NCBI GenBank assembly: GCA_050116575.1 | Contig: JASFOJ010000002.1 | Location: 559 to 64,558, forward strand | Reading direction: 5' to 3' | Origin: Gammaproteobacteria bacterium | GTDB lineage: Bacteria > Pseudomonadota > Gammaproteobacteria > SZUA-152 | DNA length: 64,000 nucleotides | In this document: positions 1 to 64,000 of the stretch, piece by piece | Layout of the letters: the number at the start of each line of letters is the position of its first letter | Position numbering within the stretch: the stretch's first letter is position 1 | The notes under the pieces: generated by a model | Seen by the model: only the letters and a program-made list of their open reading frames with translations | What the model was told of the DNA's origin: nothing | Database searches by the model: none | Program-made: the position numbers and the translations under genes

Positions 1-1230
1 GCTGCTTGTCAAACTGGCAACGATCACCACCAACATGCCGGGTAGTATGATATTGGTATTCACCGTCAATTCCAGCAATGCCATTAACGCCGCCAGCGGC
101 GCCTGTAAAGTCGCCCCCATCATCGCCGCCATTCCCAGCATGGCGTAAAATCCCACCGAAGCCACGTCATTGGGCATAATGGTTTGCGCCACGATACCGA
201 TTGCTCCGCCGGCGGCCGCCCCGACAATCAGTGTCGGACCTATTAGTCCTCCCGGCAATCCCAGTCCCAGGCTAATCGTTGTTACCAGCATTTTGGCCAC
301 CACGATGGCAACCAGTAAGCCAATACCCAACTCTCCGGTAATCGCGGCATTCATGGTATCGTAGCCAATACCCATCACCTGGGGCAGCACCATGGCACAT
401 ATCCCGGTCAGCAAACCTGCCAACCCCATACGATAAAGATATGCCATGGACGCGGTGGTTTTGATGGTTAACCGCATCAATCTGATAAAAGCGGCCGCCA
501 GTGAACCAATGACCAACCCCATGACCAGCAACGCCGCCAGCTCCTTTACTGTGGCAAGCTTCAGCGCCGGCACCAAAAACACCGGATCAACGCCAAACAC
601 AGCCTGGGTTAACAGCGCACCACTGACGGCGGACAACATAATGGGAGCAAAGCCGGCAATGGTATATTCCATGACAATCACTTCCATGGCAAAAATGACA
701 CCGGCAATGGGCGTATTAAAAGATGCCGCGATGGAGGCAGAAGCACCACAGGCCACCAGGATGCGCAGGGTATTGTTGGGCAACTTGAGCCACTGCCCGA
801 TAAAACTGCCGGCGGCGGCACCCAGATGCACACCCGGCCCTTCACGTCCCACCGAATGCCCGCAAATGATACTGATCGCGGCACCGGCGAACTGAGCCAT
901 AAAATTGCGAAACGGCAGATTAGCCTGGTGATACGCCAGACGCTCCAGCACGTGCACGATACCTATCGGCACGGCGCCACGGTAGAAAACAAAAAATAAC
1001 GCAGCAATGATCAGCGCACCGACGAACGGCAATAAAAAACGCATTGTCAATGACAACGCTTCATAGTTCTCGGCATTACCCTGAGGGAGAAAAGCGGCCT
1101 GCGACGTTTCAATCATCAGACGAAAGGCAATGATAATCAACGCTGCAAACACGCCAACCACGATACCTAGCAATACCAACAACGGTAATGCCTCGGCACC
1201 GGCCAGTTTCAGTCGGATTTTCTCCAGCAA
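1..1230 (-). CDS. ClC family H+/Cl- antiporter/chloride channel (C-terminal end runs off window; TTG start at 1230-1228 after GGGAG)
   Basis: The reverse-strand translation is a continuous polytopic membrane protein. It carries the ClC signature GREGPGVHLGAA and, further on, YAMLGMAAMMGATLQAPLAALMALLELT. It is absent from the ORF track because the frame runs off the window edge. Confidence 0.75.
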   Translation of the reverse strand, partial: MLEKIRLKLAGAEALPLLVLLGIVVGVFAALIIIAFRLMIETSQAAFLPQGNAENYEALSLTMRFLLPFVGALIIAALFFVFYRGAVPIGIVHVLERLAYHQANLPFRNFMAQFAGAAISIICGHSVGREGPGVHLGAAAGSFIGQWLKLPNNTLRILVACGASASIAASFNTPIAGVIFAMEVIVMEYTIAGFAPIMLSAVSGALLTQAVFGVDPVFLVPALKLATVKELAALLVMGLVIGSLAAAFIRLMRLTIKTTASMAYLYRMGLAGLLTGICAMVLPQVMGIGYDTMNAAITGELGIGLLVAIVVAKMLVTTISLGLGLPGGLIGPTLIVGAAAGGAIGIVAQTIMPNDVASVGFYAMLGMAAMMGATLQAPLAALMALLELTVNTNIILPGMLVVIVASLTSS

Positions 1231-1673
1231 AGCTGCTCCCTAGGTAGTATTACAAATTACGTAAGTAGCCAAAACCGGCATTATCTGCAAAAGACGTGCT
1301 ACCTGCTATGCCTGCAATCGCGAAAACGTAATGCCAACAATATGATGTCGACGTTGTTATGATCAGCCGCTATTAGTGCTGCGCACCAAATATGATCAAA
1401 TGTTTTTGTCGCCCCCGGACAACGCAAATCCACAAAACGGTTATTACGCTTATTACTGTTAGCGAATATTCCCGCAGCAAAGCAAACAGCGGCAAAGAAT
1501 CAATAATTCAATTAGTTATAGATTAGATTAATCCCTAATGCGAAACAACATGGGCCACGGCACCGGCTACAATAACATCCGGATACGAAATTTACGGACT
1601 GAATTTAGACTTGATCCAGTTCGTGCGGTCGTTGCCTTTGCGGCGTTTCACTGCAATTAACTGCAACTCAGTA

Positions 1674-1702
1674 TTGACTCTGCGCCGAGCAACAGGTAGA
1701 TT
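1674..1702 (+). promoter_or_regulatory. Candidate sigma-70 promoter (TTGACT-17-TAGATT)
   Basis: The -35 TTGACT lies at 1674-1679 and the -10 TAGATT at 1697-1702. It sits ~60-90 nt upstream of the terminator at 1765-1789. Confidence 0.4.
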
Positions 1703-1764
1703 GCTTGTCACTCAGTGGAGGAATTCGCTGATGTTACAACAATAAAAACAACCAAGTTTTAAAA

Positions 1765-1789
1765 AGCGGCTTCGGTCGCTTTTTTTTTG
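1765..1789 (+). terminator. Rho-independent terminator (hairpin AGCGGC-ttcg-GTCGCT followed by T9)
   Basis: The stem has one G-U wobble and is followed by TTTTTTTTT. It is flanked upstream by an A-run, so it could also act on the minus strand. Confidence 0.7.
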
Positions 1790-1966
1790 TTTTACGCCTG
1801 GCAACATAATAAAACGCCTGAAGACAACAGCACTCGACAACAACACCTGATTACAACCACGACAGGTAACAATACACTGCGTGATACTACAATTCGTATT
1901 AACGTCGTCAGTATTCGTATCGGTACGCTATAACTATAAAAGGTAATATCGCCACAGATATCAAAC

Positions 1967-2404
1967 ATGCCCGATAGTGCCCTGAGTTTATGGGGATTGT
2001 TTACCTCCGCTTTTTTGTCCGCAACGTTGTTGCCCGGCAGTTCGGAAGTATTATTGGTCTACCTGGTAAACCATTCCTCGCATCCAATACCATTGTTGTT
2101 GGCATTGTCCACGGCTGGGAATACTTTGGGCGGGATGACGACGTACGGGCTGGGACGCCTGTTAGCCTGGCGCTTTCCCAACAGGGAATTGCGCCGCGAA
2201 CATCAAACGGCCCTGGCACGTATACAGCGCTGGGGCAGTTTAAGTTTGCTGCTCTCGTGGGTTCCCGTCATCGGCGATCCATTATGCGCCGCTGCCGGAT
2301 ACCTGAAAATCAATCCTCTATTAACGCTGCTGTTACTGGCGTTGGGGAAAATGGTCCGTTATTTGTTCGTCATCAAAGCCGCGCCAGCGATTGCGCTATT
2401 GTAA
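1967..2404 (+). CDS. yqaA: YqaA/DedA-like small inner-membrane protein
   Basis: The 145-aa product has a LLPGSSEVLLVY motif and about four TM helices, with size and motif typical of YqaA. Confidence 0.65.
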   Translation: MPDSALSLWGLFTSAFLSATLLPGSSEVLLVYLVNHSSHPIPLLLALSTAGNTLGGMTTYGLGRLLAWRFPNRELRREHQTALARIQRWGSLSLLLSWVPVIGDPLCAAAGYLKINPLLTLLLLALGKMVRYLFVIKAAPAIALL

Positions 2405-2827
2405 GCCAAACCGGAATGTGCGTTGCAATAAAACCGGCGAAACCGCCGAATCCGTTCGATACACGCTAAATGCAGGATAATTATATTACCCTTGTGGTAT
2501 TAGCTTAATGTGCTAAATACGTTAAAATTATTGCCTATAACAAATCAAGAATCAGGATTTGCAGGGATTGAAGCTGACGGCAGGGAAGCGGCGAGCCAAG
2601 GAGAGCCAAACCGGTCGTTAAAACCGACCATTACCACCAGATAGCACGTGACATAAAAAAATCACGCAGCGGGGGTTGTTCAATATGCCGTCACTCGCTG
2701 ACAGGAGCACAGGCCTTTTTTTCCAGTGAAGACTAATAATCATTCCGGCAGTCCAAAACCCCATCAGTAAAGTGCAGTCGTAACTAACGTAAGTTGACGA
2801 ATTAACCGGCTAAGTGAATCTAGATCA

Positions 2828-5800
2828 GTGAAACGCGTTCGCGAGATACCCTACAATTATACTTCCTACACCGACCGCGAAATTGTATTGCGATATCTCG
2901 GTGAGGACATGTGGCAGACCGTCAATGAATTGCGCGGTTCGCGCCGCACCGGCCGGTCAGCGCGCATGATATTTGAAGTGCTTGGCGATATGTGGGTTAT
3001 CAGCCGTAATCCCTATATCCAGGATGACTTGCTGACCAACCCCAAACGCCATGCCTCCTTGACCCACGCCCTGCACCACCGGCTGGACCAGGTGATTGCC
3101 CGCGCCGAAGGTAACCAGCGCGCACTGGCGCTGGCCAACGCCTGTCGCAGGGCGGTGGAGGATTTCGAGACCTGGTTTCCCCGGCAAAAACAGTTGCGCC
3201 AAAAAGTTACCCGTAAGCTGGCACGCATCACCCATAAAGACAATATTCACTTCGACGGTCACGCGCGCATTTCGCACGTCACCGACGCCTCGGACTGGCG
3301 CGTGGAATTTCCCTTTGTGGTTATTACCCCGGATACCGAACAGGAAATGGCGGAGGTGGTTCACGCCTGTACACAGGCCGGGTTAAGTATTGTGCCCCGT
3401 GGTGGCGGCACCGGGTACACGGGCGGCGCAGTTCCATTACAAAACAATAGCGCGGTGATCAACACCGAAAAACTGGATCATATCGGCAGCGTCACCCAGG
3501 CTCGGCTCGAGGGCGTCGATGAACCTGTTACGACCATTGCCGTTGGCGCCGGTGTGGTTACACGCCGTGTAGCGGAACAGGCTGAAGCCCACGGTCATGT
3601 GTTCGCGGTGGATCCCACGTCACAGGATGCCTCCTGCATCGGCGGTAACATCGCCATGAACGCCGGCGGTAAAAAAGCCGTGCTCTGGGGCACCACGCTG
3701 GATAACCTGGTGTCCTGGCGCATGGTCACGCCCGATGCCAACTGGCTAGAAGTCACCCGCATCAATCATAACCTGGGCAAGATTCACGAACAGGAAATCG
3801 CCGAGTTTCGCGTCGACTACTACCAGCGCGACGGCAAAACACCGCTTAAAGACTCGATCACGTTGCGCATTCCCGGCAAGGAATTGCGCAAGCAGGGACT
3901 GGGCAAAGACGTCACCAATAAATTCCTCGGCGGCCTGCCCGGCATCCAGAAGGAAGGCTGTGACGGATTAATCACCTCGGCAGTCTTTATCTTACACCGC
4001 ATGCCAAAGCACATCCGCACGGTGTGCCTGGAATTTTTCGGCGCCGATATGCGCATGGCGGTGCCGGCAATCGTGGAAACCAAGGATTACCTGGACAGCC
4101 TGCCCGATGTGCAGCTGGCGGGCATGGAACATCTCGACGAGCGCTATGTACGCGCGGTGGATTACAGTACCAAGGCGGCCCGCCGCGAATATCCGAAAAT
4201 GGTGTTATTACTGGACATTGCCAGTGACGATGAAGACCAAAGTGCCAAAGCCGCTTCACAGGTGGTGCAAATGGCCAATGCCCGCAACGCCGAAGGATTT
4301 ATCGCCGTCAGCCCAGAAGCCAGGCACCGCTTCTGGCTGGATCGCAGCCGCACCGCGGCTATCGCCGCGCACACCAACGCCTTTAAGATCAACGAAGACG
4401 TTGTCATTCCGCTGGATAAACTGGCGGACTACAGCGAGGCCATCGAACGCATCAACATCGAGCTGTCTACCCGAAACAAACTGCGCATGATCAACGAAGT
4501 CATTGAGTTTCTCGATGACAAACTGCCGGACTACGTCAAGCTGTCCGACGACGAAACCAGTGCAGAAGGTGACGAAATCATTTTCGGTAAACAACAGGCA
4601 GCACGACAAGTGCTGACAAAAGTCAAAGACCAGTGGACGGACCTGCTGACGCATATCGATGATCCGGCCAACGAACACCGAAACCTCGTCGATGCGGAAC
4701 TGATCAACGAACAGAACAGCACGCTGGACAAGGTCATTCAATCCGACGAAAACCTGTTCCGCCTGCTGCAACGGCGCGAGCTGCGCATTTCCTATCGCCG
4801 CAGCGTAGAGCAGCCGCTAAAAGAGATTTTCGCCGGCAAGGAGTTTGAGCCGGTGCGCGCGCAGTTTGATGAAATCCATCGCGACATCCGTAACAGCCGG
4901 CTGTTTGTCGCCACCCACATGCACGCCGGTGACGGTAACGTGCATACCAATATTCCGGTACATTCCAACGATTACTATATGCTGCACGAAGCCGAGGAAG
5001 TGGTTGACCGCATCATGGATATCGCCGGGTCTCTGGGCGGCGTCATATCCGGAGAACACGGTATCGGCATCACCAAAATTCAGTACCTGGACGATCAAAG
5101 TATCGCGGCATTCAGCAAATACAAACGTGAGATTGACCCGCAAAACCGGTTCAACCCTGACAAATTGTCTCAAAAGCAGATTCTCGACAGTGCCTATACG
5201 CCGTCACTGCGCCTGCTGGAACAGGAAGCCATATTGCTGGAAGCCAGCGAACTGGGCGAACTGAATACTCATGTCAAGGATTGTCTGCGCTGCGGTAAAT
5301 GCAAGCCCGTCTGTAATACCCATGTGCCGCGGGCCAACCTGTTGTATTCACCGCGGGACAAGATACTGTCTTCGGGATTAATCATCGAGGCGTTTTTATA
5401 CGAAGAGCAAACCCGCCGCGGCATATCCGTGCGTCATTTTGATGAAATGACCGACGTTGCCGATCATTGTACGGTGTGCCACAAGTGCCTGAGCCCCTGT
5501 CCGGTGAACATCGACTTCGGTGATGTATCCATCCTGATGCGCAATTTGCTCAACTATCATGGCAAACGCAAAACCACCCTCGGCACCAGGCTGTCCATTG
5601 CTTATCTGAATATGACCGATCCCCGCGCCATCAGACTCATGCGCAAATATCTCATTGGATGGGGGTATAAACTGCAACGACTGGCCAACCGGTGGTACCG
5701 TAAATTCGTGCCCGCCGAGCGGGAGAAACGCCCCGATGCCACCACCGGCAAAATGGCATTAACCACCCAGGTGGTGCACTTTGTCAAAAAGCCCATGCCG

Positions 5801-6691
5801 GCAAACGTGCCGCGCCAGACCGCCCGGGAATTACTGGCGCTGGAGGACGATAAAACCATCCCCATTATTCGCAATCCTGAAGAGTTAACCGATGACACGG
5901 AAAGTGTATTCTATTTTCCGGGCTGCGGTTCCGAGCGGCTGTTCAGTCAAATTTCACTGGCCACCATTGCCATGTTGTACGACACCGGTGTCCAAACCGT
6001 GCTGCCGCCCGGTTACCTGTGCTGCGGGTACCCGCAAACTTCCAGTGGTGACGAAGAAAAAGGTAAACAAATCTCTGTCAACAACCAGGTGCTATTTCAC
6101 CGCGTGGCCAATACGCTGAACTATCTGGACATTAAAACCGTCCTGGTATCCTGCGGCACCTGTATCGACCAACTGGAGAAATACCGGTTTGATAAAATAT
6201 TTCCCGGCTGCCGCCTCATGGACATCCATGAATTCCTGATGGAAAAAGGCGTCACGTTACAAAACCCATCGGGCGTGCAATATCTGTATCACGATCCCTG
6301 TCATACACCGTTGAAGAAATACAGTCCCGCTAAAGTTACCCGCGCCCTGTTACAACAGGAGGTTCCGCTCTCCGACCGTTGTTGCGGCGAAGCGGGTACC
6401 TTCGCGGTATCGCGGCCAGATATAGCTACCCAGGTACGCTACCGTAAACAGGAAGAACTGACTAAGGGAATCCATCAACTGACAGGGGAAACGCTCGCCC
6501 GCGAGGGAAATGTGAAACTATTAACCTCCTGTCCGGCGTGCCAACAGGGACTGTCCCGCTACCGCAATGAAACCGGCCTGGATACCGACTACATCGTCGT
6601 GGAACTGGCCAATCAGCTGTTGGGTGAAAACTGGCAAGCGGAGTTTATCGAGCGCGCTCGCAAAGGCGGCATTGAACAGGTATTACTGTAG
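2828..6691 (+). CDS. DUF3683-FAD-linked oxidase-(Fe-S) oxidoreductase fusion protein (YdiJ-like 2-hydroxyacid dehydrogenase)
   Basis: The 1287-aa product uses a GTG start. Its N-terminus carries REIPYNYTS (DUF3683). A central FAD-binding PCMH domain ([15 protein letters not shown]) and a glycolate-oxidase-like C-terminal domain (EHGIGITK) follow. The distal part has two CxxCxxCxxxCP ferredoxin clusters and CCG domains like GlcF. Confidence 0.85.
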
Positions 6692-6695
6692 CAAA

Positions 6696-7118
6696 TCAGG
6701 CGACATGATGTTGCGTTACGGCAATATCGTCAATATAAGACTGAATCGCTTCCCGGGTAGTCTCAAACACTTTTGATAGTTCTGCAAGCTGTGACTTCAA
6801 TTGCTGACCCGTATGTTCTTCTTCGGTAAGCGCTTCCAATAATACACAGTGCCAGGCCAGTTTCAGGGCACCGATATTGCCGCTACTGCCTTTCAACCGA
6901 TGGGCAAGATGCCGAGTCCGGGGCTCATCGCCCGCGGCTATGGCCAGCTCGATGCGTTCCAGATTACGGGCGGTGTTGTTCAGGTATTCGGAAAGATACT
7001 GACCAAAGGGTTCACTGCCAATAAAGTTTTTTAATGCGTCCAGAATCTCACGGTTGAGCAACTGTTCTTTATGTGCATCATCAACTTCATCAAAACCTGC
7101 AGTCATCATTTTGAACAT
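6696..7118 (-). CDS. Stand-alone Hpt (histidine phosphotransfer) domain protein
   Basis: The 140-aa product has the HRLKGSSGNIGA phospho-His motif of Hpt domains. Confidence 0.7.
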   Translation of the reverse strand: MFKMMTAGFDEVDDAHKEQLLNREILDALKNFIGSEPFGQYLSEYLNNTARNLERIELAIAAGDEPRTRHLAHRLKGSSGNIGALKLAWHCVLLEALTEEEHTGQQLKSQLAELSKVFETTREAIQSYIDDIAVTQHHVA

Positions 7119-7301
7119 GCCTCGCTATCTGATATATAAAAATGTGCTAGCATTACCGCACCTAAATTCTGTAACGTCTGCAAGGTGCTAAAACTTAAGC
7201 ATATTGCGCGGAAATAGAAAGAATACCGATGGTGTATCAGGATTGCTGGCACCGCTTATAGGTACCGCCGACAATTTTAACTTATTGTTTTTATTGATTT
7301 A

Positions 7302-7814
7302 ATGACCAACATAAACGACAGCGACGAGCACGATATTGAACCCGTCAGCAAATCGCGCATGAAACGGGAAATGCACGCGCTGCAAGCGCTGGGTGAAAAG
7401 CTGGTGGAACTATCTAACGAGCAAATCCAGCAACTGAATATTCCCGACGCGTTGCGCGATGCAGTATTGCAGGCCAAGGCCATCAAAAAACACGGTGCCA
7501 GACGCCGCCAATTGCAATACGTCGGACGGTTAATGCGGGACGTCGATGCCGGCGATTTACAACAACAATACGATAACGTTACTCAACATTCGGCTGCCGC
7601 CGTTGCACAATTGCACCAGGTGGAAAAGTGGCGAACCCGCCTGCTGGAGGATGAAGATCAGGCATTGCAGGCATTTTTACAGCAATATCCCGATACCGAC
7701 CGGCAACAATTGCGCCAGTTAATAAGAACCGCGCGCCAGGAACACCGCAATAACAAACCGCCCAAAGCATATCGAAAATTGTTTCATTTTATTAAAGAGC
7801 TGCTGGTGTCCTGA
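7302..7814 (+). CDS. yjgA: Ribosome-associated protein YjgA/DarP (DUF615)
   Basis: The 170-aa product has the SKSRMKREMHALQALGEKLVEL block typical of YjgA and is charged and helical. Confidence 0.7.
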   Translation: MTNINDSDEHDIEPVSKSRMKREMHALQALGEKLVELSNEQIQQLNIPDALRDAVLQAKAIKKHGARRRQLQYVGRLMRDVDAGDLQQQYDNVTQHSAAAVAQLHQVEKWRTRLLEDEDQALQAFLQQYPDTDRQQLRQLIRTARQEHRNNKPPKAYRKLFHFIKELLVS

Positions 7815-7830
7815 AGCCCTCTGGGTGCTA

Positions 7831-7863
7831 ACAAAAAATGCGCTTCCCGTTGCGAGAAGCGCC
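7831..7863 (-). terminator. Rho-independent terminator (minus-strand sense) downstream of 7912..8301 gene
   Basis: The stem GCGCTTC/GAAGCGC has a 9-nt loop. On the minus strand it is followed by ATTTTTTGTT. Confidence 0.55.
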
Positions 7864-7911
7864 CTGTGATCAACGATAAAAGCGACGACCGCCAGTTAGG
7901 TCGCGGCGGAT

Positions 7912-8301
7912 TTACTCGTCGTTCTTGTCTCCGTAGGGACCCAACATGGCGTCGTCCTGCATGCTATAAGCACCCAGGCGATTGTCTTTCTTCGGCGCCC
8001 TCCGGCTGCGCTCCTTGGTCATTTCATTGCTGCTGATCTGCACCCTGGCCGCGGGTACCCATTCGTCATTGACGTCACCATAACGCCCCAGCATACTGCC
8101 GTCCTCAAGCGAGAAACCACCCAGGTGTTCGTCCTTGCGCTTGTTGCCAGCATCGCCCGCCATGGCAACAGAACCGCCAAAAATACCGACACTCAACGCG
8201 ATTGTTAAACATGATGTTGCCAACGGTTTAGCGAAACCGCCTTTAAATGTACCCTTAACTGATTGAAAAACTGTTACGCCGACCTGACTTCTGCTACTCA
8301 T
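7912..8301 (-). CDS. Small secreted protein with duplicated ~24-aa motif (hypothetical)
   Basis: An AAGAGGT RBS sits 10 nt upstream. There is a signal peptide (...IALSVGIFGGSVAMA/GD). The two internal repeats are HLGGFSLEDGSMLGRYGDVNDEW and RLGAYSMQDDAMLGPYGDKNDE. A hairpin plus T-run terminator lies downstream at 7831-7863. Confidence 0.55.
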   Translation of the reverse strand: MSSRSQVGVTVFQSVKGTFKGGFAKPLATSCLTIALSVGIFGGSVAMAGDAGNKRKDEHLGGFSLEDGSMLGRYGDVNDEWVPAARVQISSNEMTKERSRRAPKKDNRLGAYSMQDDAMLGPYGDKNDE

Positions 8302-8620
8302 TTAAATAACTACCTCTTGACACGGATTAGACAAAGCATGTTAAAAAAGTACATCCTGTATCGTCCGTTTCGATGAAATGTTTACAGGTTTTGTGCAATT
8401 TGTCACAACATGCGCCTTGACAGCGAATCTATCACAACTTACTGATAATATTTACTAATCCGTATCAGCGGTAATATAAATTAAGAAATATCAGAAAATT
8501 CCCGCCGGTAGGTTCTTGGTCTGCGAGCGCTAATAGGGGAAACAGGAATGAGCAAATACCGTAGCTGCTCCGGCCCTTGCAGTCAAAGGCCCGGAACTGG
8601 ATACCTCCGGCAGGAAAACG

Positions 8621-9460
8621 TTACTTTTCGACGACGCAGGTTAACTTGCGATGATCAATCACCGGGAATGTGCTGCGCAGATTCCTGATCTGTGAACGAT
8701 CATAGTGGGCGATGACAAAACCGGAACCACTTGCCAGCCGATCCAGCACGTTGCCCCATGGGTCGACTATCATGCTGTCACCGTAAGACTCCCTGCCATT
8801 GACATGATATCCTCCCTGGGCCGCCGCAATGACGTAGCACAGGTTTTCAATGGCGCGGGCCCGCACCAGGATTTCCCAATGGGCCTTACCGGTAACCGCG
8901 GTGAACGCCGCCGGTATCGCAATCAATTCCGCACCCTGATTCAGCATGTTGCGGAATAACTCCGGGAAACGAAGGTCATAGCAGACCGCCAGCCCAAGCC
9001 TGCCAAAGGGTGTTTCCGCCACCACTACCGTATCACCGGCTTCTATGGTTTCCGATTCTATGTATTTTTCGTTGCTTTGCGTGATCTGCACGTCAAATAA
9101 ATGCGTTTTGTCATATTGTGCAACGCGCTCACCCTGGTCGTTGTAAAGCAGGCAGGCCGCCCTGACCTTGGCGGCTGAAGTCGACTCCAGGGGAATAGTC
9201 CCTCCCACCAGCCAGATGTTGTTGCTTGACGCCTGTTCGGACAAAAACGCCTGAATCGGTCCCTCGCCGGGTTTTTCCCTGACAGCGACCTTGTCCTGTT
9301 CCTGCATACCCATAATCGCGAAATTTTCCGGCAACACAATCATTTTGGCGCCGGCATCGGCAGCGAGTTTGATTAGACGCCTTGCTTCATTGAGGTTGGC
9401 ACTAATGTTCGGTCCCGAGGCCATTTGAACAGCCGCAATTTTTATTGTTTTGTCAGTCAT
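8621..9460 (-). CDS. Carbon-nitrogen hydrolase family protein (nitrilase superfamily, omega-amidase-like)
   Basis: The 279-aa product has IAAVQM, LPENF and the catalytic Cys context GLAVCYDLRFPELF. Confidence 0.85.
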   Translation of the reverse strand: MTDKTIKIAAVQMASGPNISANLNEARRLIKLAADAGAKMIVLPENFAIMGMQEQDKVAVREKPGEGPIQAFLSEQASSNNIWLVGGTIPLESTSAAKVRAACLLYNDQGERVAQYDKTHLFDVQITQSNEKYIESETIEAGDTVVVAETPFGRLGLAVCYDLRFPELFRNMLNQGAELIAIPAAFTAVTGKAHWEILVRARAIENLCYVIAAAQGGYHVNGRESYGDSMIVDPWGNVLDRLASGSGFVIAHYDRSQIRNLRSTFPVIDHRKLTCVVEK

Positions 9461-9720
9461 AAAACACCTGGAGCTAGAAAGTTATACCCGTTACCCGTCA
9501 AACTACCGCAATTGCCGCGTGTTTATCAATTGCGGTAACCGCGATTAGCTGAATTTCTTTTATCAACAATTTTTATCATGGGCATATTACGCCACAATCA
9601 ATACCCGAGCAGCTTCCCTGCACTGTTATTGTCCAGGTTATTGCCTGCAAGTATGCGCATTGGCTCCGCAACACCGCTGATCAATGACTTACCCTCTTTT
9701 ACACTGTGCAATTTCAGGAC

Positions 9721-12700
9721 CTAAAATCCGTCGTTTTCCGGCGCCGCAGGCGGCTGCTTCAGTATCGGTTCCAGTTTATAGTTATCCCATGAGCCTGTCA
9801 GGCTGTATTCGAAACTTGCCGCCTTGTCAAAATCCTCCTTGAGCAATTGCTGGAAAAAGAACAGCAACGGCTGGCTGGTAATGATGCTCAGTAAAATGGT
9901 GGTATCGGTAATGTGCGGCGTAACTCGAATTCGTTGATCATAGTCCCGGCTGCCAATACCGATACGCCCGCGCAGCGACACGTCGGCACTGGGACCGGTC
10001 ATGGTAAAATTATTTGTGTATGCGTCGCCGTCCTCAATTTTGAACTGGCCATGAACGGAGTCAAAACCCAGCCCTTTGCCAAACAGGTCACTGAAATCCA
10101 GCGTCAACCGCCGGGGCAGCGTTTGCAGGCTGAACAATCCGAACAGCCGCGCCGCCCCTCCGGGTTCAATGTCTAAAATCCTGCCATTGGTGAAATTCAG
10201 CTCGACATTACCGCTAATGTGGTGCAAATCCGGATCGATAAGGGCACCGGGCCAATGCAATTTGGCGGTTATTTTCCCTCCGCCGCCTTCGATAGTATCC
10301 ACGTACCCCAGGTCCTGCATGGTTTTGCCAAGATCATCGCTATCCAGCACAAATTCAAATCGCGAGTTTTGCTGTCCCTGCTCCACCTGCCAGCGGCCGA
10401 CGCCTTTTACGGTGGTTGCCCTGGGCCTAACAGTTATCTGTTCAAGCAACAATCCCTTGTCGGTTTTCTTTGCATTGAACGCGACAGCCCCCAGTTTTTT
10501 ATTATCATACATCAAGGAACGACTGTTAAACGCGATGGACGGTAAATCCCGGGGGTCAAATTTTCCTCCCCGGTTTTCAACCGATTGAAGTTGCAAACGC
10601 TGCATATCAAGCTCGAGAGATTTGTTTTGCAGGTCCTGCGGTACGACAATACTGCCTTTTAATTCCTTGCTGTCGACGTTTGCATCCAGCCATTGTCCTT
10701 TGTTTTTTATTTTTAGCCTGAGGTCTTGAGCCTGTTGTCCGAATATCTCGAATTTTTTGATTAACAGGTCGACCGAATTAATCAACGCCATGTAAAGCGG
10801 CTTGGTATCTTTTGGTTGAGCATTGGAAACGGGCACGCTGTTTGAGGATTTAAACGAATTGATAGCCTGCTCGATTAACGACTTCCAGATATCCACCGAC
10901 AATTCTTTCATTGTGCCTGTAATGCGCAGCCCCTCGGTACCCGGCAAGACAACAGGCCCTCCCCCAAAACGAATGTCTCCGCGGGTTACCCACAGAGGAT
11001 CGGAGGTATCGCAATCAAAGATGCCTGCAAATTGCCCCGCGTACGACACCTTAAACAGTATTCGTTGGACGTCCTTGATATCCATTAATATATTAAGGTC
11101 ACGAACATCGTTCTTTTGCTTTGTAAACGGTGGGGGCAAATTACTTGTCACGCCCTTTAGTTTGGTTGTGACCGCCAGCTGCAGGTTGCGACTTTCTTGC
11201 TCGCCGCCGCCACCCGGCACCGTTAAAGCGACCTGCCAGTTTGCGCGCCCGTCCACCAGGTCTTTCATGACAGGAAACCGCTGTTCGCTCAAGGTCCTGG
11301 CATCAAACTTTCCGGTGGCGGTCACCACGATATCGCGGGTGTCCGCAGTTGCGCCGGCCGACACCGTCTTAACTTTTAGCGTACCCGGCTGACCCAGTAA
11401 ATGCGCCTGAATACGGCGAGCGTTCAATCCCTTATTAGAAATCTTCAAATCGCCGGTTAAGCCGGAAAGCATATCGGGAATCGAACGCATCTCCAGACTG
11501 TTGTCTGTTAAATGCAAATCGCCCTTGACGGTGGCCTGCACCTCATCGGCAATGTCCAGTCCAATATTAAGATCCAGATCGCTGTTTCCTGCGGCTTTCA
11601 AGTTACGAAGAAACTGACCATATTTGCGGTACAAAGGCGGGCTGACGATCATATAATTCAGTTTTTCCTGCGACTTGCCCGACACCCGGCCGGCAATTGA
11701 CAGCTGCAGCGGCTTTTCACGCAGATCATCGATGGCAACGCGCACTTTGGTCAGCGTGTTACTGAAAATTTGCGCCTGATTTGATGTTACAGACAAACTG
11801 TTTCCACGGAAAACAACCTGGGTACGGGCGTCGTGGATTTGTGGCCAGTCCTCGGCATAATCAAGAATTGCGTTCTCCGCGCTAAAACGTACATCGAACA
11901 CTCCCTGACCTTTGGTAAAAGGAAACCGGTCCAGTGGACCATATATAATGGCGCCACCGGACGTGACATGGCCCTGCACAATGGCGGTGTCCAGCCATTT
12001 AACGGTTTTCTCTTTCATAATAGACACTGGGAAATAATACGATGCCTTACTGCCGTCGCCATCGTGGAATTTCGTAATTAATGAAATAAACGGCGGCTTT
12101 TTATCCCGTGGTATCTCCAGATCCAATACCGCTTCCGACTTTAAGTGGGCAGTATCCAGCACGATATCGCGGCTCGATAGTTGCAACGAATCCTCACCGT
12201 TGCGCCACCTCACCAGTCCTTGCAGCCGTTTAACGGGTATGTCCCAGCGAAACATGCGTGGATACGAAAACTCTCCATCACCGGTATCGAACACCACCGA
12301 ACCTTGATCATTATCCAAACGCACTTCGCCGGTAAGCCCTTTAAAACCCGGCACCTTACCAACAGGACGGAAAGCTACCTGTTCGACCCGGCCGGCGATG
12401 GCGTAGCGATTGCCTTCACCAGTCCACTGTGCATTAACATTGCGCAGCTCACCTTGTGGCGACAACTTTTTAATAAATTCGGTATAGCGCTGATTATCAC
12501 CCACCAGAACCGGTAACAGCGGTGTCAGGTCTTCGATTCGTAGCAGACTGGCTCGCACATCAAACCGGGGTGCGTTGTTGTCTGCTCGTACATACCGCAT
12601 GGACAATTGCGACGCCGGCCACACACGCTTGTTACGCGCCAATACAAATTGATCCGCTTTTAGTCGCCAGCCATTGACATCTTTATCCCATTGAAAGCGA

Positions 12701-13698
12701 CCAATAACACTGTCATAGGAGACGGTGTGAGTTCGGCCGCCACCCTTTACAGCAACTTGCGGGGCATGTTCATCGATACCGGCCAGCAATGGCTGTAATA
12801 ACGGCGTGTATTGGTTACCGGTTTTGAGGGCCACGTTCTCCAATGACACATCACCCTGCAGGCTCACCAACGAAGCGTTTTGCCAATCGCTCCAGATCTC
12901 AAAATTCGATTGACCAACACTGATTTTATAGTCACGAATGCCCAATGCCCCCAATACGCGCCTGGCATCAACATTGGCACCGGCGAAGTACATGCTAGCC
13001 GCCCAGCGCCTACCCTGGGTAATATCTCCCGTGATATCCAGTGAAAAACTGAACTCCTGGTCCTCATGGCGAGGAAAGCGAATGGCGCCGTCTATCAAAT
13101 GGCGGCCGTCGCCGTTGCGCAATGTCAGGGAAACATTGGTCAAATGATAGCGCGCGTCGCCAGTCTTTCGGTCCTGGTAAATCAGATTGCTGGCATGTAA
13201 ATCGATTTCGCCTTGCGCCAGTAACCAGCGCATCATCAGACCTCTTTCCTGTTGCGCCGGTACTTCGATCCGCTTCGCATCAAATCCCGCCAGGTTAATT
13301 TCACCGGTTTTTTGCCGCACGATCGACAAATTGGCGCCGGACAAGGCAAACTTTTTAAACTGAACCGTCCGGGTTTTGATAATACCAAGCAGGTCGAAAT
13401 CCAGTCGGGCGCGAGATAAATCCAGCAAGGTCTGACTGCCGTCTTTACTCAGCAACCGCACATTGTTGAGCACCAGCGACGGACTGAAACCGTGCCATTC
13501 GGCATCCAGGGACATAATCTTGACCGGTCTGTCGATCAGACGGGCCGCATAGTGCTCGATGTCCTGGTTGTAGTCGTCGATCATTGGCAATAACAGCCTG
13601 GCCAGGCCAAACACCGCCGCCAGGAACACCACCAGCGCGGCAAATAAATACCACACCAGATACCATATGCGACGAAACCATTTGCGGATAAAATTCAT
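9721..13698 (-). CDS. yhdP: YhdP/AsmA2-family inner-membrane-anchored intermembrane transport protein
   Basis: The 1325-aa product has an N-terminal TM helix. Size and position downstream of rng-maf match YhdP, and the C-terminus has DUF3971/AsmA-like character. Confidence 0.85.
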   Translation of the reverse strand: MNFIRKWFRRIWYLVWYLFAALVVFLAAVFGLARLLLPMIDDYNQDIEHYAARLIDRPVKIMSLDAEWHGFSPSLVLNNVRLLSKDGSQTLLDLSRARLDFDLLGIIKTRTVQFKKFALSGANLSIVRQKTGEINLAGFDAKRIEVPAQQERGLMMRWLLAQGEIDLHASNLIYQDRKTGDARYHLTNVSLTLRNGDGRHLIDGAIRFPRHEDQEFSFSLDITGDITQGRRWAASMYFAGANVDARRVLGALGIRDYKISVGQSNFEIWSDWQNASLVSLQGDVSLENVALKTGNQYTPLLQPLLAGIDEHAPQVAVKGGGRTHTVSYDSVIGRFQWDKDVNGWRLKADQFVLARNKRVWPASQLSMRYVRADNNAPRFDVRASLLRIEDLTPLLPVLVGDNQRYTEFIKKLSPQGELRNVNAQWTGEGNRYAIAGRVEQVAFRPVGKVPGFKGLTGEVRLDNDQGSVVFDTGDGEFSYPRMFRWDIPVKRLQGLVRWRNGEDSLQLSSRDIVLDTAHLKSEAVLDLEIPRDKKPPFISLITKFHDGDGSKASYYFPVSIMKEKTVKWLDTAIVQGHVTSGGAIIYGPLDRFPFTKGQGVFDVRFSAENAILDYAEDWPQIHDARTQVVFRGNSLSVTSNQAQIFSNTLTKVRVAIDDLREKPLQLSIAGRVSGKSQEKLNYMIVSPPLYRKYGQFLRNLKAAGNSDLDLNIGLDIADEVQATVKGDLHLTDNSLEMRSIPDMLSGLTGDLKISNKGLNARRIQAHLLGQPGTLKVKTVSAGATADTRDIVVTATGKFDARTLSEQRFPVMKDLVDGRANWQVALTVPGGGGEQESRNLQLAVTTKLKGVTSNLPPPFTKQKNDVRDLNILMDIKDVQRILFKVSYAGQFAGIFDCDTSDPLWVTRGDIRFGGGPVVLPGTEGLRITGTMKELSVDIWKSLIEQAINSFKSSNSVPVSNAQPKDTKPLYMALINSVDLLIKKFEIFGQQAQDLRLKIKNKGQWLDANVDSKELKGSIVVPQDLQNKSLELDMQRLQLQSVENRGGKFDPRDLPSIAFNSRSLMYDNKKLGAVAFNAKKTDKGLLLEQITVRPRATTVKGVGRWQVEQGQQNSRFEFVLDSDDLGKTMQDLGYVDTIEGGGGKITAKLHWPGALIDPDLHHISGNVELNFTNGRILDIEPGGAARLFGLFSLQTLPRRLTLDFSDLFGKGLGFDSVHGQFKIEDGDAYTNNFTMTGPSADVSLRGRIGIGSRDYDQRIRVTPHITDTTILLSIITSQPLLFFFQQLLKEDFDKAASFEYSLTGSWDNYKLEPILKQPPAAPENDGF

Positions 13699-13835
13699 AG
13701 GGCAGGATTTAGCGGTAGCCTGCGAGGCAATCTTTCAATAATACCGTTATCAACCGGCACGCTGTTTTTATTATCACGGGGCCGGACTCTCGGTAGTTAG
13801 ATGTTAGTTGTATATGTTCGTTCAAATGCCGTTTC

Positions 13836-15314
13836 TTACATCAATACAACGTCAAATTGTTCCTGTGTATACAGCGTCTCGACCTGAAAATTAATGGATT
13901 TCCCGATAAATTCCTCGAGCTCCGCAACACTGGTGGATTCCTCATCAAGCAGAATATCCACAACTTCCTGGGAGGCGAGTACCAGAAACTTTTGCGCATT
14001 GAACTGTCTCGCCTCACGCATAAGCTCCCGAAAAATCTCATAACAGACGGTTTCCGCGGTTTTAACGGAGCCCCGGCCTTCACAGGTGGGACAGGTTTCG
14101 CACATCACGTGTTCCAGGCTTTCGCGGGTCCGTTTACGGGTCATTTCAACCAACCCCAGCTCCGAAACCTCGCTGATATGACTTTTGGCCCGATCCTGCT
14201 CGAGTGCTTTTTCCAATGCCGCTATCACTTGCTCGCGATGAGCATTATCCAGCATGTCGATAAAATCAATAATGATGATGCCGCCCAGGTTGCGCAGCCG
14301 AAGCTGGCGTACAATGGCCTGCGTGGCTTCCAGGTTGGTTTTGAATATGGTTTCTTCCAGGTTGCGGTGGCCCACGAAGCCGCCGGTATTAACGTCGATG
14401 GTGGTCATGGCTTCAGTCTGATCAATGATCAAATAGCCGCCGGATTTCAACTCAACCTTGCGGTTTAATGCTTTCTGGATTTCATCGTCGATACCGTAAA
14501 GATCGAAGATCGGGCGCTCCCCGGGATAGTATTCAATTTTATTGACCAACTCCGGAATAAATTTTCCGGCAAACTTGACGACTTTGTCATAGTTTTCCCG
14601 GGAGTCAATACGGATTTTTTCGATGTCGGTACCACTGCCCACCTGGTCTCGCATAGTGCGCATCACCAGGCGTAAATCTTCATGAATCAGGGAACCGGGA
14701 GGTTCCGATTTCGCCCGCTCCTGAACTTCATTCCACAGTTTATGCAAAAAACGCATGTCGGCTTCCAGTTCAATATCGCTGGCACGTTCGGCAACTGTAC
14801 GGACAATATACCCGCTTTCCTGGAATTCGCTGCCCAATTCTTCCACCAGGGTTTTGAGACGCTGGCGTTCCTCTTCGGTCTCAATTTTCTGGGATATCCC
14901 GATATGGTCGATTTCGGGCATTAACACCAGGTAACGCGCCGCAATAGACAGTTGCGTGGTCAGACGGGCGCCTTTACTGCCCAACGGGTCCTTGACCACC
15001 TGCACCAATACGGTCTGCCCCTGATACAGCAACTTCGAAATATCTTCGGCGTTTTTACCATTGGTCCCGCCATTGCTCGGTGCATTGGTGTTAACGATAT
15101 CGGACGCATGTAAAAACGCCGTGCGTTCAAGGCCAATATCAACAAAGGCAGCCTGCATACCGGGCAACACCCGGGACACCTTGCCTTTGTAAATATTGCC
15201 CACCAATCCCAGGCGGCTCGCCCGCTCCACAAATACTTCGGTCAGGACACCATTTTCCACCATAGCGACCCGCGTTTCCCGCGGCGTGACATTTATTAAT
15301 ATTTCTTCGCTCAT
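13836..15314 (-). CDS. rng: Ribonuclease G
   Basis: The 492-aa product has an S1 domain N-terminus (GNIYKGKVSRVLPGMQAAFVDIG) and an RNase E/G catalytic core. Confidence 0.9.
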   Translation of the reverse strand: MSEEILINVTPRETRVAMVENGVLTEVFVERASRLGLVGNIYKGKVSRVLPGMQAAFVDIGLERTAFLHASDIVNTNAPSNGGTNGKNAEDISKLLYQGQTVLVQVVKDPLGSKGARLTTQLSIAARYLVLMPEIDHIGISQKIETEEERQRLKTLVEELGSEFQESGYIVRTVAERASDIELEADMRFLHKLWNEVQERAKSEPPGSLIHEDLRLVMRTMRDQVGSGTDIEKIRIDSRENYDKVVKFAGKFIPELVNKIEYYPGERPIFDLYGIDDEIQKALNRKVELKSGGYLIIDQTEAMTTIDVNTGGFVGHRNLEETIFKTNLEATQAIVRQLRLRNLGGIIIIDFIDMLDNAHREQVIAALEKALEQDRAKSHISEVSELGLVEMTRKRTRESLEHVMCETCPTCEGRGSVKTAETVCYEIFRELMREARQFNAQKFLVLASQEVVDILLDEESTSVAELEEFIGKSINFQVETLYTQEQFDVVLM

Positions 15315-15365
15315 TAATGTTTTCCTGCAACCGCTCAGTTTTTGCCGCTATGCAGAGCGCGAAAA

Positions 15366-15977
15366 TCAGGCATTTAGCCATTGGATGCTGAATGCCGACA
15401 TCAGTTCTGCAAACTCATACAGCGGCAAGCCCATAATACCTGAGTAACTGCCTTCGATGTTCTTGATAAATCCTGCCGCCTTACCCTGAATGGCATAACC
15501 GCCGGCCTTGTCCAGCGGTTCCTGCGTTTCCCAATAACGTTCGCATTCGCGCTCCGTCAGCTGGCGAAAGGTGACACGGCTAGTATTGACCCTAACCTGT
15601 TCCTGTGGGGCGCTCTGCAGCGTTTTAGCCGCTGTCCCCACCATGGCCACAGCGCTGAACACCTGGTGAGTGGCGCCTGAATATTGCTTTAATAACGCAA
15701 TACCGTGGGCTTTATCCACCGGTTTACCCACAATCCGCCCGTTCAACACGATACAGGTATCGGCCCCTACCACCGGCACCCCCTGCGCGGCGACCTGTTG
15801 CCAGCCGCGACGGGCCTTTTCCAGCGCCAGACGCGCCACGTAATCTGCAGGTGATTCCCCGTCGCGATGCCGTTCGTCGACCTCGACATCGAGGATTTGA
15901 TAGCCCAGGCCCAATTGCTCGATCAACGTTCGTCGGCGCGGCGACCGGGAAGCCAGAAAAATTTGCTGGTTTTTCAT
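15366..15977 (-). CDS. maf: Maf-like nucleoside triphosphate pyrophosphatase (YhdE)
   Basis: The 203-aa product has the LASRSPRRRTLL N-terminus and GKPVDKAHG, both characteristic of Maf. Confidence 0.85.
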   Translation of the reverse strand: MKNQQIFLASRSPRRRTLIEQLGLGYQILDVEVDERHRDGESPADYVARLALEKARRGWQQVAAQGVPVVGADTCIVLNGRIVGKPVDKAHGIALLKQYSGATHQVFSAVAMVGTAAKTLQSAPQEQVRVNTSRVTFRQLTERECERYWETQEPLDKAGGYAIQGKAAGFIKNIEGSYSGIMGLPLYEFAELMSAFSIQWLNA

Positions 15978-16008
15978 TTGGTTAGCATAGCCACATAAAG
16001 CTCAGGGC

Positions 16009-16476
16009 TCAACGGTGATAAGGATGGCCCTTGAGAATACTTACAGCGCGATAGACCTGTTCGGCGACGATGATCCTCACCAGCGGATGGGGAAAGGTCA
16101 ATCGAGACAACGCCACGGTGGTTTCCGCCTGGCTCTTACATTGTTCGGACAGACCGTCAGGACCACCCACCAACAGGGAAACGTCCCGGCCCTCCGTCAT
16201 CCACTGCGCTATATGATCGGCCAGTTGTCGGGTAGTCCATTGTTGGCCCCCGGCATCCAGTGCCACCCGCCGCGCATTACCCGGAACCGCTGCCAGCAGG
16301 CGTTCACCCTCTTCTTTGACGATGCGCTTAATATCCGGATGTCTGCTGCGTTTGTTGGGTGGCACTTCAATGAGGTGCAACTGGCATTCCGGCGGCAAAC
16401 GCCGGGCGTATTCTTGGTAACCCTGAATCACCCAGTTATCGAGACGTTGCCCAATGGCGACGAGATAGATGCGCAT
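16009..16476 (-). CDS. rlmH: 23S rRNA (pseudouridine1915-N3)-methyltransferase RlmH
   Basis: The 155-aa product has a SPOUT fold and a MRIYLVAIGQRLDNW start typical of RlmH/YbeA. Confidence 0.9.
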   Translation of the reverse strand: MRIYLVAIGQRLDNWVIQGYQEYARRLPPECQLHLIEVPPNKRSRHPDIKRIVKEEGERLLAAVPGNARRVALDAGGQQWTTRQLADHIAQWMTEGRDVSLLVGGPDGLSEQCKSQAETTVALSRLTFPHPLVRIIVAEQVYRAVSILKGHPYHR

Positions 16477-16591
16477 GCAATGACACTGTTTATTATTCGA
16501 AACCGATTATTGTTCGACGTTATTTTCTGAATGCGTTGCGCCGCCGTGACTGGCAACGGCAGCACTTTTCGTTTTTTCGAGATGCGGCAAA

Positions 16592-16942
16592 TTACGAACC
16601 GCCTTCGCGGCTGGCAACCTCGTCCGTTGTCCATAGTTTTTCAAGGTGATAGAAATCGCGAACTTCCGGCTGCATCACGTGTACCACTACATCCCCCAGG
16701 TCGACCAGCACCCATTCGCCTTCTTTTTCCCCTTCGACACCCAACGGCTGCACACCGTTATGCTTGGCGTGCTCGATCACTCGTTCCGCCTGGGCCTTGA
16801 CCTGGCGGGCAGAGGTACCACTGGCGACTACCATGATATCAGTAACACTGGTTTTACCGCGTACATCCACCACGTGAATATCCTGGGCTTTCCTATCTTC
16901 CAGCGCTTCGATGACCAAATCCAGTAATGCTTGCGTATTCAT
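16592..16942 (-). CDS. rsfS: Ribosomal silencing factor RsfS (YbeB)
   Basis: The 116-aa product is RsfS/Iojap-like and overlaps nadD by 4 nt. Confidence 0.9.
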
Positions 16943-17601
16943 TCACTCTTCTCGGTTGTTTGATATAAATGTTGTTGCTCAATAATCTCCAGCACCGCCG
17001 GCGGCACCCACTGCGCGACGGATTCCCCCCGCGCTAGTCGCTGCCGGATAGCCGACGATGAAATATCCAGATTGGTAACTTTTTGCAGCAATACCAGGCC
17101 ACGGGACTGTTGCCTGAGCAACGCCGGCTGGCTCACCAGGCTATTGCCGACGATGGATTTTAAGTCACCGTTGATTCGCTGCATCAGCGCATCCACCGGC
17201 CATCCGGGACGATGCACCACAATAATATGCGCCAGGCGAAATAGTTTTTTCCAATCATGCCAGGTATCCAGCTGGATAAACGCATCTGCGCCCACACACA
17301 GGCATAGCGAAATATCATCGCCTTTTTCCTCGCGCAGCGACTGCAGGGTATCGACGGTATAGGAAGGACCTTCGCGCTTCAGTTCACGCTCATCAACTTG
17401 CAGCTCAGGATAGTCCGCGACAGCAGCCTGCAACATGGCCAGCCTGACTTGCGCATCGACATCCGGTGCATCCCGGTGCGGAGGAATGCCGGCGGGCACC
17501 ATTAACAGCTCATCCATGGAAAGGGCTTTTTTGATTTCCAGCGCTGTGCGTATATGACCCCAGTGAACAGGATTAAAGGTTCCTCCAAATACGCCTATCA
17601 T
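16939..17601 (-). CDS. nadD: Nicotinate-nucleotide adenylyltransferase
   Basis: The 220-aa product has the [11 protein letters not shown] nucleotidyltransferase motif. Confidence 0.9.
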
Positions 17602-17683
17602 GGGTGCAGCCGCAGCCCGTTGATTAAAAGGTTGTTGTGGGGCGTTGCGCCGTTAGCGTTACGAATAACCGTTACCAATGGCA

Positions 17684-18940
17684 TTATTGTCGAATATGTC
17701 CGTCGCCGATAACAATGTATTTTTGCGAGGTCAGGCCTTCCAGACCCACCGGTCCGCGGGCATGAATCTTGTCCGTGCTGATCCCGATCTCCGCGCCCAG
17801 ACCGTACTCAAAACCGTCAGCGAAACGGGTCGAGGCGTTGACCATGACGGAACTTGAATCTACCTCCGACAGAAAACGCCGCGCCGCGCCGATGTCCTCA
17901 GTCACAATGGATTCTGTATGCCCGGAACTGTGATCATGTATATGTTGCAGCGCCTGCTCGAAACCATCCACCACGCGAATGGACAGAATGGGCGCCAGGT
18001 ATTCCGTATCCCAGTCTTCATCCGTTGCCTCGTTGATACCATCGACGATGGACCGGGTTTTTGCACACCCCCGTAATTCGACGCCTTCATTAATATAACG
18101 GTCCGCAAGCTCCGGCAATATGTCGTTCGCAACAGCGTTTTCCACCAATAGCGTTTCCATGGCGTTACATACCCCGTAGCGATGGGTCTTGGCATTGAAA
18201 GCGATCTTAATGGCTTTCTCCCGGTCGGCTTTCTCATGAACATAAACGTGGCAAACGCCGTGCAAGTGCTTGATGACCGGCACTTTGGCTTCCGCGCTGA
18301 TACGTTCGATAAGGCCTTTACCGCCGCGGGGCACTATCACATCGACAAATTGCGGCATGGTAATCAACTCCCCCACCGCGGCCCGATCCGTTACCTCGAT
18401 GACCTGCACCGCGTTTGCCGGCAACCCCGCCTGCTCCAATCCGCTATGAATACAGGCCGCGATTGCCTTGTTGGAATGGGCGGCTTCCGAACCGCCGCGC
18501 AAAATAGCCGCATTGCCGGCCTTCAGGCACAAGCCCGCGGCATCCGCCGTAACGTTGGGACGCGATTCATATATTATCCCGATGACACCCAGCGGTACCC
18601 GCATACGGCCCACCTGGATGCCCGAAGGGCGGTAATTCAGATCGCTGATGGCACCCACGGGATCCGCCAGCGCCGCAATTTGCCGCAGCCCTTCAGCCAT
18701 GCCTTTAATACGTTCTTCATTTAACGCCAGCCGGTCCAGTAGGGCATCGTCCAGACCATCGTCTTTGCCCTGTTTAAGATCGCGGGCGTTTTCTTCCATT
18801 AAACGGTCCTGGGACGCGACGATGCTGTCGGCGATCGCCAGTAAAGCGCGGTCCTTGGCGCCGGTATCAGCCTTGGCCATTTCCCGTGATGCGGCCCGCG
18901 CCTGTTGGCCAAGCTGTGTCATGTATTGTTTAATGTCCAT
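17684..18940 (-). CDS. proA: Gamma-glutamyl phosphate reductase (glutamate-5-semialdehyde dehydrogenase)
   Basis: It aligns along its full length to ProA ([49 protein letters not shown]). The start was moved to the internal ATG (MDIKQY), which matches the ProA N-terminus. The ORF track extends it to 18988. Confidence 0.9.
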
Positions 18941-19068
18941 GTCATGTCCCGCGTGTGCTAACACGTGTCGATTCACGTGCCGGTTCAAAAAGTACGATCT
19001 AAGCCATCAACGACCGCGTCGTTTACCGGCTCTGAATTCAATTGCATTGGTTAGCATGATGGAAGTGC

Positions 19069-20100
19069 TCAAAGCACCGCCGGTTCCCGGAACAGTGCGA
19101 TTCCCGCCATGCCTAATGATAATTGTAACAATTCATCCCATACATTGCCTGCCGCCAGGCCTTTGATTATCCTGTCTATTTTTGCGGCATGCTGGAGCAT
19201 CGCCTGCCAGGACGCCACATTATGCCGTTTCAACGCCTGGGTGACGAACGCCTTTCGCTGCGGCCAGACCCTGGCCTGTGCCACCGCCTGTTCCGGACGG
19301 CTTCCCCGCGCCACCGCCAGCGACATGTGATACAGGGCGCGTATTTCCCGCGCCAGCGCCCACGACGCCAGGATGGGCTCCACCCCCTCGGCCCGCAAAC
19401 CATCAACCATGCGCGTTACCCGGTTAACGTCACCGGATAACGCGACGTCCACCAGACCATAAATATCATACCGGGCACTGTCGGAAACCGCTTCCATCAC
19501 CGCGTGTTCGTCAATTTCACTGCTGCCGAACAACAACTGCAGTTTATCGATCTCCTGAGCAGCGGCCAGCATATTACCCTCGACCCGGTCCACAATGACC
19601 TGCACCGCCGCCGGTGTCAGCTTCATTCCCCGGGATCGTGCCCTTTGCTGTGTCCAACCTGCTAATTGCCGCGTGGCTATCGGCCATACCGCGATAAACA
19701 CCCCGGCACTTTCCAACTGGGTAAACCATTTACTGCGCTGGGTTTGCTTGTCCAGCTTGCCGGTTATCACCAATAAAATAGAATCCGGTGACGGATTTTG
19801 CGCATACTCCAGTAATGCCTTGCTGCCCTTGTCGCCCGGTTTGCCGTTGGGCATACGCAACTCGATCAGCTGGCGGTCCGCAAACAAAGACAGGCTGTTG
19901 CCCATGGCAAGAAAACTGTCCCAGTCAAAACCTTTCTCCACGTGAAATACATTGCGCTCGGTGAAATTTTGCTGGCGGGCGGCGGCGCGAATCGCATCGC
20001 AGGCTTCGCCCTGTTGCAGCGGTTCATCACCGCTTACCACATAAACAGGCGCCAGGTTTCCCGATAAATGGTTTTTCAGTTCGTTAACGTTTACTTTCAT
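19069..20100 (-). CDS. holA: DNA polymerase III delta subunit
   Basis: The 343-aa product sits in the lptE-holA-nadD position with a delta-subunit N-terminus (LAPVYVVSGDEPLL). Confidence 0.85.
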   Translation of the reverse strand: MKVNVNELKNHLSGNLAPVYVVSGDEPLQQGEACDAIRAAARQQNFTERNVFHVEKGFDWDSFLAMGNSLSLFADRQLIELRMPNGKPGDKGSKALLEYAQNPSPDSILLVITGKLDKQTQRSKWFTQLESAGVFIAVWPIATRQLAGWTQQRARSRGMKLTPAAVQVIVDRVEGNMLAAAQEIDKLQLLFGSSEIDEHAVMEAVSDSARYDIYGLVDVALSGDVNRVTRMVDGLRAEGVEPILASWALAREIRALYHMSLAVARGSRPEQAVAQARVWPQRKAFVTQALKRHNVASWQAMLQHAAKIDRIIKGLAAGNVWDELLQLSLGMAGIALFREPAVL

Positions 20101-20287
20101 GGTTTAATTTTAACGCAAAGTCGCTAAGACGCAGAGATTAACAACATAAGATCCAGAAATTAAAAACAGTCACCACGAGTGACGTATAGTGATACTACAT
20201 TTACCAGCAAATGAACCATTCCTTCATTTAGGCGAAATTAAATTTTCAAAATCAATTATATTCTTCGCGACTTTGCGTTAAATTTTT
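20101..20287. repeat. Intergenic inverted-repeat element A (TTAACGCAAAGTCGC ... GCGACTTTGCGTTAA) filling the entire lptE-holA spacer
   Basis: The left arm is at 20109-20135 (ttaacgcaaagtcgctaagacgcagag). The right arm is at 20266-20282 (gcgactttgcgttaa). The same ACGCAAAG/CTTTGCGT terminal motif recurs at 27666-27935 and 45731-45878. Confidence 0.6.
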
Positions 20288-20821
20288 TCATTCAGGAGTA
20301 GCACCAACCACCGTTGGTAAACGCCGCAGTATCTGTTGCGCCGCAGAATCCAGCATATCCTGTTTCAACCGCGCTTCCTCGGTGGTTTTTCCCAGCACTT
20401 CATTGGCATTAAAGCGCAGATCACGCCGCAGGGTCAGCGTCTGGTCGGTCAACGAAGCGTCCTTGTTGTCCCTGTTATTGATTGAATAATTCACGACATA
20501 AATCAGCTCAAATTCCTGTACCTGACCCGCGGAGCTCACGGTCAGCACCCGGCGTTGAAAGGACTCGCTGCGAATTTTGATCACCACCTTGGCTTTATCG
20601 ATCTTCTGTAACGGCTTGATACCGTTTCGCCGTAAATGAATGTTCAAACTCGTGGCAATATCTGTCGCCGATTTGCCATCGTCGATCGCCACCTGCCTGG
20701 CTTCTGCGGGTAACTCAATGCTGCCGCGCAAATGAAAACCACAGGCTGTCAGTGCAGTCATCACGATTGACAACAATAGCAATCGGACAAACGCGGTGTT
20801 TAAGCCTGGCGATGTTAACAC
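20288..20821 (-). CDS. lptE: LPS-assembly lipoprotein LptE
   Basis: The 177-aa product has the lipobox LTACGFHLRG and sits immediately downstream of leuS. Confidence 0.8.
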   Translation of the reverse strand: MLTSPGLNTAFVRLLLLSIVMTALTACGFHLRGSIELPAEARQVAIDDGKSATDIATSLNIHLRRNGIKPLQKIDKAKVVIKIRSESFQRRVLTVSSAGQVQEFELIYVVNYSINNRDNKDASLTDQTLTLRRDLRFNANEVLGKTTEEARLKQDMLDSAAQQILRRLPTVVGATPE

Positions 20822-20835
20822 AGTGAGCAGTCCTT

Positions 20836-23337
20836 TTACTTGACCACGATATTGACCAGCCGCCCCGGCACCACAACAACCTTGACGATACTCTTACCCT
20901 CGACATGACGTTGGACGTTGTCATCCTGCATGGCAAGTTGTTCGATCTGCGCTTTGTCGGCAGCGGCGGGCACGGCAATTTTGCCGCGCAACTTGCCGTT
21001 GACCTGCACCACCAGTTCTATGGTGTCCTTGACCATGGCATCAGCATCCGGCGTTGGCCAGGGTGCGTCAAGAATATCATCGGAGCACCCGACACCTTGC
21101 CATATAACATGGGTCACGTGCGGTACGATGGGCGACAACAGGCGCAACAGGATATCAACGGCTTCGGCATAAACCGCCCGTGTTTGTTCATCACTACCGT
21201 CACGCATTTTTTCGATGACCGGCTGCAGGGTATTCACCATTTTCATGGTGGCAGCCACTACGGTGTTGAACTGGTATTTACCGACGTCGCGGTTGGCCTG
21301 TTCCAGTAATCCATGAATTTCGGCACGCATGTCTTTCAATTCGCCGTTCACCGTTTGCCAGTCAAATGATTCAAGCTTACCGCCCCCCAACCACTCGGTT
21401 AACACCGGCTGCTTGTCGTCATCGGCCGCCATGCGCCACAACCGTTTTAAAAAACGGAACGCGCCTTCGACGGCGTCGTCATTCCACTCGAGGGATTGTT
21501 CCGGCGGCGAGGCAAACATGGTAAACAGGCGCACCGTATCGGCGCCGTATTCCTCAATCAATGCCTGCGGGTCGACGGTATTGCCTTTGGACTTGGACAT
21601 CTTGGCGCCATCTTTTAACACCATACCTTGCGTTAACAGGTTAATAAACGGCTCATCGCTTTTGATTAAACCCGCATCACGCATTAACTTGTTATAAAAC
21701 CGCGCGTACAACAAATGCAAAATAGCGTGTTCGATACCGCCGATGTATTGGTCCACCGGCAACCAGTAATTGGCGCGTTCGTCCAGCATGCCGTCATCGT
21801 TGTCCCTGCAGGCATAACGGGCGAAGTACCACGATGATTCCATAAACGTATCAAAGGTATCCGTTTCCCGTTGCGCTTTACCACCGCACGCGGGACAGGT
21901 GGTTTCATAAAACGCCGGCATCTTTTTAATGGGCGACCCCACCCCTTCCATGGATACATCTTCCGGCAGCACCACCGGCAAATCGCTTTCCGGCACCGGC
22001 ACGGCGCCACAGCTATCGCAGTTGATAATGGGAATGGGCGCGCCCCAGTAGCGCTGGCGGGAGACCCCCCAGTCGCGTAAACGATAGTTGATTCGCAGCT
22101 GGCCCTTGTTGTCACTTTGCAGTTTGTTGGCGATGGCATCGAACGATTGCTGAAAGTCCATGCCGTCGAACTCGCCGCTGTCGAACAGGATACCTTTTTC
22201 TGTATAGGCGCCTTTGCTCAAATCCACCTTACGGTCATCCGCCGGCTTGATAACCTGCTTGATGGGCAAACCATATTTCTGCGCAAATTCCCAGTCGCGC
22301 TGGTCGTGGGCGGGCACGGCCATCACGGCACCCTCGCCATAGGACATTAATACAAAATTGGCCACGTATACCGGAACCTTGTCGCCGCTCAAAGGATGAA
22401 TCGCCTTAAGGCCGGTATCCATGCCTTTTTTCTCCATGGTTTCGAGATCGGCTTCCGAGGTACCACCGTGGCGGCACTCGTCAATGAACGCCTGTAACGC
22501 CTGGTTGTTTTCGGCAGCCTGTAATGCCAATGGATGTTCCGGCGCAACGGCGACATAACTGACCCCCATCAGGGTATCCGGACGGGTGGTAAATACTTTT
22601 AATCCTTCAGTTTGGCCTTCAATGCCGAAGACAATCTCCACCCCTTTGGACTTGCCAATCCAGTTGCGCTGCATGGCAATGACCTGCTCCGGCCAGCCGC
22701 TGAGATTATCCAGCTCGGCTAACAGCTCTTCCGCGTAATCGGTAATTTTCATAAACCATTGCGGAATATCGCGGCGTTCCACTTCGGTATCGCAGCGCCA
22801 GCACTTGCCTTCGATCACCTGTTCGTTGGCCAGCACGGTCATGTCGTTGGGGCACCAGTTCACCGGCGCGGTCTTTTTGTAAACCAGGCCCTTGTCGAAC
22901 AAACGGGTAAACAGCCATTGTTCCCAGCGATAGTACTTGGGATGGCAGGTGGCCAGTTCGCGGTCCCAGTCATAACCAAAGCCCAGACGTTTTAACTGGG
23001 TGCGCATGTAATCTATGTTTTCATAAGTCCATTTGGCGGGCGGCACCTTGTTTTTAATGGCTGCATTTTCCGCCGGCATGCCGAAGGCGTCCCAGCCCAT
23101 GGGTTGTAAAACGTTTTTACCCTGCATGCGCTGATAGCGCGCAATAACATCGCCAATGGTGTAGTTGCGCACATGCCCCATGTGCAACCGGCCGCTGGGA
23201 TAGGGAAACATGGACAGGCAGTAAAATTTTTCCTTTTGCCCGTCGTGGTCCGGGGCGCGGAAACTGCCGTTTTTTTCCCAGTGTTGTTGTGCCCCGGTTT
23301 CAATCTCCCGGGGGTCGTAATGTCGTTTTAATGTCAT
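20836..23337 (-). CDS. leuS: Leucine--tRNA ligase
   Basis: It has the [12 protein letters not shown] (HIGH) and KMSKSKGN (KMSKS) motifs. The start was taken at the internal ATG ([13 protein letters not shown]), which matches LeuS N-termini. The ORF track extends it to 23397. Confidence 0.95.
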
Positions 23338-23676
23338 ATGGCCTGGCCCAAAATTCTGATTGACTCTTGTGTCCGTATTTTTATCCGCAACGTGCACGTA
23401 CTGGCAGCCAGCCTGCTGCCACGCGCCCGACTCCAGCCAAGCGACTGATTTTACAGGATTTCCCTGTTTTGTGCAGCGGGTTGGTCAAAGGGGATAAGAA
23501 TACCGCAGTCCAATCACCCGCCACAACAACGCCCTGTGCAAAGCAGCATTGTCTTTTCAGGCTTACCGGCCAGATGGGGCAAACGCTACGTTACTATAAC
23601 ATTGATAATCAATGAATTATAAAAAAGGGGCAGGCGTGCCCCCTTTTGGTGGGTGCAGCGAACCTGGCGGGATACG

Positions 23677-25095
23677 CTAGTAAACACCAACGTCGAGATA
23701 GGTTTGGGAGATTTTCTTGGCGGCCACCGCATAGGCGGCGGTGCGGAAGTCGTCAATGCGCTCGTGACTGTCTCGCAGTTGTTTGATGTCCTGGAACGCC
23801 AGGCGCATGCTGTCATCCAGTCCGGAACGGACCAGGGCGAATTCATCCGCACCGCTTTGCAGTTTGGAGTTGATATGGTCCGGCAATTGGAGCCCGGTGA
23901 GCGTCTGGATGGCATCGGCAATATGAAAACCCCGTTGTTCGTCAAAGCGCCGTTGCATACGACCAAAGCGAATATGGGAGATATTCTGAATCCATTCAAA
24001 ATAGGACACCACCACGCCGCCGGCATTGGCATAGGCATCAGGCAACACCTGCACGCCGCGCTGGCGCAGGATTTCGTCCGCCTCAAAGGTCACCGGGCCA
24101 TTGGCCGCTTCGACGATCAAACGGCATTTAATGCGGGAAGCGTTTTCCCTGTGGATTTGCCCTTCCACGGCGGCGGGAATCAAAATGTCGCAGTCGGTTT
24201 CCAATACCCGGGCGCCGTCGTTTTCAAACCGGCCATCGGGATAACCGTCCAGGGTTTTATGTTCCATTTTATGGCGATAGACGTTTTCCACCGACAGACC
24301 TTCTTCATTGATCACGGCGCCGGAACTGTCGATAATGGCGATAATCTTGGCGTCGTCTTCTTCGGAAAGAAACTTGGCGGCGTGGTAGCCCACGTTGCCC
24401 AACCCCTGCATGACGATACGCTTACCGCCCAAACCCGGTGTTAGCCCGGCCTGTTCCACGCTGTCGGCGTGGCGAAAAAACTCCTGCAGCGCGTATTGCA
24501 CACCGCGTCCCGTGGCTTCGGTGCGTCCCTGGATGCCACCGTATTCCACCGGTTTACCGGTGACGCAGGCTATATAGTTAATGTCATCAGGGTGCAGGTG
24601 TTTGTAGGTATCCGCCATCCAGGCCATTTCCCGCTGCCCGGTGCCCAGATCCGGGGCCGGTACGTTGGTGGCCGGACTGAGAAACCCTTTGCGCACCAGT
24701 TCCAGGGTGAAACGGCGGGTGATCAGCTGCATTTCATCGCGGGTAAATTGGGTGGGATCGATCAGCAATCCCCCCTTGGAGCCGCCGAAGGGCACATCGA
24801 CAATGGCACATTTGTAGGTCATTAACGCCGCCAGGGCCTCGATGTCATTCTGGTTGATCACCGGCGCGTAACGAATACCGCCCTTGGACGGCAAGCGGTG
24901 CGTGCTGTGGACCGCACGCCAACCGGTAAATACCTGAATCTGGCCGCGAATTTTGACGGGAAACTGGACCTGGAGCACCGCGCTGCACGCCTTAATCGCC
25001 TGCGCAACCCCGCAATCCAGTTGCAATACGTCCAGCGCCCGGTCGAGCATACAATCGACGCTTTGACGAAAATTCATTTCCTTTTGCCGGGCCAT
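23677..25095 (-). CDS. Glutamate dehydrogenase (Glu/Leu/Phe/Val dehydrogenase family)
   Basis: The 472-aa product has the DVPFGGSKGG motif and a GLGNVGYHAAKF Rossmann dinucleotide loop. Confidence 0.85.
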   Translation of the reverse strand: MARQKEMNFRQSVDCMLDRALDVLQLDCGVAQAIKACSAVLQVQFPVKIRGQIQVFTGWRAVHSTHRLPSKGGIRYAPVINQNDIEALAALMTYKCAIVDVPFGGSKGGLLIDPTQFTRDEMQLITRRFTLELVRKGFLSPATNVPAPDLGTGQREMAWMADTYKHLHPDDINYIACVTGKPVEYGGIQGRTEATGRGVQYALQEFFRHADSVEQAGLTPGLGGKRIVMQGLGNVGYHAAKFLSEEDDAKIIAIIDSSGAVINEEGLSVENVYRHKMEHKTLDGYPDGRFENDGARVLETDCDILIPAAVEGQIHRENASRIKCRLIVEAANGPVTFEADEILRQRGVQVLPDAYANAGGVVVSYFEWIQNISHIRFGRMQRRFDEQRGFHIADAIQTLTGLQLPDHINSKLQSGADEFALVRSGLDDSMRLAFQDIKQLRDSHERIDDFRTAAYAVAAKKISQTYLDVGVY

Positions 25096-25375
25096 GGTAA
25101 CTTCCTGCTGCTATGAATGTATTGGCACTTTATTTTATGTTCGACAACCGCGAGTAAACCTTGAGACAAAAGAATGTGAGCCAATCCCCTCAATGGGTGA
25201 CATCAATCCAGGTCGAACTAATGTACCGTACCGGCTTCGATTTCGGCGGGATCCGGGCCGGTAACATTGATATCCATCTGGAGGCTCTTTAAACTACCTG
25301 TAGCTATCCACGCCCCATTGGGATAACTCACCAAAAACGATTACCAAGAAGAATCAAGAATATTGCGGCTATGTA

Positions 25376-26080
25376 ATGATGAAAAATATAACGCTGGTAA
25401 GTAAATGTTTGCGAAACCTCGTGGTGACTGTTGGACTCGCTTTGTTCCAGACTCAGCCAGGCTTCGCCGCAAGCAACACACCCGGGTTGTTTTTCTTCGG
25501 AGCAGGAATGGGTCCCGTCGATTATTCATCGGCAAATTTTATTGCCGATAATTTTCAAAACGAAGTGGCCGCACAACTGCCGGGCATATCGCCGTCTTAC
25601 AACAAAGACAACACTGATACCGGCGTTCGTATCACGGGTGGCTACCAGTTCAACAAGAACCTCTCCGCCGTTTTTAGCTTCACTGACCTGGGACAGTATA
25701 CGTTTAACGGCACCGGCACCGGCGGCACAAATATCGTCTCCTATGACGTAACGGCCAATACGTTTGGCATTGAACTGGGCGGCGAACTGGCTTTTCCGGT
25801 GATGAACAACAAGCTTATCCCCTATGCCAACGCCGGCTTGTTCATCTGGTCCTCCGAAGCGGAATGGACGGTACTATCCGCCATCGATGGGAAGAGCCAC
25901 GGATCAGCTACCGACGATGGCAATGACTTCGTCTATGGCATCGGCGCCAATTATTTTTTCAATGAATATGTAGGAGTGGGTGTCACCTGGAAACGCTATG
26001 ACATTAATAGCGTCTATGGCGACAACGGGATTAAAATTGATTTCCTGTCGTTGAACTTCACGTTTACACCGGGTAGCTAG
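25376..26080 (+). CDS. Outer-membrane beta-barrel protein (OmpA-N/OmpW-like small porin)
   Basis: It has a signal peptide, alternating aromatic/hydrophobic beta-strand periodicity and a C-terminal F-x-F...TF ending typical of 8-10 strand OM barrels. Confidence 0.55.
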   Translation: MMKNITLVSKCLRNLVVTVGLALFQTQPGFAASNTPGLFFFGAGMGPVDYSSANFIADNFQNEVAAQLPGISPSYNKDNTDTGVRITGGYQFNKNLSAVFSFTDLGQYTFNGTGTGGTNIVSYDVTANTFGIELGGELAFPVMNNKLIPYANAGLFIWSSEAEWTVLSAIDGKSHGSATDDGNDFVYGIGANYFFNEYVGVGVTWKRYDINSVYGDNGIKIDFLSLNFTFTPGS

Positions 26081-26087
26081 CCGTCAT

Positions 26088-27611
26088 TTATTGGGTAGTG
26101 TTTTTTGTGTAGCGGAAGCCCGCAAGCAACATCAGGCAACAAACCGCCAGCACCAGGTAATTCCCCACCATCACGTAAAGCGTCGCTCCCTGCATGGGTT
26201 GAAATTTTGCCGTCAGCACATCCTGCGTAAATTGGGGCGCACTGGCAATGATATTACCATTATCGTCAATCACCGCGGATATGCCGTTGTTGGTGGCCCT
26301 CAACATGGGCCGCGCCGTTTCCAATGCCCGCGCCTGGGCTTTTTGCAAATGCTGATGCGGCGCCAGCGAATCGCCAAACCAGGCGTCGTTGCTGATATTG
26401 ATCAAAAAATTCGCCGCCGGTAATCCTTTTATTACCTCTTCACCGAAGGCGTCCTCGTAGCAAATGGACACAGCGCCCTTTAACCGCCCCATGGTCACTA
26501 CCGGCTTGTGTACAGCGCTGCTGCTGAAATCCGACATGGGGATGTCCATGAACGCCAGCAGGTCACCCAGCAACCATTTAAAAGGTATGAATTCACCAAA
26601 CGGCACCAGGTGATATTTACGATAGACTTCCATGGCGCCGTCATTTAACACCACGGCACTGTTGTAGTATTTCCTGGTGCCGTTTTTCATTTCCAGCGAA
26701 GGCAGGCCGATTAATACACTGGTATGATGGCGGCGCGCTTCGGCACCCAGTTTTGTCAGAAAATCCTTTGCCTGATGCAAATAAGCCGGCAACGCTGTTT
26801 CCGGCCAGATAATAATATCGCTTTGCCAGTTGGCGCGGGTCAGCCGGGTATATAAATCAATGGTGGGCTGGCGCTGTTGGGGAAGCCATTTTACTTCCTG
26901 CCCAATATTGCCCTGAATAAGGCTGGCGGTAACCGGCGGTCCATCGGGCTGCGACCATGGCACCAGCATTAATAGCCCGCTAACCGACAATATCCCGATC
27001 AATAACCCGCCGTCTTTTGCCACCGCACGAGGCGATTCAAACACAAACACCGCCAGGCAACCGGCACATACCGCTACCGCCAACGAAACACCATACACGC
27101 CGGCAACCGGAAACAATCCCGACAATGGCGATAATACCTGGCTGTAGCCGATATCAATCCACGGGAAACCGGTAAACAACCAGCCCCGCACCCATTCCAG
27201 TAGCACCAACAAAGCCGGAAACAACAGTAGCAGGGTAACGCGCGGCGATGCCGCGGCAAAAAACCTTTTTGCCAGATAGCCCGCTCCGCCAATGTACAGC
27301 GATACAAACAGTACCAGTAACGCCGTCAACGCAATGGACAGCGGCAGCGACATCCCCCCGAAGCGCACCATGCTGATGGATACCCAGGAAATTCCGAACC
27401 CGAAATACCCCAGTCCAAACACATAGCCGCGCAGAAAAACCCGACTGGGCCGTTGCGTGTTTTGCCAGATGTAAAACAACGCGGCCAGTGAAACAAACAC
27501 CAGTGGAAATAAATCAAAAGGCGCAAACGCCAGGGGAACAAGGGCACCAAACAACAGCGCGGCCAGTTCGCCGCGCCAGTCCTGTAAATACCGGGAAAGT
27601 TTGTTCTTCAC
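26088..27611 (-). CDS. lnt: Apolipoprotein N-acyltransferase
   Basis: The 507-aa product has N-terminal multi-TM helices plus a CN-hydrolase domain (catalytic VSICYEDAF context), and sits next to corC as in E. coli. Confidence 0.9.
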   Translation of the reverse strand: MKNKLSRYLQDWRGELAALLFGALVPLAFAPFDLFPLVFVSLAALFYIWQNTQRPSRVFLRGYVFGLGYFGFGISWVSISMVRFGGMSLPLSIALTALLVLFVSLYIGGAGYLAKRFFAAASPRVTLLLLFPALLVLLEWVRGWLFTGFPWIDIGYSQVLSPLSGLFPVAGVYGVSLAVAVCAGCLAVFVFESPRAVAKDGGLLIGILSVSGLLMLVPWSQPDGPPVTASLIQGNIGQEVKWLPQQRQPTIDLYTRLTRANWQSDIIIWPETALPAYLHQAKDFLTKLGAEARRHHTSVLIGLPSLEMKNGTRKYYNSAVVLNDGAMEVYRKYHLVPFGEFIPFKWLLGDLLAFMDIPMSDFSSSAVHKPVVTMGRLKGAVSICYEDAFGEEVIKGLPAANFLINISNDAWFGDSLAPHQHLQKAQARALETARPMLRATNNGISAVIDDNGNIIASAPQFTQDVLTAKFQPMQGATLYVMVGNYLVLAVCCLMLLAGFRYTKNTTQ

Positions 27612-27619
27612 ATTATTAT

Positions 27620-27935
27620 TTTGAGTTCAATTGAAGCAATTTCGGATCGATCTAAAATACTCTTTAAACGCAAAGACGCGAAGTCGCAAAGATACAAAAA
27701 ACTGACATCACGCATTCACGCCGGGGTTACTGTTAACTTTCTCACTAAAATTAACAGGAATAGATCCTGTGATTATTGTTGCTTCTGGTAGATAACAAGT
27801 CACGTCAGCTTTATCAACACTGTTGCGGCAATCTATACGAATTGCCAATACTTTCTTTACGCCTTTCTTTACGCCTTTACGCCTTTGCGCCTTTGCGCCT
27901 TTGCGCCTTTGCGCCTTTGCGCCTTTGCGTTGAAA
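27620..27935. repeat. Intergenic inverted-repeat element B including an 8-bp microsatellite (CCTTTGCG)x6 plus degenerate units
   Basis: The left arm at 27666-27695 is aaacgcaaagacgcgaagtcgcaaagatac. The right arm at 27852-27930 is tandem cctttacg/cctttgcg units, with six perfect units at 27881-27928. It abuts the corC stop and precedes the lnt start. Confidence 0.7.
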
Positions 27936-27942
27936 TGAATTA

Positions 27943-28836
27943 TCAGGCAACGCCGGCTTTTTCAGCGTCACTTTTGCCCTCGTCCAGCAGCGTAATTTGC
28001 AGCAGATATATCCGGCGGCTGTCGGCCCGCAATACCTTGAAGCGAAACCCGTCAATGGTGACGACTTCGCCACGCTTGGGCATACGGCCGAATTCATGGA
28101 TCAACAAGCCGCCAATGGTGTCGAATTCATCTTCCGGAAAATTTACGGAAAAAATTTCGTTGAATTCATCAATGGGTGTTAACGCCTTGGCAGTATAGCG
28201 GCTATCGGAATGCTTGATAATAAACAGATCATCCTCGATATCATGTTCGTCTTCGATATCGCCGACGATTTGTTCCAATACGTCCTCAATGGTAATCAGG
28301 CCCGCAACCCCGCCATATTCATCGACAACGATCGCCATGTGATTGCGATTGGCGCGGAAATCGCGCAACAGAACATTCAGCCGCTTGCTTTCCGGTATAA
28401 ATACCGCGGGGCGCAACGAATCACGAATATTAAAAGGCTGCTGGTCTTTCTGCGCAAAAAACGGCAACAAATCCTTGGCCAGCAGTATGCCCAATACTTC
28501 ATCCCGGTTATCACCGATTACCGGAAAACGGGAGTGAGCCGATTCGATAATCAACGGCAGAAACTCCTCCGGTGAATCATTATGGTTGATTACCGCCATT
28601 TGGGTTCGGGGAATCATAACGTCGCGAACCTGCATTTCCGATACTTCGAGAACCCCCTCGATCATGGACAACGCATCGAAGTCCAGCAGGTTGCGGTGCT
28701 GGGCATCACGCAGCAACCTGGTTAGTTCTCCCCGGTCTTTGGGCTCGCGCAACAACGCGTAACTCAACATATGCAGCCAGTTGCGATGCTGCCCATCGTC
28801 CTTGTGGGCAGCGCGTCTAGATCGGTCTTCGTTCAT
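27943..28836 (-). CDS. corC: Mg2+/Co2+ efflux-associated protein CorC (YbeX; CBS pair + CorC_HlyC)
   Basis: The 297-aa product has CBS domains (VRDVMIPRTQM) and the C-terminal CorC-HlyC transporter-associated domain. Confidence 0.9.
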   Translation of the reverse strand: MNEDRSRRAAHKDDGQHRNWLHMLSYALLREPKDRGELTRLLRDAQHRNLLDFDALSMIEGVLEVSEMQVRDVMIPRTQMAVINHNDSPEEFLPLIIESAHSRFPVIGDNRDEVLGILLAKDLLPFFAQKDQQPFNIRDSLRPAVFIPESKRLNVLLRDFRANRNHMAIVVDEYGGVAGLITIEDVLEQIVGDIEDEHDIEDDLFIIKHSDSRYTAKALTPIDEFNEIFSVNFPEDEFDTIGGLLIHEFGRMPKRGEVVTIDGFRFKVLRADSRRIYLLQITLLDEGKSDAEKAGVA

Positions 28837-29318
28837 AGTGTGTTTGTTTCTCCGTATGGATTGGGAAAGCCCAGTTTCGATAATATATTGATTTCCGTTG
28901 TTTCCATTTCGTCGGCCTCGGTTTCGCTAATATGGTCAAAGCCCAGCAGATGCAAGACACCGTGGATGACCATATGGGCCCAATGTTGCTCGGCCGATTT
29001 ACCTTGCTCTTCGGCTTGCCGCGCGACCACCGGCGCACAGATAACAATATCTCCCAACAGCGGTACGTTGACGCCTGGCAGGGGTTCGTAGGGGAATGCC
29101 AGCACGTTGGTCGCCTGATTTTTGTGCCGATATTGAGCATTCAACTGTGCTATTTCCCGTTCGCCTACGACGCGAATACCGAGTTGCACCGTGTCATCAC
29201 GGGCTAATTCCTGCAGCAAACGCGAAACCCAGCGCTCCAGTGTGGGCAGGTCTGGCAGATAGCTTTCGCACAGAGTGTCTTCGGTAATCTGGTAATCTAT
29301 GTCGATGTTCGCGGTCAA
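28833..29318 (-). CDS. ybeY: Endoribonuclease YbeY (rRNA maturation)
   Basis: It has the HGVLHLLGFDH zinc-binding motif. Confidence 0.9.
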   Translation of the reverse strand: MTANIDIDYQITEDTLCESYLPDLPTLERWVSRLLQELARDDTVQLGIRVVGEREIAQLNAQYRHKNQATNVLAFPYEPLPGVNVPLLGDIVICAPVVARQAEEQGKSAEQHWAHMVIHGVLHLLGFDHISETEADEMETTEINILSKLGFPNPYGETNTL

Positions 29319-30367
29319 TCCTGGCCGTTACCTTTTTTTGGTTGTTTACCTTTGGGTTGTTCGCCTTTGGGTTTATCGCTGCGCTTGTTTGTCTCCACCG
29401 ACTCGTACTGTTCGTAAGCGCTGACGATTTTTTGCACCAGCGGATGGCGCACCACGTCTTTGGCTTTAAAAAAGGTAAAGCTGATACCTTCCACACTGTT
29501 CAAGACATCGATGACATGGCGCAATCCGGACTGGCTACCGCGGGGTAAATCGGTCTGCGTAACGTCACCGGTCACCACCGCCGTGGAGCCAAAGCCGATG
29601 CGCGTGAGGAACATTTTCATTTGTTCCACCGTGGTATTCTGGGCTTCATCGAGAATAATGAACGATTCATTGAGTGTACGGCCGCGCATATAGGCAAGGG
29701 GTGCGATCTCAATAACGTCTCGCTCGATGAGCTTGGCAACCCGTTCAAAACCCAGCATTTCATACAACGCGTCATATAAAGGCCGTAAATACGGATCGAC
29801 TTTTTGCGCCAGGTCACCGGGTAAAAATCCCAACCGTTCACCGGCCTCCACGGCAGGCCGCGCAAGAATGAGCCGGCGGACTTTTTCTTTCTCCAGAGCT
29901 TCAACGGCACAGGCAACTGCCAGGTAGGTTTTACCGGTACCGGCCGGACCCACCCCGAAATTAATATCGTGGGTCAAGATGCTCTTCATATAATGTTGCT
30001 GATTGCGGCCCCGGCCTTTTACCTTGCCCTTGCGCGTAGTGATAATCACTTCTTCAACGGGCTCATCCTGTCCAGCCTGGTCAAGCCTGGCGTCAACACC
30101 GGCTTCCTGCAAAAACAAGTGCACCCGGCCCGCGGTCAACATTGAGAGTTCTGTTTCAGCGTACAGCTCTTTTAATACTTCACCTGCCGCCACTACCGAA
30201 TACTGATCGCCGATAACGTTGAAGGTATTACCACGATTATTAATTTCAACACCCAAACGCCGCTCGATCTGGCGCAAATGCCCGTCAAACTGGCCGCACA
30301 GGTTAGCCAGGCGTTCGTTGTCTGTTGGTTCAAGAGTAAAACTGTGGGATTGTGGTTGGCTACTCAA
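29315..30367 (-). CDS. ybeZ: PhoH-like ATPase YbeZ
   Basis: It has a Walker A GPAGTGKTYLAV and the PhoH family architecture. Confidence 0.9.
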   Translation of the reverse strand: MSSQPQSHSFTLEPTDNERLANLCGQFDGHLRQIERRLGVEINNRGNTFNVIGDQYSVVAAGEVLKELYAETELSMLTAGRVHLFLQEAGVDARLDQAGQDEPVEEVIITTRKGKVKGRGRNQQHYMKSILTHDINFGVGPAGTGKTYLAVACAVEALEKEKVRRLILARPAVEAGERLGFLPGDLAQKVDPYLRPLYDALYEMLGFERVAKLIERDVIEIAPLAYMRGRTLNESFIILDEAQNTTVEQMKMFLTRIGFGSTAVVTGDVTQTDLPRGSQSGLRHVIDVLNSVEGISFTFFKAKDVVRHPLVQKIVSAYEQYESVETNKRSDKPKGEQPKGKQPKKGNGQD

Positions 30368-30380
30368 ATCGTCTCACTAC

Positions 30381-31754
30381 TCACGCGTATTGAACAACGT
30401 CTTCACCGGATTTACGAATGCCTTCGTCAATCATAACGACCTCGCCGCGAAGGGAATTGGGCAATGCCTCGGTGATCCGCACATTCACGAATTCGCCTAT
30501 TAACCGGGAATGACCATCAAAATTAACGACACGATTGTTTTCGGTACGGCCCGCAAGCTGGCCTGGATCTTTTTTGGAAGGTCTTTCGACCAGAATTTTC
30601 TCAATATTGCCCACCATGGATTCACTGATCGCCTGAGCCATTTGATTAATTTTTGCCTGTAAAGTTGCCAAACGCCGCTTTTTTACCTCTATCGGCACAT
30701 CGTCAACAAAATTTGATGCCGGCGTGCCCGGCCGCGGGCTGTAAACGAAACTGAATGAATGATCAAATTCAATATCCTCGATCAGCTTCATGGTGTCATT
30801 GAAATCCTTGTCGGTTTCTCCGGGAAAACCCACGATAAAATCCGAAGACAGGCTGATATCCGGCCGGGCTTCCCGCAATTTGCGAATTTTGTCCTTATAC
30901 TCCAGCGCCGTATGGCCGCGTTTCATCATGGCCAGTACCCGGTCCGATCCACTTTGTACCGGCAAATGGACGTGACTGACCAGCTCCGGCACTTCGGCAA
31001 ACGCCTGGATCAGGGAATCGGAAAACTCCACGGGATGAGAAGTGGTGAAACGAATACGTTCAATACCGTCAATGGCCGCCACGAACCGGATCAACAACGC
31101 CAGGTCAGCGGCATCACCGTCGTGCATTGGGCCCCGGTATGCATTGACGTTTTGCCCCAGTAGATTCACTTCCTTGACGCCCTGCGCTGCCAGCGTCGCC
31201 ACTTCAGCGATCACATCATCGAAGGGACGGCTGATTTCGTCGCCGCGGGTATAAGGCACTACGCAAAACGTGCAATACTTGCTGCAGCCTTCCATGATGG
31301 ACACAAAGGCCGTGGCACCTTCGGCACGGGGCTCGGGCAGGTTGTCAAATTTTTCTATTTCCGGAAATGACACATCAACCACGGCGGCACGGCGCTGTTG
31401 TTGATCGGTGAGCATTTGGGGTAAACGATGCAGGGTTTGCGGGCCGTAAACCAGGTCCACATAAGGAGCCCGTGCGCGGATGGCATCACCTTCCTGGCTG
31501 GCAACACAGCCACCCACACCAATAACAATGGCCGGGTTGGCTTCCTTGAGTTCCCGCCAGCGGCCCAGTTGCGAGAACACTTTTTCCTGCGCTTTTTCGC
31601 GCACGGAACACGTGTTCAGCAATAGCACATCCGCCTGATGTTCATTTTGCGCCAGTTCCAGTCCGTGACTTTCCTTGAGCAACTCCGCCGTTTTGGCAGA
31701 GTCATACTCATTCATCTGGCAACCGAATGTTTTAATAAACAAGGTTCGTGGCAT
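30381..31754 (-). CDS. miaB: tRNA-2-methylthio-N6-dimethylallyladenosine synthase
   Basis: It has an N-terminal MTTase domain ([14 protein letters not shown]), a radical-SAM CxxxCxxC motif and a TRAM domain. Confidence 0.95.
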
Positions 31755-32006
31755 ATATCTCTTTCATCGCCTCTATTTGCAAGAATAGCATATTAAGCAC
31801 GCGGAGTCTCAAGACCTCCGTCACAAAATAATGGTTTTTCCACTCATACCTGGTTGATTTTATTGGATATAATCCGAGGATCGCGGGCGGCCATTGATTT
31901 TGGGGCGAGTGAGTCTAACGCAAATTGGATGAAATAACCACTGCAACAGCGTCGGGAACACCCCGGAAATCAGGTAAAAATCCTTGATTCCCGGGGTGTT
32001 AGAGAT

Positions 32007-33239
32007 TTATTCGTAAGGGGATTCAGATGCGATCTTGTGGATACTGAGGTCGGCGCCGCGATGCTCGTCCTCCTGGCTAAGGCGTATCCCCACAATGGCT
32101 TTGATGGTGCCATAGACGATCAACCCGCCAACCAGCGCAATAACAATCCCCATCAAAGTCCCCACCAATTGTGACAGGAAACTGATTTTCACCGCAATGT
32201 CTCCATCGACGACCACATTACCGAGCCCGCCTAACGCCGAGGTGCCAAAGATGCCGCAGGCGATCCCACCCCAGGCACCACACAATCCATGCAGCGGCCA
32301 AACACCTAGCACATCATCGATCTTCCATTTGTTTTGCGTCAGCGTGAAGGTCCAGACAAACAACGCCCCGGCAACGCCACCGGTGATCAACGCGCCCACG
32401 GGGTGCATAACATCAGAGCCGGCGCAAATGGCAACCAGGCCGGCCAGTGGCCCGTTGTGCACAAAACCCGGGTCGTTTTTGCCCACGACCAAAGCGGCCA
32501 ATACGCCACCGACCATGGCCATCAGGGAATTGATTGCGACCAGCCCACTCACCGCTTCCACGGTCTGTGCCGACATCACGTTAAACCCGAACCATCCCAC
32601 CGTCAGTATCCACGCACCCAGCGCCAGAAAAGGAATATTGGACGGCGGATGCGACGACATGGGCGAACCGTCCTTACTGTAACGGCCCATACGGGCACCC
32701 AGCAGTAACACGGCTCCCAGCGCCAACCAGCCCCCCATGGCATGCACTACCACGGAACCGGCAAAGTCATGGAACTCCGCGCCAAACGTACGAGTCATCC
32801 AGCCCTGAACACCGAAATTACCATTCCAGGTAATGCCTTCAAAGAACGGATATATCAGCGCGACAATAACGAAACTGGCCAGCAACTGAGGATAAAACTT
32901 GGCGCGCTCGGCGATACCACCGGAGATAATGGCGGGTATGGCAGCCGCGAACGTCAGCAGAAAGAAAAATTTCACCAGTTCATAACCGTTCGCTTTGTTC
33001 AATACCGACGCCGCGTCCATGAAGTCCGTGCCATAGGCCACCACATAGCCGGCAAAAAAATACGCAATGGATGAAATGGAAAAGTCGGAAATAATTTTTA
33101 CCAACGCGTTGACCTGGTTTTTTTTCCTGACTGTTCCCACTTCCAGAAAGGCAAAACCGGAATGCATGGCCAACACCATAATGGCTCCCATCAAAATAAA
33201 AAGTACGTCACTCCCGGATTGTAGAGCTTCCATGATCAC
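32007..33239 (-). CDS. amt: Ammonium transporter (Amt family)
   Basis: The 410-aa product has 11 TM helices and Amt signature regions (DFAGSVVVHAMGGWLALGAVLLLGAR). Confidence 0.9.
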   Translation of the reverse strand: MIMEALQSGSDVLFILMGAIMVLAMHSGFAFLEVGTVRKKNQVNALVKIISDFSISSIAYFFAGYVVAYGTDFMDAASVLNKANGYELVKFFFLLTFAAAIPAIISGGIAERAKFYPQLLASFVIVALIYPFFEGITWNGNFGVQGWMTRTFGAEFHDFAGSVVVHAMGGWLALGAVLLLGARMGRYSKDGSPMSSHPPSNIPFLALGAWILTVGWFGFNVMSAQTVEAVSGLVAINSLMAMVGGVLAALVVGKNDPGFVHNGPLAGLVAICAGSDVMHPVGALITGGVAGALFVWTFTLTQNKWKIDDVLGVWPLHGLCGAWGGIACGIFGTSALGGLGNVVVDGDIAVKISFLSQLVGTLMGIVIALVGGLIVYGTIKAIVGIRLSQEDEHRGADLSIHKIASESPYE

Positions 33240-33497
33240 TCCAAATTGTTGTTTAAAATTTTAGCTGGATGAAAAATAAAAACGGGTGTTTGAGATTTTC
33301 GTTATTAATTGATTATTGATTCGGGGCTATTTATAACACAGGAGTGATTATAGCGGCCAGTGTGATGAACCGGGACGGTGCAGGCAAATCACTGTGTTCA
33401 CCGACATTTGCACCAACTTGGTTCACGCCGCGTAACAAGTTGCATTGATTCATTATACTGACGCAACGTTACCGTGAATGCACCATGTTAGTGCGCA

Positions 33498-34826
33498 TCA
33501 ATGGGCGATTTTGGGCCAATATTTGTTAAGATCGAACGAGGGACTGTGTTTTTGCACGTGACATTGACCGCACATCCTGGCTTTGGGCCAGTCTTTATTA
33601 GCGACCGGCTGTTTACCACCGGACGAAACATGTTGCCGGGCAGCACCGTGACAGTTTTCACACTGCACATTCATTAGATTGGGTGTCAGGCTGATGTCGA
33701 TAAATCCACCCTGCCGATTAAATCCCACCGTGTGGCATTGGATACATTCCGGATCAAAAGACTTCTGCACGATCTCCAGATCTTCAAACGCTTTAGCATG
33801 CTCGCTATCCTGCCACACTTTATATTGTTTGGCGTGACATTGCTGACACTGCTCTTCGCCGGCGAATGGACTGTCGCCGGATTGATGTTGTTTCTTTATC
33901 GCGACGCGCTTTTCATAGTTCTCTTTTACCTCGGCATTGTAATCGGCATACCAGTCTTTCATGCGAGGGGCATCGGGCACGGACTGGGGCATCGATATGA
34001 TATCGTGGCGCCAGCTTTTAATGTTGTTGCTGTCATCGAGGGTTAACTGAAGCTTGCCCAGCCGCATGCCCCGCGATCCGGGTTGCAGCACCAGGGTATG
34101 ACCTTTTTGTTCCGGCTCACTATAGACTTCATAGCCCGCCCTGACGAACAGGATATCAACACTATCCAGTGGCATTTGGTCCTTGATAATCGCCAGTGGT
34201 AACGTCGTGGTCAGCACGGTTAATACTCCCTGCTTATTAGTCGCCGCCAGGGATTTGGTGAGCTCATCAATATCATCATAAACCTGTGGTTTCCCCCCCG
34301 GCATCTGCCGCGCCGGCGAACTATCGGGATCGAGCCAGGTAAAAAAACGCAGAGCAATTTGCCGGCCGTTAATCGTCCGGGTAATCGTTCTGGATTTGGA
34401 AAATTTGTCATTCACCCAGTTTGTCGCCACCCAGGGCAGATCGTATTTTGCCGCAACTTCGGCGCCATAACTGAGGTCCGTCCACTGCACACCGATGGCG
34501 TCATAGTTCAAACGGCTGAATGCTTTGAAAATGTAACGTGATTTCAAATGATCATTGACACCCTGACTGGCAATCAAACCGCCGGCAGAAATAACGACAG
34601 TTTGCGGATTTTGCTTCCTTTGACGATCGAGTACCGTCGTACGCCGTTTAATACCGCCCAGGTCCCCTTCATCGGAGCAGCCGCAGGGTTCCAGTTCACC
34701 GTCCAGGTTACCGGAATAGATAACGGTCAATTCAGTTTGCTTAGCCACGGCGAGCGGCGCGGCTTGAAACATCAACAGGGCTATGAACACATACAAACCT
34801 GGGGTGAAATTATGCGATGGTTTCAT
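33498..34826 (-). CDS. Periplasmic protein with an unknown N-terminal domain fused to a C-terminal tetraheme c-type cytochrome
   Basis: It has a signal peptide. Four CxxCH motifs lie in the last ~130 aa (CQQCH, CIQCH, CENCH, CGQCH). The N-terminal ~300 aa has a conserved-looking SGNLDGELEPCGCSDEGDLGG block with no family I can name. Confidence 0.7.
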   Translation of the reverse strand: MKPSHNFTPGLYVFIALLMFQAAPLAVAKQTELTVIYSGNLDGELEPCGCSDEGDLGGIKRRTTVLDRQRKQNPQTVVISAGGLIASQGVNDHLKSRYIFKAFSRLNYDAIGVQWTDLSYGAEVAAKYDLPWVATNWVNDKFSKSRTITRTINGRQIALRFFTWLDPDSSPARQMPGGKPQVYDDIDELTKSLAATNKQGVLTVLTTTLPLAIIKDQMPLDSVDILFVRAGYEVYSEPEQKGHTLVLQPGSRGMRLGKLQLTLDDSNNIKSWRHDIISMPQSVPDAPRMKDWYADYNAEVKENYEKRVAIKKQHQSGDSPFAGEEQCQQCHAKQYKVWQDSEHAKAFEDLEIVQKSFDPECIQCHTVGFNRQGGFIDISLTPNLMNVQCENCHGAARQHVSSGGKQPVANKDWPKARMCGQCHVQKHSPSFDLNKYWPKIAH

Positions 34827-35158
34827 GATCTTTTGATTAATGCTGACAGGATTATTAGTAGTGCTGATTAGTCTTACTGTTCGCTGTTAAACACGGCTTT
34901 AGTATTTATTGCAAAAATCCAGCGGTGCAAAGCAATTAACAATTGACAAACCTGCTGGTCAACCCGAACCCGCCTTGCTATTCGGTTGCCTTTATATCCG
35001 GGTATAAAGACTTTGATATGTGGTTGCCTGATTTGTTCTATCAATTCATTGACTCAATAATCAACGGACGGAGGTTTTGCGATTCAAGCGATAAAGCCGC
35101 CGGCATCAGAATAGCTTTTATCGACAACAGCTACGCCCTGGCGCCTTTGTCTGACATG

Positions 35159-35926
35159 TCATTTAAAAGTCTTGCCTGCTTTGCGATACCAGTAGCGGGC
35201 GCTCTGCAAATCCTTTGCCATCCCATACAAGCCTTCGGCATAGGCCTTAGCCAATGCCTCGGCCGCGGGGCGGTAGCCACGATTGGCCGCGCGCCTGACC
35301 CACTCCATCCCACGGTCCTGGTCACGCTTGGTGCCTCTACCAGCCAGCGTCATCAACCCCAGCGTTAGCTGTGCTTTTCGCTGACCCTGCTCAGCTGCCT
35401 TGGTCAGCCACTTTACCGCCTGCTGATCGCTTTGTTGCACGCCATCACCATCCAGGTACATCAGCGCGATATTTTCCTGGCCCTTGGCATCCCCTTGTTC
35501 GGCGGCTGCCTTGAGCCACTTGGCCGCTTCCCGGGTATCCTTGCGCACACCGAGCCCAAACCGATACATGATGCCCAGACTGTTTTGTGCGCGAACGTGG
35601 CCCTGCTGCGCCGCCTCGCGATACCAATGAATGGCCTGTGCGTCGTTTTGTTGTACCCCCAGTCCATGCCGGTACATAACGCCCAATTTACGCTGAGCTT
35701 CGGGATTTCCCTGTTTCGCCAACGGGCCCAGATAGTGCCATGCCTGGGCGTAATCGCGTTGTTGATACGCCGCCAGTCCTTTTTGTAGATTGTCATGATC
35801 ATCGGCGGCAGCCGCTGCTGCCGGCAAACACAGAACCAACAGCAATAAAAACCCGGCCCCTACCGGAAACCGGCACAGTTGATTCACTTGCAATGGATTT
35901 TCAAGCATTAACATGACAGTCAACAT
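35159..35926 (-). CDS. Sel1-repeat (TPR-like) protein, secreted
   Basis: It has six or more Sel1 repeats (AQxxLGxMYxxGxGVxxD pattern) and an N-terminal signal/TM helix. Confidence 0.8.
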   Translation of the reverse strand: MLTVMLMLENPLQVNQLCRFPVGAGFLLLLVLCLPAAAAAADDHDNLQKGLAAYQQRDYAQAWHYLGPLAKQGNPEAQRKLGVMYRHGLGVQQNDAQAIHWYREAAQQGHVRAQNSLGIMYRFGLGVRKDTREAAKWLKAAAEQGDAKGQENIALMYLDGDGVQQSDQQAVKWLTKAAEQGQRKAQLTLGLMTLAGRGTKRDQDRGMEWVRRAANRGYRPAAEALAKAYAEGLYGMAKDLQSARYWYRKAGKTFK

Positions 35927-36166
35927 CGCTCGGCTTTGGCATGTTACAAATCGTCAAGTTCAGGAAGCGACCCGCGGCGAGCGGTGGCTCTGAACCCGGC
36001 ATTCGGTATATTTGAGTATATTAAGGGTATGCTACGTCAATTGGGGCAGTCAGTCGACCAGACGGGGACAATAAAGTATTGTACTGACAAAATAGCTCTA
36101 TCAAGCACGGGGCACATCGTGCATGACGGCACGATTATAGGACAATTTTTATTCGATCCGGAATCG

Positions 36167-36631
36167 TTACGACGCCTGGCGGGGTGCGCAAATCACGCTA
36201 ATGATCTGATCTTCCAGTTCGATGCGGTCAGCCAACTCTTCTCCCAGATTGGACAGATCGTTCGCCAGTTCGGACAAATTATCGCAATGATCTTCGCAAT
36301 CATATTTATCGTTAAAGTCCAGGAACGCCTGGGTGGTTTCCGAAATACGATCGTACACTTTTTCCGCCACTTCCCGTACGGCGACACGCCGTTCCTTGTT
36401 TTCATCAATGTAGCGATACAGTTGAAAATGCGCCGAAGCAGTATAGTCGATCAGGCTTTCGCAAAAGCTTTGCAGCAGCACCTGCGTATCGTGGTCGGGA
36501 TTGAAAGGTTGTTTGGAGGCAAGTTCACTGAGCAATGCAAGTGTACCGGTTCTTGATTCAACCAACGCACTGATCTCGCGATGGGATTGTGCACGGCGTT
36601 CAACGACTGGCGCTTCGGTTTCTGACTGCAT
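36167..36631 (-). CDS. rsd: Rsd/AlgQ-family regulator of sigma-70 (anti-sigma factor)
   Basis: It aligns to E. coli Rsd blocks (FCESLIDYTASAHFQLYRYI ~ FCQSLVDYLSAGHFSIYERI; ELEDQII ~ LEDKLIL). The start is set at ATG 36631 after an AAAGAGG RBS. The ORF track's longer form to 36706 is unlikely. Confidence 0.7.
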   Translation of the reverse strand: MQSETEAPVVERRAQSHREISALVESRTGTLALLSELASKQPFNPDHDTQVLLQSFCESLIDYTASAHFQLYRYIDENKERRVAVREVAEKVYDRISETTQAFLDFNDKYDCEDHCDNLSELANDLSNLGEELADRIELEDQIISVICAPRQAS

Positions 36632-37261
36632 GGCGACCTCTTTCATTTTAATATTAAGGTTCCGATGTAGGCGTACCCCATGCATGTATCGACGTATCGA
36701 GCACACAATGGGACAAAATATGATTTTTAATTAAGTTTTTAGCAGTTTTGTTATTTCAACTTTAAGTGACAACAACCAAACGACTAAACCACTAACCACA
36801 TTCGCTGTTCAATCCGGTTTCACTATGCAATGTGCAATATTTTTATTCGGTATTATTTTGCTTCGCGATTTGTTAACTCGAATTGTTACATCATATTTTC
36901 GGGTGGGTTTGCAGTGTATTAACACATACCACATATGCATGATACGCAACACACATTAAATACACATCAACATCCCTATCAACGCCTTACAGCTTAACAT
37001 TAAAAGAACCAGTACCCGCTTATTGTTTCGTCTGGTACCGACTTGCCGTTACAACTGGTATCCACCCTGCTTACTGCTTGTATTGTTTGGACCTATAACT
37101 CGGACCTGTTGCTTGTTCCGATTATGCTATTTGAACCTGTGCGTCTGATCGGAAAGTTGCACCTACAAGCTTCTACGCGCGATAACAGGTAATATCCCTA
37201 ACCATTTTTCCCGAGCATGTTTATTTTGCAAAACTCTACCCCGCAGGTAAAGTGCAACCTG

Positions 37262-37627
37262 CTACATTTTTAACAATACTCGAATTTTTTCGATGAGTCG
37301 AGGAAAATCAACTGGCTTGGTATCGTATTCTTCGCAGCCGGCTTCCAGCGCTTTTTCACGATCCCCGGACATCGCGTGAGCCGTTAACGCGATGATTGGG
37401 ATATCTTTTATATCTTCCTTGGCTTTTATCTGACGTGTTGCCTCCCATCCATCCATAACCGGTAAACTCATATCCATCAAAATGAGGTCGGGGCGTTCCG
37501 AATCAGCCAGTTCCACCGCCGCTTGTCCGTCCAGCGCAAATACCACATCGAATCCTTTACGCTGTAAGCGGCGCGATAACATATCGCGGTTCATCTCGTT
37601 ATCTTCAACTAGCAATAATTTCGGCAT
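37262..37627 (-). CDS. Single-domain response regulator (CheY-like receiver)
   Basis: It has LLVEDNEMNRD, phospho-acceptor context DLILMDMSLP and K-site ALTAHAMSGD. Confidence 0.85.
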   Translation of the reverse strand: MPKLLLVEDNEMNRDMLSRRLQRKGFDVVFALDGQAAVELADSERPDLILMDMSLPVMDGWEATRQIKAKEDIKDIPIIALTAHAMSGDREKALEAGCEEYDTKPVDFPRLIEKIRVLLKM

Positions 37628-37711
37628 GCTAACACTCCATGAGCGTTTTTTACTGGGCTACCATCTTCGGCTTAATCACCAAACAAGCCTATTTGGAAGT
37701 TTGAATCGTGC

Positions 37712-38887
37712 TCACTCCGAATCCTGCGAATCCTGATAGTACTCCCGAATTCTTTGGAACTCGTTTTCCGTAGCCAGGAATGCGTCAATGACCGCCGGAT
37801 CAAAATGGCTACCCGCGTTTTCCTGCAATATGGTACGGCTGCGTTCGTGGCTGAATGCTTCTTTATAACAACGTTTGGATGTCAGTGCGTCATAGACATC
37901 ACCCAACGCCAGTATTCTGGCCACCAGCGGTATTTCGTTACCTTTTAGGCCGTAGGGATAACCGGAACCATCCCATTTTTCATGATGACTTTCTGCAATA
38001 TCTATGCCCATACGAATCAATGAATTACCGGGGTGCTGACGGTCTACTTCCCGTAACGTTTCAGCGCCGATAATGGGATGCGACTTCATGACTCGCCATT
38101 CTTCAACTGTCAACTTGCCCGGCTTGAGCAGTACGCTGTCGACAATACCCACCTTGCCTATATCATGCAGCGGACTGGCTGCATAAATATTATCAACAAA
38201 TTCCTGGTCAATGATAGATTGATATTGCGACAACCGGCCGAGATATTCCGAAATTACTTTGCAGTATTCTCGCATCCGCTCCAGATGTTCGCCGGTTTCA
38301 GGATCCCGGGACTCAGCCAGTTTGGACATGGCGAAGATCGCTCCCAGTTGGGCGGAGGTAATTTGCTGCACCTGCTGCTGAACTCTGTCTTTGAGCTCGT
38401 TGTTATATTCTTCAATCTGGCTACGGTAATTGCGCTCCTGGTCATGCAGCCGTTTACGCTCCAGACAGGTACTCACTCGGGCTTTTAGCAATACCGGATC
38501 AAAGGGTTTAGTCAGATAGTCTTCAGCCCCCAGTTGTATACAGCGGGCAGCGCTGGAAGTGTCATCAAGGGCAGTTATCATAATAACCGGGATCATATAT
38601 AAATCGTTATGCGACTTGATCTCCTGCAGGGTCTCAAAGCCATCCTTGATGGGCATCATAATATCCAGCAATACCAGATCGAATGATTGTTGATTCATCA
38701 CATCCAGCGCCTCGGCACCATCGCGCGCAACAACCACCTGGTATCCCAGTGGTTCCAACCGCCGGACGAGCATATCCCTGTTCATTTCGTTGTCATCGAC
38801 AACCAGCACCGCCGCTGACGGTTCAACATTCATATCGACTGCCCGTGGATTCGCTACAACGTTCATAGGTGATGCATCCTGGCCCAT
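37712..38887 (-). CDS. Response regulator with receiver + HD-GYP domain (c-di-GMP phosphodiesterase, RpfG-like)
   Basis: The N-terminal REC is VLVVDDNEMNRD...DLVLLDIMMP. The HD-GYP signatures are HDIGKVGI and HHEKWDGSGYPYGLKG. The true start may be an internal Met near 38833. Confidence 0.85.
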   Translation of the reverse strand: MGQDASPMNVVANPRAVDMNVEPSAAVLVVDDNEMNRDMLVRRLEPLGYQVVVARDGAEALDVMNQQSFDLVLLDIMMPIKDGFETLQEIKSHNDLYMIPVIMITALDDTSSAARCIQLGAEDYLTKPFDPVLLKARVSTCLERKRLHDQERNYRSQIEEYNNELKDRVQQQVQQITSAQLGAIFAMSKLAESRDPETGEHLERMREYCKVISEYLGRLSQYQSIIDQEFVDNIYAASPLHDIGKVGIVDSVLLKPGKLTVEEWRVMKSHPIIGAETLREVDRQHPGNSLIRMGIDIAESHHEKWDGSGYPYGLKGNEIPLVARILALGDVYDALTSKRCYKEAFSHERSRTILQENAGSHFDPAVIDAFLATENEFQRIREYYQDSQDSE

Positions 38888-38999
38888 TGGTTACAACTGA
38901 GCATTTTTTATCGGTGACTGAGATTCAACGTCCATATAGCCGGCGATGAACAGCTATATCGATGTAAGCGATAACCATAAAACACTCACCGCTCGCTAC

Positions 39000-41354
39000 T
39001 TATTCAGATGTTGTATCGTCCGTACCAGCCACATATTGAGCATGAGGCCTCGTTATTTGCTGATTTTCGCCCAGTATATCGCGAACTGCCGTTAACACCT
39101 GGTCAATACTGTAAGCTCCTTTCTGGATAATGAAGGAAACACGCTTTTCGAGGCGATAACTTTCATTTTCATCGAGTTCCATTGCCGTTAACGCGATAAC
39201 CGGTATTCCCCGCCAGCGCTCGTTGAGCTCCAGTTCGTTCAGAAATTCATGGCCATTCATATTGGGCATCAACAAATCCAGCAGGATAACGGAGGGAATG
39301 CGTTCGGCAACACGCATAAGCCCGAGGTAACCGTTTTCCGCTTCGATAACCGCATACCCGTCGTTTTCCAGCACCAACCGCGCCAATTTTCTTGCATCGG
39401 CGTCGTCATCTACAACCAGAATAGTATCCTGGCCCGCCTTGCGCACGCATTGGTTAATGGTTACGACAAGTTTCTCCCAATCAATGGGTTTGGTCAAATA
39501 TGCCGTGGCCCCCAGCGAATAGGCGGTATTTTTCTCGTCAATCATCGTCAGCATAATGACCGGAATATGCACCAGTCCCGGCTGGCTTTTAACATAAGTT
39601 AGTACCTGCCAACCACTCATATCGGTCAACATCACATCCAGCAGAATAACATCGGGTAGCAGCTCATTAATCTTTTTAATACCCTCTTCACCCCCCGTCG
39701 CACAAACAACCTGGTAGCCGTTTTTTGCCAAGTGGCGCTGCTGCAGATCACAGGCCATGGGATCGTCATCAATAATCACAATGGTACTGGTTTTGGTGCG
39801 CCGGTCATATTCCAATTCCCTGATACCCGCTTGCTGGGTGCGGACTTTGCTATACGAGCCACGCGGTTTTTGCGGCACCTGCTCCGACGTATCCGTTGAT
39901 TCCGGCTCCTTGATCACGACGGGCAGAGAGAGGGTAAATACCGAACCTTTCCCTAAATCACTCTCAACGGATATTTCCCCACCCATTAACCGGCAAAATT
40001 TCTGGCTGATCGTCAAACCCAGACCGGTACCACCATAGCGACGGGTCGTCGACATATCCGCCTGTGAAAATGCATTGAACAGGGTCTCCATTTGACTATC
40101 GGATAAACCGATCCCCGTATCGGTTACCACAAACTTGACCCATTCCTCCCCGTCCAGCATTTCCCGGTGGACGTGCAGCTTTATTTTGCCACCTTTGGTA
40201 AACTTGACGGCGTTGCTTAGCAGATTAAGCAACGACTGCCGCAGTTTCATAATATCGACCTTAATGGTGCCGACACCTTCCGGGCAATCAACTTCAATGT
40301 CGTCATCATTCTTGCCCGCCATCGGCTTGACGATACTAACCACCTCCTCCACCAACAAATGAACCTTTACATCCTCCAGGTACAATTGCATGCGGCCGGC
40401 TTCTATTTTGGATAAATCCAGTACGTCATTAATCAGCGCCAGGAGATTTTTACCGGCCGCGTAAATCTTGTTCAAATCATTATTGAGATGAGGATGGTCG
40501 ATGTTAGCTGATTCCTCCCGTAACATTTCACTGTAGCCAATAATGGCGTTAAGAGGCGTCCTCAACTCATGACTCATATTGGCCAGAAACTGGCTTTTTG
40601 CCTTGTTGGCCGACTCGGCCTGCAACTTCTCCTTGAGGGCATTTTGGGCGGCTTCGTGCTCCAGGCGCAATTGCTCGTCGCGCAGGCTTAACCGTGAAAA
40701 CAACTGGTTCACCGCCTGCCAAACCTGTCTGATTTCCATGGCCATTTTCTTTTTTGGATACGGGACGCTGGTGGATTTATTGAGATCCACCGACTCCAGA
40801 TAATGCGCAAGCACATGTAACGGGTTCAGCAACGTGGATATTTTGCGCTGCACAATAAGAATCAACAGCACCACCGCCACCAACGCCATAAACAGGCGTT
40901 TTTCAGCGTCGTCTATTAAATGATGATATAACTCGCTGTTGTACTCCAAGTGAACCTTGCCAAGCAAACCGGAAGTCGCCGAATCGAATATCGGCGTATC
41001 TGCCACAAAAGGTTCGTACTCAAGCTTAATGGGGTTTGAACGTTCTATAACTTCGCCGGACACCAGTGCCACTTTGATACTGACAACCAGCGGGCGTTTC
41101 AATTTGGAGTCTTTTAACAACACCAGGTGGTTTAAGATTTCCTCCACCTGCCCCAGATCATTGTTATTAATGGACTGCTCAATAAGTCTCGTATAAGGTG
41201 TCACCAGCAGGTCAGCCTTGGTTTGCTCACCGCCCTTGATAACCGGCACCATCATGAACACCCAGTGCGTAGATATTGCGACCATCACGAACAACATGAT
41301 CCCTACCAGGAACAGCGTCACTTTATTGGTTATTCGGCCAAAAAACTTACTCAT
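39000..41354 (-). CDS. Hybrid sensor histidine kinase (TM sensor-HisKA-HATPase-REC-REC)
   Basis: It has an H-box MSHELRTPLNAIIGYSEML and a G-box GGTGLGLTIS. The two receiver domains are VIIDDDPMAC...ILLDVMLTDMSG and LVVDDDADAR...ILLDLLMPNMNG. It has no Hpt domain. Confidence 0.9.
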   Translation of the reverse strand: MSKFFGRITNKVTLFLVGIMLFVMVAISTHWVFMMVPVIKGGEQTKADLLVTPYTRLIEQSINNNDLGQVEEILNHLVLLKDSKLKRPLVVSIKVALVSGEVIERSNPIKLEYEPFVADTPIFDSATSGLLGKVHLEYNSELYHHLIDDAEKRLFMALVAVVLLILIVQRKISTLLNPLHVLAHYLESVDLNKSTSVPYPKKKMAMEIRQVWQAVNQLFSRLSLRDEQLRLEHEAAQNALKEKLQAESANKAKSQFLANMSHELRTPLNAIIGYSEMLREESANIDHPHLNNDLNKIYAAGKNLLALINDVLDLSKIEAGRMQLYLEDVKVHLLVEEVVSIVKPMAGKNDDDIEVDCPEGVGTIKVDIMKLRQSLLNLLSNAVKFTKGGKIKLHVHREMLDGEEWVKFVVTDTGIGLSDSQMETLFNAFSQADMSTTRRYGGTGLGLTISQKFCRLMGGEISVESDLGKGSVFTLSLPVVIKEPESTDTSEQVPQKPRGSYSKVRTQQAGIRELEYDRRTKTSTIVIIDDDPMACDLQQRHLAKNGYQVVCATGGEEGIKKINELLPDVILLDVMLTDMSGWQVLTYVKSQPGLVHIPVIMLTMIDEKNTAYSLGATAYLTKPIDWEKLVVTINQCVRKAGQDTILVVDDDADARKLARLVLENDGYAVIEAENGYLGLMRVAERIPSVILLDLLMPNMNGHEFLNELELNERWRGIPVIALTAMELDENESYRLEKRVSFIIQKGAYSIDQVLTAVRDILGENQQITRPHAQYVAGTDDTTSE

Positions 41355-41955
41355 AATGCTTCGACATTTCCAATAGCAGGGGGTTAATTTTAATCCCGGA
41401 AGCCTTTAGTGTGTTGTTGTTAAAGTAAGGAAACACCCGGCTTGTAATTGCCAACCCGACGGTTGCCCCTCTTTCCACATCACCGGAATATGGCGAAAAT
41501 ACGATAATACCCTTATTGATTCCGTAACCGACCAGTTCCTTGAAATCGGCTTCACCCAAAGGCTCGGCAACAAATATCGCCGTTGGTGTAACAGCCGTGT
41601 CCTTCAATTGCTCCTCAAGGGGTAAAGGAACAGATTCCACCTTAATGTTAACAATATTGGAATTATTTTCTTTAACGATAGCCGCCAACTCCGTTGCACG
41701 GCTTTTATTACGATCATAGATGAAGACAAGGCGCACCCTGTTATCGGCCGTTAACTTGGCGTGGAAATTGGCGTCCACGGCGACGATTCGGGGAAACAAC
41801 GGCAGTGAAATTTTCACCCGCCGTTCCGTCGCCTCAGTAGCAAAACAGCTGGAAATGACGCAACTGGCCATCAACACCAGGGCAACCCATACAGGCGCAG
41901 CATAGCAAACGGAATAACGAATATGTGGCGGCGTCGTCATGATCAGGCAGGTCAA
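41347..41955 (-). CDS. YfiR-like periplasmic protein (DUF4154)
   Basis: The 202-aa secreted protein overlaps the kinase start by 8 nt and the receptor stop by 4 nt. Its size and position match DUF4154 proteins that accompany sensor kinases. The family call is tentative. Confidence 0.45.
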   Translation of the reverse strand: MTCLIMTTPPHIRYSVCYAAPVWVALVLMASCVISSCFATEATERRVKISLPLFPRIVAVDANFHAKLTADNRVRLVFIYDRNKSRATELAAIVKENNSNIVNIKVESVPLPLEEQLKDTAVTPTAIFVAEPLGEADFKELVGYGINKGIIVFSPYSGDVERGATVGLAITSRVFPYFNNNTLKASGIKINPLLLEMSKHYE

Positions 41956-44156
41956 TTAAATTTGTAATCAACGCGGAGGAAAATCTCCCGCCCGGATTGC
42001 GGGTAGTCATTTTGGTAGCCGGGCTTGGACACCCCGCCCAAAGGCATTGAAACCATGGGCGACGGATATATCACATCATTGTCGAACAGGTTACGGATAC
42101 CGGCCCGTAAATTGAAGTTACGCCGCCCAAGGTTGAAAACATTAGCGGAAATATCAAATACCGTGTAACCATCCAGCGCTGGACGGGTATCCGATACCTC
42201 ACGCCCCCTGTCACCCACTGCTTTCATTTGAAAACCAAATGCGTAGTCGGGCCATGGCTGGATCAACAACGCCAGGCTTCCCGTCAATTGGGCAACACCG
42301 GGCACTTCATCGCCGGTCTGATCGTTTTCAGCATTCAATGATGTTAATGTGGTATCGATCTTGAGCTTCCTTGTTAATTGATGCTGCAATTCCAGCTCCA
42401 GACCGGCGGTTTTGATTTTTCCCTGGTTGACGTAGCGCTTGTTTAACGTATCAATAACAATCAGATCCTGAACGCTGAAATAAAATACCGTTGAACGGAA
42501 CACTGTAACGCCACTGTTATATACGTAACCCGCCTCAATCGTATCCACATTCTCCGACTTCAGATCCGGATTGCCCTGTACCACCAGGTTGTTCTGGGTA
42601 TACATTTCGAGAAACGTCGGTGGCCGGAACGACCGCGCGTATTGAAACTTCAATGTCTGCATATCCGCAAGCTGATAGACACCAGCAAACCGCGGGGTAA
42701 TGTCACTGTCGACATCACTATAATCGTCGAAACGCAAGCCCATGGTCAGTTTGAACCGGTCATTCACGGCAAACTGATCCTGCGCATAGACGCCGACCAC
42801 CCGCCGACTGTGGTTTTCTTCGAGCCAGTTTTGATTCCCACTCAAACGCAGGACGGCGTAGGATGGATCGATGGGCTGTAGCGTTTGGGGGTCGTAGTTA
42901 CGATTAACATAAGTCTCCCCTTGATCAATCCAGGAAATATCAATACCCAGCAACCAATCATGATCTGCCATACCCTTGTAGTTGAACTCCGATCCCACAT
43001 AGATCCTGTCGTCTTCGTAGTTGGGACCGCCCAACACGCCATCGGGATAAACAAACGGCGACGACGGCGACGAGGGATTGGGTACGGAAAAATCCGCCGG
43101 GAACAACTCATGGGTCACGCTGTCCAGGTCAAAGGTCAACAAACCAACCGTGCCTTTTGCGCGCCAGTCCGGCCGGATTTGCCATTTGCGGGACAATTCG
43201 AAACTGTTCATGGTAATAGTTCTGACCACATGCTGATGGTCTTCCGGCAACGCATTGGCCAAACCAAAATAGTCACCGATTCCCTGCTGCACGTGCTGCC
43301 AGCTGAACAGGTAATCCCGGTAATCAACATCCAGTATCAGCGCCTCATGGTCTTCCTTGTTGTTGATTTTACCGGGTGCGTTGGATATTCCTTGCTGCGA
43401 AGTTCCGAACAAAATATCGGGTCCGGCCTCCACGTCGCCGCCATCCGCTGATACACGCGCTACATTGAGATTAAACGACAGGTCCTTGCCGGGTAGTTCA
43501 TCCGAATACATACCGCCATAGGTTCTTTTACCCAGGTCACTGACACTTGCAAATAGCCCCGTCTCATTCTTGCGGGTAATAATATTAATGACCCCAACCG
43601 AGGCGTATTCCCCGTAGATGGCCGATCCCGGCCCACGAATCACTTCGATGCGTTCCACCTGTTCAATGGGAAGAATCAGCAACGTGGTCGCCGCGCCAAG
43701 GGTCGCATTAAACGGCGTGTTGTTTAATAGAAACTTAACCTTGTTGCTGAAAAAAGATTTACCAATACCGCGCACCAGGATTTGCGGCTGGCCGTCATTG
43801 GTCCGCGAGATTTCCACACCGGGGATCAATCCCAAAGCTTCGTGAACATTTTGCACCCCGCGGGCCAGTAAATCCTTGCCGTGCAATACACTCATAATGC
43901 CCGGCACGAAGTCCACATTCATTTTGGTTTTGGTTGCCAGTTCTGTTTCCTGGTCCAGCAACTGAACCAGTTCCTGTAACACTTCGTCGGTATGTTGTTC
44001 GTGGACAGGCGGCGTCACCTCAGATGCGCCCTCTTCCTCTGGCGGTGGAAGTTCCTGGGCGTAGGTGGATATGGGTCCGCCCGATAAAATGAACAAACCA
44101 GCAAGCAACCACCGGCCTGCAAGATGTCGGATATGATTAACTGGAAAAATGCGCAT
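41952..44156 (-). CDS. TonB-dependent outer-membrane receptor
   Basis: It has a signal peptide, a plug domain (VEISRTNDGQPQILVRGIG, IEVIRGPGSAIYGEYASVGVINIITR), and a long beta-barrel with a C-terminal aromatic ending. Confidence 0.85.
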   Translation of the reverse strand: MRIFPVNHIRHLAGRWLLAGLFILSGGPISTYAQELPPPEEEGASEVTPPVHEQHTDEVLQELVQLLDQETELATKTKMNVDFVPGIMSVLHGKDLLARGVQNVHEALGLIPGVEISRTNDGQPQILVRGIGKSFFSNKVKFLLNNTPFNATLGAATTLLILPIEQVERIEVIRGPGSAIYGEYASVGVINIITRKNETGLFASVSDLGKRTYGGMYSDELPGKDLSFNLNVARVSADGGDVEAGPDILFGTSQQGISNAPGKINNKEDHEALILDVDYRDYLFSWQHVQQGIGDYFGLANALPEDHQHVVRTITMNSFELSRKWQIRPDWRAKGTVGLLTFDLDSVTHELFPADFSVPNPSSPSSPFVYPDGVLGGPNYEDDRIYVGSEFNYKGMADHDWLLGIDISWIDQGETYVNRNYDPQTLQPIDPSYAVLRLSGNQNWLEENHSRRVVGVYAQDQFAVNDRFKLTMGLRFDDYSDVDSDITPRFAGVYQLADMQTLKFQYARSFRPPTFLEMYTQNNLVVQGNPDLKSENVDTIEAGYVYNSGVTVFRSTVFYFSVQDLIVIDTLNKRYVNQGKIKTAGLELELQHQLTRKLKIDTTLTSLNAENDQTGDEVPGVAQLTGSLALLIQPWPDYAFGFQMKAVGDRGREVSDTRPALDGYTVFDISANVFNLGRRNFNLRAGIRNLFDNDVIYPSPMVSMPLGGVSKPGYQNDYPQSGREIFLRVDYKFN

Positions 44157-44327
44157 GATCTTTAGCCTGCCCCCTGAGGCAGATCATTACCCCGACTAAA
44201 TTGGAAAAATTATCGCTCCGGCACACCTACAGGTATTCTAAGTATAATGACTGATGTGCTCTCACTATTATATGAGCAGCTTTTGGCCAAAGTAAAACGT
44301 TAAATTCGTTAAAAAGCGGGAAAGGAT

Positions 44328-45659
44328 CTAGATGTGAAAGCCGGCTCGAGCCGAAACACGCCTCATCAACACGGCCATGCTGATGGCGCGCGCGGTCATG
44401 AAAAGCACAAAGGCCAGCCAAAGGCCGTGATTGCGCAAGGGTAACAGTAAATACCATGCCGGTAAGAATATGAAAACGGTGGAAAACAACATAGTGTTAC
44501 GCATTTCGGCGGACCGCGTTGTACCCACATAGACACCATCAAACATAAAGCTCCAAACGGATATCAGAGGCAACAATACAACCCACGGCAGGTACATCAG
44601 GGCGGTCTGGCGTACGGGGTCAATGTCCGTCATCAAGGCAATCACCCAGTTACCCAGTAACCAGTAAACGCCTGCAATGAGTAGACAGGTAACAACCGCC
44701 CACAATGCGCTGGTCTTTATCGCCGCAAAATAAGCGTCACGGTCCCTGGCACCCACCGCTTTACCAACCAGGGCTTCTGCAGCATGAGCGAAACCGTCCA
44801 GCGCGTACGCCATAAAGGTCTGCATATTGAACAGTATCGCATTGGCGGCCAACACGGTATCACCGAACCGTGCGCCCTGCGCTGTAAAAAACCCCAGCGT
44901 AAACATCAGGCACAGGTTACGGACAAAAATATCCTTGTTGATGGCTATCAATTTGCGAACTTTTTGTTTGTCGAAAACACGCGCTTGCCACAGTTCACCG
45001 GGATGTAACTTTAATAGTGCTATTGCCATCCACAGAGCCAAACCCAATCCAAAATATTCGGCGATCAATGACGCCCAGGCGACACCACTGGCGCCATACC
45101 CCAGCCCCATGACAAACAGAAAATCCAGCAGCATATTAATTAGATTGACGAACGTCAGCAGATACAACGGCGCACGGGCGTTTTGCATCCCCAGAAACCA
45201 GCCCAGCAGTACATAATTCATGAATGTGGCCGGAGCGCTCCAGATACGAATATCAAAGTACAAACGGCCATACTGCTCCACCTGATCACTGCCCTGGATA
45301 ACCTGGAACGCAACCCAGGCAACCGGCGACTGCAATAAGATAATCAACAAAGCTATGACGCCGGCAATCAACAAGGCCCGCGCCAGGGTGGCGCGCAACT
45401 CATCATTATCGTTTTCCCCATAGGCCTGCGCGGTAATCCCGGTGGTGCCCATGCGTAAAAACCCGAACCCCCAAAATACGATACCGAAAATTGCAGCACC
45501 CACGGAAACCGCTCCCATATGGTGCGGCTGGCCCAGATGCCCGACCACGGCGGTATCGACAATACCCAGTAATGGCACCGTCAGGTTGGAGAGGATCATG
45601 GGACCGGCGATGCGCCAGACCTTGCCATGCGGCCCATGGCGGGAAAAGTGGTCAGTCAT
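44328..45659 (-). CDS. MATE-family efflux transporter (DinF/NorM-like)
   Basis: The 443-aa product has 12 TM helices and the MATE N-terminal motif (ILSNLTVPLLGIVDTAVVGHLG). Confidence 0.85.
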   Translation of the reverse strand: MTDHFSRHGPHGKVWRIAGPMILSNLTVPLLGIVDTAVVGHLGQPHHMGAVSVGAAIFGIVFWGFGFLRMGTTGITAQAYGENDNDELRATLARALLIAGVIALLIILLQSPVAWVAFQVIQGSDQVEQYGRLYFDIRIWSAPATFMNYVLLGWFLGMQNARAPLYLLTFVNLINMLLDFLFVMGLGYGASGVAWASLIAEYFGLGLALWMAIALLKLHPGELWQARVFDKQKVRKLIAINKDIFVRNLCLMFTLGFFTAQGARFGDTVLAANAILFNMQTFMAYALDGFAHAAEALVGKAVGARDRDAYFAAIKTSALWAVVTCLLIAGVYWLLGNWVIALMTDIDPVRQTALMYLPWVVLLPLISVWSFMFDGVYVGTTRSAEMRNTMLFSTVFIFLPAWYLLLPLRNHGLWLAFVLFMTARAISMAVLMRRVSARAGFHI

Positions 45660-45880
45660 GCAAAACCCGGCTTAACCGTTACGTGCGTGGAAGGAAAATG
45701 ACTATGGAACTATATTCAATGCTGTATTTTTTAACGCAGAGACGCAAGGACGCAAAGTTTTTCAATTTTAATTGCTGGAACTTTACGTCGCCGCACCTCT
45801 GCGTTAAGTCTTTTTTGGATATTTCTTTTTCTTTTATATATTACTTTATCTTTGCGTCTCGGCGCCTTTGCGTTGAATCT
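45660..45880. repeat. Intergenic inverted-repeat element C (TTAACGCAGAGACGCAAGGACGCAAAG hairpin plus second CTTTGCGTCTCGGCGCCTTTGCGTTGAA arm)
   Basis: The left arm at 45731-45757 pairs with an internal imperfect inverse copy at 45781-45807 (about a 23-nt loop). A second right-arm copy lies at 45851-45878 after an AT-rich spacer. It shares its motif with elements A and B. Confidence 0.6.
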
Positions 45881-47065
45881 TTATTTTTGCATCATCACTT
45901 CGTTGGCCGCTTTTACCGCGACGCCGGAATTAATGGGCGCCTTCATATCGGTAAGCACGGCATCCAGTGCGCCCAGGCACAACAAAATGTTGTCCACGCG
46001 GCTGGCATACCCCATCAGACCGATGCGCCAGACTTTACCGGCCAGAGCACCCAGTCCGGCACCGATTTCCAGGTTGAATTCATCCAGCAGCCGCTTGCGC
46101 ACCAGGGCTTCGTCAACGCCTTGCGGCACCGTAACGCTGTTAAGTTGCGGCAAACGGTCCTGTTCTCTGACGATAAATTCCAGTCCCATGGCTTCGATAC
46201 CGGCGCGCAGGATGTTGTGATTCCGTTGATGACGTGCCCAGGCATTTTCCAGCCCTTCTTCCTGCAGCATCACCAACGCCTCGTGTAATCCGTACAATGC
46301 GTTAATAGGCGCGGTATGGTGATAAGCACGCTTGCCCTCCCCACCCCAGTAACCCATGACCAGGTTGAGATCCAGAAACCAGCTCTGGACTTTCCTGTTG
46401 CGGTTTTTGATTTTCTCGATGGCCCGTTCACTGAAACTCACCGGCGACAAACCGGGCGTGCACGACAAACATTTCTGCGTGCCCGAATAAATGGCATCAA
46501 TACCCCAGCCATCCACCTCCAACGGACTACCGCCCAACGATGTCACGGCATCCACGATGGTCAGACAATCGTGCTCGCGGGCAATTTCACACAGTTGCCT
46601 GGCATCGGAACAGGCCCCAGTGGAGGTTTCGGCATGCACGAATGCCACGATTTTCGCATCCGGGTTGGCTTTTAACGTATCGCGCAACTTGTCGGGGTCC
46701 ACCGCCGATCCCCACTGGTCTTCCACCATGACGGCGGTGGCGCCGATGCGCTCGACGTTTTCCTTCATACGGCCACCAAACACACCGTTCTGGCAAATAA
46801 CGACTTTGTCTTCCGGTTCCACCAGGTTCACAAAACAGGTTTCCATGCCCGCCGATCCCGGCGCCGACACGGGAATGGTTAACTGGTTTTGCGTTTTAAA
46901 CGCATACTGCAGTAGCTCTTTCATGTCATCCATCATGGCGACAAATACCGGGTCCAGATGACCGATGGTGGGACGCGCCAGAGCACTGAGAATGCGGGGA
47001 TGGACGTCAGACGGTCCCGGCCCCATCAACGTGCGTACCGGCGGAATAAAGGAAGTTTTTGACAT
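45881..47065 (-). CDS. Class-V aminotransferase (serine--glyoxylate / alanine--glyoxylate aminotransferase family)
   Basis: The 394-aa product has the PLP-lysine context SGTQKCLSCTPG and AGT-family blocks. Confidence 0.85.
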   Translation of the reverse strand: MSKTSFIPPVRTLMGPGPSDVHPRILSALARPTIGHLDPVFVAMMDDMKELLQYAFKTQNQLTIPVSAPGSAGMETCFVNLVEPEDKVVICQNGVFGGRMKENVERIGATAVMVEDQWGSAVDPDKLRDTLKANPDAKIVAFVHAETSTGACSDARQLCEIAREHDCLTIVDAVTSLGGSPLEVDGWGIDAIYSGTQKCLSCTPGLSPVSFSERAIEKIKNRNRKVQSWFLDLNLVMGYWGGEGKRAYHHTAPINALYGLHEALVMLQEEGLENAWARHQRNHNILRAGIEAMGLEFIVREQDRLPQLNSVTVPQGVDEALVRKRLLDEFNLEIGAGLGALAGKVWRIGLMGYASRVDNILLCLGALDAVLTDMKAPINSGVAVKAANEVMMQK

Positions 47066-47175
47066 GATAACGTCTCGCTTACAGTAGGTTAAAAGACAAT
47101 CGCGTAGTATAAAAGGCCCTAATGACCACGATCAACCGCAAAAACGCTGTGCCAATTGGCAAGGCCCGGGTCGAG

Positions 47176-48396
47176 TTATAGATTATTCTCCGCAACCAGT
47201 TCAATCCAGTGTTTTACCGGCACGGAAGCGTCCCGTTGCAGATGCTTCAGGCAACCGATATTGGCGGTGGCAATCATCTGCGGCTGGTGTTTTTCCAGCG
47301 CCGTTAATTTATTAATCAGCAATTGCTCGGAAATAGCGGTCTGCAGTAGCGCATAGGTTCCCGCCGCGCCACAGCACAAGTGGGCATCGGCGACGGGCAC
47401 CAGTTCATAGCCCAGCCGTTGTAACAGGGATTCCACCACACCGTCCAGTTGCTGGCCGTGCTGCAGGGTACACGGCGATTGAAAAGCGAGTTTTTGCGGT
47501 TCCGCCAACACCTTGAGGGCACCCGCATCAACACTGGTGACCACTTCACTGATATCTTTGGCCAGCGCCGAAACCCGCCGTGCTTTTTCGCCATAGCGCG
47601 CATCGCTTCGCAACAAATAGCCATAGTTTTTCACATGGGGAGCACAACCACTGGCGGTCACGACAATGGCTTCGATACCTTCCTCGATGAGAGGCCACCA
47701 ACGATCGATATTACGGCGCATGGTTTGCGCGGCGTCATCGGTCTTTGCCAGGTGCTGACTTACCGCACCGCAGCAGGTGTTATTCTCCGGCTCCTCGACC
47801 AGGGTAATGCCGAGCCGGTCAGCCACCTGGGCAGCGGCGCGATTGATGTCCGGCGCCAGTTGCGATTGTACACAGCCCTTTAACAACAACATCTTTTTCG
47901 CATGCGTGGAAGCCGGAAAAGACAGGCGCGGTTTTTTAACTTCCAGCCCCGATTCCAGGTGCGTCGGCACCACGTATTTAAACCAGCGGCCCAACGCCAG
48001 CAACCAGCGAAAGCGTTGTACATTGGGCAATACCTTGTTAAACACCGACCTTTTCAACCGTTGCCAGGCAGGACGCGGCACTTTTGTTTCGACCAGTTGT
48101 TGGCCGATTTCCAGCAACCGGGAATACTCCACGCCCGACGGACAGGTGGTTTCACAGGCCCGGCAAATAAGACAGCGGTCGAGATGCAACTGCGATTTTT
48201 CGCTGACCTCTTTGCCTTCCAGCATCTGTTTAATGAGATAAATGCGCCCGCGCGGCCCGTCCAGTTCATCGCCCAGCAACTGATAGGTGGGACAGGTAGC
48301 ATTGCAAAACCCGCAATGCACACAACGGCGCAGAATATCATTGGCAATTTTGCCTTCGTCAGAATCGGTATAAGGTTTGACGAAATCCGTGCGCAT
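47176..48396 (-). CDS. glcF: Glycolate oxidase iron-sulfur subunit
   Basis: It has two ferredoxin motifs (CVHCGFCNATCP, CLICRACETTCP) plus CCG domains. Confidence 0.85.
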   Translation of the reverse strand: MRTDFVKPYTDSDEGKIANDILRRCVHCGFCNATCPTYQLLGDELDGPRGRIYLIKQMLEGKEVSEKSQLHLDRCLICRACETTCPSGVEYSRLLEIGQQLVETKVPRPAWQRLKRSVFNKVLPNVQRFRWLLALGRWFKYVVPTHLESGLEVKKPRLSFPASTHAKKMLLLKGCVQSQLAPDINRAAAQVADRLGITLVEEPENNTCCGAVSQHLAKTDDAAQTMRRNIDRWWPLIEEGIEAIVVTASGCAPHVKNYGYLLRSDARYGEKARRVSALAKDISEVVTSVDAGALKVLAEPQKLAFQSPCTLQHGQQLDGVVESLLQRLGYELVPVADAHLCCGAAGTYALLQTAISEQLLINKLTALEKHQPQMIATANIGCLKHLQRDASVPVKHWIELVAENNL

Positions 48397-49472
48397 CAGA
48401 TTTCGTCCTCATACATTCGATGCCGATTGAGAATTTTTTCCGGATCAAAAGCGTGTTTCAGTTTATGATGGATCGCCATCAACGCCGCCGGTAACGGGTG
48501 AAACACACCCATCGATTCCTGCTGCTGCCAGTACTCGCGGTGTCGAAACAACGTGGCGTACCCGCCTTCCGCCGCAACGGCATCGCGTACGTCACCGGGC
48601 GGTAAATCGGTTTTCAGCCAGCGCAGCGCACCGCCCCAGTCAAATAACCAGTTGCCGGGTATTCCCAGATGCAATGTTGCCGGCGCCAGCGATAACCGCC
48701 ACAGGGGAAAATCATCGCCGAAGAAAAAATGTTCCTGCTCTTTCAATTGCCGCCAAAAGTCAGCGCCATGCTGCAATTGATCGCCGGCGATTTTCCGCCG
48801 CGCTTCTTTGATACCCGCTTCAGTGCCGGAAAGGCGTATAATGACCGCTTCGCCGTCATAGCAAAGGGCACTCAGCGGCAACGGCTGTCCGGCGCGGGCG
48901 CTCATAATATCAATGGCTTCATTCACATGTGCCGGCATGGCCAGCGTCACTTCATGTTCCGGGATGGGTAATACTTTGAGTGACACCTCCAGCACCACGC
49001 CCAGGGTACCCAATGCGCCCGTCATTAAACGGGATACATCATAGCCGGCAACATTCTTGATCACCTTGCCGCCGAATTCGATGACTTCCCCTTTACCGGT
49101 CAACACCTTGCAACCCAGTACAAAATCGCGCGCACTGCCCGCAAACGGGCGGCGCGGACCGGAAAGTCCACAGGCAATGGTGCCGCCAATAGTGGCACTG
49201 TCGCCAAAAGCCGGGGGTTCAAAGGGCAGCATCTGACCTTCAGCCGCCAGTTGTTGTTGCAACTCCCGTAACGGCGTGCCGGCGCGTACCGTGACCACCA
49301 GTTCTTTGGGTTCGTATTCCACCACACCGTTGTGACCATTTACGGCCAACGGCTTGCCGTCGCAGTCATTGCTGTAAAACGTTTTTGAACCGCCGCCGTT
49401 GATCACCAGCGGCGTTTTATCGTTGTAGGCCTGCTCCACCTGCGCCTGCAATTGTTGGGTAATATCGCTCAC
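48396..49472 (-). CDS. glcE: Glycolate oxidase FAD-binding subunit
   Basis: The 358-aa product has a FAD-binding PCMH domain and overlaps the glcF start by 1 nt. Confidence 0.85.
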   Translation of the reverse strand: MSDITQQLQAQVEQAYNDKTPLVINGGGSKTFYSNDCDGKPLAVNGHNGVVEYEPKELVVTVRAGTPLRELQQQLAAEGQMLPFEPPAFGDSATIGGTIACGLSGPRRPFAGSARDFVLGCKVLTGKGEVIEFGGKVIKNVAGYDVSRLMTGALGTLGVVLEVSLKVLPIPEHEVTLAMPAHVNEAIDIMSARAGQPLPLSALCYDGEAVIIRLSGTEAGIKEARRKIAGDQLQHGADFWRQLKEQEHFFFGDDFPLWRLSLAPATLHLGIPGNWLFDWGGALRWLKTDLPPGDVRDAVAAEGGYATLFRHREYWQQQESMGVFHPLPAALMAIHHKLKHAFDPEKILNRHRMYEDEI

Positions 49473-49495
49473 GGGGTCGTCTTGGCTTTTAAGTT

Positions 49496-50962
49496 TTAGA
49501 ACCTTTCGAGTTCCGGGAACGGCATATTACCGTCATGGATATGCATGGCACCGAACTCGGCGCAGCGATGCAGAGTGGGCACGGCTTTTCCGGGATTTAA
49601 CAACTGCTTGTCGTCGAAGGCGTGCTTGATGGCGTGAAACTGCTGCAAGGCAAGAGGCGAAAACTGCACGCACATTTGGTTGATTTTCTCGACGCCCACA
49701 CCGTGCTCGCCGGTAATGGTACCGCCCACTTCGACGCAGGTTTCGAGAATCTTTCCGCCCAGTTGCTCCGCCTGTTGCAACTCACCTTCCTTGTTAGCAT
49801 CATAAAGAATCAGCGGATGCAAATTGCCGTCACCGGCATGAAACACATTGGCCACCGCCAATCCATACTCGGCCGATAGATCGGCAATGCGTTGCAACAC
49901 GTGGGGTAATTGGTGCCGCGGTATGGTGCCATCCATGCAGTAATAATCCGGCGAAATACGCCCCACGGCGGGAAACGCCGCTTTGCGCCCTTTCCACATG
50001 AGGTCCCGTTCTTGGGCGCTGGATGATACCCGCACCAGGGTGGCGCCGGCCTGTTTCAATACGGTATCCACGCGGCTGATTTGTTCCTGAACCTCGTCTT
50101 TCGTTCCGTCCAGCTCGCACAACAGGATGGCAGCGGCATCGGTGGGATAACCGGCATGCACAAACGCTTCACTGGCCCGTATGGACGGATTGTCCATCAT
50201 TTCCAGCCCGGCAGGCACGATACCGGCGGCGATAATATTGCCCACCGCGCGACCTGCTGACACCACGTCATCGTAAGCGGCCAATACCACTTGTGCCGCG
50301 GGCGGTTTAGGCAACAGCTTGACGGTAATCTCCACGATAATAGCCAGCATGCCTTCGGAACCGGTCATTAGCGCCAGTAAATCGTATCCGGCGGCATCGT
50401 AGCCGCTGCCACCAAGGGTTAACAACGCCCCGTCAGCGGTAACGACTTTTAATTGCTGGATATTGTGGACGGTCAGGCCATATTTCAGGCAATGGACACC
50501 GCCTGAGTTTTCCGCCACGTTACCACCAATGGAACAGGCGATTTGCGACGAGGGGTCCGGCGCATAATAAAGGCCATAAGGGGCCGCCGCTTCCGAGATC
50601 GCCAGGTTGCGCACCCCGGGTTGCACCCGTGCCGTGCGGTTCAACTGGTCAATGTCCAGAATTTGGTTGAATTTCGCCAGGCTGAGTAAAACGCCATGAG
50701 ATAGGGGCAACGCACCGCCCGATAATCCAGTGCCGGCACCGCGGGCCACGATGGGCACCCCGGCCGCGGCGCAATGGCGAACTATGGCCTGAACCTGGTC
50801 AATAGTCTCCGGCAGAACCACCAGCCAGGGCAGTTCGCGATAAGCGGATAATCCGTCGCATTCATAGGGGCGCAAATCCTCTTCCGAGGTTAATATGGCG
50901 GAATCCGCCAGGCAGGTTTGCAACTGGCGAATCAGTTGCTGTTTTTGATGAGTGTCAGGCAC
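49496..50962 (-). CDS. glcD: Glycolate oxidase subunit GlcD (FAD-linked oxidase)
   Basis: The 488-aa product has VVARGAGTGLSGGALP and a C-terminal GEHGVG. Confidence 0.9.
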   Translation of the reverse strand: MPDTHQKQQLIRQLQTCLADSAILTSEEDLRPYECDGLSAYRELPWLVVLPETIDQVQAIVRHCAAAGVPIVARGAGTGLSGGALPLSHGVLLSLAKFNQILDIDQLNRTARVQPGVRNLAISEAAAPYGLYYAPDPSSQIACSIGGNVAENSGGVHCLKYGLTVHNIQQLKVVTADGALLTLGGSGYDAAGYDLLALMTGSEGMLAIIVEITVKLLPKPPAAQVVLAAYDDVVSAGRAVGNIIAAGIVPAGLEMMDNPSIRASEAFVHAGYPTDAAAILLCELDGTKDEVQEQISRVDTVLKQAGATLVRVSSSAQERDLMWKGRKAAFPAVGRISPDYYCMDGTIPRHQLPHVLQRIADLSAEYGLAVANVFHAGDGNLHPLILYDANKEGELQQAEQLGGKILETCVEVGGTITGEHGVGVEKINQMCVQFSPLALQQFHAIKHAFDDKQLLNPGKAVPTLHRCAEFGAMHIHDGNMPFPELERF

Positions 50963-51391
50963 GTTGATTTTATAATGCTGGTTTTCAGATAATACCGGTC
51001 ACAAAATGGTTAACATGAGTGGCCGGGTATTCATTTATTAATACGTTTAATAAAACGTATTGTAGATCGGGTATTGTAAACCCATAGCAATCAGGCGATA
51101 TTGCGGGCGTCCCGAACCTCACCCATCCGTATCGCTATTGACGTTCCGGCGTTTTCATCGCCAGAATCGGGATTATATAAACCCGTATTGAATGACTGCA
51201 ACTTAAGCTGTTCAATTAGCAGCAATAACGGCGCCATTAGTATGGGATTTGCCGTGATTGGAGGTTTCTGTGGAGATCTCTCTGCAGGCAGAAATAGTGT
51301 ACTTGATGGCACTTTACCTGCAATAAAGACTCACAACAACGCAACCATAAGTACAAGTACACGATAGCACCTTAAATCCACTAAGTGAGAC

Positions 51392-52933
51392 GTGATGATA
51401 CCAGTTTATTTCCGTTTTAAGCTCTTTACCCGCTACCGGACCTTGTCGCCAGCCATGGCGCTGTTGATGGTCCTTTTTCTGGTTTATTCGGCGGCCGCCT
51501 GCGCCATGGATAAAGAAGATATCCATAGCAGCATTGTCAAAATCATCGCTACACATAATCACCCGGATTTTGCCTCGCCCTGGCAGCGCAAGGGCATTCA
51601 TACGGTCACCGGTTCCGGTGCAATAATCGACGGCAATCGCATTCTGACCAATGCCCATGTAGTCGCGGATCACACGTCGGTGGAAGTACAACGCGAAGGC
51701 TCCGGTATTGTTTACAGCGCCAATGTCGCCTATGTCTGCCATACCTGCGACCTGGCAATACTCACCGTGGACGATAAAGCGTTCTTCAATAATGCCAAGC
51801 CGTTGCAAATTGACGGCCTGCCCCGATTGCAGTCGCGAGTCAACGTCTACGGTTTTCCCGCCGGTGGACAAACCATCTCGATTACCGAAGGCATCGTTTC
51901 ACGCATCGAGGTCGACTACTACGTTCATTCCTCAGACCGTTATCTGCTGGTCCAGGTGGATGCTGCTATTAACCCCGGCAACAGCGGCGGGCCCGCCATA
52001 TCCAATGGCAAAATCATTGGCATCGCCATGCAGGCGCTCGAAAACGCTGAAAACATCGGTTACATTGTACCGGCACCAATCATCACGCATTTTCTTGAAG
52101 ACATCAAAGACGGCCGTTTCGATGGTTTTCCCGAATTGGACATCTATGTACAGACCCTCGAAAACAAGGCGCTGCGGCGCTCCCTGAAACTTCCCAAATC
52201 CGCCGGCGGCTTGCTGGTAACCGCCGTGGCAGAGGACAGTAATGTTTCAGATGTGATTCAGCCAGGTGATGTGTTACTGGAAATCGAAGGCTATAAAATC
52301 GAACGCGACGGCAAGGTTGCACTGACACCGCAACTACGCGTTGAATCCAGCCATCTGGAATACATGGAACAGATCGACGGTGAATTGAATTTGCGCATTC
52401 AACGCCACGGCGAAATTAAAAACGTCGATGTTAAACTGGCCAAACGTAAAAGCCGTATCAGTCACAAGCGGTTTGATATTACGCCGTCCTATTTCGTCTT
52501 CGCCGGGCTGGTTTTCCAACCGCTGTCACAAGGCTATCTGAAAACCCACCCCCAGGCGTCGGTGATTTTAATCCCCTATATTCCCCAATACACGCTGCAG
52601 GGTTACCGCAAGTCCACCCCGGACCTGATTAACATCAAACATCCGCAAATCATCATACTGAGCCGGGTGTTGCCGGATGCTTTGAACCAGGGGTATAAAA
52701 ACATGGAAGGATCGGTAATTTATTCGGTCAACGGCACAGAGGTAACGGACCTGAACCAGCTGGCGCAGTTAATCGAAAATGCGCAAGGTGACTACCTGAA
52801 AATCCGGACGGATTTCGGCAACATCATTACGCTGGACCTGGCCCAGGCGCGCGCCAGAAACCCCGTCATACTGAAAAATTACCAGGTATACAGTGATCGT
52901 AACCTGAATCCTGGCGACCGGGTTACGCCCTAA
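51392..52933 (+). CDS. Secreted trypsin-like (S1) serine protease with C-terminal PDZ-like extension
   Basis: The catalytic triad contexts are TNAHVV, DLAIL and GNSGGP. A signal peptide (MALLMVLFLVYSAAACA) suggests the true start may be a few codons downstream of 51392. Confidence 0.75.
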   Translation: MMIPVYFRFKLFTRYRTLSPAMALLMVLFLVYSAAACAMDKEDIHSSIVKIIATHNHPDFASPWQRKGIHTVTGSGAIIDGNRILTNAHVVADHTSVEVQREGSGIVYSANVAYVCHTCDLAILTVDDKAFFNNAKPLQIDGLPRLQSRVNVYGFPAGGQTISITEGIVSRIEVDYYVHSSDRYLLVQVDAAINPGNSGGPAISNGKIIGIAMQALENAENIGYIVPAPIITHFLEDIKDGRFDGFPELDIYVQTLENKALRRSLKLPKSAGGLLVTAVAEDSNVSDVIQPGDVLLEIEGYKIERDGKVALTPQLRVESSHLEYMEQIDGELNLRIQRHGEIKNVDVKLAKRKSRISHKRFDITPSYFVFAGLVFQPLSQGYLKTHPQASVILIPYIPQYTLQGYRKSTPDLINIKHPQIIILSRVLPDALNQGYKNMEGSVIYSVNGTEVTDLNQLAQLIENAQGDYLKIRTDFGNIITLDLAQARARNPVILKNYQVYSDRNLNPGDRVTP

Positions 52934-52952
52934 CAGCGATCGAGAACCCGCT

Positions 52953-53420
52953 TCAGTTCAAACCCCGTTCTTTTTTAACACGATGCTTGGCGGCGATAAA
53001 CTGGGTGTGGGGTACGTACAGCAGATCGGCAATTTTACGCACCAATGCTTCTTCGTACTTTTCGAGTTCGTTATCAGCGTAGGCTACCTGCCACATGAGT
53101 TCGATAATCTTCACTTTGTCTCCCACGGTAAATTCGTCATTGATTAACGACGTAAATTCGTAGTAAGAGGTGACGTTTTTGGATTCCTGCTCGGCCAGCG
53201 ACACCAATTCCGATGTTTGCTCGGGTGCCAGTTGAAAAAATGCCTGTGCATGCCGGGCGACCGCTGCCAGTTCTTCGTCCTGGACATTGAAATCGGCTCG
53301 CGCGGTTTCCAGCAACAACGCGACGGTGGCTATCCGTAATCGCTGTTCCAGATCGTCCGCACCAGGCTTAGCCTCGGCGTTTATGTGGGTTTCGAAAAAA
53401 TTTTTTATGGTACTCAGCAT
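52953..53420 (-). CDS. TerB-family (tellurite-resistance-like) protein
   Basis: The 155-aa product has an all-helical TerB-like ADNELEKYEEALVRKIADLL motif. Confidence 0.5.
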   Translation of the reverse strand: MLSTIKNFFETHINAEAKPGADDLEQRLRIATVALLLETARADFNVQDEELAAVARHAQAFFQLAPEQTSELVSLAEQESKNVTSYYEFTSLINDEFTVGDKVKIIELMWQVAYADNELEKYEEALVRKIADLLYVPHTQFIAAKHRVKKERGLN

Positions 53421-53589
53421 AATGACAATTTCATTTGTAACAAATACAGGGTATTAATACTCATTCTATATATTAGGATATGCAACGCTGCCAGTCACGA
53501 ACCATCATAGCATCCATATGTCGAATAGGGTTGGTGGTGAACGCCGTTGGATGCATTATGAGTGTCACATGGTTTATTGGAAACTTCTT

Positions 53590-54093
53590 ATGATGTTGAG
53601 TTCAAAATCGGTTTTTCGCGGATTGCTGGTTCTGATATCCCTGGTGTGGGTACCCGGTGCAATGGCATCCGATAACCAGCGGGAGGTCGACAGTATCCTT
53701 AAAATGGACGCCGCCCCCCTGGGTGTCGTTTTTGAAATCGTCGAAAGTGATCCCGACGCCTTGAAGTGGGCCATTCCTCAAGTGGTCAAATTTTCCAAGC
53801 AACTGCGCAGTCAGTTCCCCGATATTGCTATCGCGGTGGTCAGCCACGGCAAGGAACAATTCGCGCTGATGAAAGAAGACGAAGAGGACAACACCGCCGT
53901 CCACAAGGCCGTCAAATCCCTGCTGGCGCAGGACGTACCGGTTCATGTTTGCGGCACTCATGCGTCATGGTACGGTAAAAACGAGGATGATTTTCCCGAT
54001 TACGTCGACGTAACGCCTGCCGGACCGACACAAATTGCCAACTATGTCGACATGGGCTACCACAAAATCGTCCTGGACAAACCCGATAACTGA
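53590..54093 (+). CDS. Periplasmic DsrE/DsrF-like family protein (tentative)
   Basis: It has a signal peptide MMLSSKSVFRGLLVLISLVWVPGAMA. The start was moved from 53518 to 53590. A conserved Cys sits in VPVHVCGTHA, reminiscent of the DsrE/YchN fold. The call is weak. Confidence 0.4.
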   Translation: MMLSSKSVFRGLLVLISLVWVPGAMASDNQREVDSILKMDAAPLGVVFEIVESDPDALKWAIPQVVKFSKQLRSQFPDIAIAVVSHGKEQFALMKEDEEDNTAVHKAVKSLLAQDVPVHVCGTHASWYGKNEDDFPDYVDVTPAGPTQIANYVDMGYHKIVLDKPDN

Positions 54094-54380
54094 GTTGCCG
54101 CTCGCACCGGCGGCTGAACCACCGACCTAATGCCGACTGCGCAACAGCAACAGTCATCGTTGCGCATTCAGCCCTAAATACCTCCAAAAAACAGCTGTCG
54201 CTGAAAATTGATCCAGGTCAAAAAACTGGAAATCTTACCACACCAAAATAACAGCCAATAAAAACTTCCTATCCGCCATTATGCCGTTCGTACCGTTTCT
54301 TACTGGCATAACAACCAGTTATAAGTGGAAGGTGCTGAATCGCCGAATATAAATGATAGAAATTTTTAATAACCGCTTTT

Positions 54381-54409
54381 TTGACATGGTTATTGGCAGT
54401 ATTTAGATT
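54381..54409 (+). promoter_or_regulatory. Sigma-70-type promoter (TTGACA-17-TAGATT) for the small peptide gene
   Basis: A perfect -35 TTGACA lies at 54381-54386. A 17-nt spacer precedes the -10 TAGATT at 54404-54409. Confidence 0.5.
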
Positions 54410-54454
54410 TATCCATGGAAGTATGTTCAAGCAGTAAAAAAGGAGAAGAGCAAG

Positions 54455-54541
54455 ATGTTATTGACTGATCCTGGATTTTTAATTGTGCTTACGTTTGGAG
54501 CGATCATTCTAATCAGCGTTTTCCGTCAAGCCTTCAAATAA
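54455..54541 (+). CDS. 28-aa hydrophobic small protein MLLTDPGFLIVLTFGAIILISVFRQAFK
   Basis: A strong SD AAGGAG sits 6-11 nt upstream. It has a single TM helix with a basic C-terminus. A hairpin terminator follows immediately. Confidence 0.45.
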   Translation: MLLTDPGFLIVLTFGAIILISVFRQAFK

Positions 54542-54546
54542 AATCA

Positions 54547-54580
54547 GGCCCGATACACACTGTGTGTCGGGCCTTTGCCA
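54547..54580 (+). terminator. Hairpin terminator after small peptide gene
   Basis: The stem is GGCCCGAtACACAC-tg-GTGTGTcGGGCC, followed by TTTGCCATTT. Confidence 0.5.
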
Positions 54581-54881
54581 TTTCGGCACAGCAATTCTGT
54601 TAGTACACCACGTAGTTTTCCCGCCCCCCTACTGATGCAATTCGGACCACCGCGCTATTATTTTGGTTAAAAAACCAATAGTTAGCAGGAAAGTAGATTT
54701 CTTAAACTACCCTTAATCACTTTTTAATAAAAAGAAGCCGGTCAAATCAAACAATTGATATTTATTTGATCAATTTTTGAGTGATAGACTAGCAGTCTCG
54801 TTAAACAATGAATGCCGCGCTGGAACCACAGCGCAACAAAGATCAATGGCCCGGCCAGCGGGCAGCAGGAGTAGTTTTTAA

Positions 54882-55742
54882 ATGCCGTATCAAATAAAAA
54901 ATCCATTAGCAGTACTTGGCCGAATCATCGCTGTTGGCGTTCTGGTTAGTTCAGTGAATGCTTGCAGCACCGTTTCCATGGTTAACGAAGACGCTGCCAC
55001 ACAGGCGAGCAATATTGAGAAGAATCCTGCGTCCGTTAGCGGATTTGTCGTCGACACCGACGGCGTTACCCCCATTTACGGTGCCACTGTTGCAGTGGTA
55101 TCCACCGACACCGCTGATGCAAAAACTTTCCGTGGTGACAGCGATCATTGCGCCACACCCGCTGAACCACATCAAAGCTATACCTGTACCCGGGAAGACG
55201 GTTCTTTTACGGTAAATATCTCGGCTGCCAGTGAGTTTCCTGTTACCGTCCGTATCGAAAATGGAAGCAATACGCATGAAATCACCATCAACCGGGACGA
55301 CGTCAACAGTGATCTGGGCGTCGTGGTCATGTCACAACAAACCGTCGCCAACAAGGATAAAGTCGCTGTGGTCATGGATTTTTACAATCCTGTTGATCAA
55401 ATCAAGGAATTTCTCGATGACAACCCGTCACAACTGCAAAGCGTCAAGCTACAACTGATGAACGAATACGAGTCCCTTTACCAGATCAGCAGCGACAAAC
55501 AGGACGTTTCCTATCCCACGTTTTATTCGTTGTTTATTGACGGGGACAAAAACGGCAAACCGGACATCTTTAACTATGATGTGGTGTACATTAATAGCCG
55601 CGACGAGTCCGATATCGCACAGTTGGATGAATCAATCCGTAAACAGTTGCTGGCGTTTATTAACAACGGCGGCCAGTTGTATGTCACTGAGTGGACGGTT
55701 GAAATGGAACAAGAAGAGCCAGGGGCGGATCAGTATATCTGA
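54882..55742 (+). CDS. Lipoprotein, hypothetical (N-terminal beta-sandwich, carboxypeptidase-regulatory-like)
   Basis: It has the lipobox LVSSVNAC. The GFVVDTDGVTPIYGATVAVVS segment resembles CarbopepD_reg-like Ig folds. The C-terminal half is of unknown function. Confidence 0.6.
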   Translation: MPYQIKNPLAVLGRIIAVGVLVSSVNACSTVSMVNEDAATQASNIEKNPASVSGFVVDTDGVTPIYGATVAVVSTDTADAKTFRGDSDHCATPAEPHQSYTCTREDGSFTVNISAASEFPVTVRIENGSNTHEITINRDDVNSDLGVVVMSQQTVANKDKVAVVMDFYNPVDQIKEFLDDNPSQLQSVKLQLMNEYESLYQISSDKQDVSYPTFYSLFIDGDKNGKPDIFNYDVVYINSRDESDIAQLDESIRKQLLAFINNGGQLYVTEWTVEMEQEEPGADQYI

Positions 55743-55805
55743 TGAGTATGGTTAACAGGCTTTCGTTGTTTACATAGCGACCGATCACCTAACCATTGAC
55801 TAAAA

Positions 55806-55835
55806 AAAAGAGGCCGCTAGGCCTCTTTTTTTGTC
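55806..55835. terminator. Bidirectional rho-independent terminator
   Basis: An A-run, then AAGAGGCC-gcta-GGCCTCTT, then a T7 run. It lies between convergent genes ending at 55742(+) and 55912(-). Confidence 0.8.
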
Positions 55836-55911
55836 CGGTCGTACCGGGCTGGTAAAAACACCCGTGGTCGTTTTCAATACGCCGTCTTGGCGGATGTCGT
55901 GCCTTCGTGCT

Positions 55912-56958
55912 TTACTCTTCTTCGCTGAGCAGGTCTTCCCAATACTCCTCGGGCATGTCCTGAGCCAGCGCTAGCGCACCGTCGGCGCTGGCATAGGTGG
56001 GATCCTCCACCGCGCTTACCGTACAGGGACCATCTTCTTTCAAGGCATTCTCGATGTACTTGGCCAGGCCCTTGATCTGGCTGCCGCCACCTGCAAGGAC
56101 GATATTTTCGCGGACAATTTCCTGATATTCGGGATCAAAGCGGGAAATGAGTTCCATGGCGTTTTCAATAATCGCCGGCAAGACACTCTCGCACGCCCTA
56201 CCCATTTCCTCGGTAATATCATGAATCATAATGCGTCCCGCGACGGGGATCTCCACTTCGATTTTACCTTTAATGGTTCCGACATAGGCATACATCTCCT
56301 TGAAACCACGCACCATATTCATGTTGAAATCCGATTCTGGATATTTATCCTTCATCATTTCATAGAGCTGCATGTCGATATAATCACCGGCGGTCACGAT
56401 GGTGCGCTGGTCATCTTCAGTGGGCATGGAACCATGCATGATGCAGAAGTCCGTGGTGCCCGCGCCAATGTCAATAACGATAGCGTTATTCAACAAACCG
56501 CGGCCGTAGGCGGCGGCAAAAGGCTCGGAAACCACCATCAGGGAATCCACATAATCCTGCACCGCGCGCTTGATCGCCAGCTTGTTGGCGCGCAACGATT
56601 CGGCGGGAACGCCGACCACCGCGTAGATCTCCTGGCTGTCCATCGCACCCACCAGTTCCAGCAGGTAACCGACAAGTTCCTGTACAGCCTCTTCATCGCG
56701 TGAAATACCTTCTTTAATAACACCGTGTTCCAGGGGACGGACCAGTTCCAGCGACAGCCGGTTTTCCAATGCCTCCTTGCCGAATAACACCGGCTTACCC
56801 AAAACTTTTTCGGATATAAAGTCCTTTGGCCAACCGACGTAACTGGCAACATAGTCGCGCACTCCGTTGCTGGCGGATATTGCACTACGCGAGGTTCCCA
56901 AATCGATACCAACTCGCATTCTACTGCTGCGCTTTGGCGAGCTTTTCTTTTTCGCCAT
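55912..56958 (-). CDS. Actin-like ATPase, MamK-like (MreB/actin superfamily)
   Basis: It has actin-fold motifs VGIDLGTS, IVIDIGAGTTDFCIM and VLAGGGSQIKGL. By recall it aligns to MamK along its full length (YVGWPKDF, VVGVPAESLRANK, VVSEPFAAAYG, DPTYASADGALALA..PEEYW). A perfect AGGAGG RBS precedes the start. It has a Lys-rich N-terminal tail MAKKKSSPKRSSR. Confidence 0.8.
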   Translation of the reverse strand: MAKKKSSPKRSSRMRVGIDLGTSRSAISASNGVRDYVASYVGWPKDFISEKVLGKPVLFGKEALENRLSLELVRPLEHGVIKEGISRDEEAVQELVGYLLELVGAMDSQEIYAVVGVPAESLRANKLAIKRAVQDYVDSLMVVSEPFAAAYGRGLLNNAIVIDIGAGTTDFCIMHGSMPTEDDQRTIVTAGDYIDMQLYEMMKDKYPESDFNMNMVRGFKEMYAYVGTIKGKIEVEIPVAGRIMIHDITEEMGRACESVLPAIIENAMELISRFDPEYQEIVRENIVLAGGGSQIKGLAKYIENALKEDGPCTVSAVEDPTYASADGALALAQDMPEEYWEDLLSEEE

Positions 56959-58126
56959 TCCTTTTGCCTCCTACACTGGTGTTTTTATTCAAATAAGAAA
57001 CTATGCCCTGTTCCAGAAACGCGGCGATATTTTCCCGATACTCTGATGTTGTTAATCGTTTCTCTTCTCTCGGATTACAAAAACAAGACACCTCAGTCAA
57101 TATACTGGGGGCATCCAAATTCAGCAGCACGACGAAAGGCGCAGACTTAATACCATGGTCGTTGGTATCCCCGTTTATTTGCTTCATCCGGCCATACAGG
57201 TTTGTCTGGACCGAATACGCCAATTGACGGGATTCCTGAAATTTCATGGTATCGCCTATTTTCTGGATTATCTCCTTAAAGTCTCCGTATTCATAATGCG
57301 AATCCGCATTTTCCCGCTCCGCGAGATCGGCAACCTTGGCGTCGTTTGTCGAACCGAAATAATATGTTTCTATAAAACTTTTTTCACTGGGAAAATAGTT
57401 TATATGAATCGAAATAAACAAATCCGCGTTATTGGCGTTGGCATACTCGACACGATCATTTAATGCGATGGTGTCATCGCTGGCGCGCGTCATTAATACT
57501 TCATAACGATCATACTTTGCAAGACGCTTGCGCAACCGTTTGGCTATTTCCAGCGCAATATCCTTCTCGTAAATACCCGACTTGCCAATGGCACCCGGGT
57601 CTTTGCCACCATGGCCCGGATCGATCACAATCGTCCTGACGCCCAGTCCAAACAATTGCGCCAGAGGTACGCCATTATTCGTTAATGACTGAAATTTGGC
57701 CGGATCAATGTCGCTGTCATCCAAGCGCGGCAATGCCGAACCTTCCAAGTTATCGACACTACTCAGGTTTTTTTGAAGCATTTTTGGCAACGGTGTGGCA
57801 TTTGTTCCGGAACCGGCGGTATTACCGATTTCCAGCGGAACGGCTTTCGCTTCGCCACCGCTGGCCGGCGATGATTCTCCCGCCGGTATCGGCTGGGGAT
57901 TTAACCCTATTTGCGCCCACGGGTATTGCCACTGGCTCAACACGCCGGCCACGACCAGGATCGCTGCCACACTGACAACGATCGCCGCATGCGATTTTCG
58001 CTTATGTAAAGAGCGTTCCGGTTGCTGTGCACCTTTTTTGGCAGGAGCTTCCCCTTTGCCCGCGACCCATAAATTCTCCTGGTAAATCCCTTTGAGAATT
58101 TCTCGCTTGTTTGATGGCTTGAACAC
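56921..58126 (-). CDS. Membrane-anchored N-acetylmuramoyl-L-alanine amidase (Amidase_3, AmiC-type)
   Basis: It has a GTG start. An N-terminal TM helix (AAIVVSVAAILVVAGVL) is followed by a low-complexity linker. The C-terminal Amidase_3 domain has IVIDPGHGGKDPGA ... LFISIHINYF. Its 3' end overlaps the actin-like gene by 38 nt. Confidence 0.85.
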   Translation of the reverse strand: MFKPSNKREILKGIYQENLWVAGKGEAPAKKGAQQPERSLHKRKSHAAIVVSVAAILVVAGVLSQWQYPWAQIGLNPQPIPAGESSPASGGEAKAVPLEIGNTAGSGTNATPLPKMLQKNLSSVDNLEGSALPRLDDSDIDPAKFQSLTNNGVPLAQLFGLGVRTIVIDPGHGGKDPGAIGKSGIYEKDIALEIAKRLRKRLAKYDRYEVLMTRASDDTIALNDRVEYANANNADLFISIHINYFPSEKSFIETYYFGSTNDAKVADLAERENADSHYEYGDFKEIIQKIGDTMKFQESRQLAYSVQTNLYGRMKQINGDTNDHGIKSAPFVVLLNLDAPSILTEVSCFCNPREEKRLTTSEYRENIAAFLEQGIVSYLNKNTSVGGKRNGEKEKLAKAQQ

Positions 58127-58834
58127 AGCTTACCCAACTTTACGACATCGTTGCATCCGAACGCCGGCAACCGATACCCGACCGCTTACATTCCAAATGT
58201 TTACAAGAAAAATGCCAACTTTTCAACCAGATACATACACTGCGACAACGATGACGCAATGTTTTTCATTCCGTGGCGCCCAAAATCCAGCGACAATGTC
58301 AGGTATCATCGTTAGCCACCCATGGGTGCTAACGAACGCTGTAAGCAGAGCAATGGAAGCATGTTACGGCCCGTGCCCCATGACGACGTATTGGCCGTCA
58401 TTTCTGTCTATTAAATGCACCGTACCTGGTTGATTAATATGACATAACCTTGACACTGGAATTACGGATGTTGGCGCATCTAGCATGGAACTACAAATTT
58501 GGTGCCAGATCAACGATAATTAGATAGTAATCTGTGAACAGCGTAACAAATTTTGATCGCATTTTTATTTAACCCTGTTCAACGGTTAAACAAATCGCCT
58601 GACTGCCTGTTTCAGGGGCACTATAAACCAGGCTATCGGCAATACCTCACATTTTTGCCTTTCGGTTGCCGTTTTTTACCAAAATAGCTAAATCTTCAGG
58701 CGGACAATCCGCTGTATTTTGGGTAACGCCTGGTAGCAAGTATAGACGCCCCTGCCGGATCATTGGAAAAAATGCCGGTAGCTTGCTGGTATCGGCTCCA
58801 TTTATGAACATAAAACAGGCAGATTTAAAGGCAT

Positions 58835-59461
58835 ATGATCAATAACATGAGAGCAATTGAGCAACCTTTGATGGCGACACCCACTGTACAAAAGCTGGGA
58901 GACGACAACCAGAAAATATTGATGTCATTTGCGCGCCAGCAACTGTCGCATATCGAATCAAATTCGATCAAGAAGAACTCGTTTCAGCTGTTTTTGATCA
59001 CCGCATTTTTATACGGTGCCATTCAGCAATTGGGCAAACAATCAACACTGCCCAAACACCTCAGCAATCACTATCTGCACAAAATCCTCATCGAAACGTT
59101 TTCCCTGCCCCCCCATAACGCCGAGGGCCTGGTGAGTTCCATTAACCGCATGATGAAGAAGTACTACTTGCTGGAAAACATTTATTTCGACGGGGAATCG
59201 GCGGCCGAACAGTGGCTGGTCAACGATGAATGTGAATGCACAGAACTAAAAACCCTGCTCGACCGCTATGAAAACTTTACCATGCTGGACATGAACGCCG
59301 CCGGCATGAAATCCGACGTCCCGGCATTCGATCAGCCACAGGATAGAGATCCAACACCTGACACCAACGGTTCAAGCGGTGGGACGTTGAAATTTGTGGT
59401 TGCGTTAATTGCGCTCGCCGCACTGGCGGGTGTTGCTTATTTCTTTTCCCTTAAAGGATAA
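58835..59461 (+). CDS. Hypothetical tail-anchored membrane protein
   Basis: The 208-aa product has a C-terminal TM helix LKFVVALIALAALAGVAYFF and no recognisable domain. Confidence 0.45.
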   Translation: MINNMRAIEQPLMATPTVQKLGDDNQKILMSFARQQLSHIESNSIKKNSFQLFLITAFLYGAIQQLGKQSTLPKHLSNHYLHKILIETFSLPPHNAEGLVSSINRMMKKYYLLENIYFDGESAAEQWLVNDECECTELKTLLDRYENFTMLDMNAAGMKSDVPAFDQPQDRDPTPDTNGSSGGTLKFVVALIALAALAGVAYFFSLKG

Positions 59462-59506
59462 ATATTACCAATCCCGGGATTTGGCCAGCCCGTTAGCGCC
59501 TTTGGA

Positions 59507-59944
59507 TCAGTGAAAACCTTTGGCGGTAATTTTGTGCGCCACCAGATCCGCCTTATCTTCGTTCACCGGCAAAATATACGTCAGGATATGCTCCGCTTTT
59601 TTGCCCCCTTCGTGCACCGTTTCCAGCTCAAATACAAAAAATTTGCCACTGAACCGCGTATCTGCCTGGCGGTTGCGGATTCGAAAACTGGTTATGGGCC
59701 CCATATGATCGATGAACGCTTGCAGACGCTTGCGCCACTCAGCCTTGGGAATACCTTTGTAAAATTTGTCCGAATAAAAGGTCAGCGCTGTATCAATGTC
59801 CCCCTTTTGTAAAGCGGAAAACAGCTGATTGACCTTCGGTTCGAGATCGATTTTCGTTGCTGTGGGATTGCAGGCGTTCAGTAACAATACCGCGGCGGAC
59901 ATAAGAATCAGCCTGGTTGTAAAAGCCTTCAGGAAAGACATCAT
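59507..59944 (-). CDS. Hypothetical lipoprotein
   Basis: It has the lipobox LLNAC. The ~125-aa mature domain has NTF2-like or unknown character. Confidence 0.5.
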   Translation of the reverse strand: MMSFLKAFTTRLILMSAAVLLLNACNPTATKIDLEPKVNQLFSALQKGDIDTALTFYSDKFYKGIPKAEWRKRLQAFIDHMGPITSFRIRNRQADTRFSGKFFVFELETVHEGGKKAEHILTYILPVNEDKADLVAHKITAKGFH

Positions 59945-60259
59945 GGATATGGGTAACCTGTTAAATATATTTTTGTGATGTGCAATTGTTTAACCCTACC
60001 ATAAAACACCGTGTCTGAGAATATTGCGCCACCCTTGTCACCCAGCAACCAATTCGCACTATCGCCCCCCGCACCCATTTAATCTCAACTGTTGAGTCTG
60101 ATTCATATTTAGCATTGCCAGCCGCAATTGCCTTTTTGTGCAATTCTCCTGGCCGGACTTGCAGCTCAATACCGCAACACGGGCGTGGGAACAGCGTTAA
60201 CGGATATCAATTCATTGACGAGTACTTTGCGTTTAACTAGGATTAAGCTTAGTGCCCAT

Positions 60260-60793
60260 ATGAAATATACACGACGATTTTTTATATTGTTGCTATTCCT
60301 TGCCGTTGTGCCTGCGCTAAACGGTGCGCAAGCTAAAACTTCGGTAGCCCGACAACTGGCCCGTTGCGCGGCGATTAGCAATGAACAGCAACGGCTTGCC
60401 TGTTATGACGAGCTAGCCCGTAAAGTGTCTTCCAATGCTGGCCAATCCCCAGGCCTCCACTTTATCCAACCGCCGGCGTCTTTTCTTGATTCGCGCCTGG
60501 TGTCCGCGCCCTGGAAAGCGCAATATACATTGACAGTACGAAGTTTTGTGAAACTGATTTCACAAGCTGTTATGGGTAATGGAAAAAAAATTTCCATCCA
60601 GGGTTGGACCCGGGATGAACGCCATTACGTACTAAATATCACCATGCGCACGCCGGTAAAATTGCGGTTTTTACCTCGGGAGGTGGCAAAGAAAGACACA
60701 CCAATGAGTCTGTTGAAAGAGGTGACTATGGACGGTGAAACCGTTAGTGCAGAAGAGTTCATCATGGTCATCGCGGCCATGGTACCTTTTTGA
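60260..60793 (+). CDS. Hypothetical secreted protein
   Basis: It has a signal peptide MKYTRRFFILLLFLAVVPALNGAQA and the mature N-terminal motif CAAISNEQQRLACYD. The start was moved from 60128 to the in-frame ATG at 60260. Confidence 0.5.
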   Translation: MKYTRRFFILLLFLAVVPALNGAQAKTSVARQLARCAAISNEQQRLACYDELARKVSSNAGQSPGLHFIQPPASFLDSRLVSAPWKAQYTLTVRSFVKLISQAVMGNGKKISIQGWTRDERHYVLNITMRTPVKLRFLPREVAKKDTPMSLLKEVTMDGETVSAEEFIMVIAAMVPF

Positions 60794-61210
60794 CAGCCTG
60801 ATGACGCCAACGCGCAGAGCCTATATAACAGCCACTAGATGAAAAAATATAAACAGGCTGATGAACACCAGGTTAAAAACAAAAATTTGCTGATCCAACG
60901 TTTTTCCCCGAAAGCGGATTAACAAGAACGTAAACACGTTATTTTTAATCTGTATGTGTAAGTTACAAGACTTATGTTAAACCGTAGAAGCCCGGCAATA
61001 GCTGTTTTTTATTGACTCAACTCAGCTGATTTAACGGGCTATTGATAATCGAACCATCAAGACTATTGCTATTCGCAGTATTTCTGGAATCTTCCTGCAA
61101 CAGCCAAATAATTGCGGATTATGTCAAATTTGACCGGATTTTACCAATGGCGAATCAGCCGGAGGGCGAGCGTCTTTGCAGCAATAACTTATTATTTTTA
61201 CTGCATATTA

Positions 61211-61528
61211 TTAATGATTGGGGCGCGTGAGTTCATTACGCATGGCGATAATATCGCTTAAACTAAAATCCCTTAGCAAACGGGTATACTTTTCATCAAC
61301 CTTGAGCAACTCCGCGGATTCGCAGGCGTCCCGTTCCGACAGCCACAATTCAATCAGCCAGCTCGCCGCCGCCCGCTTCGCCCATTTCGGTATTAACGAT
61401 TCGTCCTTAAACCAGTCTTCAATAAGATAGGTATCTGCATACATTTTATTGGCGCGCAGCACGATACCCTGCTCAATTTGCTCAACGGACAAGCCAAATG
61501 AATGGTTCAGCACAGTCAATAAATTCAT
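61211..61528 (-). CDS. Hypothetical cytoplasmic protein
   Basis: The 105-aa product has no recognisable motif and is coding-like in composition. Confidence 0.35.
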   Translation of the reverse strand: MNLLTVLNHSFGLSVEQIEQGIVLRANKMYADTYLIEDWFKDESLIPKWAKRAAASWLIELWLSERDACESAELLKVDEKYTRLLRDFSLSDIIAMRNELTRPNH

Positions 61529-61704
61529 GGTGTTACCACACGAGTGCTATCCGGGTTTTCGTTATGGTTAGCGATAGTTAGCGGCACGCCAGCGTTTGCC
61601 GCTACGGCCACCGCTGCATTTGTTGTTAACAGCATCCAATTTATATCCCGCTGTGGTTCGCGAGTCAATTTCAATCGGCGGCACGCTAACATGATCAACC
61701 GCGA

Positions 61705-62628
61705 TTAATCAATTTCAATAAATCGCATTTCAACACGTCTGTTCTGCAACCGGCCTTGCTTGCTGTCATTGGATGCAATCGGTTGTGTATCGCCATACCC
61801 ATGCGTGGCCAGCACCTTTTTGTTAACACCCAGCTCCACCAGAAAACGAGTCGCGCTTCTGGCCCGCAGCAGGGACAAACGCTTGTTGATGGCGTCGGAA
61901 CCGGTATTGTCCGTGTGGCCCGCCACTTCCACCCGCATCCGGGGATGTTCACGCAATCTTCGGGCAACGTCGCGCAGAATGCCTTTTGCGCTGTTGCTGA
62001 GTGCATCACTACCGCTCCTGAAGTGCACGCCCTTTAGCGTAACAATTTCTATTATATGACAACCCATGGGTTCCACTTTGACGCCAGGCGGTGTACCGGC
62101 GCATAAATCCTTGCTGTCAACAACACCGTCGTTATCCGAATCCCATTCACAACCGTTGCCGTCGACGCTGACGTCGCTAATGGTTCTACTGCACCGGTCC
62201 CTGTAATTGGGCACGCCGTCATGGTCGTCGTCAAAACCGCATCCACGGCTATCGACTTTTACGCCGTGGGGTGTACCACGGCAGGCATCGCGGGAATCAG
62301 CAACGGTATCACCATCGGTATCCAGCGCACAGCCCTTAACATCCACCCAGGTATCCGGTGCCGTATCTTTACATTGGTCTTCAGCGTTATTAACGCCATC
62401 ATTATCGTCATCCTGGGAAGCAATAATATTATCCCCGCTTGCAGCCCTGTTTTCCTTTTGCACCGCAGAGGTGCCTGCGCTGCCCGCGCCCAACTCGGTA
62501 GTTGACCCCGTATTGTCGGCCGGGGATGAACCACAACCTGCCAGCATTGACAGCGTAACAAGTATGAAAATGATGCTGGCAAATGGAATGAAAAGTTTAT
62601 CTGGATCGGTCTTGTTATTATTTTTCAT
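61705..62628 (-). CDS. OmpA-family lipoprotein with thrombospondin type-3 (Ca-binding) repeats
   Basis: It has the lipobox LAGCGSS. Repeated DxDxDGxxDxxDxC units are present (DDDNDGVNNAEDQC, DTDGDTVADSRDAC, DSDNDGVVDSKDLC). The C-terminal OmpA_C has GHTDNTGSDAINKRLSLLRA...NRRVE. Confidence 0.8.
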   Translation of the reverse strand: MKNNNKTDPDKLFIPFASIIFILVTLSMLAGCGSSPADNTGSTTELGAGSAGTSAVQKENRAASGDNIIASQDDDNDGVNNAEDQCKDTAPDTWVDVKGCALDTDGDTVADSRDACRGTPHGVKVDSRGCGFDDDHDGVPNYRDRCSRTISDVSVDGNGCEWDSDNDGVVDSKDLCAGTPPGVKVEPMGCHIIEIVTLKGVHFRSGSDALSNSAKGILRDVARRLREHPRMRVEVAGHTDNTGSDAINKRLSLLRARSATRFLVELGVNKKVLATHGYGDTQPIASNDSKQGRLQNRRVEMRFIEID

Positions 62629-63151
62629 AGATAATGCCTTTTAATTTTATGGGTAACTGGAACGGCGATTTGCGTCAACTGACCGAGCTTTTCATGTGAA
62701 CCCGTTCATGAAAAGCCCCCCACGGAAAGCCGCGCCGATAAATTGATTATATTTAACCCAAGACCCCGTATGGCGCATCGCAGCACCGACATCAAGGGCA
62801 CTAAAAGAACCGGCTCAGTGATTTTTAAACAGGGTGCTTGACTGTTTTCGATTGTCGTTAATATTTGGTGGTTGCTATTTTTATCTTTGTTTACGCCACG
62901 CACCAATCAATGACATATATCATTTTGTGCGAATCATTTTGGTGCAATTATTTTATTACAACGGTGGTTGATTTCCCAAATACAAACGTAACTTTTTGTT
63001 ATCCGGGCACATTACTGTTCTTGGTATATTGCCTGCTAAGTTGATTCTACAATAACGCAGAACGAATACCGGGTTCAAAATCGACCCGTCTCTCACCTCG
63101 CGGCGAGAGCGTACTATTAATAATAACGAATTAAACCTGGAAAGCACCAAC

Positions 63152-63853
63152 ATGGGAAGCATTGATATCGTCGGTCTCATCAGCCTGGCATTCGGCCTGG
63201 GCATGGTCCACGCGCTGGATGCCGATCATATTGTCGCGGTATCCAGCCTGGCCGGTACCCGGGTTAACAGGCGCGATACCATGGGGTTTTGCATCCGCTG
63301 GGCCCTGGGTCACGGTCTGTCACTGCTGCTGATCGGCAGTTGCGTATTTTTGCTGGGCATGGCTATTCCCCAGGAACTCAGCCACTACGCGGAAACCATG
63401 GTGGGTGCGGTATTAATCACTATCGGCCTCATGCTCTGCCGGCAATTGATCCGTCAAAACGCGCATTTGCATGTTCATCACCACGATGGCCTGCCGCCGC
63501 ACGCCCACTGGCACACCCATGACCAACATCAAACCGATCACCACCGGGACAGGCACCGGCATCGTCATACCGCCGTATTGGTGGGTCTGGTGCACGGAAC
63601 CGCGGGCTCGGCACCGTTACTGGTATTGATTCCGCTGGCCAAGATCGGCACGCCCTGGATGGGAATGCTATACCTGACAACATTCAGCATCGGGGTAATG
63701 ATCACCATGCTGATATTTGGTGGCGTGCTGGGCAGCGTATATCAATGGTTGTCCCGTCATGGACCGGCATTTATAAAAACAGCCAAGGCACTGATCGCCA
63801 CCGTATCGATGGGTTATGGCAGTTATTTGCTGGCGGGAAGTTTGGCGTCATGA
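63152..63853 (+). CDS. Ni2+/Co2+ transporter of the NicO/RcnA-like family with His-rich loop
   Basis: It has the HALDADHI signature in TM1-2, six TM helices and a central loop HLHVHHHDGLPPHAHWHTHDQHQTDHHRDRHRHRH. It overlaps the ureD start (ATGA). Confidence 0.7.
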   Translation: MGSIDIVGLISLAFGLGMVHALDADHIVAVSSLAGTRVNRRDTMGFCIRWALGHGLSLLLIGSCVFLLGMAIPQELSHYAETMVGAVLITIGLMLCRQLIRQNAHLHVHHHDGLPPHAHWHTHDQHQTDHHRDRHRHRHTAVLVGLVHGTAGSAPLLVLIPLAKIGTPWMGMLYLTTFSIGVMITMLIFGGVLGSVYQWLSRHGPAFIKTAKALIATVSMGYGSYLLAGSLAS

Positions 63854-64000
63854 TGCCGGCCGGTTCGCAAAGTAGCTGGCAAGCACGTTTGTCATTGGCG
63901 TTAAAAAATCTCAATGGCAAAACCGTTATTGCCAACCGCAGCCATTACGGTCCCCTGGTAATTCAAAAGCCGTTTTATCCCGAAGGCGATCCCTGTCACT
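63850..64000 (+). CDS. ureD: Urease accessory protein UreD (N-terminal part; runs off window)
   Basis: WQARLSLALKNLNGKTVIANRSHYGPLVIQKPFYPEGDPCH matches the UreD/UreH N-terminus (WQAxLxLxF...GKTVL...GPLxVQRPFYPE). Confidence 0.7.
   Translation, partial: MMPAGSQSSWQARLSLALKNLNGKTVIANRSHYGPLVIQKPFYPEGDPCH

Follow-up and report, generated by a model that had tools for sequence, protein, structure and literature searches.

The locus and its gene product

The gene examined here lies on the minus strand of a 64-kb stretch of gammaproteobacterial DNA, the whole of which we call the window. Its annotated neighbours are Rsd, a Sel1-repeat protein, amt, miaB and phoH, and the window holds no cytochrome gene besides the target itself (Table 1). 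The upstream Sel1-repeat protein recurs in only four genome loci and in close relatives, and its mature part contains no cysteine. The N-terminus of the product (MKPSHNFTPGLYVFIALLMFQAAPLAVA followed by KQ) looks, from its sequence, like a Sec signal peptide whose cleavage site is AxA. The AF2 model (pLDDT 85.6) has an N-terminal helix at residues 8-22, begins the first domain at residue 31 and contains no transmembrane segment besides the signal peptide. An earlier note, made from the sequence alone, had described a signal peptide and four CxxCH sites near the C-terminus; both are present in the 442-residue open reading frame, with all four sites in its last 116 residues. The fusion that the note proposed also stands, as a periplasmic non-cytochrome domain of ~260 residues joined to a c554-type tetraheme module, but its view that the N-terminal domain could not be assigned does not.

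Table 1. Features of the target gene and of the region downstream (positions in the window)
Feature	Residues	Position	Strand	Basis or remark
amt (ammonium transporter)		32007..33239	(-)	PF00909 E 4e-87
Spacer target-amt, 258 bp		33240..33497	(-)	outside protein module
Target ORF	1-442	33498..34826	(-)	442 aa, ATG start
Tetraheme c554-type cytochrome domain	316-442	33501..33881	(-)	Pfam PF13435, PF14522; PDB matches
CGQCH	419-423	33558-33572	(-)	CxxCH heme site
CENCH	389-393	33648-33662	(-)	CxxCH heme site
CIQCH	361-365	33732-33746	(-)	CxxCH heme site
CQQCH	327-331	33834-33848	(-)	CxxCH heme site
Linker helix between domains	287-315	33882..33968	(-)	AF2 secondary structure, helix H287-315
Degenerate 5'-nucleotidase/UshA-like (calcineurin-like) domain	29-286	33969..34742	(-)	Foldseek, NCBIfam, profile alignment
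PCGC motif, proposed redox centre	P47 C48 G49 C50	34677..34688	(-)	100% conservation, Cys/Sec column
Signal peptide, cleavage after LAVA	1-28	34743..34826	(-)	read from sequence

The N-terminal domain is a degenerate metallophosphatase

Foldseek searches of the PDB matched the N-terminal domain to 3ive/3ivd, CD73, UshA and YfkN over ~310 columns (E 1.7e-16, the best value, to 1e-14), and the metallophosphatase α/β sandwich is present in the model. The fold is thus that of the UshA/5'-nucleotidase/SoxB-type calcineurin-like proteins. NCBIfam model NF049981 matched the target with an E value of 6.6e-12, and the SoxB model TIGR04486 with 4e-7 (28.7 bits against a cutoff of 550 bits). The block IYSGNLDGELEPCGCSDEGDLGG (residues 36-58), for which the earlier note found no family, therefore belongs to a recognizable fold, and a family model (NF041198, see below) matches the protein as well.

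The metal ligands have been substituted. Profile alignment to 3ivd (E 1.9e-9) places N40, D42 and E44 at the DxHxH position, G82-G83 at GD, Q114-W115-T116-D117 at GNHE, and A230 and Y232 at GHxH. The linker helix would stand in place of the interdomain helix of 5'-nucleotidases, judging from the fold match. That the target is a still-active 5'-nucleotidase or phosphoesterase merely bearing a cytochrome tail is hardly tenable. The fold match agrees with such an activity, as does the JGI label of relatives (2',3'-cyclic-nucleotide 2'-phosphodiesterase), but six canonical metal-ligand positions are now N, D, G, W, A and Y. Pfam finds neither Metallophos (PF00149, no match at E up to 1) nor 5_nucleotid_C, the substrate-binding C-terminal domain, in the target, and residues 316-442, where the latter would lie, are the heme domain. 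In relatives with selenocysteine (Sec forms, below) GD and GH are still in place and may mark a residual metal site; their matches to TIGR04486 reach an E value of 1.5e-23.

A Cys-Gly-Cys/Sec motif and its inheritance with the hemes

Across 75 family sequences drawn from ~ten phyla, P47, C48 and G49 are conserved at 100%, and position 50 is either C or U (TGA). Apart from this PCG[C/U] motif, nothing in the N-terminal domain is strictly conserved across that set. The C50 column is an in-frame TGA in 22 of 74 related loci, followed ~20 nt downstream by a SECIS-like hairpin; the target is a Cys form. Cys/Sec pairs are used in selenoproteomics to mark catalytic redox residues, and the alignment of C50 with selenocysteine marks it as the putative redox centre. 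AF2 confidence is low in this loop (pLDDT <50 at residues 50-53). Among 150 representatives, all full-length PCGC proteins carry four CxxCH sites, neither more nor fewer, so motif and hemes are co-inherited.

The tetraheme domain resembles cytochrome c554

Pfam Cytochrome_C554 (PF13435) was found in the target with an E value of 5.9e-17, above its cutoff of 20.8 bits, and Cytochrome_C7 (PF14522) with 3.2e-8. Cytochrome c554 (PDB 1bvb) matched the target at 4e-12 and the family profile at 2e-15, so the four CxxCH sites are not a chance occurrence. Searches with the family profile also matched the heme domain to OcwA (6i5b, 4.7e-15) and MccA (4.6e-7). The earlier note had likened the module to both c554 and NapC. 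Only the former likeness holds up: NapC/NirT (PF03264) scores 18.9 bits, under its cutoff of 24.1, and where NapC/NirT-type proteins have an N-terminal membrane anchor the target has a cleavable signal peptide, its hemes lying at the C-terminal end.

Alignment to c554 (residues 2-105) covers heme motifs one to three and a distal-histidine motif, WxxSxHA; the CIQCH of the target corresponds to the second heme motif of c554. Candidate distal histidines conserved throughout the family number three (H343, H399 and H442) for four hemes; H427 is invariant in the closest relatives (~50% identity and above) and substituted in distant clades. Heme 2 has no sixth ligand that is conserved family-wide, which corresponds to the c554/OcwA/MccA scaffold, where heme 2 is the open, active-site heme (PMC6703420). 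Small-molecule chemistry as such is still compatible with this scaffold.

A catalogued family of wide distribution

The target matches NCBIfam NF041198, 'UshA-like (seleno)protein', with an E value of 1.7e-70 and 238.1 bits, short of the cutoff of 275. The match comes in two stretches, of which residues 266-432 cover profile positions 344-517 of 519. Both the architecture of that family (a UshA-like N-terminal domain, then C-terminal multi-CxxCH) and its P-C-G-U/C motif are present in the target, at residues 47-50 for the motif; the selenocysteine of the family is replaced by Cys50. Sec-form relatives exceed the cutoff (L049, 344.3 bits; L057, 286.2 bits) and other relatives fall under it (L061, 260.6 bits; L031, 201.3 bits). 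NF041198 covers domain and cytochrome together and is thus a known family with a described cytochrome fusion, a finding that the earlier note had itself named as refuting its proposal.

The same proteins are listed in selenoproteome surveys as the 'COG0737 UshA-like' selenoprotein family (PMC2398784, PMC9312934, PMC13188914). For this family the literature gives only catalogue entries: no functional study was found in the searchable literature on UshA-like selenoproteins, on COG0737/SoxB-like proteins combined with a cytochrome or on c554 fusions, nor on DsbA-like proteins combined with a multiheme cytochrome. The family is very widespread and comprises over 1,000 protein clusters. It occurs in at least 555 species-level genomes, with hosts among marine Gammaproteobacteria as well as Acidobacteriota, Nitrospirota and Eisenbacteria.

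The amt gene is a local neighbour

The earlier note drew attention to the ammonium transporter gene that follows in the same orientation, 258 bp downstream and with no glnK in between. These observations are exact; we found no glnK-sized ORF between the target and amt or beyond amt. The spacer probably holds amt's own control region, to judge by TATAAT hexamers at 33452-33457 and 33347-33352 and by NtrC-like GGTGCA/TGCACC half-sites at 33479-33484, 33409-33414 and 33377-33382. The promoter and terminator scan performed at chance level and is uninformative; it predicted no terminator-like site on the minus strand of the gap, so that transcription may read through into amt.

The pairing itself was examined by blastp against the ORFs of 80 genome loci, by neighbourhood maps and on the contigs of the two closest relatives. 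It is not conserved. An amt gene adjoins the target homologue in 3 of 80 genome loci (L006, L016, L026) and in the closest relatives (P0001, P0002), always inside the same collinear block of housekeeping genes, which belongs to a single gammaproteobacterial lineage. In L001 and L002 the miaB-phoH-ybeY-corC block is present and amt is missing; ~24 other gammaproteobacterial loci have unrelated neighbours and no amt, and amt is missing at all 50 distant loci. On this basis amt was rejected as a functional partner and taken as local synteny only.

A nitrogen-compound redox protein (acting on hydroxylamine or nitrite) that is functionally coupled to amt, as the earlier note had suggested, is highly improbable. 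The c554-type domain, the adjacency of amt in the window and in the five loci and relatives named above, and the gap free of predicted terminators all fit such a role. They are set against the absence of amt elsewhere and the promoter-like and NtrC-like elements that the spacer has of its own. The window contains no hao, amo, nrf or nir gene, no HAO-like multi-CxxCH ORF and no other multi-CxxCH ORF of any kind (one other ORF has a single CxxCH); the target scores only 48.9 bits against the c554 CycA equivalog NF043010, whose cutoff is 400; and no nitrogen-cycle gene recurs beside the family.

A dedicated DsbA-type protein is the recurrent partner

We clustered the ORFs from 81 loci all against all and scanned 48 immediate same-strand neighbours with Pfam. 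The only recurrent partner of the family is a dedicated DsbA-type protein; the remaining neighbours are heterogeneous housekeeping genes, with no other recurrent family among them. Those of the Sec forms, identified by reading sequences, are DciA, GatC/GatA, FKBP and FAD oxidases. The DsbA-type gene adjoins the target homologue in 14 of 80 genome loci. It lies on the same strand within ~120 bp downstream in 13 of the 80, with one overlap of 3 bp, and directly upstream in L025 (Pseudohongiella, gamma clade). The partner carries the active site EF[LF]SFYCxxCYxFE and matches PF01323 (9.6e-11) and NCBIfam DsbA models (3.6e-12 and 1.8e-10).

The association was also examined in the reciprocal direction, on 80 metagenome loci selected by the dedicated DsbA subfamily, 7 of which were too short to judge. 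A target homologue sits immediately upstream of DsbA in 56 of the 73 evaluable loci, 16 are without one, and L162 has a weak downstream match only. Neither DsbB nor VKOR was found at the 16 loci, where small Cys-rich secreted proteins or unrelated genes occur instead, and the idea that DsbB/VKOR stands in for the target at these loci was rejected. Many of the adjacent cases represent one syntenic block of Nitrospirota/Thermodesulfobacteriota (ResB, target, DsbA, TsaB, RimI), so the number of independent events is far lower than 56.

Fusions to DsbA occur in five representative proteins. Three of them (P0177, P0181, P0200) consist of a signal peptide, the PCGC domain, four hemes and a DsbA domain (CSRC), in this order. 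Their DsbA domains match the profile of the adjacent-gene DsbA at 1e-30 to 1e-38, and their cores are nearest to the gamma clade that contains the target (33% identity, E 1e-70). The other two (P0172, P0187; ~1,200 residues) combine CxC modules, a DsbA domain and a heme module and are closest to the Sec clade. Because the window contains no DsbA-like gene and only 1 of ~31 gamma-clade loci has an adjacent one, we infer the target's own DsbA partner by homology (27-42% identity); it would be encoded elsewhere in the genome.

Further genes accompany the target-DsbA pair in particular lineages. ResB, the system II cytochrome c synthase, adjoins the pair in 15 of 80 metagenome loci and in L033 and L037-L039; it is divergently transcribed and its adjacency is confined to one syntenic lineage. 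Reading of the sequence upstream in L035 revealed a CcdA-like fragment. A ZntA-type P-type ATPase flanks the pair in 16 metagenome loci and in L037-39 and L050, and a CDF transporter in L031, L032, L042 and three metagenome loci. This heavy-metal link exists, though in a few related lineages only, and it serves here just to support one of the alternative readings below.

Proposed function and alternatives

Our preferred, if tentative, reading of these genomic and structural patterns is that the target is a soluble periplasmic thiol/disulfide-to-heme oxidoreductase, probably a re-oxidant of DsbA. Catalysis would take place at the cysteine pair of Cys48-Gly-Cys50, which in relatives can be Cys-Gly-Sec, on a scaffold of 5'-nucleotidase type whose dimetal site is lost. 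This scaffold is joined, by way of what would be the interdomain helix, to the c554-type tetraheme domain, at the place where 5'-nucleotidases bear their substrate-binding domain. We suggest that the pair is redox-active and in communication with the hemes: exchange with a DsbA-type protein of thioredoxin fold in the periplasm would switch it between the dithiol and the disulfide state, and the two electrons would leave singly via the four hemes, with heme 2 as the probable entry point, and pass on to periplasmic cytochromes or the respiratory chain. Electron flow would then run from DsbA via CGC to the hemes, and the protein would act as a soluble, heme-based DsbA re-oxidant, a role played elsewhere by membrane-bound DsbB or VKOR. 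Against this reading stand the step from a two-electron dithiol to one-electron hemes, for which no flavin, quinone or Fe-S mediator is evident, the poorly predicted CGC loop, the missing DsbA-like gene in the window, the reduced number of independent adjacency events and the possible residual metal site of the Sec forms.

The opposite direction of flow appears unlikely. Here electrons would flow out of the periplasmic cytochrome pool through the hemes to the CGC/CGU pair, keeping a thioredoxin-fold partner (DsbA-like or other) reduced; such a DsbD/CcdA-independent reducing pathway could serve, for example, apocytochrome CxxCH reduction in system II or periplasmic thiol repair. Most characterized Cys/Sec-pair selenoproteins are reductases, and c554-type multiheme domains can have low-potential hemes. 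The ResB adjacency and the CcdA-like fragment point the same way. However, ResB accompanies the pair in that single lineage, where it is transcribed divergently, and the active site of the partner (EF[LF]SFYCxHCYxFE) is of the classical oxidase DsbA type, not of the TlpA/ResA/CcmG type. We likewise consider it improbable that the protein is a small-molecule or metal(loid) redox enzyme, in which the open heme 2 and the Cys/Sec loop act on a sulfur, selenium or nitrogen compound (sulfide, thiosulfate, sulfite, selenite, NO or hydroxylamine) or on a thiophilic metal ion, and the DsbA-like protein only maintains or loads the active-site cysteines. TsdA and SoxXA show that a heme-adjacent cysteine can carry out S-S chemistry without a flavin. 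The SoxB matches of the Sec forms, with their retained GD and GH motifs, would suit such an enzyme, as would the flanking ZntA-type ATPase and CDF transporter and the scaffold itself, whose heme 2 is catalytic in c554/OcwA/MccA proteins (PMC6703420). Yet no sulfur-, selenium- or nitrogen-cycle gene recurs beside the family in 80 loci from many phyla, and its occurrence in both aerobic heterotrophs and anaerobes speaks against a specialized energy metabolism. The metal-transporter neighbours, limited as they are to a few related lineages, also fit disulfide formation; sensitivity to Cd and Zn is reported for dsbA mutants of E. coli.

The DsbA re-oxidant reading can be extended to the family, although we regard the extension as rather doubtful: PCG[C/U]-tetraheme proteins would constitute a third route of DsbA re-oxidation after DsbB and VKOR, soluble and quinone-independent, in which electrons go from the Cys-Gly-Cys/Sec pair directly into covalently bound hemes. 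The target would belong to this system as a Cys form standing by itself. For some lineages, the need to pass through one-electron intermediates may favour selenocysteine. It speaks against a re-oxidant role that the marine aerobes Motiliproteus and Pseudohongiella, which carry the family gene, would be expected to have DsbB too.

The notion of a novel domain coupled to ammonium uptake is largely explained away, by a catalogued family and by local synteny of amt. What takes its place is the repeated linkage, by fusion and in operons, to a DsbA subfamily of its own. We did not find this linkage in the searchable literature; it provides a concrete and cheaply testable hypothesis for proteins that selenoprotein lists have carried for nearly twenty years with no suggestion of what they do. 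If the hypothesis is true, periplasmic disulfide formation or reduction would be wired to cytochrome c pools and not to quinones, and a hydrolase fold would have been turned into a redox scaffold.

Comparison with known systems

The closest counterpart is NF041198, the 'COG0737 UshA-like' family of Zhang and Gladyshev, with which the target shares the two-part architecture along the whole model and the Cys/Sec column. The target itself falls in a sister clade, chiefly gammaproteobacterial, whose phosphatase domain has degenerated further (GD has become GG, and GH has become A..Y). The 5'-nucleotidases (UshA, CD73, E. coli c4898 = 3ivd, YfkN) have the same N-domain fold, GGxxR motif and interdomain helix. 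However, they are only 11-19% identical to the target, which is without their dimetal ligands and has a tetraheme cytochrome in the place of their C-terminal nucleotide-binding domain. SoxB thiosulfohydrolase belongs to the same superfamily, as its weak match indicates, but the score is far under the cutoff, the di-manganese ligands are missing in the target and no sox genes are nearby. Cytochrome c554 is a free electron carrier of ~230 residues with HAO as its partner, whereas the heme module of the target is a domain of a larger protein, has a c7-like fourth heme region and is found without HAO/AMO context.

DsbB and VKOR offer the nearest functional parallel. VKOR is genomically linked with DsbA, and linkage by adjacency or fusion is likewise seen in the relatives of the target, though not in the window; the target also bears a conserved vicinal Cys pair. 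The likeness ends there: DsbB and VKOR are integral membrane four-helix bundles with a quinone acceptor, whereas the target is soluble with covalent heme c as its proposed acceptor. No sequence or fold relationship connects them, and neither Pfam nor NCBIfam gave a DsbB or VKOR match for the target. Electrons from thiols or disulfides also reach c-type hemes in flavocytochrome c sulfide dehydrogenase, TsdA, SoxXA and the mitochondrial Mia40-Erv1-cytochrome c relay, as would be the case in the chemistry proposed here. Those Cys-plus-heme enzymes use FAD or a Cys-ligated heme within the cytochrome fold, whereas the Cys pair of the target is on a separate, phosphatase-derived domain and the protein has no flavin-binding motif.

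An UshA-like family with a built-in tetraheme cytochrome

The window protein starts with a Sec signal peptide, as read from its sequence (MKPSHNFTPGLYVFIALLMFQAAPLAVA before the putative cleavage site, KQ after it), and carries four CxxCH motifs (see table). An earlier note had described both features, and Pfam matches to Cytochrome_C554 (E = 5.9e-17) and Cytochrome_C7 (3.2e-8), together with a match to a solved cytochrome c554 structure (4e-12), back the hemes. The note had also regarded the N-terminal domain as unassignable. This no longer holds: the protein matches NCBIfam NF041198, "UshA-like (seleno)protein (PCGU)", with E = 1.7e-70 and 238 bits, under the curated cutoff of 275 bits, and more weakly NF049981 (UshA-like selenoprotein family 2) and SoxB. 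The NF041198 alignment reaches the cytochrome part, residues 266-432 corresponding to profile positions 344-517 of 519. Foldseek, queried with an AlphaFold2 model (78 input homologues; pLDDT 85.6, pTM 0.77), retrieved the 5'-nucleotidases E. coli c4898, CD73, UshA and YfkN (E about 1e-16, about 310 columns, 11-19% identity). Selenoproteome surveys list the family as "COG0737, UshA-like, CxU motif" (PMC2398784; PMC9312934; PMC13188914); the last cites NF041198, and none of the three gives a function. On the strength of the profile match, the fold and the survey entries, the N-terminal domain is a known but uncharacterized family, and the cytochrome fusion belongs to the family definition. The window protein is a Cys-type member from a sister clade of the catalogued family.

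Features of the window protein and its neighbourhood
Feature	Position	Strand	Remarks
Window protein ORF	33498-34826	-	442 aa
Heme motif 1	residues 327-331		CQQCH
Heme motif 2	residues 361-365		CIQCH
Heme motif 3	residues 389-393		CENCH
Heme motif 4	residues 419-423		CGQCH
Canonical DxHxH	N40-x-D42-x-E44
Canonical GD	G82-G83
Canonical GNHE	Q114-W115-T116-D117
Canonical GHxH	A230 / Y232
amt, ammonium transporter	32007-33239	-	PF00909, E 4e-87
TATAAT hexamers, two, perfect	33452-33457, 33347-33352	-	in amt spacer 33240-33497
GGTGCA/TGCACC half-sites, three	33479-33484, 33409-33414, 33377-33382	-	in amt spacer; resemble NtrC-binding half-sites
Sel1-repeat protein, secreted	35159-35926	-	PF08238, 5 repeats, E 1.3e-43
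Rsd/AlgQ	36167-36706	-	next after signalling cluster
Signalling cluster	37262-41354	-	hybrid histidine kinase (784 aa), HD/HD-GYP-type response regulator (391 aa), single-domain response regulator (121 aa)

Loss of the metal site and a conserved Cys/Sec motif

Metal-ligand positions were read from a profile alignment of the family to the 5'-nucleotidase 3ivd (E = 1.9e-9). In the window protein they are occupied by non-ligand residues, and a Pfam search gave no match to Metallophos. We aligned 75 members drawn from 80 genome loci of Gammaproteobacteria, Nitrospinia, Nitrospirota, Thermodesulfobacteriota, Acidobacteriota, Eisenbacteria, Myxococcota, Latescibacterota and SAR324. The N-domain residues kept in at least 85% of them are G43, P47, C48, G49, C50, G57, G58, R61, G82, D109, D224 and G253.

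The C50 column is an in-frame TGA, directly after EPCG and in an otherwise intact reading frame, in 22 of 74 related loci. About 20 nt 3' of the TGA lies a hairpin with compensatory stem changes (for example GGACUCGCC/GGGCGAGUC versus GGGCUUGCC/GGGCAAGCC), which matches expectation for a bacterial SECIS element; in the selenocysteine (Sec) forms (e.g. L057, L063, L067, L079) it overlaps the stretch that encodes the conserved GGLARRA motif. In selenoproteins generally, an invariant position with a Cys/Sec pair marks a catalytic redox residue. The CGC loop of the window protein is poorly predicted by AlphaFold2 (pLDDT < 50, residues 50-53), as would fit a loop requiring a cofactor or partner.

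A DsbA-type protein is the recurrent partner

Unbiased clustering of all ORFs from 81 loci gave a sole functional neighbour family, a secreted DsbA of about 210 aa (PF01323, 9.6e-11; NCBIfam DsbA models, 3.6e-12 and 1.8e-10). Its gene lies on the same strand within about 120 bp downstream in 13 loci (L031-L033, L035-L043, L050; one overlaps by 3 bp), and the region around its active site, EF[LF]SFYCxxCYxFE, appears closely similar to that of E. coli DsbA. In a Pseudohongiella locus of the window's clade (L025) a copy recognized by the subfamily profile sits directly upstream. The remaining immediate neighbours of the homologues are heterogeneous.

For a reciprocal test, 80 metagenome loci were picked by the DsbA subfamily alone. 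A homologue of the window protein was found immediately upstream of DsbA in 56 of the 73 evaluable loci (gaps of 14-236 bp) and was absent from 16; one locus (L162) had only a weak match, downstream of DsbA, and the other seven had too little upstream sequence to be judged. The 56 loci are not 56 independent events, since many of the DsbA-selected loci have a common syntenic frame (ResB, [ZntA], homologue, DsbA, TsaB, RimI). ResB, the cytochrome c synthase of system II, is often found next to the pair as well. Metal-transporter genes flank the pair in L037-L039, L050, L031, L032, L042 and several of L086-L153. Upstream is a Zn/Cd/Pb-type P-type ATPase (TIGR01525, E 2e-187), in most cases transcribed divergently; downstream is a short CDF transporter whose N-terminus carries a CC motif. 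Beside the dedicated DsbA of Nitrospirota-type loci without a homologue, the upstream position is filled by a small, Cys-rich and secreted protein (about 110 aa; …CEC…GCQxDCQCPCN…; L134:3558-3881, L141:3453-3782, L147:3474-3818), which may be a substrate of DsbA or may bind metal.

An N-domain-only HMMER search of the full library gave 1,493 representative clusters; within the best-scoring 150, all full-length PCGC proteins carry exactly four CxxCH motifs. Three representatives (P0177, 643 aa; P0181, 627 aa; P0200, 653 aa) join a signal peptide, the PCGC domain, four hemes and a DsbA domain with the active site FFNFYCSRCYVF. These DsbA domains match the adjacent-gene DsbA profile at 1e-30 to 1e-38 and therefore belong to the same dedicated subfamily; the cores resemble the gammaproteobacterial clade most, and the window protein ranks among their best matches (33% identity, E 1e-70). 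P0172 (1195 aa) and P0187 (1207 aa), whose nearest relatives are in the Sec clade, contain two UshA-like modules, a heme-less one with CDC or CEC (CxC) and a second with CGC and four hemes, separated by a DsbA-like domain (with CIHC in P0172) and about 300 aa without assignment. Judged by this arrangement, they look like a built-in multi-step disulfide relay. Other architectures (P0234, 772 aa; P0206, 898 aa; P0202, 953 aa) add DUF1573/Ig-like repeats or a PMT_2-type membrane domain at the N-terminus, or extend the C-terminus by about 500 aa that match no family. From the adjacent genes, L025 and the two types of fusion, the DsbA link takes four forms (a gene downstream, a gene upstream, a C-terminal fusion and an internal fusion), and it occurs in every major branch of the family.

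Local synteny around amt

As the earlier note had stated, amt follows on the same strand after a gap of 258 bp. The window ORFs on either side of amt include no glnK. The functional link drawn from this did not survive comparison. In the closest relatives (P0001, 91% identity; P0002, 72%) the order hybrid kinase, HD response regulator, response regulator, Rsd, Sel1-repeat protein, homologue, amt, miaB, phoH, ybeY, corC, lnt is collinear, and amt also follows in L006, L016 and L026. L001 and L002 pass directly to miaB-phoH-ybeY-corC without amt, and unrelated genes surround the homologue in the remaining gammaproteobacterial loci (roughly 24) and in all 50 distant ones. The pairing with amt is a matter of local synteny. 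Because the spacer holds TATAAT hexamers and GGTGCA/TGCACC half-sites, amt is probably transcribed from a nitrogen-regulated promoter of its own; read-through from the upstream gene is possible, as no terminator is predicted in the 258-bp gap. Among the ORFs of the 64-kb window, CxxCH occurs elsewhere only as a single motif in a 1287-aa ORF (2828-6691, +).

The signalling cluster and Rsd/AlgQ are collinear with this block in the closest relatives (L081, L082). The Sel1-repeat protein directly upstream, cysteine-free in its mature part, has homologues in the same position in the close relatives L081-L083, in L026 and, between different flanking genes, in L004; in L030 (Magnetococcales) the homologue is found about 1.2 kb upstream. 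For part of the clade the Sel1-repeat protein may serve as an accessory partner. Four different gammaproteobacterial-type copies (P0010, P0011, P0014, P0113) carry the label 'Kaarinaea lacus', a name that NCBI taxonomy assigns to Nostocales (cyanobacteria); they probably derive from contigs of associated bacteria in a non-axenic assembly.

Heme 2 and a proposed mechanism

All four CxxCH motifs are kept family-wide, as are only three candidate sixth ligands, H343, H399 and H442. H427 is invariant among the closest relatives (~50%+ identity) and is R, Q, N or S in distant clades. PDB relatives of the cytochrome domain are c554, OcwA (6i5b) and MccA. In OcwA, hemes 1-4 can be superimposed on the c554 hemes, and all three proteins have heme 2 as their open active-site heme (PMC6703420). 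The second motif of the window protein, CIQCH, aligns with the second heme motif of c554. Given the few conserved ligands, this scaffold and the alignment, we infer that, across much of the family, one face of heme 2 would have no histidine ligand from the protein, and that the CG[C/U] loop probably makes contact at this heme. Preceded by a 29-residue helix (287-315), the cytochrome domain stands where 5'-nucleotidases have an active-site-closing domain.

We propose that the CG[C/U] pair would swap a disulfide with a DsbA-type protein and be recycled via the four hemes, electrons passing from substrate dithiol to DsbA, CGC, the hemes and a periplasmic cytochrome pool or oxidase. The oxidative direction is favoured because the partner DsbA has an active site of the classical oxidase type and a DsbA gene usually stands beside, or is fused to, the gene for its re-oxidant; the ResB neighbour would suit a rival reading in which electrons run the other way, reductively, perhaps for cytochrome c maturation by system II. 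Coupling a two-electron dithiol straight to one-electron hemes without flavin or quinone is unusual. TsdA and SoxXA set a precedent for a thiolate close to an open heme, and selenium tolerates one-electron steps better; by analogy, a thiolate or selenolate near an open heme would make direct coupling feasible. The window protein's own putative DsbA-type partner would have to be encoded elsewhere in the genome.

A rival reading is a small-molecule or metal redox enzyme acting through heme 2 and Cys/Sec, consistent with the GD and GH motifs kept in Sec forms and with the match of these forms to SoxB (1e-23). The P-type ATPase and CDF neighbours of some lineages would fit rapid disulfide formation protecting against thiophilic metals, and they allow the metal-related reading equally well. 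The nitrogen-linked role suggested earlier is poorly supported and finds no backing in the gene context, no nitrogen-cycle gene being present among the neighbours examined. A residual phosphoesterase is poorly supported as well.

The value of the finding lies not in an unassignable domain or a link to amt, but in a very widespread family without assigned function, for which the DsbA linkage, not found in the searchable literature, provides a specific, testable hypothesis. VKOR, as a substitute for DsbB, was reportedly first identified by the same kind of evidence, gene linkage and fusion.

What the first reader, a model, noticed from the sequence alone, without database searches (positions are those of the whole stretch)
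55912..58126. Translationally coupled operon: membrane-anchored AmiC-type peptidoglycan amidase followed by a MamK-like actin homolog
Two minus-strand genes overlap by 38 nt: amidase 58126..56921 and actin-like 56958..55912. The downstream gene has a perfect AGGAGG RBS embedded in the amidase 3' end, and a bidirectional terminator follows at 55806-55835. The 348-aa actin-fold protein (VGIDLGTS, IVIDIGAGTTDFCIM, LAGGGSQIKGL) matches MamK block by block across its whole length far better than canonical MreB, going by my recall of the MamK sequence. No other magnetosome genes are present in the window. It also carries an unusual polybasic N-terminal tail (MAKKKSSPKRSSR) that could mediate membrane or nucleic-acid contact. 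I do not know of a described system in which an actin-like cytoskeletal filament is genetically coupled to a cell-wall hydrolase. One possibility is a filament that positions or activates the amidase. The ~700-bp non-coding region upstream (58127-58834) would then hold the regulatory elements.
Basis: partly seen in the sequence, partly recalled or inferred. Interest (0 to 1): 0.78.

Follow-up and report, generated by a model that had tools for sequence, protein, structure and literature searches.

The report
Actin-like filament gene wired to amidase
A membrane-anchored cell-wall-cutting enzyme and a MamK-type bacterial actin are encoded as an overlapping gene pair that recurs in every related genome examined across several phyla, which points to an undescribed cytoskeletal system that probably places or switches on a peptidoglycan amidase.

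Summary
On the minus strand, a 401-aa amidase gene (56921..58126) overlaps a 348-aa actin-like gene (55912..56958) by 38 nt. AGGAGG lies 8 nt before the second ATG, and a strong terminator follows.

The actin is not MreB. It aligns without gaps to Magnetospirillum MamK (E=2e-83, against 2e-12 for MreB) and just passes NCBIfam's MamK model. It belongs to a separate clade from magnetosome MamK (99.5% bootstrap), and the window holds no mam genes.

The amidase has a conserved cytoplasmic N-terminal helix (ILxGxYxENL), one transmembrane helix, a disordered linker, and an AmiA/B/C-type catalytic domain with the regulatory insertion.

The pair is conserved: 87/87 loci of the main clade, 54/54 testable loci of a sister clade, and 3/3 searches started from the amidase. 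The genes overlap by 4-59 nt in 85/85 loci. In some lineages a third gene follows that encodes REC-SPOR, SPOR or PilZ-AMIN membrane proteins, all of which bind septal peptidoglycan.

Best reading (inferred): the filament binds the amidase tail to position or activate wall cleavage, probably at division. I found no paper that describes this. Rating: new variant of a known kind; interest about 0.7.

The parts
56921..58126 (-). Gene for a bitopic (N-in, C-out) N-acetylmuramoyl-L-alanine amidase, 401 aa, GTG start
   Evidence: ORF list. Pfam Amidase_3, E=7e-49. Identical to NCBI protein P0241, 401 aa. AF2 model with domain layout.
58064..58117 (-). Cytoplasmic N-terminal helix (aa 4-21) carrying the conserved motif K-R-x-I-L-x-G-I-Y-x-E-N-L (aa 7-19 = 58070..58108); proposed docking peptide for the actin
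   Evidence: N18 is invariant in alignments A1 and A4. The motif is present in all loci with complete upstream DNA and in nearly all full-length homologues. The sister clade has the variant LLRE[AV][IV]R[ED]N[VI]. AF2 predicts a helix at aa 4-21, pLDDT 58-72.
57929..57997 (-). Single transmembrane helix (aa 44-66), preceded by a basic stretch (positive-inside, so the N-terminus is cytoplasmic)
   Evidence: AF2 helix at aa 44-66, pLDDT up to 91. Hydrophobic window starting at aa 45 (score 2.4) in the identical protein P0241; 111/120 homologues have such a segment.
57647..57928 (-). Variable, disordered periplasmic linker (aa 67 to about 160)
   Evidence: pLDDT below 50 for most of it (aa 71-77 and 81-138), rising to about 60 towards aa 160. 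Length and sequence vary in A1.
57002..57631 (-). Amidase_3 catalytic domain (aa 166-375) of the AmiA/AmiB/AmiC kind; H172, E187, H241 and E345 are invariant
   Evidence: Pfam. PDB phmmer: E. coli AmiA 8C2O 9e-32, AmiC 4BIN 1.6e-26. Foldseek: best hits AmiA, AmiC, with AmiB 8C0J at rank 7. Invariant columns.
57233..57337 (-). Insertion of about 35 aa (aa 264-298, 'KVADLAERENADS...') corresponding to the regulatory (autoinhibitory) helix region of AmiA/B/C
   Evidence: The domain aligns straight through this stretch to AmiA and AmiC. Amidases that lack the insertion (4RN7, 1JWQ) align in two pieces or stop at aa 263. E272 and N273 are invariant. AF2 helices at 263-273 and 280-290 have lower pLDDT.
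56967..56972 (-). Shine-Dalgarno AGGAGG for the actin gene, inside the 3' end of the amidase gene, 8 nt before the ATG
   Evidence: Direct reading. An SD core of at least 5 nt, mostly 6-9 nt (range 4-10) before the homologous ATG, in nearly all of the 88 loci.
56921..56958 (-). 38-nt overlap of the two reading frames (translational coupling inferred)
   Evidence: The overlap is 4-59 nt, median 32, in 85/85 related loci.
55912..56958 (-). Gene for a MamK-family actin-like ATPase, 348 aa, of the amidase-linked clade (signatures SYVGWPKDF and DFCIMHG)
   Evidence: NCBIfam MamK 413 bits (cut-off 400), BeeR 236 (530), MreB 77 (293). PDB MamK E=2e-83, gapless. Foldseek: MamK filament 5LJV, TM 0.86. 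Clade bootstrap 99.5%. The nucleotide-binding motifs and E145 are invariant.
56920..56958 (-). Basic N-terminal tail of the actin (MAKKKSSPKRSSR); specific to this lineage
   Evidence: Across the clade the tails have median net charge +1 and only 55% are positive, against a median of 0 for magnetosome MamK. pLDDT is below 50 for aa 1-10.
55803..55832 (-). Intrinsic terminator ending the two-gene operon (A-tract, GC stem, U-tract; usable from both strands)
   Evidence: RNA fold -24.7 kcal/mol, z = -4.97. Sequence.
58127..58834 (.). 708-bp spacer between the amidase gene and a divergent gene; presumably holds the promoter(s), but no element was identified
   Evidence: No Rfam match above the gathering score. 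No sigma-70-like site on the minus strand within it. Only 58405..58823 is 71% identical to locus L008.

Best explanation
This is a chromosomal two-gene operon that encodes the two halves of a trans-envelope unit.

Gene 1 encodes a peptidoglycan amidase anchored in the inner membrane. Its short N-terminal amphipathic helix (ILKGIYQENL) faces the cytoplasm. Its AmiA/B/C-type catalytic domain, which still carries the autoinhibitory insertion, hangs in the periplasm on a flexible linker.

Gene 2 starts inside the end of gene 1 and has its own strong ribosome-binding site. It encodes a MamK-family actin that (by inference) polymerises with ATP in the cytoplasm.

Proposed mechanism: the filament binds the conserved cytoplasmic helix of the amidase. 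It thereby gathers, positions or moves the enzyme, and may help release its autoinhibition. Stem peptides are then cut from the glycan strands only where the filament dictates, most likely at the division septum during daughter-cell separation.

Shown: gene anatomy, family assignments, domain layout, strict conservation of the pair and of the overlap across phyla, the conserved tail motif, and separation from magnetosome MamK.

Inferred: polymerisation, tail-filament binding, translational coupling, and the septal role.
For: Anatomy and overlap.

Actin identity: MamK model 413 bits against a cut-off of 400, MreB far below its cut-off. Gapless match to MamK, E=2e-83. The fold is closest to the MamK filament, TM 0.86. 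Phosphate-binding loops, E145 and the adenosine motif are invariant.

Separate clade: bootstrap 99.5%, with only 38-47% identity to magnetosome MamK but 59-91% within the clade across phyla. It groups with a sister clade at 99/100.

Pair conservation: an amidase lies directly upstream in 87/87 loci from Gammaproteobacteria, Nitrospirota, Desulfobulbaceae/Thermodesulfobacteriota, Rhodocyclaceae and Syntrophaceae, with unrelated flanks. The same holds in 54/54 testable sister-clade loci. In reverse, 3/3 distant amidase homologues have the actin gene downstream. Magnetosome MamKs (3/3) instead sit among mamI/E/M/O/P, with no amidase within 5 kb on either side.

Amidase layout: cytoplasmic helix 4-21, transmembrane helix 44-66, catalytic domain at pLDDT above 90. 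Closest to E. coli AmiA/AmiC/AmiB, including the regulatory insertion.

Tail motif: conserved, with invariant Asn, in both clades.

Septal clue: recurrent third genes directly after the actin encode bitopic proteins with periplasmic SPOR or AMIN domains and cytoplasmic receiver or PilZ domains. By established knowledge, SPOR binds the glycan left by amidases, and AMIN targets AmiB/AmiC to the septum.
Against: - No direct evidence of contact between the tail and the actin.
- The tail helix has only moderate confidence (pLDDT 58-72). It could instead be a membrane-surface helix.
- The SPOR/AMIN genes are lineage-specific and absent from this window, where a terminator follows the actin gene.
- Polymerisation is assumed from homology. 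The actin model is poor in subdomain IB (aa 38-87).
- The trees are neighbour-joining with weak deep nodes.
- There are no expression or phenotype data, and no promoter was found.
- The literature search covers open-access papers only.
Confidence: 0.55

Rival explanations
1. The roles are reversed. The filament's main job is something other than wall hydrolysis, such as shaping or positioning a membrane invagination, an inclusion or another cargo, as MamK does for magnetosomes. The amidase tail would then serve mainly as the membrane anchor for the filament, with local wall cutting only as an accessory step.
For: The protein is sister to magnetosome MamK, which organises membrane invaginations. 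Other MamK relatives outside magnetotactic bacteria have been linked speculatively to cell size or vesicles (PMC10580974; 10.1101/2022.04.11.487978).
Against: The only universally conserved partner is the amidase. The recurrent extra partners bind peptidoglycan (SPOR, AMIN), not cargo. The catalytic and zinc-binding residues of the amidase are invariant, so its enzymatic activity is under selection.
Confidence: 0.2
2. The actin-like protein does not form filaments. It acts as a monomeric or dimeric ATP-driven regulator that signals across the membrane to release the amidase's autoinhibitory helix, playing the role that FtsEX-EnvC plays for AmiA/AmiB.
For: The amidase keeps the regulatory insertion, and no LytM activator gene lies next to it in the window. 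The ATPase residues are invariant.
Against: The protein matches a filament-forming protein without gaps at about 41% identity, and the model fits the MamK filament conformation best. The very high conservation across phyla (59-91%) is typical of polymer-forming cytoskeletal proteins. A single transmembrane helix followed by a disordered linker of about 90 aa is a poor transmitter of conformational change.
Confidence: 0.12
3. It is a mobile or phage-derived cassette: an endolysin together with a ParM/Alp-type partition actin.
For: PHROGs gives endolysin hits for the amidase (1.5e-28) and a 'partition protein' hit for the actin (6e-12).
Against: These hits are generic to the fold and much weaker than the MamK and AmiA matches. 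The endolysin hits cover only the first half of the domain. The flanks are housekeeping genes and differ between genomes. GC content is unremarkable. The gene tree follows taxonomy.
Confidence: 0.03
4. It is a true magnetosome MamK, or a relic of a magnetosome cluster.
For: It passes the NCBIfam MamK model by 13 bits and is annotated 'MamK family' in NCBI.
Against: No mam genes were found among the ORFs tested across the 64 kb window or around the related loci. It forms a distinct clade. Real MamKs sit in mamI-E-J-K-L-M-O-P clusters.
Confidence: 0.02

Closest known systems
MamK, the magnetosome actin of Magnetospirillum (PDB 5LJV, 5LJW, 5JYG)
   Same: Same fold and length. The alignment is gapless at about 41-44% identity. 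The protein passes the NCBIfam MamK family model and has the same nucleotide-binding residues. It is predicted to resemble the filament conformation.
   Different: It belongs to a separate, better-conserved clade with its own signatures (W43, H175 and P238 in place of Y, K and R). It is never found in a magnetosome cluster. It is always preceded by an amidase gene, whereas magnetosome MamKs have no amidase within 5 kb on either side.
E. coli cell-division amidases AmiA, AmiB and AmiC (PDB 8C2O, 8C0J, 4BIN)
   Same: Amidase_3 catalytic domain with the inserted regulatory helix region. AmiA and AmiC are the two best sequence and fold matches, and AmiB (8C0J) follows at rank 5 and 7.
   Different: It scores far below the equivalog cut-offs (127 against 400 for AmiA; 110 against 700 for AmiC). 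It has no AMIN domain and no exported soluble form. Instead it has a conserved cytoplasmic helix plus a signal-anchor transmembrane helix. Its gene is fused in an operon with an actin gene.
FtsA-FtsN (and MreB-RodZ): an actin-like protein that holds a bitopic membrane protein by its short cytoplasmic N-terminal peptide (established knowledge)
   Same: Same logic: a cytoplasmic actin-fold protein, a single-pass partner with a short conserved cytoplasmic N-tail, and a periplasmic domain that acts on or binds peptidoglycan. In some lineages a SPOR protein, like FtsN, is encoded next door.
   Different: The actin belongs to a different family (the FtsA model scores 25.8 bits against a cut-off of 176). 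The tethered partner is itself the hydrolase. The interaction is inferred here, not shown.
B. subtilis MreB isologues controlling the autolysins LytE and CwlO (PMC3817527)
   Same: This is a described case in which actin-like filaments govern cell-wall hydrolases.
   Different: Those hydrolases are endopeptidases, they are controlled indirectly (secretion or FtsEX), and their genes are not linked to the actin genes. Here the amidase and actin genes overlap, and the enzyme carries its own cytoplasmic tail.
Other MamK relatives outside magnetotactic bacteria: BeeR (PMC11929497), saltatorellin (10.1101/817700), Bbp (PMC10580974)
   Same: All are MamK-like actins of unknown cellular role in non-magnetotactic bacteria.
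   Different: BeeR is more distant (about 33% identity; model score 236 against a cut-off of 530). Bbp sits in an operon with a Kelch-domain protein, not an amidase. None of these papers mentions an amidase.

Membership tests
MamK family (NCBIfam NF040964, broad sense) | Scores above the curated whole-protein cut-off of the family model | tested here: met
   413 bits against a cut-off of 400, aligned over aa 15-344 of 348. This is borderline.
Magnetosome MamK (strict sense) | Encoded within a magnetosome gene cluster (mamI, mamE, mamL, mamM, mamO, mamP and others) | tested here: not met
   No such domains among the ORFs tested across the 64-kb window. Control MamKs P0145, P0200 and P0221 all lie in such clusters. 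The rest of the genome was not available.
Magnetosome MamK (strict sense) | Falls inside the clade of magnetosome-cluster MamKs | tested here: not met
   NJ tree: the amidase-linked clade has 99.5% support and the MamK clade 91%; identity between the clades is 38-47%. The clades remain separate in the 78-sequence tree.
Magnetosome MamK (strict sense) | Forms filaments that align magnetosomes | not testable with these tools
   Requires cell biology.
MreB | Scores above the MreB family cut-offs | tested here: not met
   PRK13927 76.6 against 293; TIGR00904 63.1 against 366. Best PDB MreB E=2e-12. About 28% identity.
BeeR | Scores above the BeeR equivalog cut-off | tested here: not met
   236 bits against 530. 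About 33% identity to 8R2N.
Bbp ('big bacteria protein') | Operon of actin, hypothetical protein and Kelch-domain protein (PMC10580974) | tested here: not met
   In the window a terminator follows the actin gene and an amidase gene precedes it. No Bbp sequence was available for direct comparison.
AmiA/AmiB/AmiC cell-division amidases | Amidase_3 catalytic domain with conserved metal and catalytic residues | tested here: met
   Pfam E=7e-49. H172, E187, H241 and E345 are invariant in 38 homologues. Their assignment as zinc ligands and catalytic Glu rests on established knowledge of the family.
AmiA/AmiB/AmiC cell-division amidases | Inserted regulatory (autoinhibitory) helix within the catalytic domain | tested here: met
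   Alignment to AmiA 8C2O and AmiC 4BIN is continuous through aa 264-298. Amidases without the insertion skip it. Whether it actually occludes the active site was not tested.
AmiA/AmiB/AmiC cell-division amidases | Equivalog-level sequence similarity | tested here: not met
   AmiA 127 against 400, AmiC 110 against 700, AmiB 93 against 532.
AmiB/AmiC | N-terminal AMIN targeting domain and export as a soluble periplasmic protein | tested here: not met
   Only Amidase_3 was detected. The N-terminus is a cytoplasmic helix followed by a transmembrane helix.
Phage endolysin / partition cassette | Best matches to phage families and a mobile-element context | tested here: not met
   PHROGs hits are partial and weaker than the cellular matches. 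The flanks are housekeeping genes.

The most novel reading that the evidence does not exclude
This is a previously unrecognised bacterial cytoskeletal system. A dedicated actin grips a peptidoglycan amidase directly by its cytoplasmic tail and so sets where, and perhaps when, the wall is cut. That would be a route to amidase control independent of AMIN targeting, and possibly of FtsEX-EnvC. It is widespread in Nitrospirota, Desulfobulbales, several Gammaproteobacteria and Rhodocyclaceae. In some lineages it is wired to receiver or c-di-GMP (PilZ) inputs through SPOR/AMIN partner proteins. Wall-associated actins of this kind may also be the stock from which the magnetosome actin MamK was recruited.
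Probability: 0.4. Interest if true: 0.85.

Novelty: new variant of a known kind. Interest (0 to 1): 0.72.

Why it matters
How bacteria confine dangerous wall-cutting enzymes in space and time is a central open question. The known answers are AMIN targeting, LytM activators and FtsEX.

An amidase that carries its own cytoplasmic handle and is always co-encoded with an actin suggests a different solution that can be tested directly: cytoskeletal tethering of a hydrolase.

The finding also gives a concrete function to test for the large, unexplained group of 'MamK-like' proteins in non-magnetotactic bacteria, and a possible origin for MamK itself.

Practically, it shows that the database label 'MamK family' should not be read as evidence for magnetosomes.

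Tried and rejected
1. Complex prediction. I joined the amidase tail (aa 1-36) to the actin with a 30-residue Gly-Ser linker and built a genome-paired alignment of 20 sequences (A3).

2. Rfam search of 55600-59000 at E up to 1. It returned only three sub-threshold sRNA hits on the terminator, so no riboswitch or leader was found in the upstream spacer.

3. Promoter and terminator scan. It found no more sites than in shuffled sequence, none useful in the spacer, and it missed the real terminator.

4. Polybasic tail as a conserved membrane or nucleic-acid contact. Rejected as a family feature: median net charge is +1 across the clade, against 0 in magnetosome MamK.

5. The internal Met (MRVGIDL) as the true start. 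Rejected, because most homologues lack an in-frame start there and all have an upstream ATG supported by a Shine-Dalgarno site.

6. Phage or defence origin. PHROGs gave only generic hits. PADLOC was not run.

7. First Biopython bootstrap run. It timed out and I replaced it with a numpy implementation.

8. The divergent 208-aa gene as a third component. It is syntenic only in close gammaproteobacterial relatives, not across the family.

9. Literature searches for MamK together with amidase. They found nothing relevant.
Full report
**1.
- The six-frame ORF list and the sequence show two minus-strand ORFs at exactly the stated coordinates: 56921..58126 (401 aa, GTG start) and 55912..56958 (348 aa, ATG start). 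They overlap by 38 nt.
- AGGAGG lies at 56967..56972, 8 nt before the second ATG.
- Downstream, the sequence AAAAAAGAGGCC-UAGC-GGCCUCUUUUUU (about 55803..55832) folds at -24.7 kcal/mol with z = -4.97. The simple consensus scan missed it.

**2. The actin-like protein.**
- Pfam sees only a generic MreB/actin fold.
- NCBIfam is more specific: the MamK family model scores 413 bits against a cut-off of 400, BeeR scores 236 against 530, and the best MreB model scores 77 against 293.
- Against solved structures, the protein aligns without a single gap to Magnetospirillum MamK (aa 10-343 against 8-341, E=2e-83). BeeR follows at 2e-48 and the best MreB at 2e-12.
- A modest AF2 model (pLDDT 74, poor in aa 38-87) is closest to the MamK filament structure 5LJV (TM 0.86).
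- The phosphate loops, the adenosine motif and the SEPF glutamate (E145) are invariant.

**3. It is not a magnetosome MamK.**
- Pfam scans of 32 ORFs (the pair, 10 neighbouring ORFs of about 145-513 aa, and 20 larger ORFs over 2828-49472) found ordinary housekeeping and metabolic genes. These include YhdP, RNase G, LeuRS, HolA, Lnt, PhoH, MiaB, AmtB, GlcDEF, a TonB receptor and two-component proteins. There is no MamI, magnetochrome, CDF, TauE or other magnetosome domain.
- I retrieved named magnetosome MamKs using the AMB-1 sequence. Three of them (Magnetospira QH-2, a gammaproteobacterium, Mariprofundus) lie in canonical clusters of the mamH-I-E-J-K-L-M-O-P type, in full or in part, with no amidase within 5 kb on either side.
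- A neighbour-joining tree (342 columns, 200 bootstraps, MreB as outgroup) separates an amidase-linked clade (99.5%) from the magnetosome clade (91%). The two are joined at 88%, with BeeR outside them.
- Identity is 59-91% within the amidase-linked clade, although it spans phyla. It is 45-86% within MamK and 38-47% between the two.
- An exhaustive search of 1.84 billion representatives found 1288 related clusters. In a 78-sequence tree of the best of them, the window clade (signatures SYVGWPKD and DFCIMHG) groups at 99/100 with a sister clade (SYVGWPAD and DFCVMNG). Several other MamK-like clades of unknown role also appear. The deep nodes are weak.

**4. The amidase.**
- Amidase_3 covers aa 166-375 (E=7e-49).
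- The catalytic domain aligns end to end with E. coli AmiA (8C2O, 9e-32) and AmiC (4BIN). The alignment includes a stretch of about 35 aa (aa 264-298) that amidases without a regulatory helix lack, so those align in two pieces or stop at aa 263.
- By fold, AmiA and AmiC are the two top hits, and the AmiB-EnvC complex (8C0J) is at rank 7.
- The protein scores far below the equivalog cut-offs and has no AMIN domain.
- AF2 with 38 homologues gives this layout: helix aa 4-21, a basic unstructured stretch, a transmembrane helix aa 44-66, a disordered linker to about aa 140-160, then the catalytic domain at pLDDT above 90. Basic residues before the transmembrane helix place the N-terminus in the cytoplasm and the enzyme in the periplasm.
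- The N-terminal helix carries a motif conserved across phyla, K-R-x-I-L-x-G-[VI]-Y-[ED]-[ED]-N-L, with an invariant Asn.
- The motif is present in every related locus with complete upstream DNA and in essentially all full-length homologues; the exceptions are truncated gene calls. The sister clade has the variant L-L-R-E-[AV]-[IV]-R-[ED]-N-[VI].
- This conservation also validates the GTG start.

**5. The pair is a conserved module.**
- Six homologues chosen across lineages all have an Amidase_3 gene immediately upstream and overlapping the actin gene, amid otherwise unrelated neighbours.
- A scan of one genome per species found 320 genomes with a relative. In the 80 best, plus the earlier loci, a tblastn test found the amidase directly upstream on the same strand in 87/87.
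- The taxa are uncultured Gammaproteobacteria, Chromatiales, Nitrospirota/Thermodesulfovibrionia, Desulfobulbaceae and other Thermodesulfobacteriota, Rhodocyclaceae/Azoarcus, Syntrophaceae and strain NaphS2.
- For the sister clade, a metagenome scan gave 80 loci. All 54 with at least 900 nt of upstream DNA have the amidase. The 9 without a hit have less than 170 nt of upstream DNA.
- Starting instead from three distant amidase homologues (41-46% identity), the actin gene is downstream in all three.
- In 85/85 loci the actin ATG that has a Shine-Dalgarno site lies upstream of the amidase stop codon, giving overlaps of 4-59 nt (median 32). Most loci have no alternative internal start.
- Translational coupling is therefore a reasonable inference, not a demonstrated fact.

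**6. Extra partners in relatives.**
- Clustering all flanking ORFs showed that the only universal neighbours are the two genes themselves. Three lineage-specific third genes nevertheless sit directly after the actin gene:
  - in 29 main-clade loci, mostly Nitrospirota, a receiver domain, acidic linker, transmembrane helix and SPOR;
  - in 18 sister-clade loci, a cytoplasmic region, transmembrane helix and SPOR;
  - in 15 sister-clade loci, PilZ, a transmembrane helix and a C-terminal domain that in one representative passes the AMIN model (25.4 bits against 20.5).
- From established knowledge, SPOR domains bind glycan strands stripped of peptides by amidases, and AMIN domains target AmiB/AmiC to septal peptidoglycan.
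- These neighbours tie the module to septal wall processing. They also repeat the architecture of a cytoplasmic input, a single membrane pass and a wall-binding output.
- They are absent from this window.

**7. Mechanism.**
- The best-supported reading is that the actin polymerises in the cytoplasm and holds the amidase by its conserved amphipathic N-terminal helix. It would thereby position or cluster the enzyme, and possibly help activate it, with septal splitting as the likeliest task.
- The logic parallels FtsA-FtsN and MreB-RodZ. It also parallels ParR-ParM and WH2-actin, where a short helix docks in the cleft between subdomains. Those parallels are established knowledge and were not tested here.
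- Because the regulatory insertion is retained, an activator is probably still needed. Polymer-driven clustering is one candidate.
- Rivals are a cargo-organising filament that merely uses the amidase as an anchor, a non-polymerising ATPase regulator, a phage cassette, or a true MamK. Section 3 argues against a true MamK, and PHROGs gave only generic hits for a phage cassette.

**8.
- The polybasic tail is real in this window and in close relatives, but it is not a family trait.
- 'AmiC-type' should read 'AmiA/B/C-type catalytic domain without AMIN'.
- The 708-bp spacer shows no recognisable element. Only the half next to the divergent gene is conserved with the closest relative.

**9. Novelty.**
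- Full-text searches that combined MamK or bacterial actin with amidase found nothing relevant.
- MamK relatives outside magnetotactic bacteria are known: BeeR (PMC11929497), saltatorellin (10.1101/817700), Bbp with a Kelch-protein operon (PMC10580974), and a Thiomargarita mamK homologue (10.1101/2022.04.11.487978). None of these papers mentions an amidase.
- Actin control of wall hydrolases is known in B. subtilis, but it is indirect and not genetically linked (PMC3817527).
- I therefore rate this a new variant of a known kind: a bacterial actin that organises wall enzymes through bitopic partners. It has good prospects of being a distinct system.
- The library searched holds open-access papers only, so an earlier description elsewhere cannot be excluded.

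Noticed in passing
Related proteins P0366, P0370, P0372, P0375, P0378, P0381, P0386 (not in the window): Many MamK-like proteins are 520-1230 aa long. They have a long acidic, proline-rich or repetitive N-terminal extension fused to a C-terminal MamK-like domain, which is 42-46% identical to the window protein. They form their own clade. Pfam finds nothing in the extensions, which look like a fused MamJ-type adaptor.
   Followed up: partly
L003:9058-10308 and 28 other main-clade loci (mostly Nitrospirota); L169 and L172 (gene starting 986 nt after the actin GIDLG motif); L128 and L165: Third genes directly after the actin gene encode bitopic proteins: receiver domain + SPOR, SPOR alone, or PilZ + AMIN. 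This suggests phosphorylation or c-di-GMP input into the module in some lineages. AMIN was detected in one of the two PilZ proteins tested.
   Followed up: partly
window 58835-59461 (+): The divergent 208-aa protein has no Pfam match and a C-terminal transmembrane anchor. It is kept next to the amidase gene in the closest gammaproteobacterial relatives (L008, L010, L001/L011; 49-73% identity) even where the downstream flank differs (L001). It is not found in other lineages.
   Followed up: partly
window 58405-58823: This half of the long spacer, next to the divergent gene, is 71% identical at the DNA level to locus L008, while the half next to the amidase start gave no match. There is no Rfam family here and no convincing ORF.
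   Followed up: no
window 55803-55832: The consensus terminator scan did not report this hairpin, although it is the strongest terminator-like structure in the region by folding energy.
   Followed up: yes
window 2828-6691 (+): A 1287-aa fusion protein combines DUF3683, an FAD-linked oxidase, a 4Fe-4S dicluster, CCG domains and DUF3400. A separate GlcD/E/F-like set lies at 47176-50962.
   Followed up: no
window 33498-34826 (-) and 37712-44156 (-): A cytochrome c554/c7-like multihaem protein. Further on, a cluster of a response regulator with an HD-type domain, a hybrid histidine kinase and a TonB-dependent receptor.
   Followed up: no
L005:10231-12457 (Desulfobulbaceae locus): Two Band_7 (flotillin-like) genes lie about 3 kb from the pair. 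A preprint on Thiomargarita notes a mamK homologue next to a Band_7 gene. I did not test whether this is more than coincidence.
   Followed up: no
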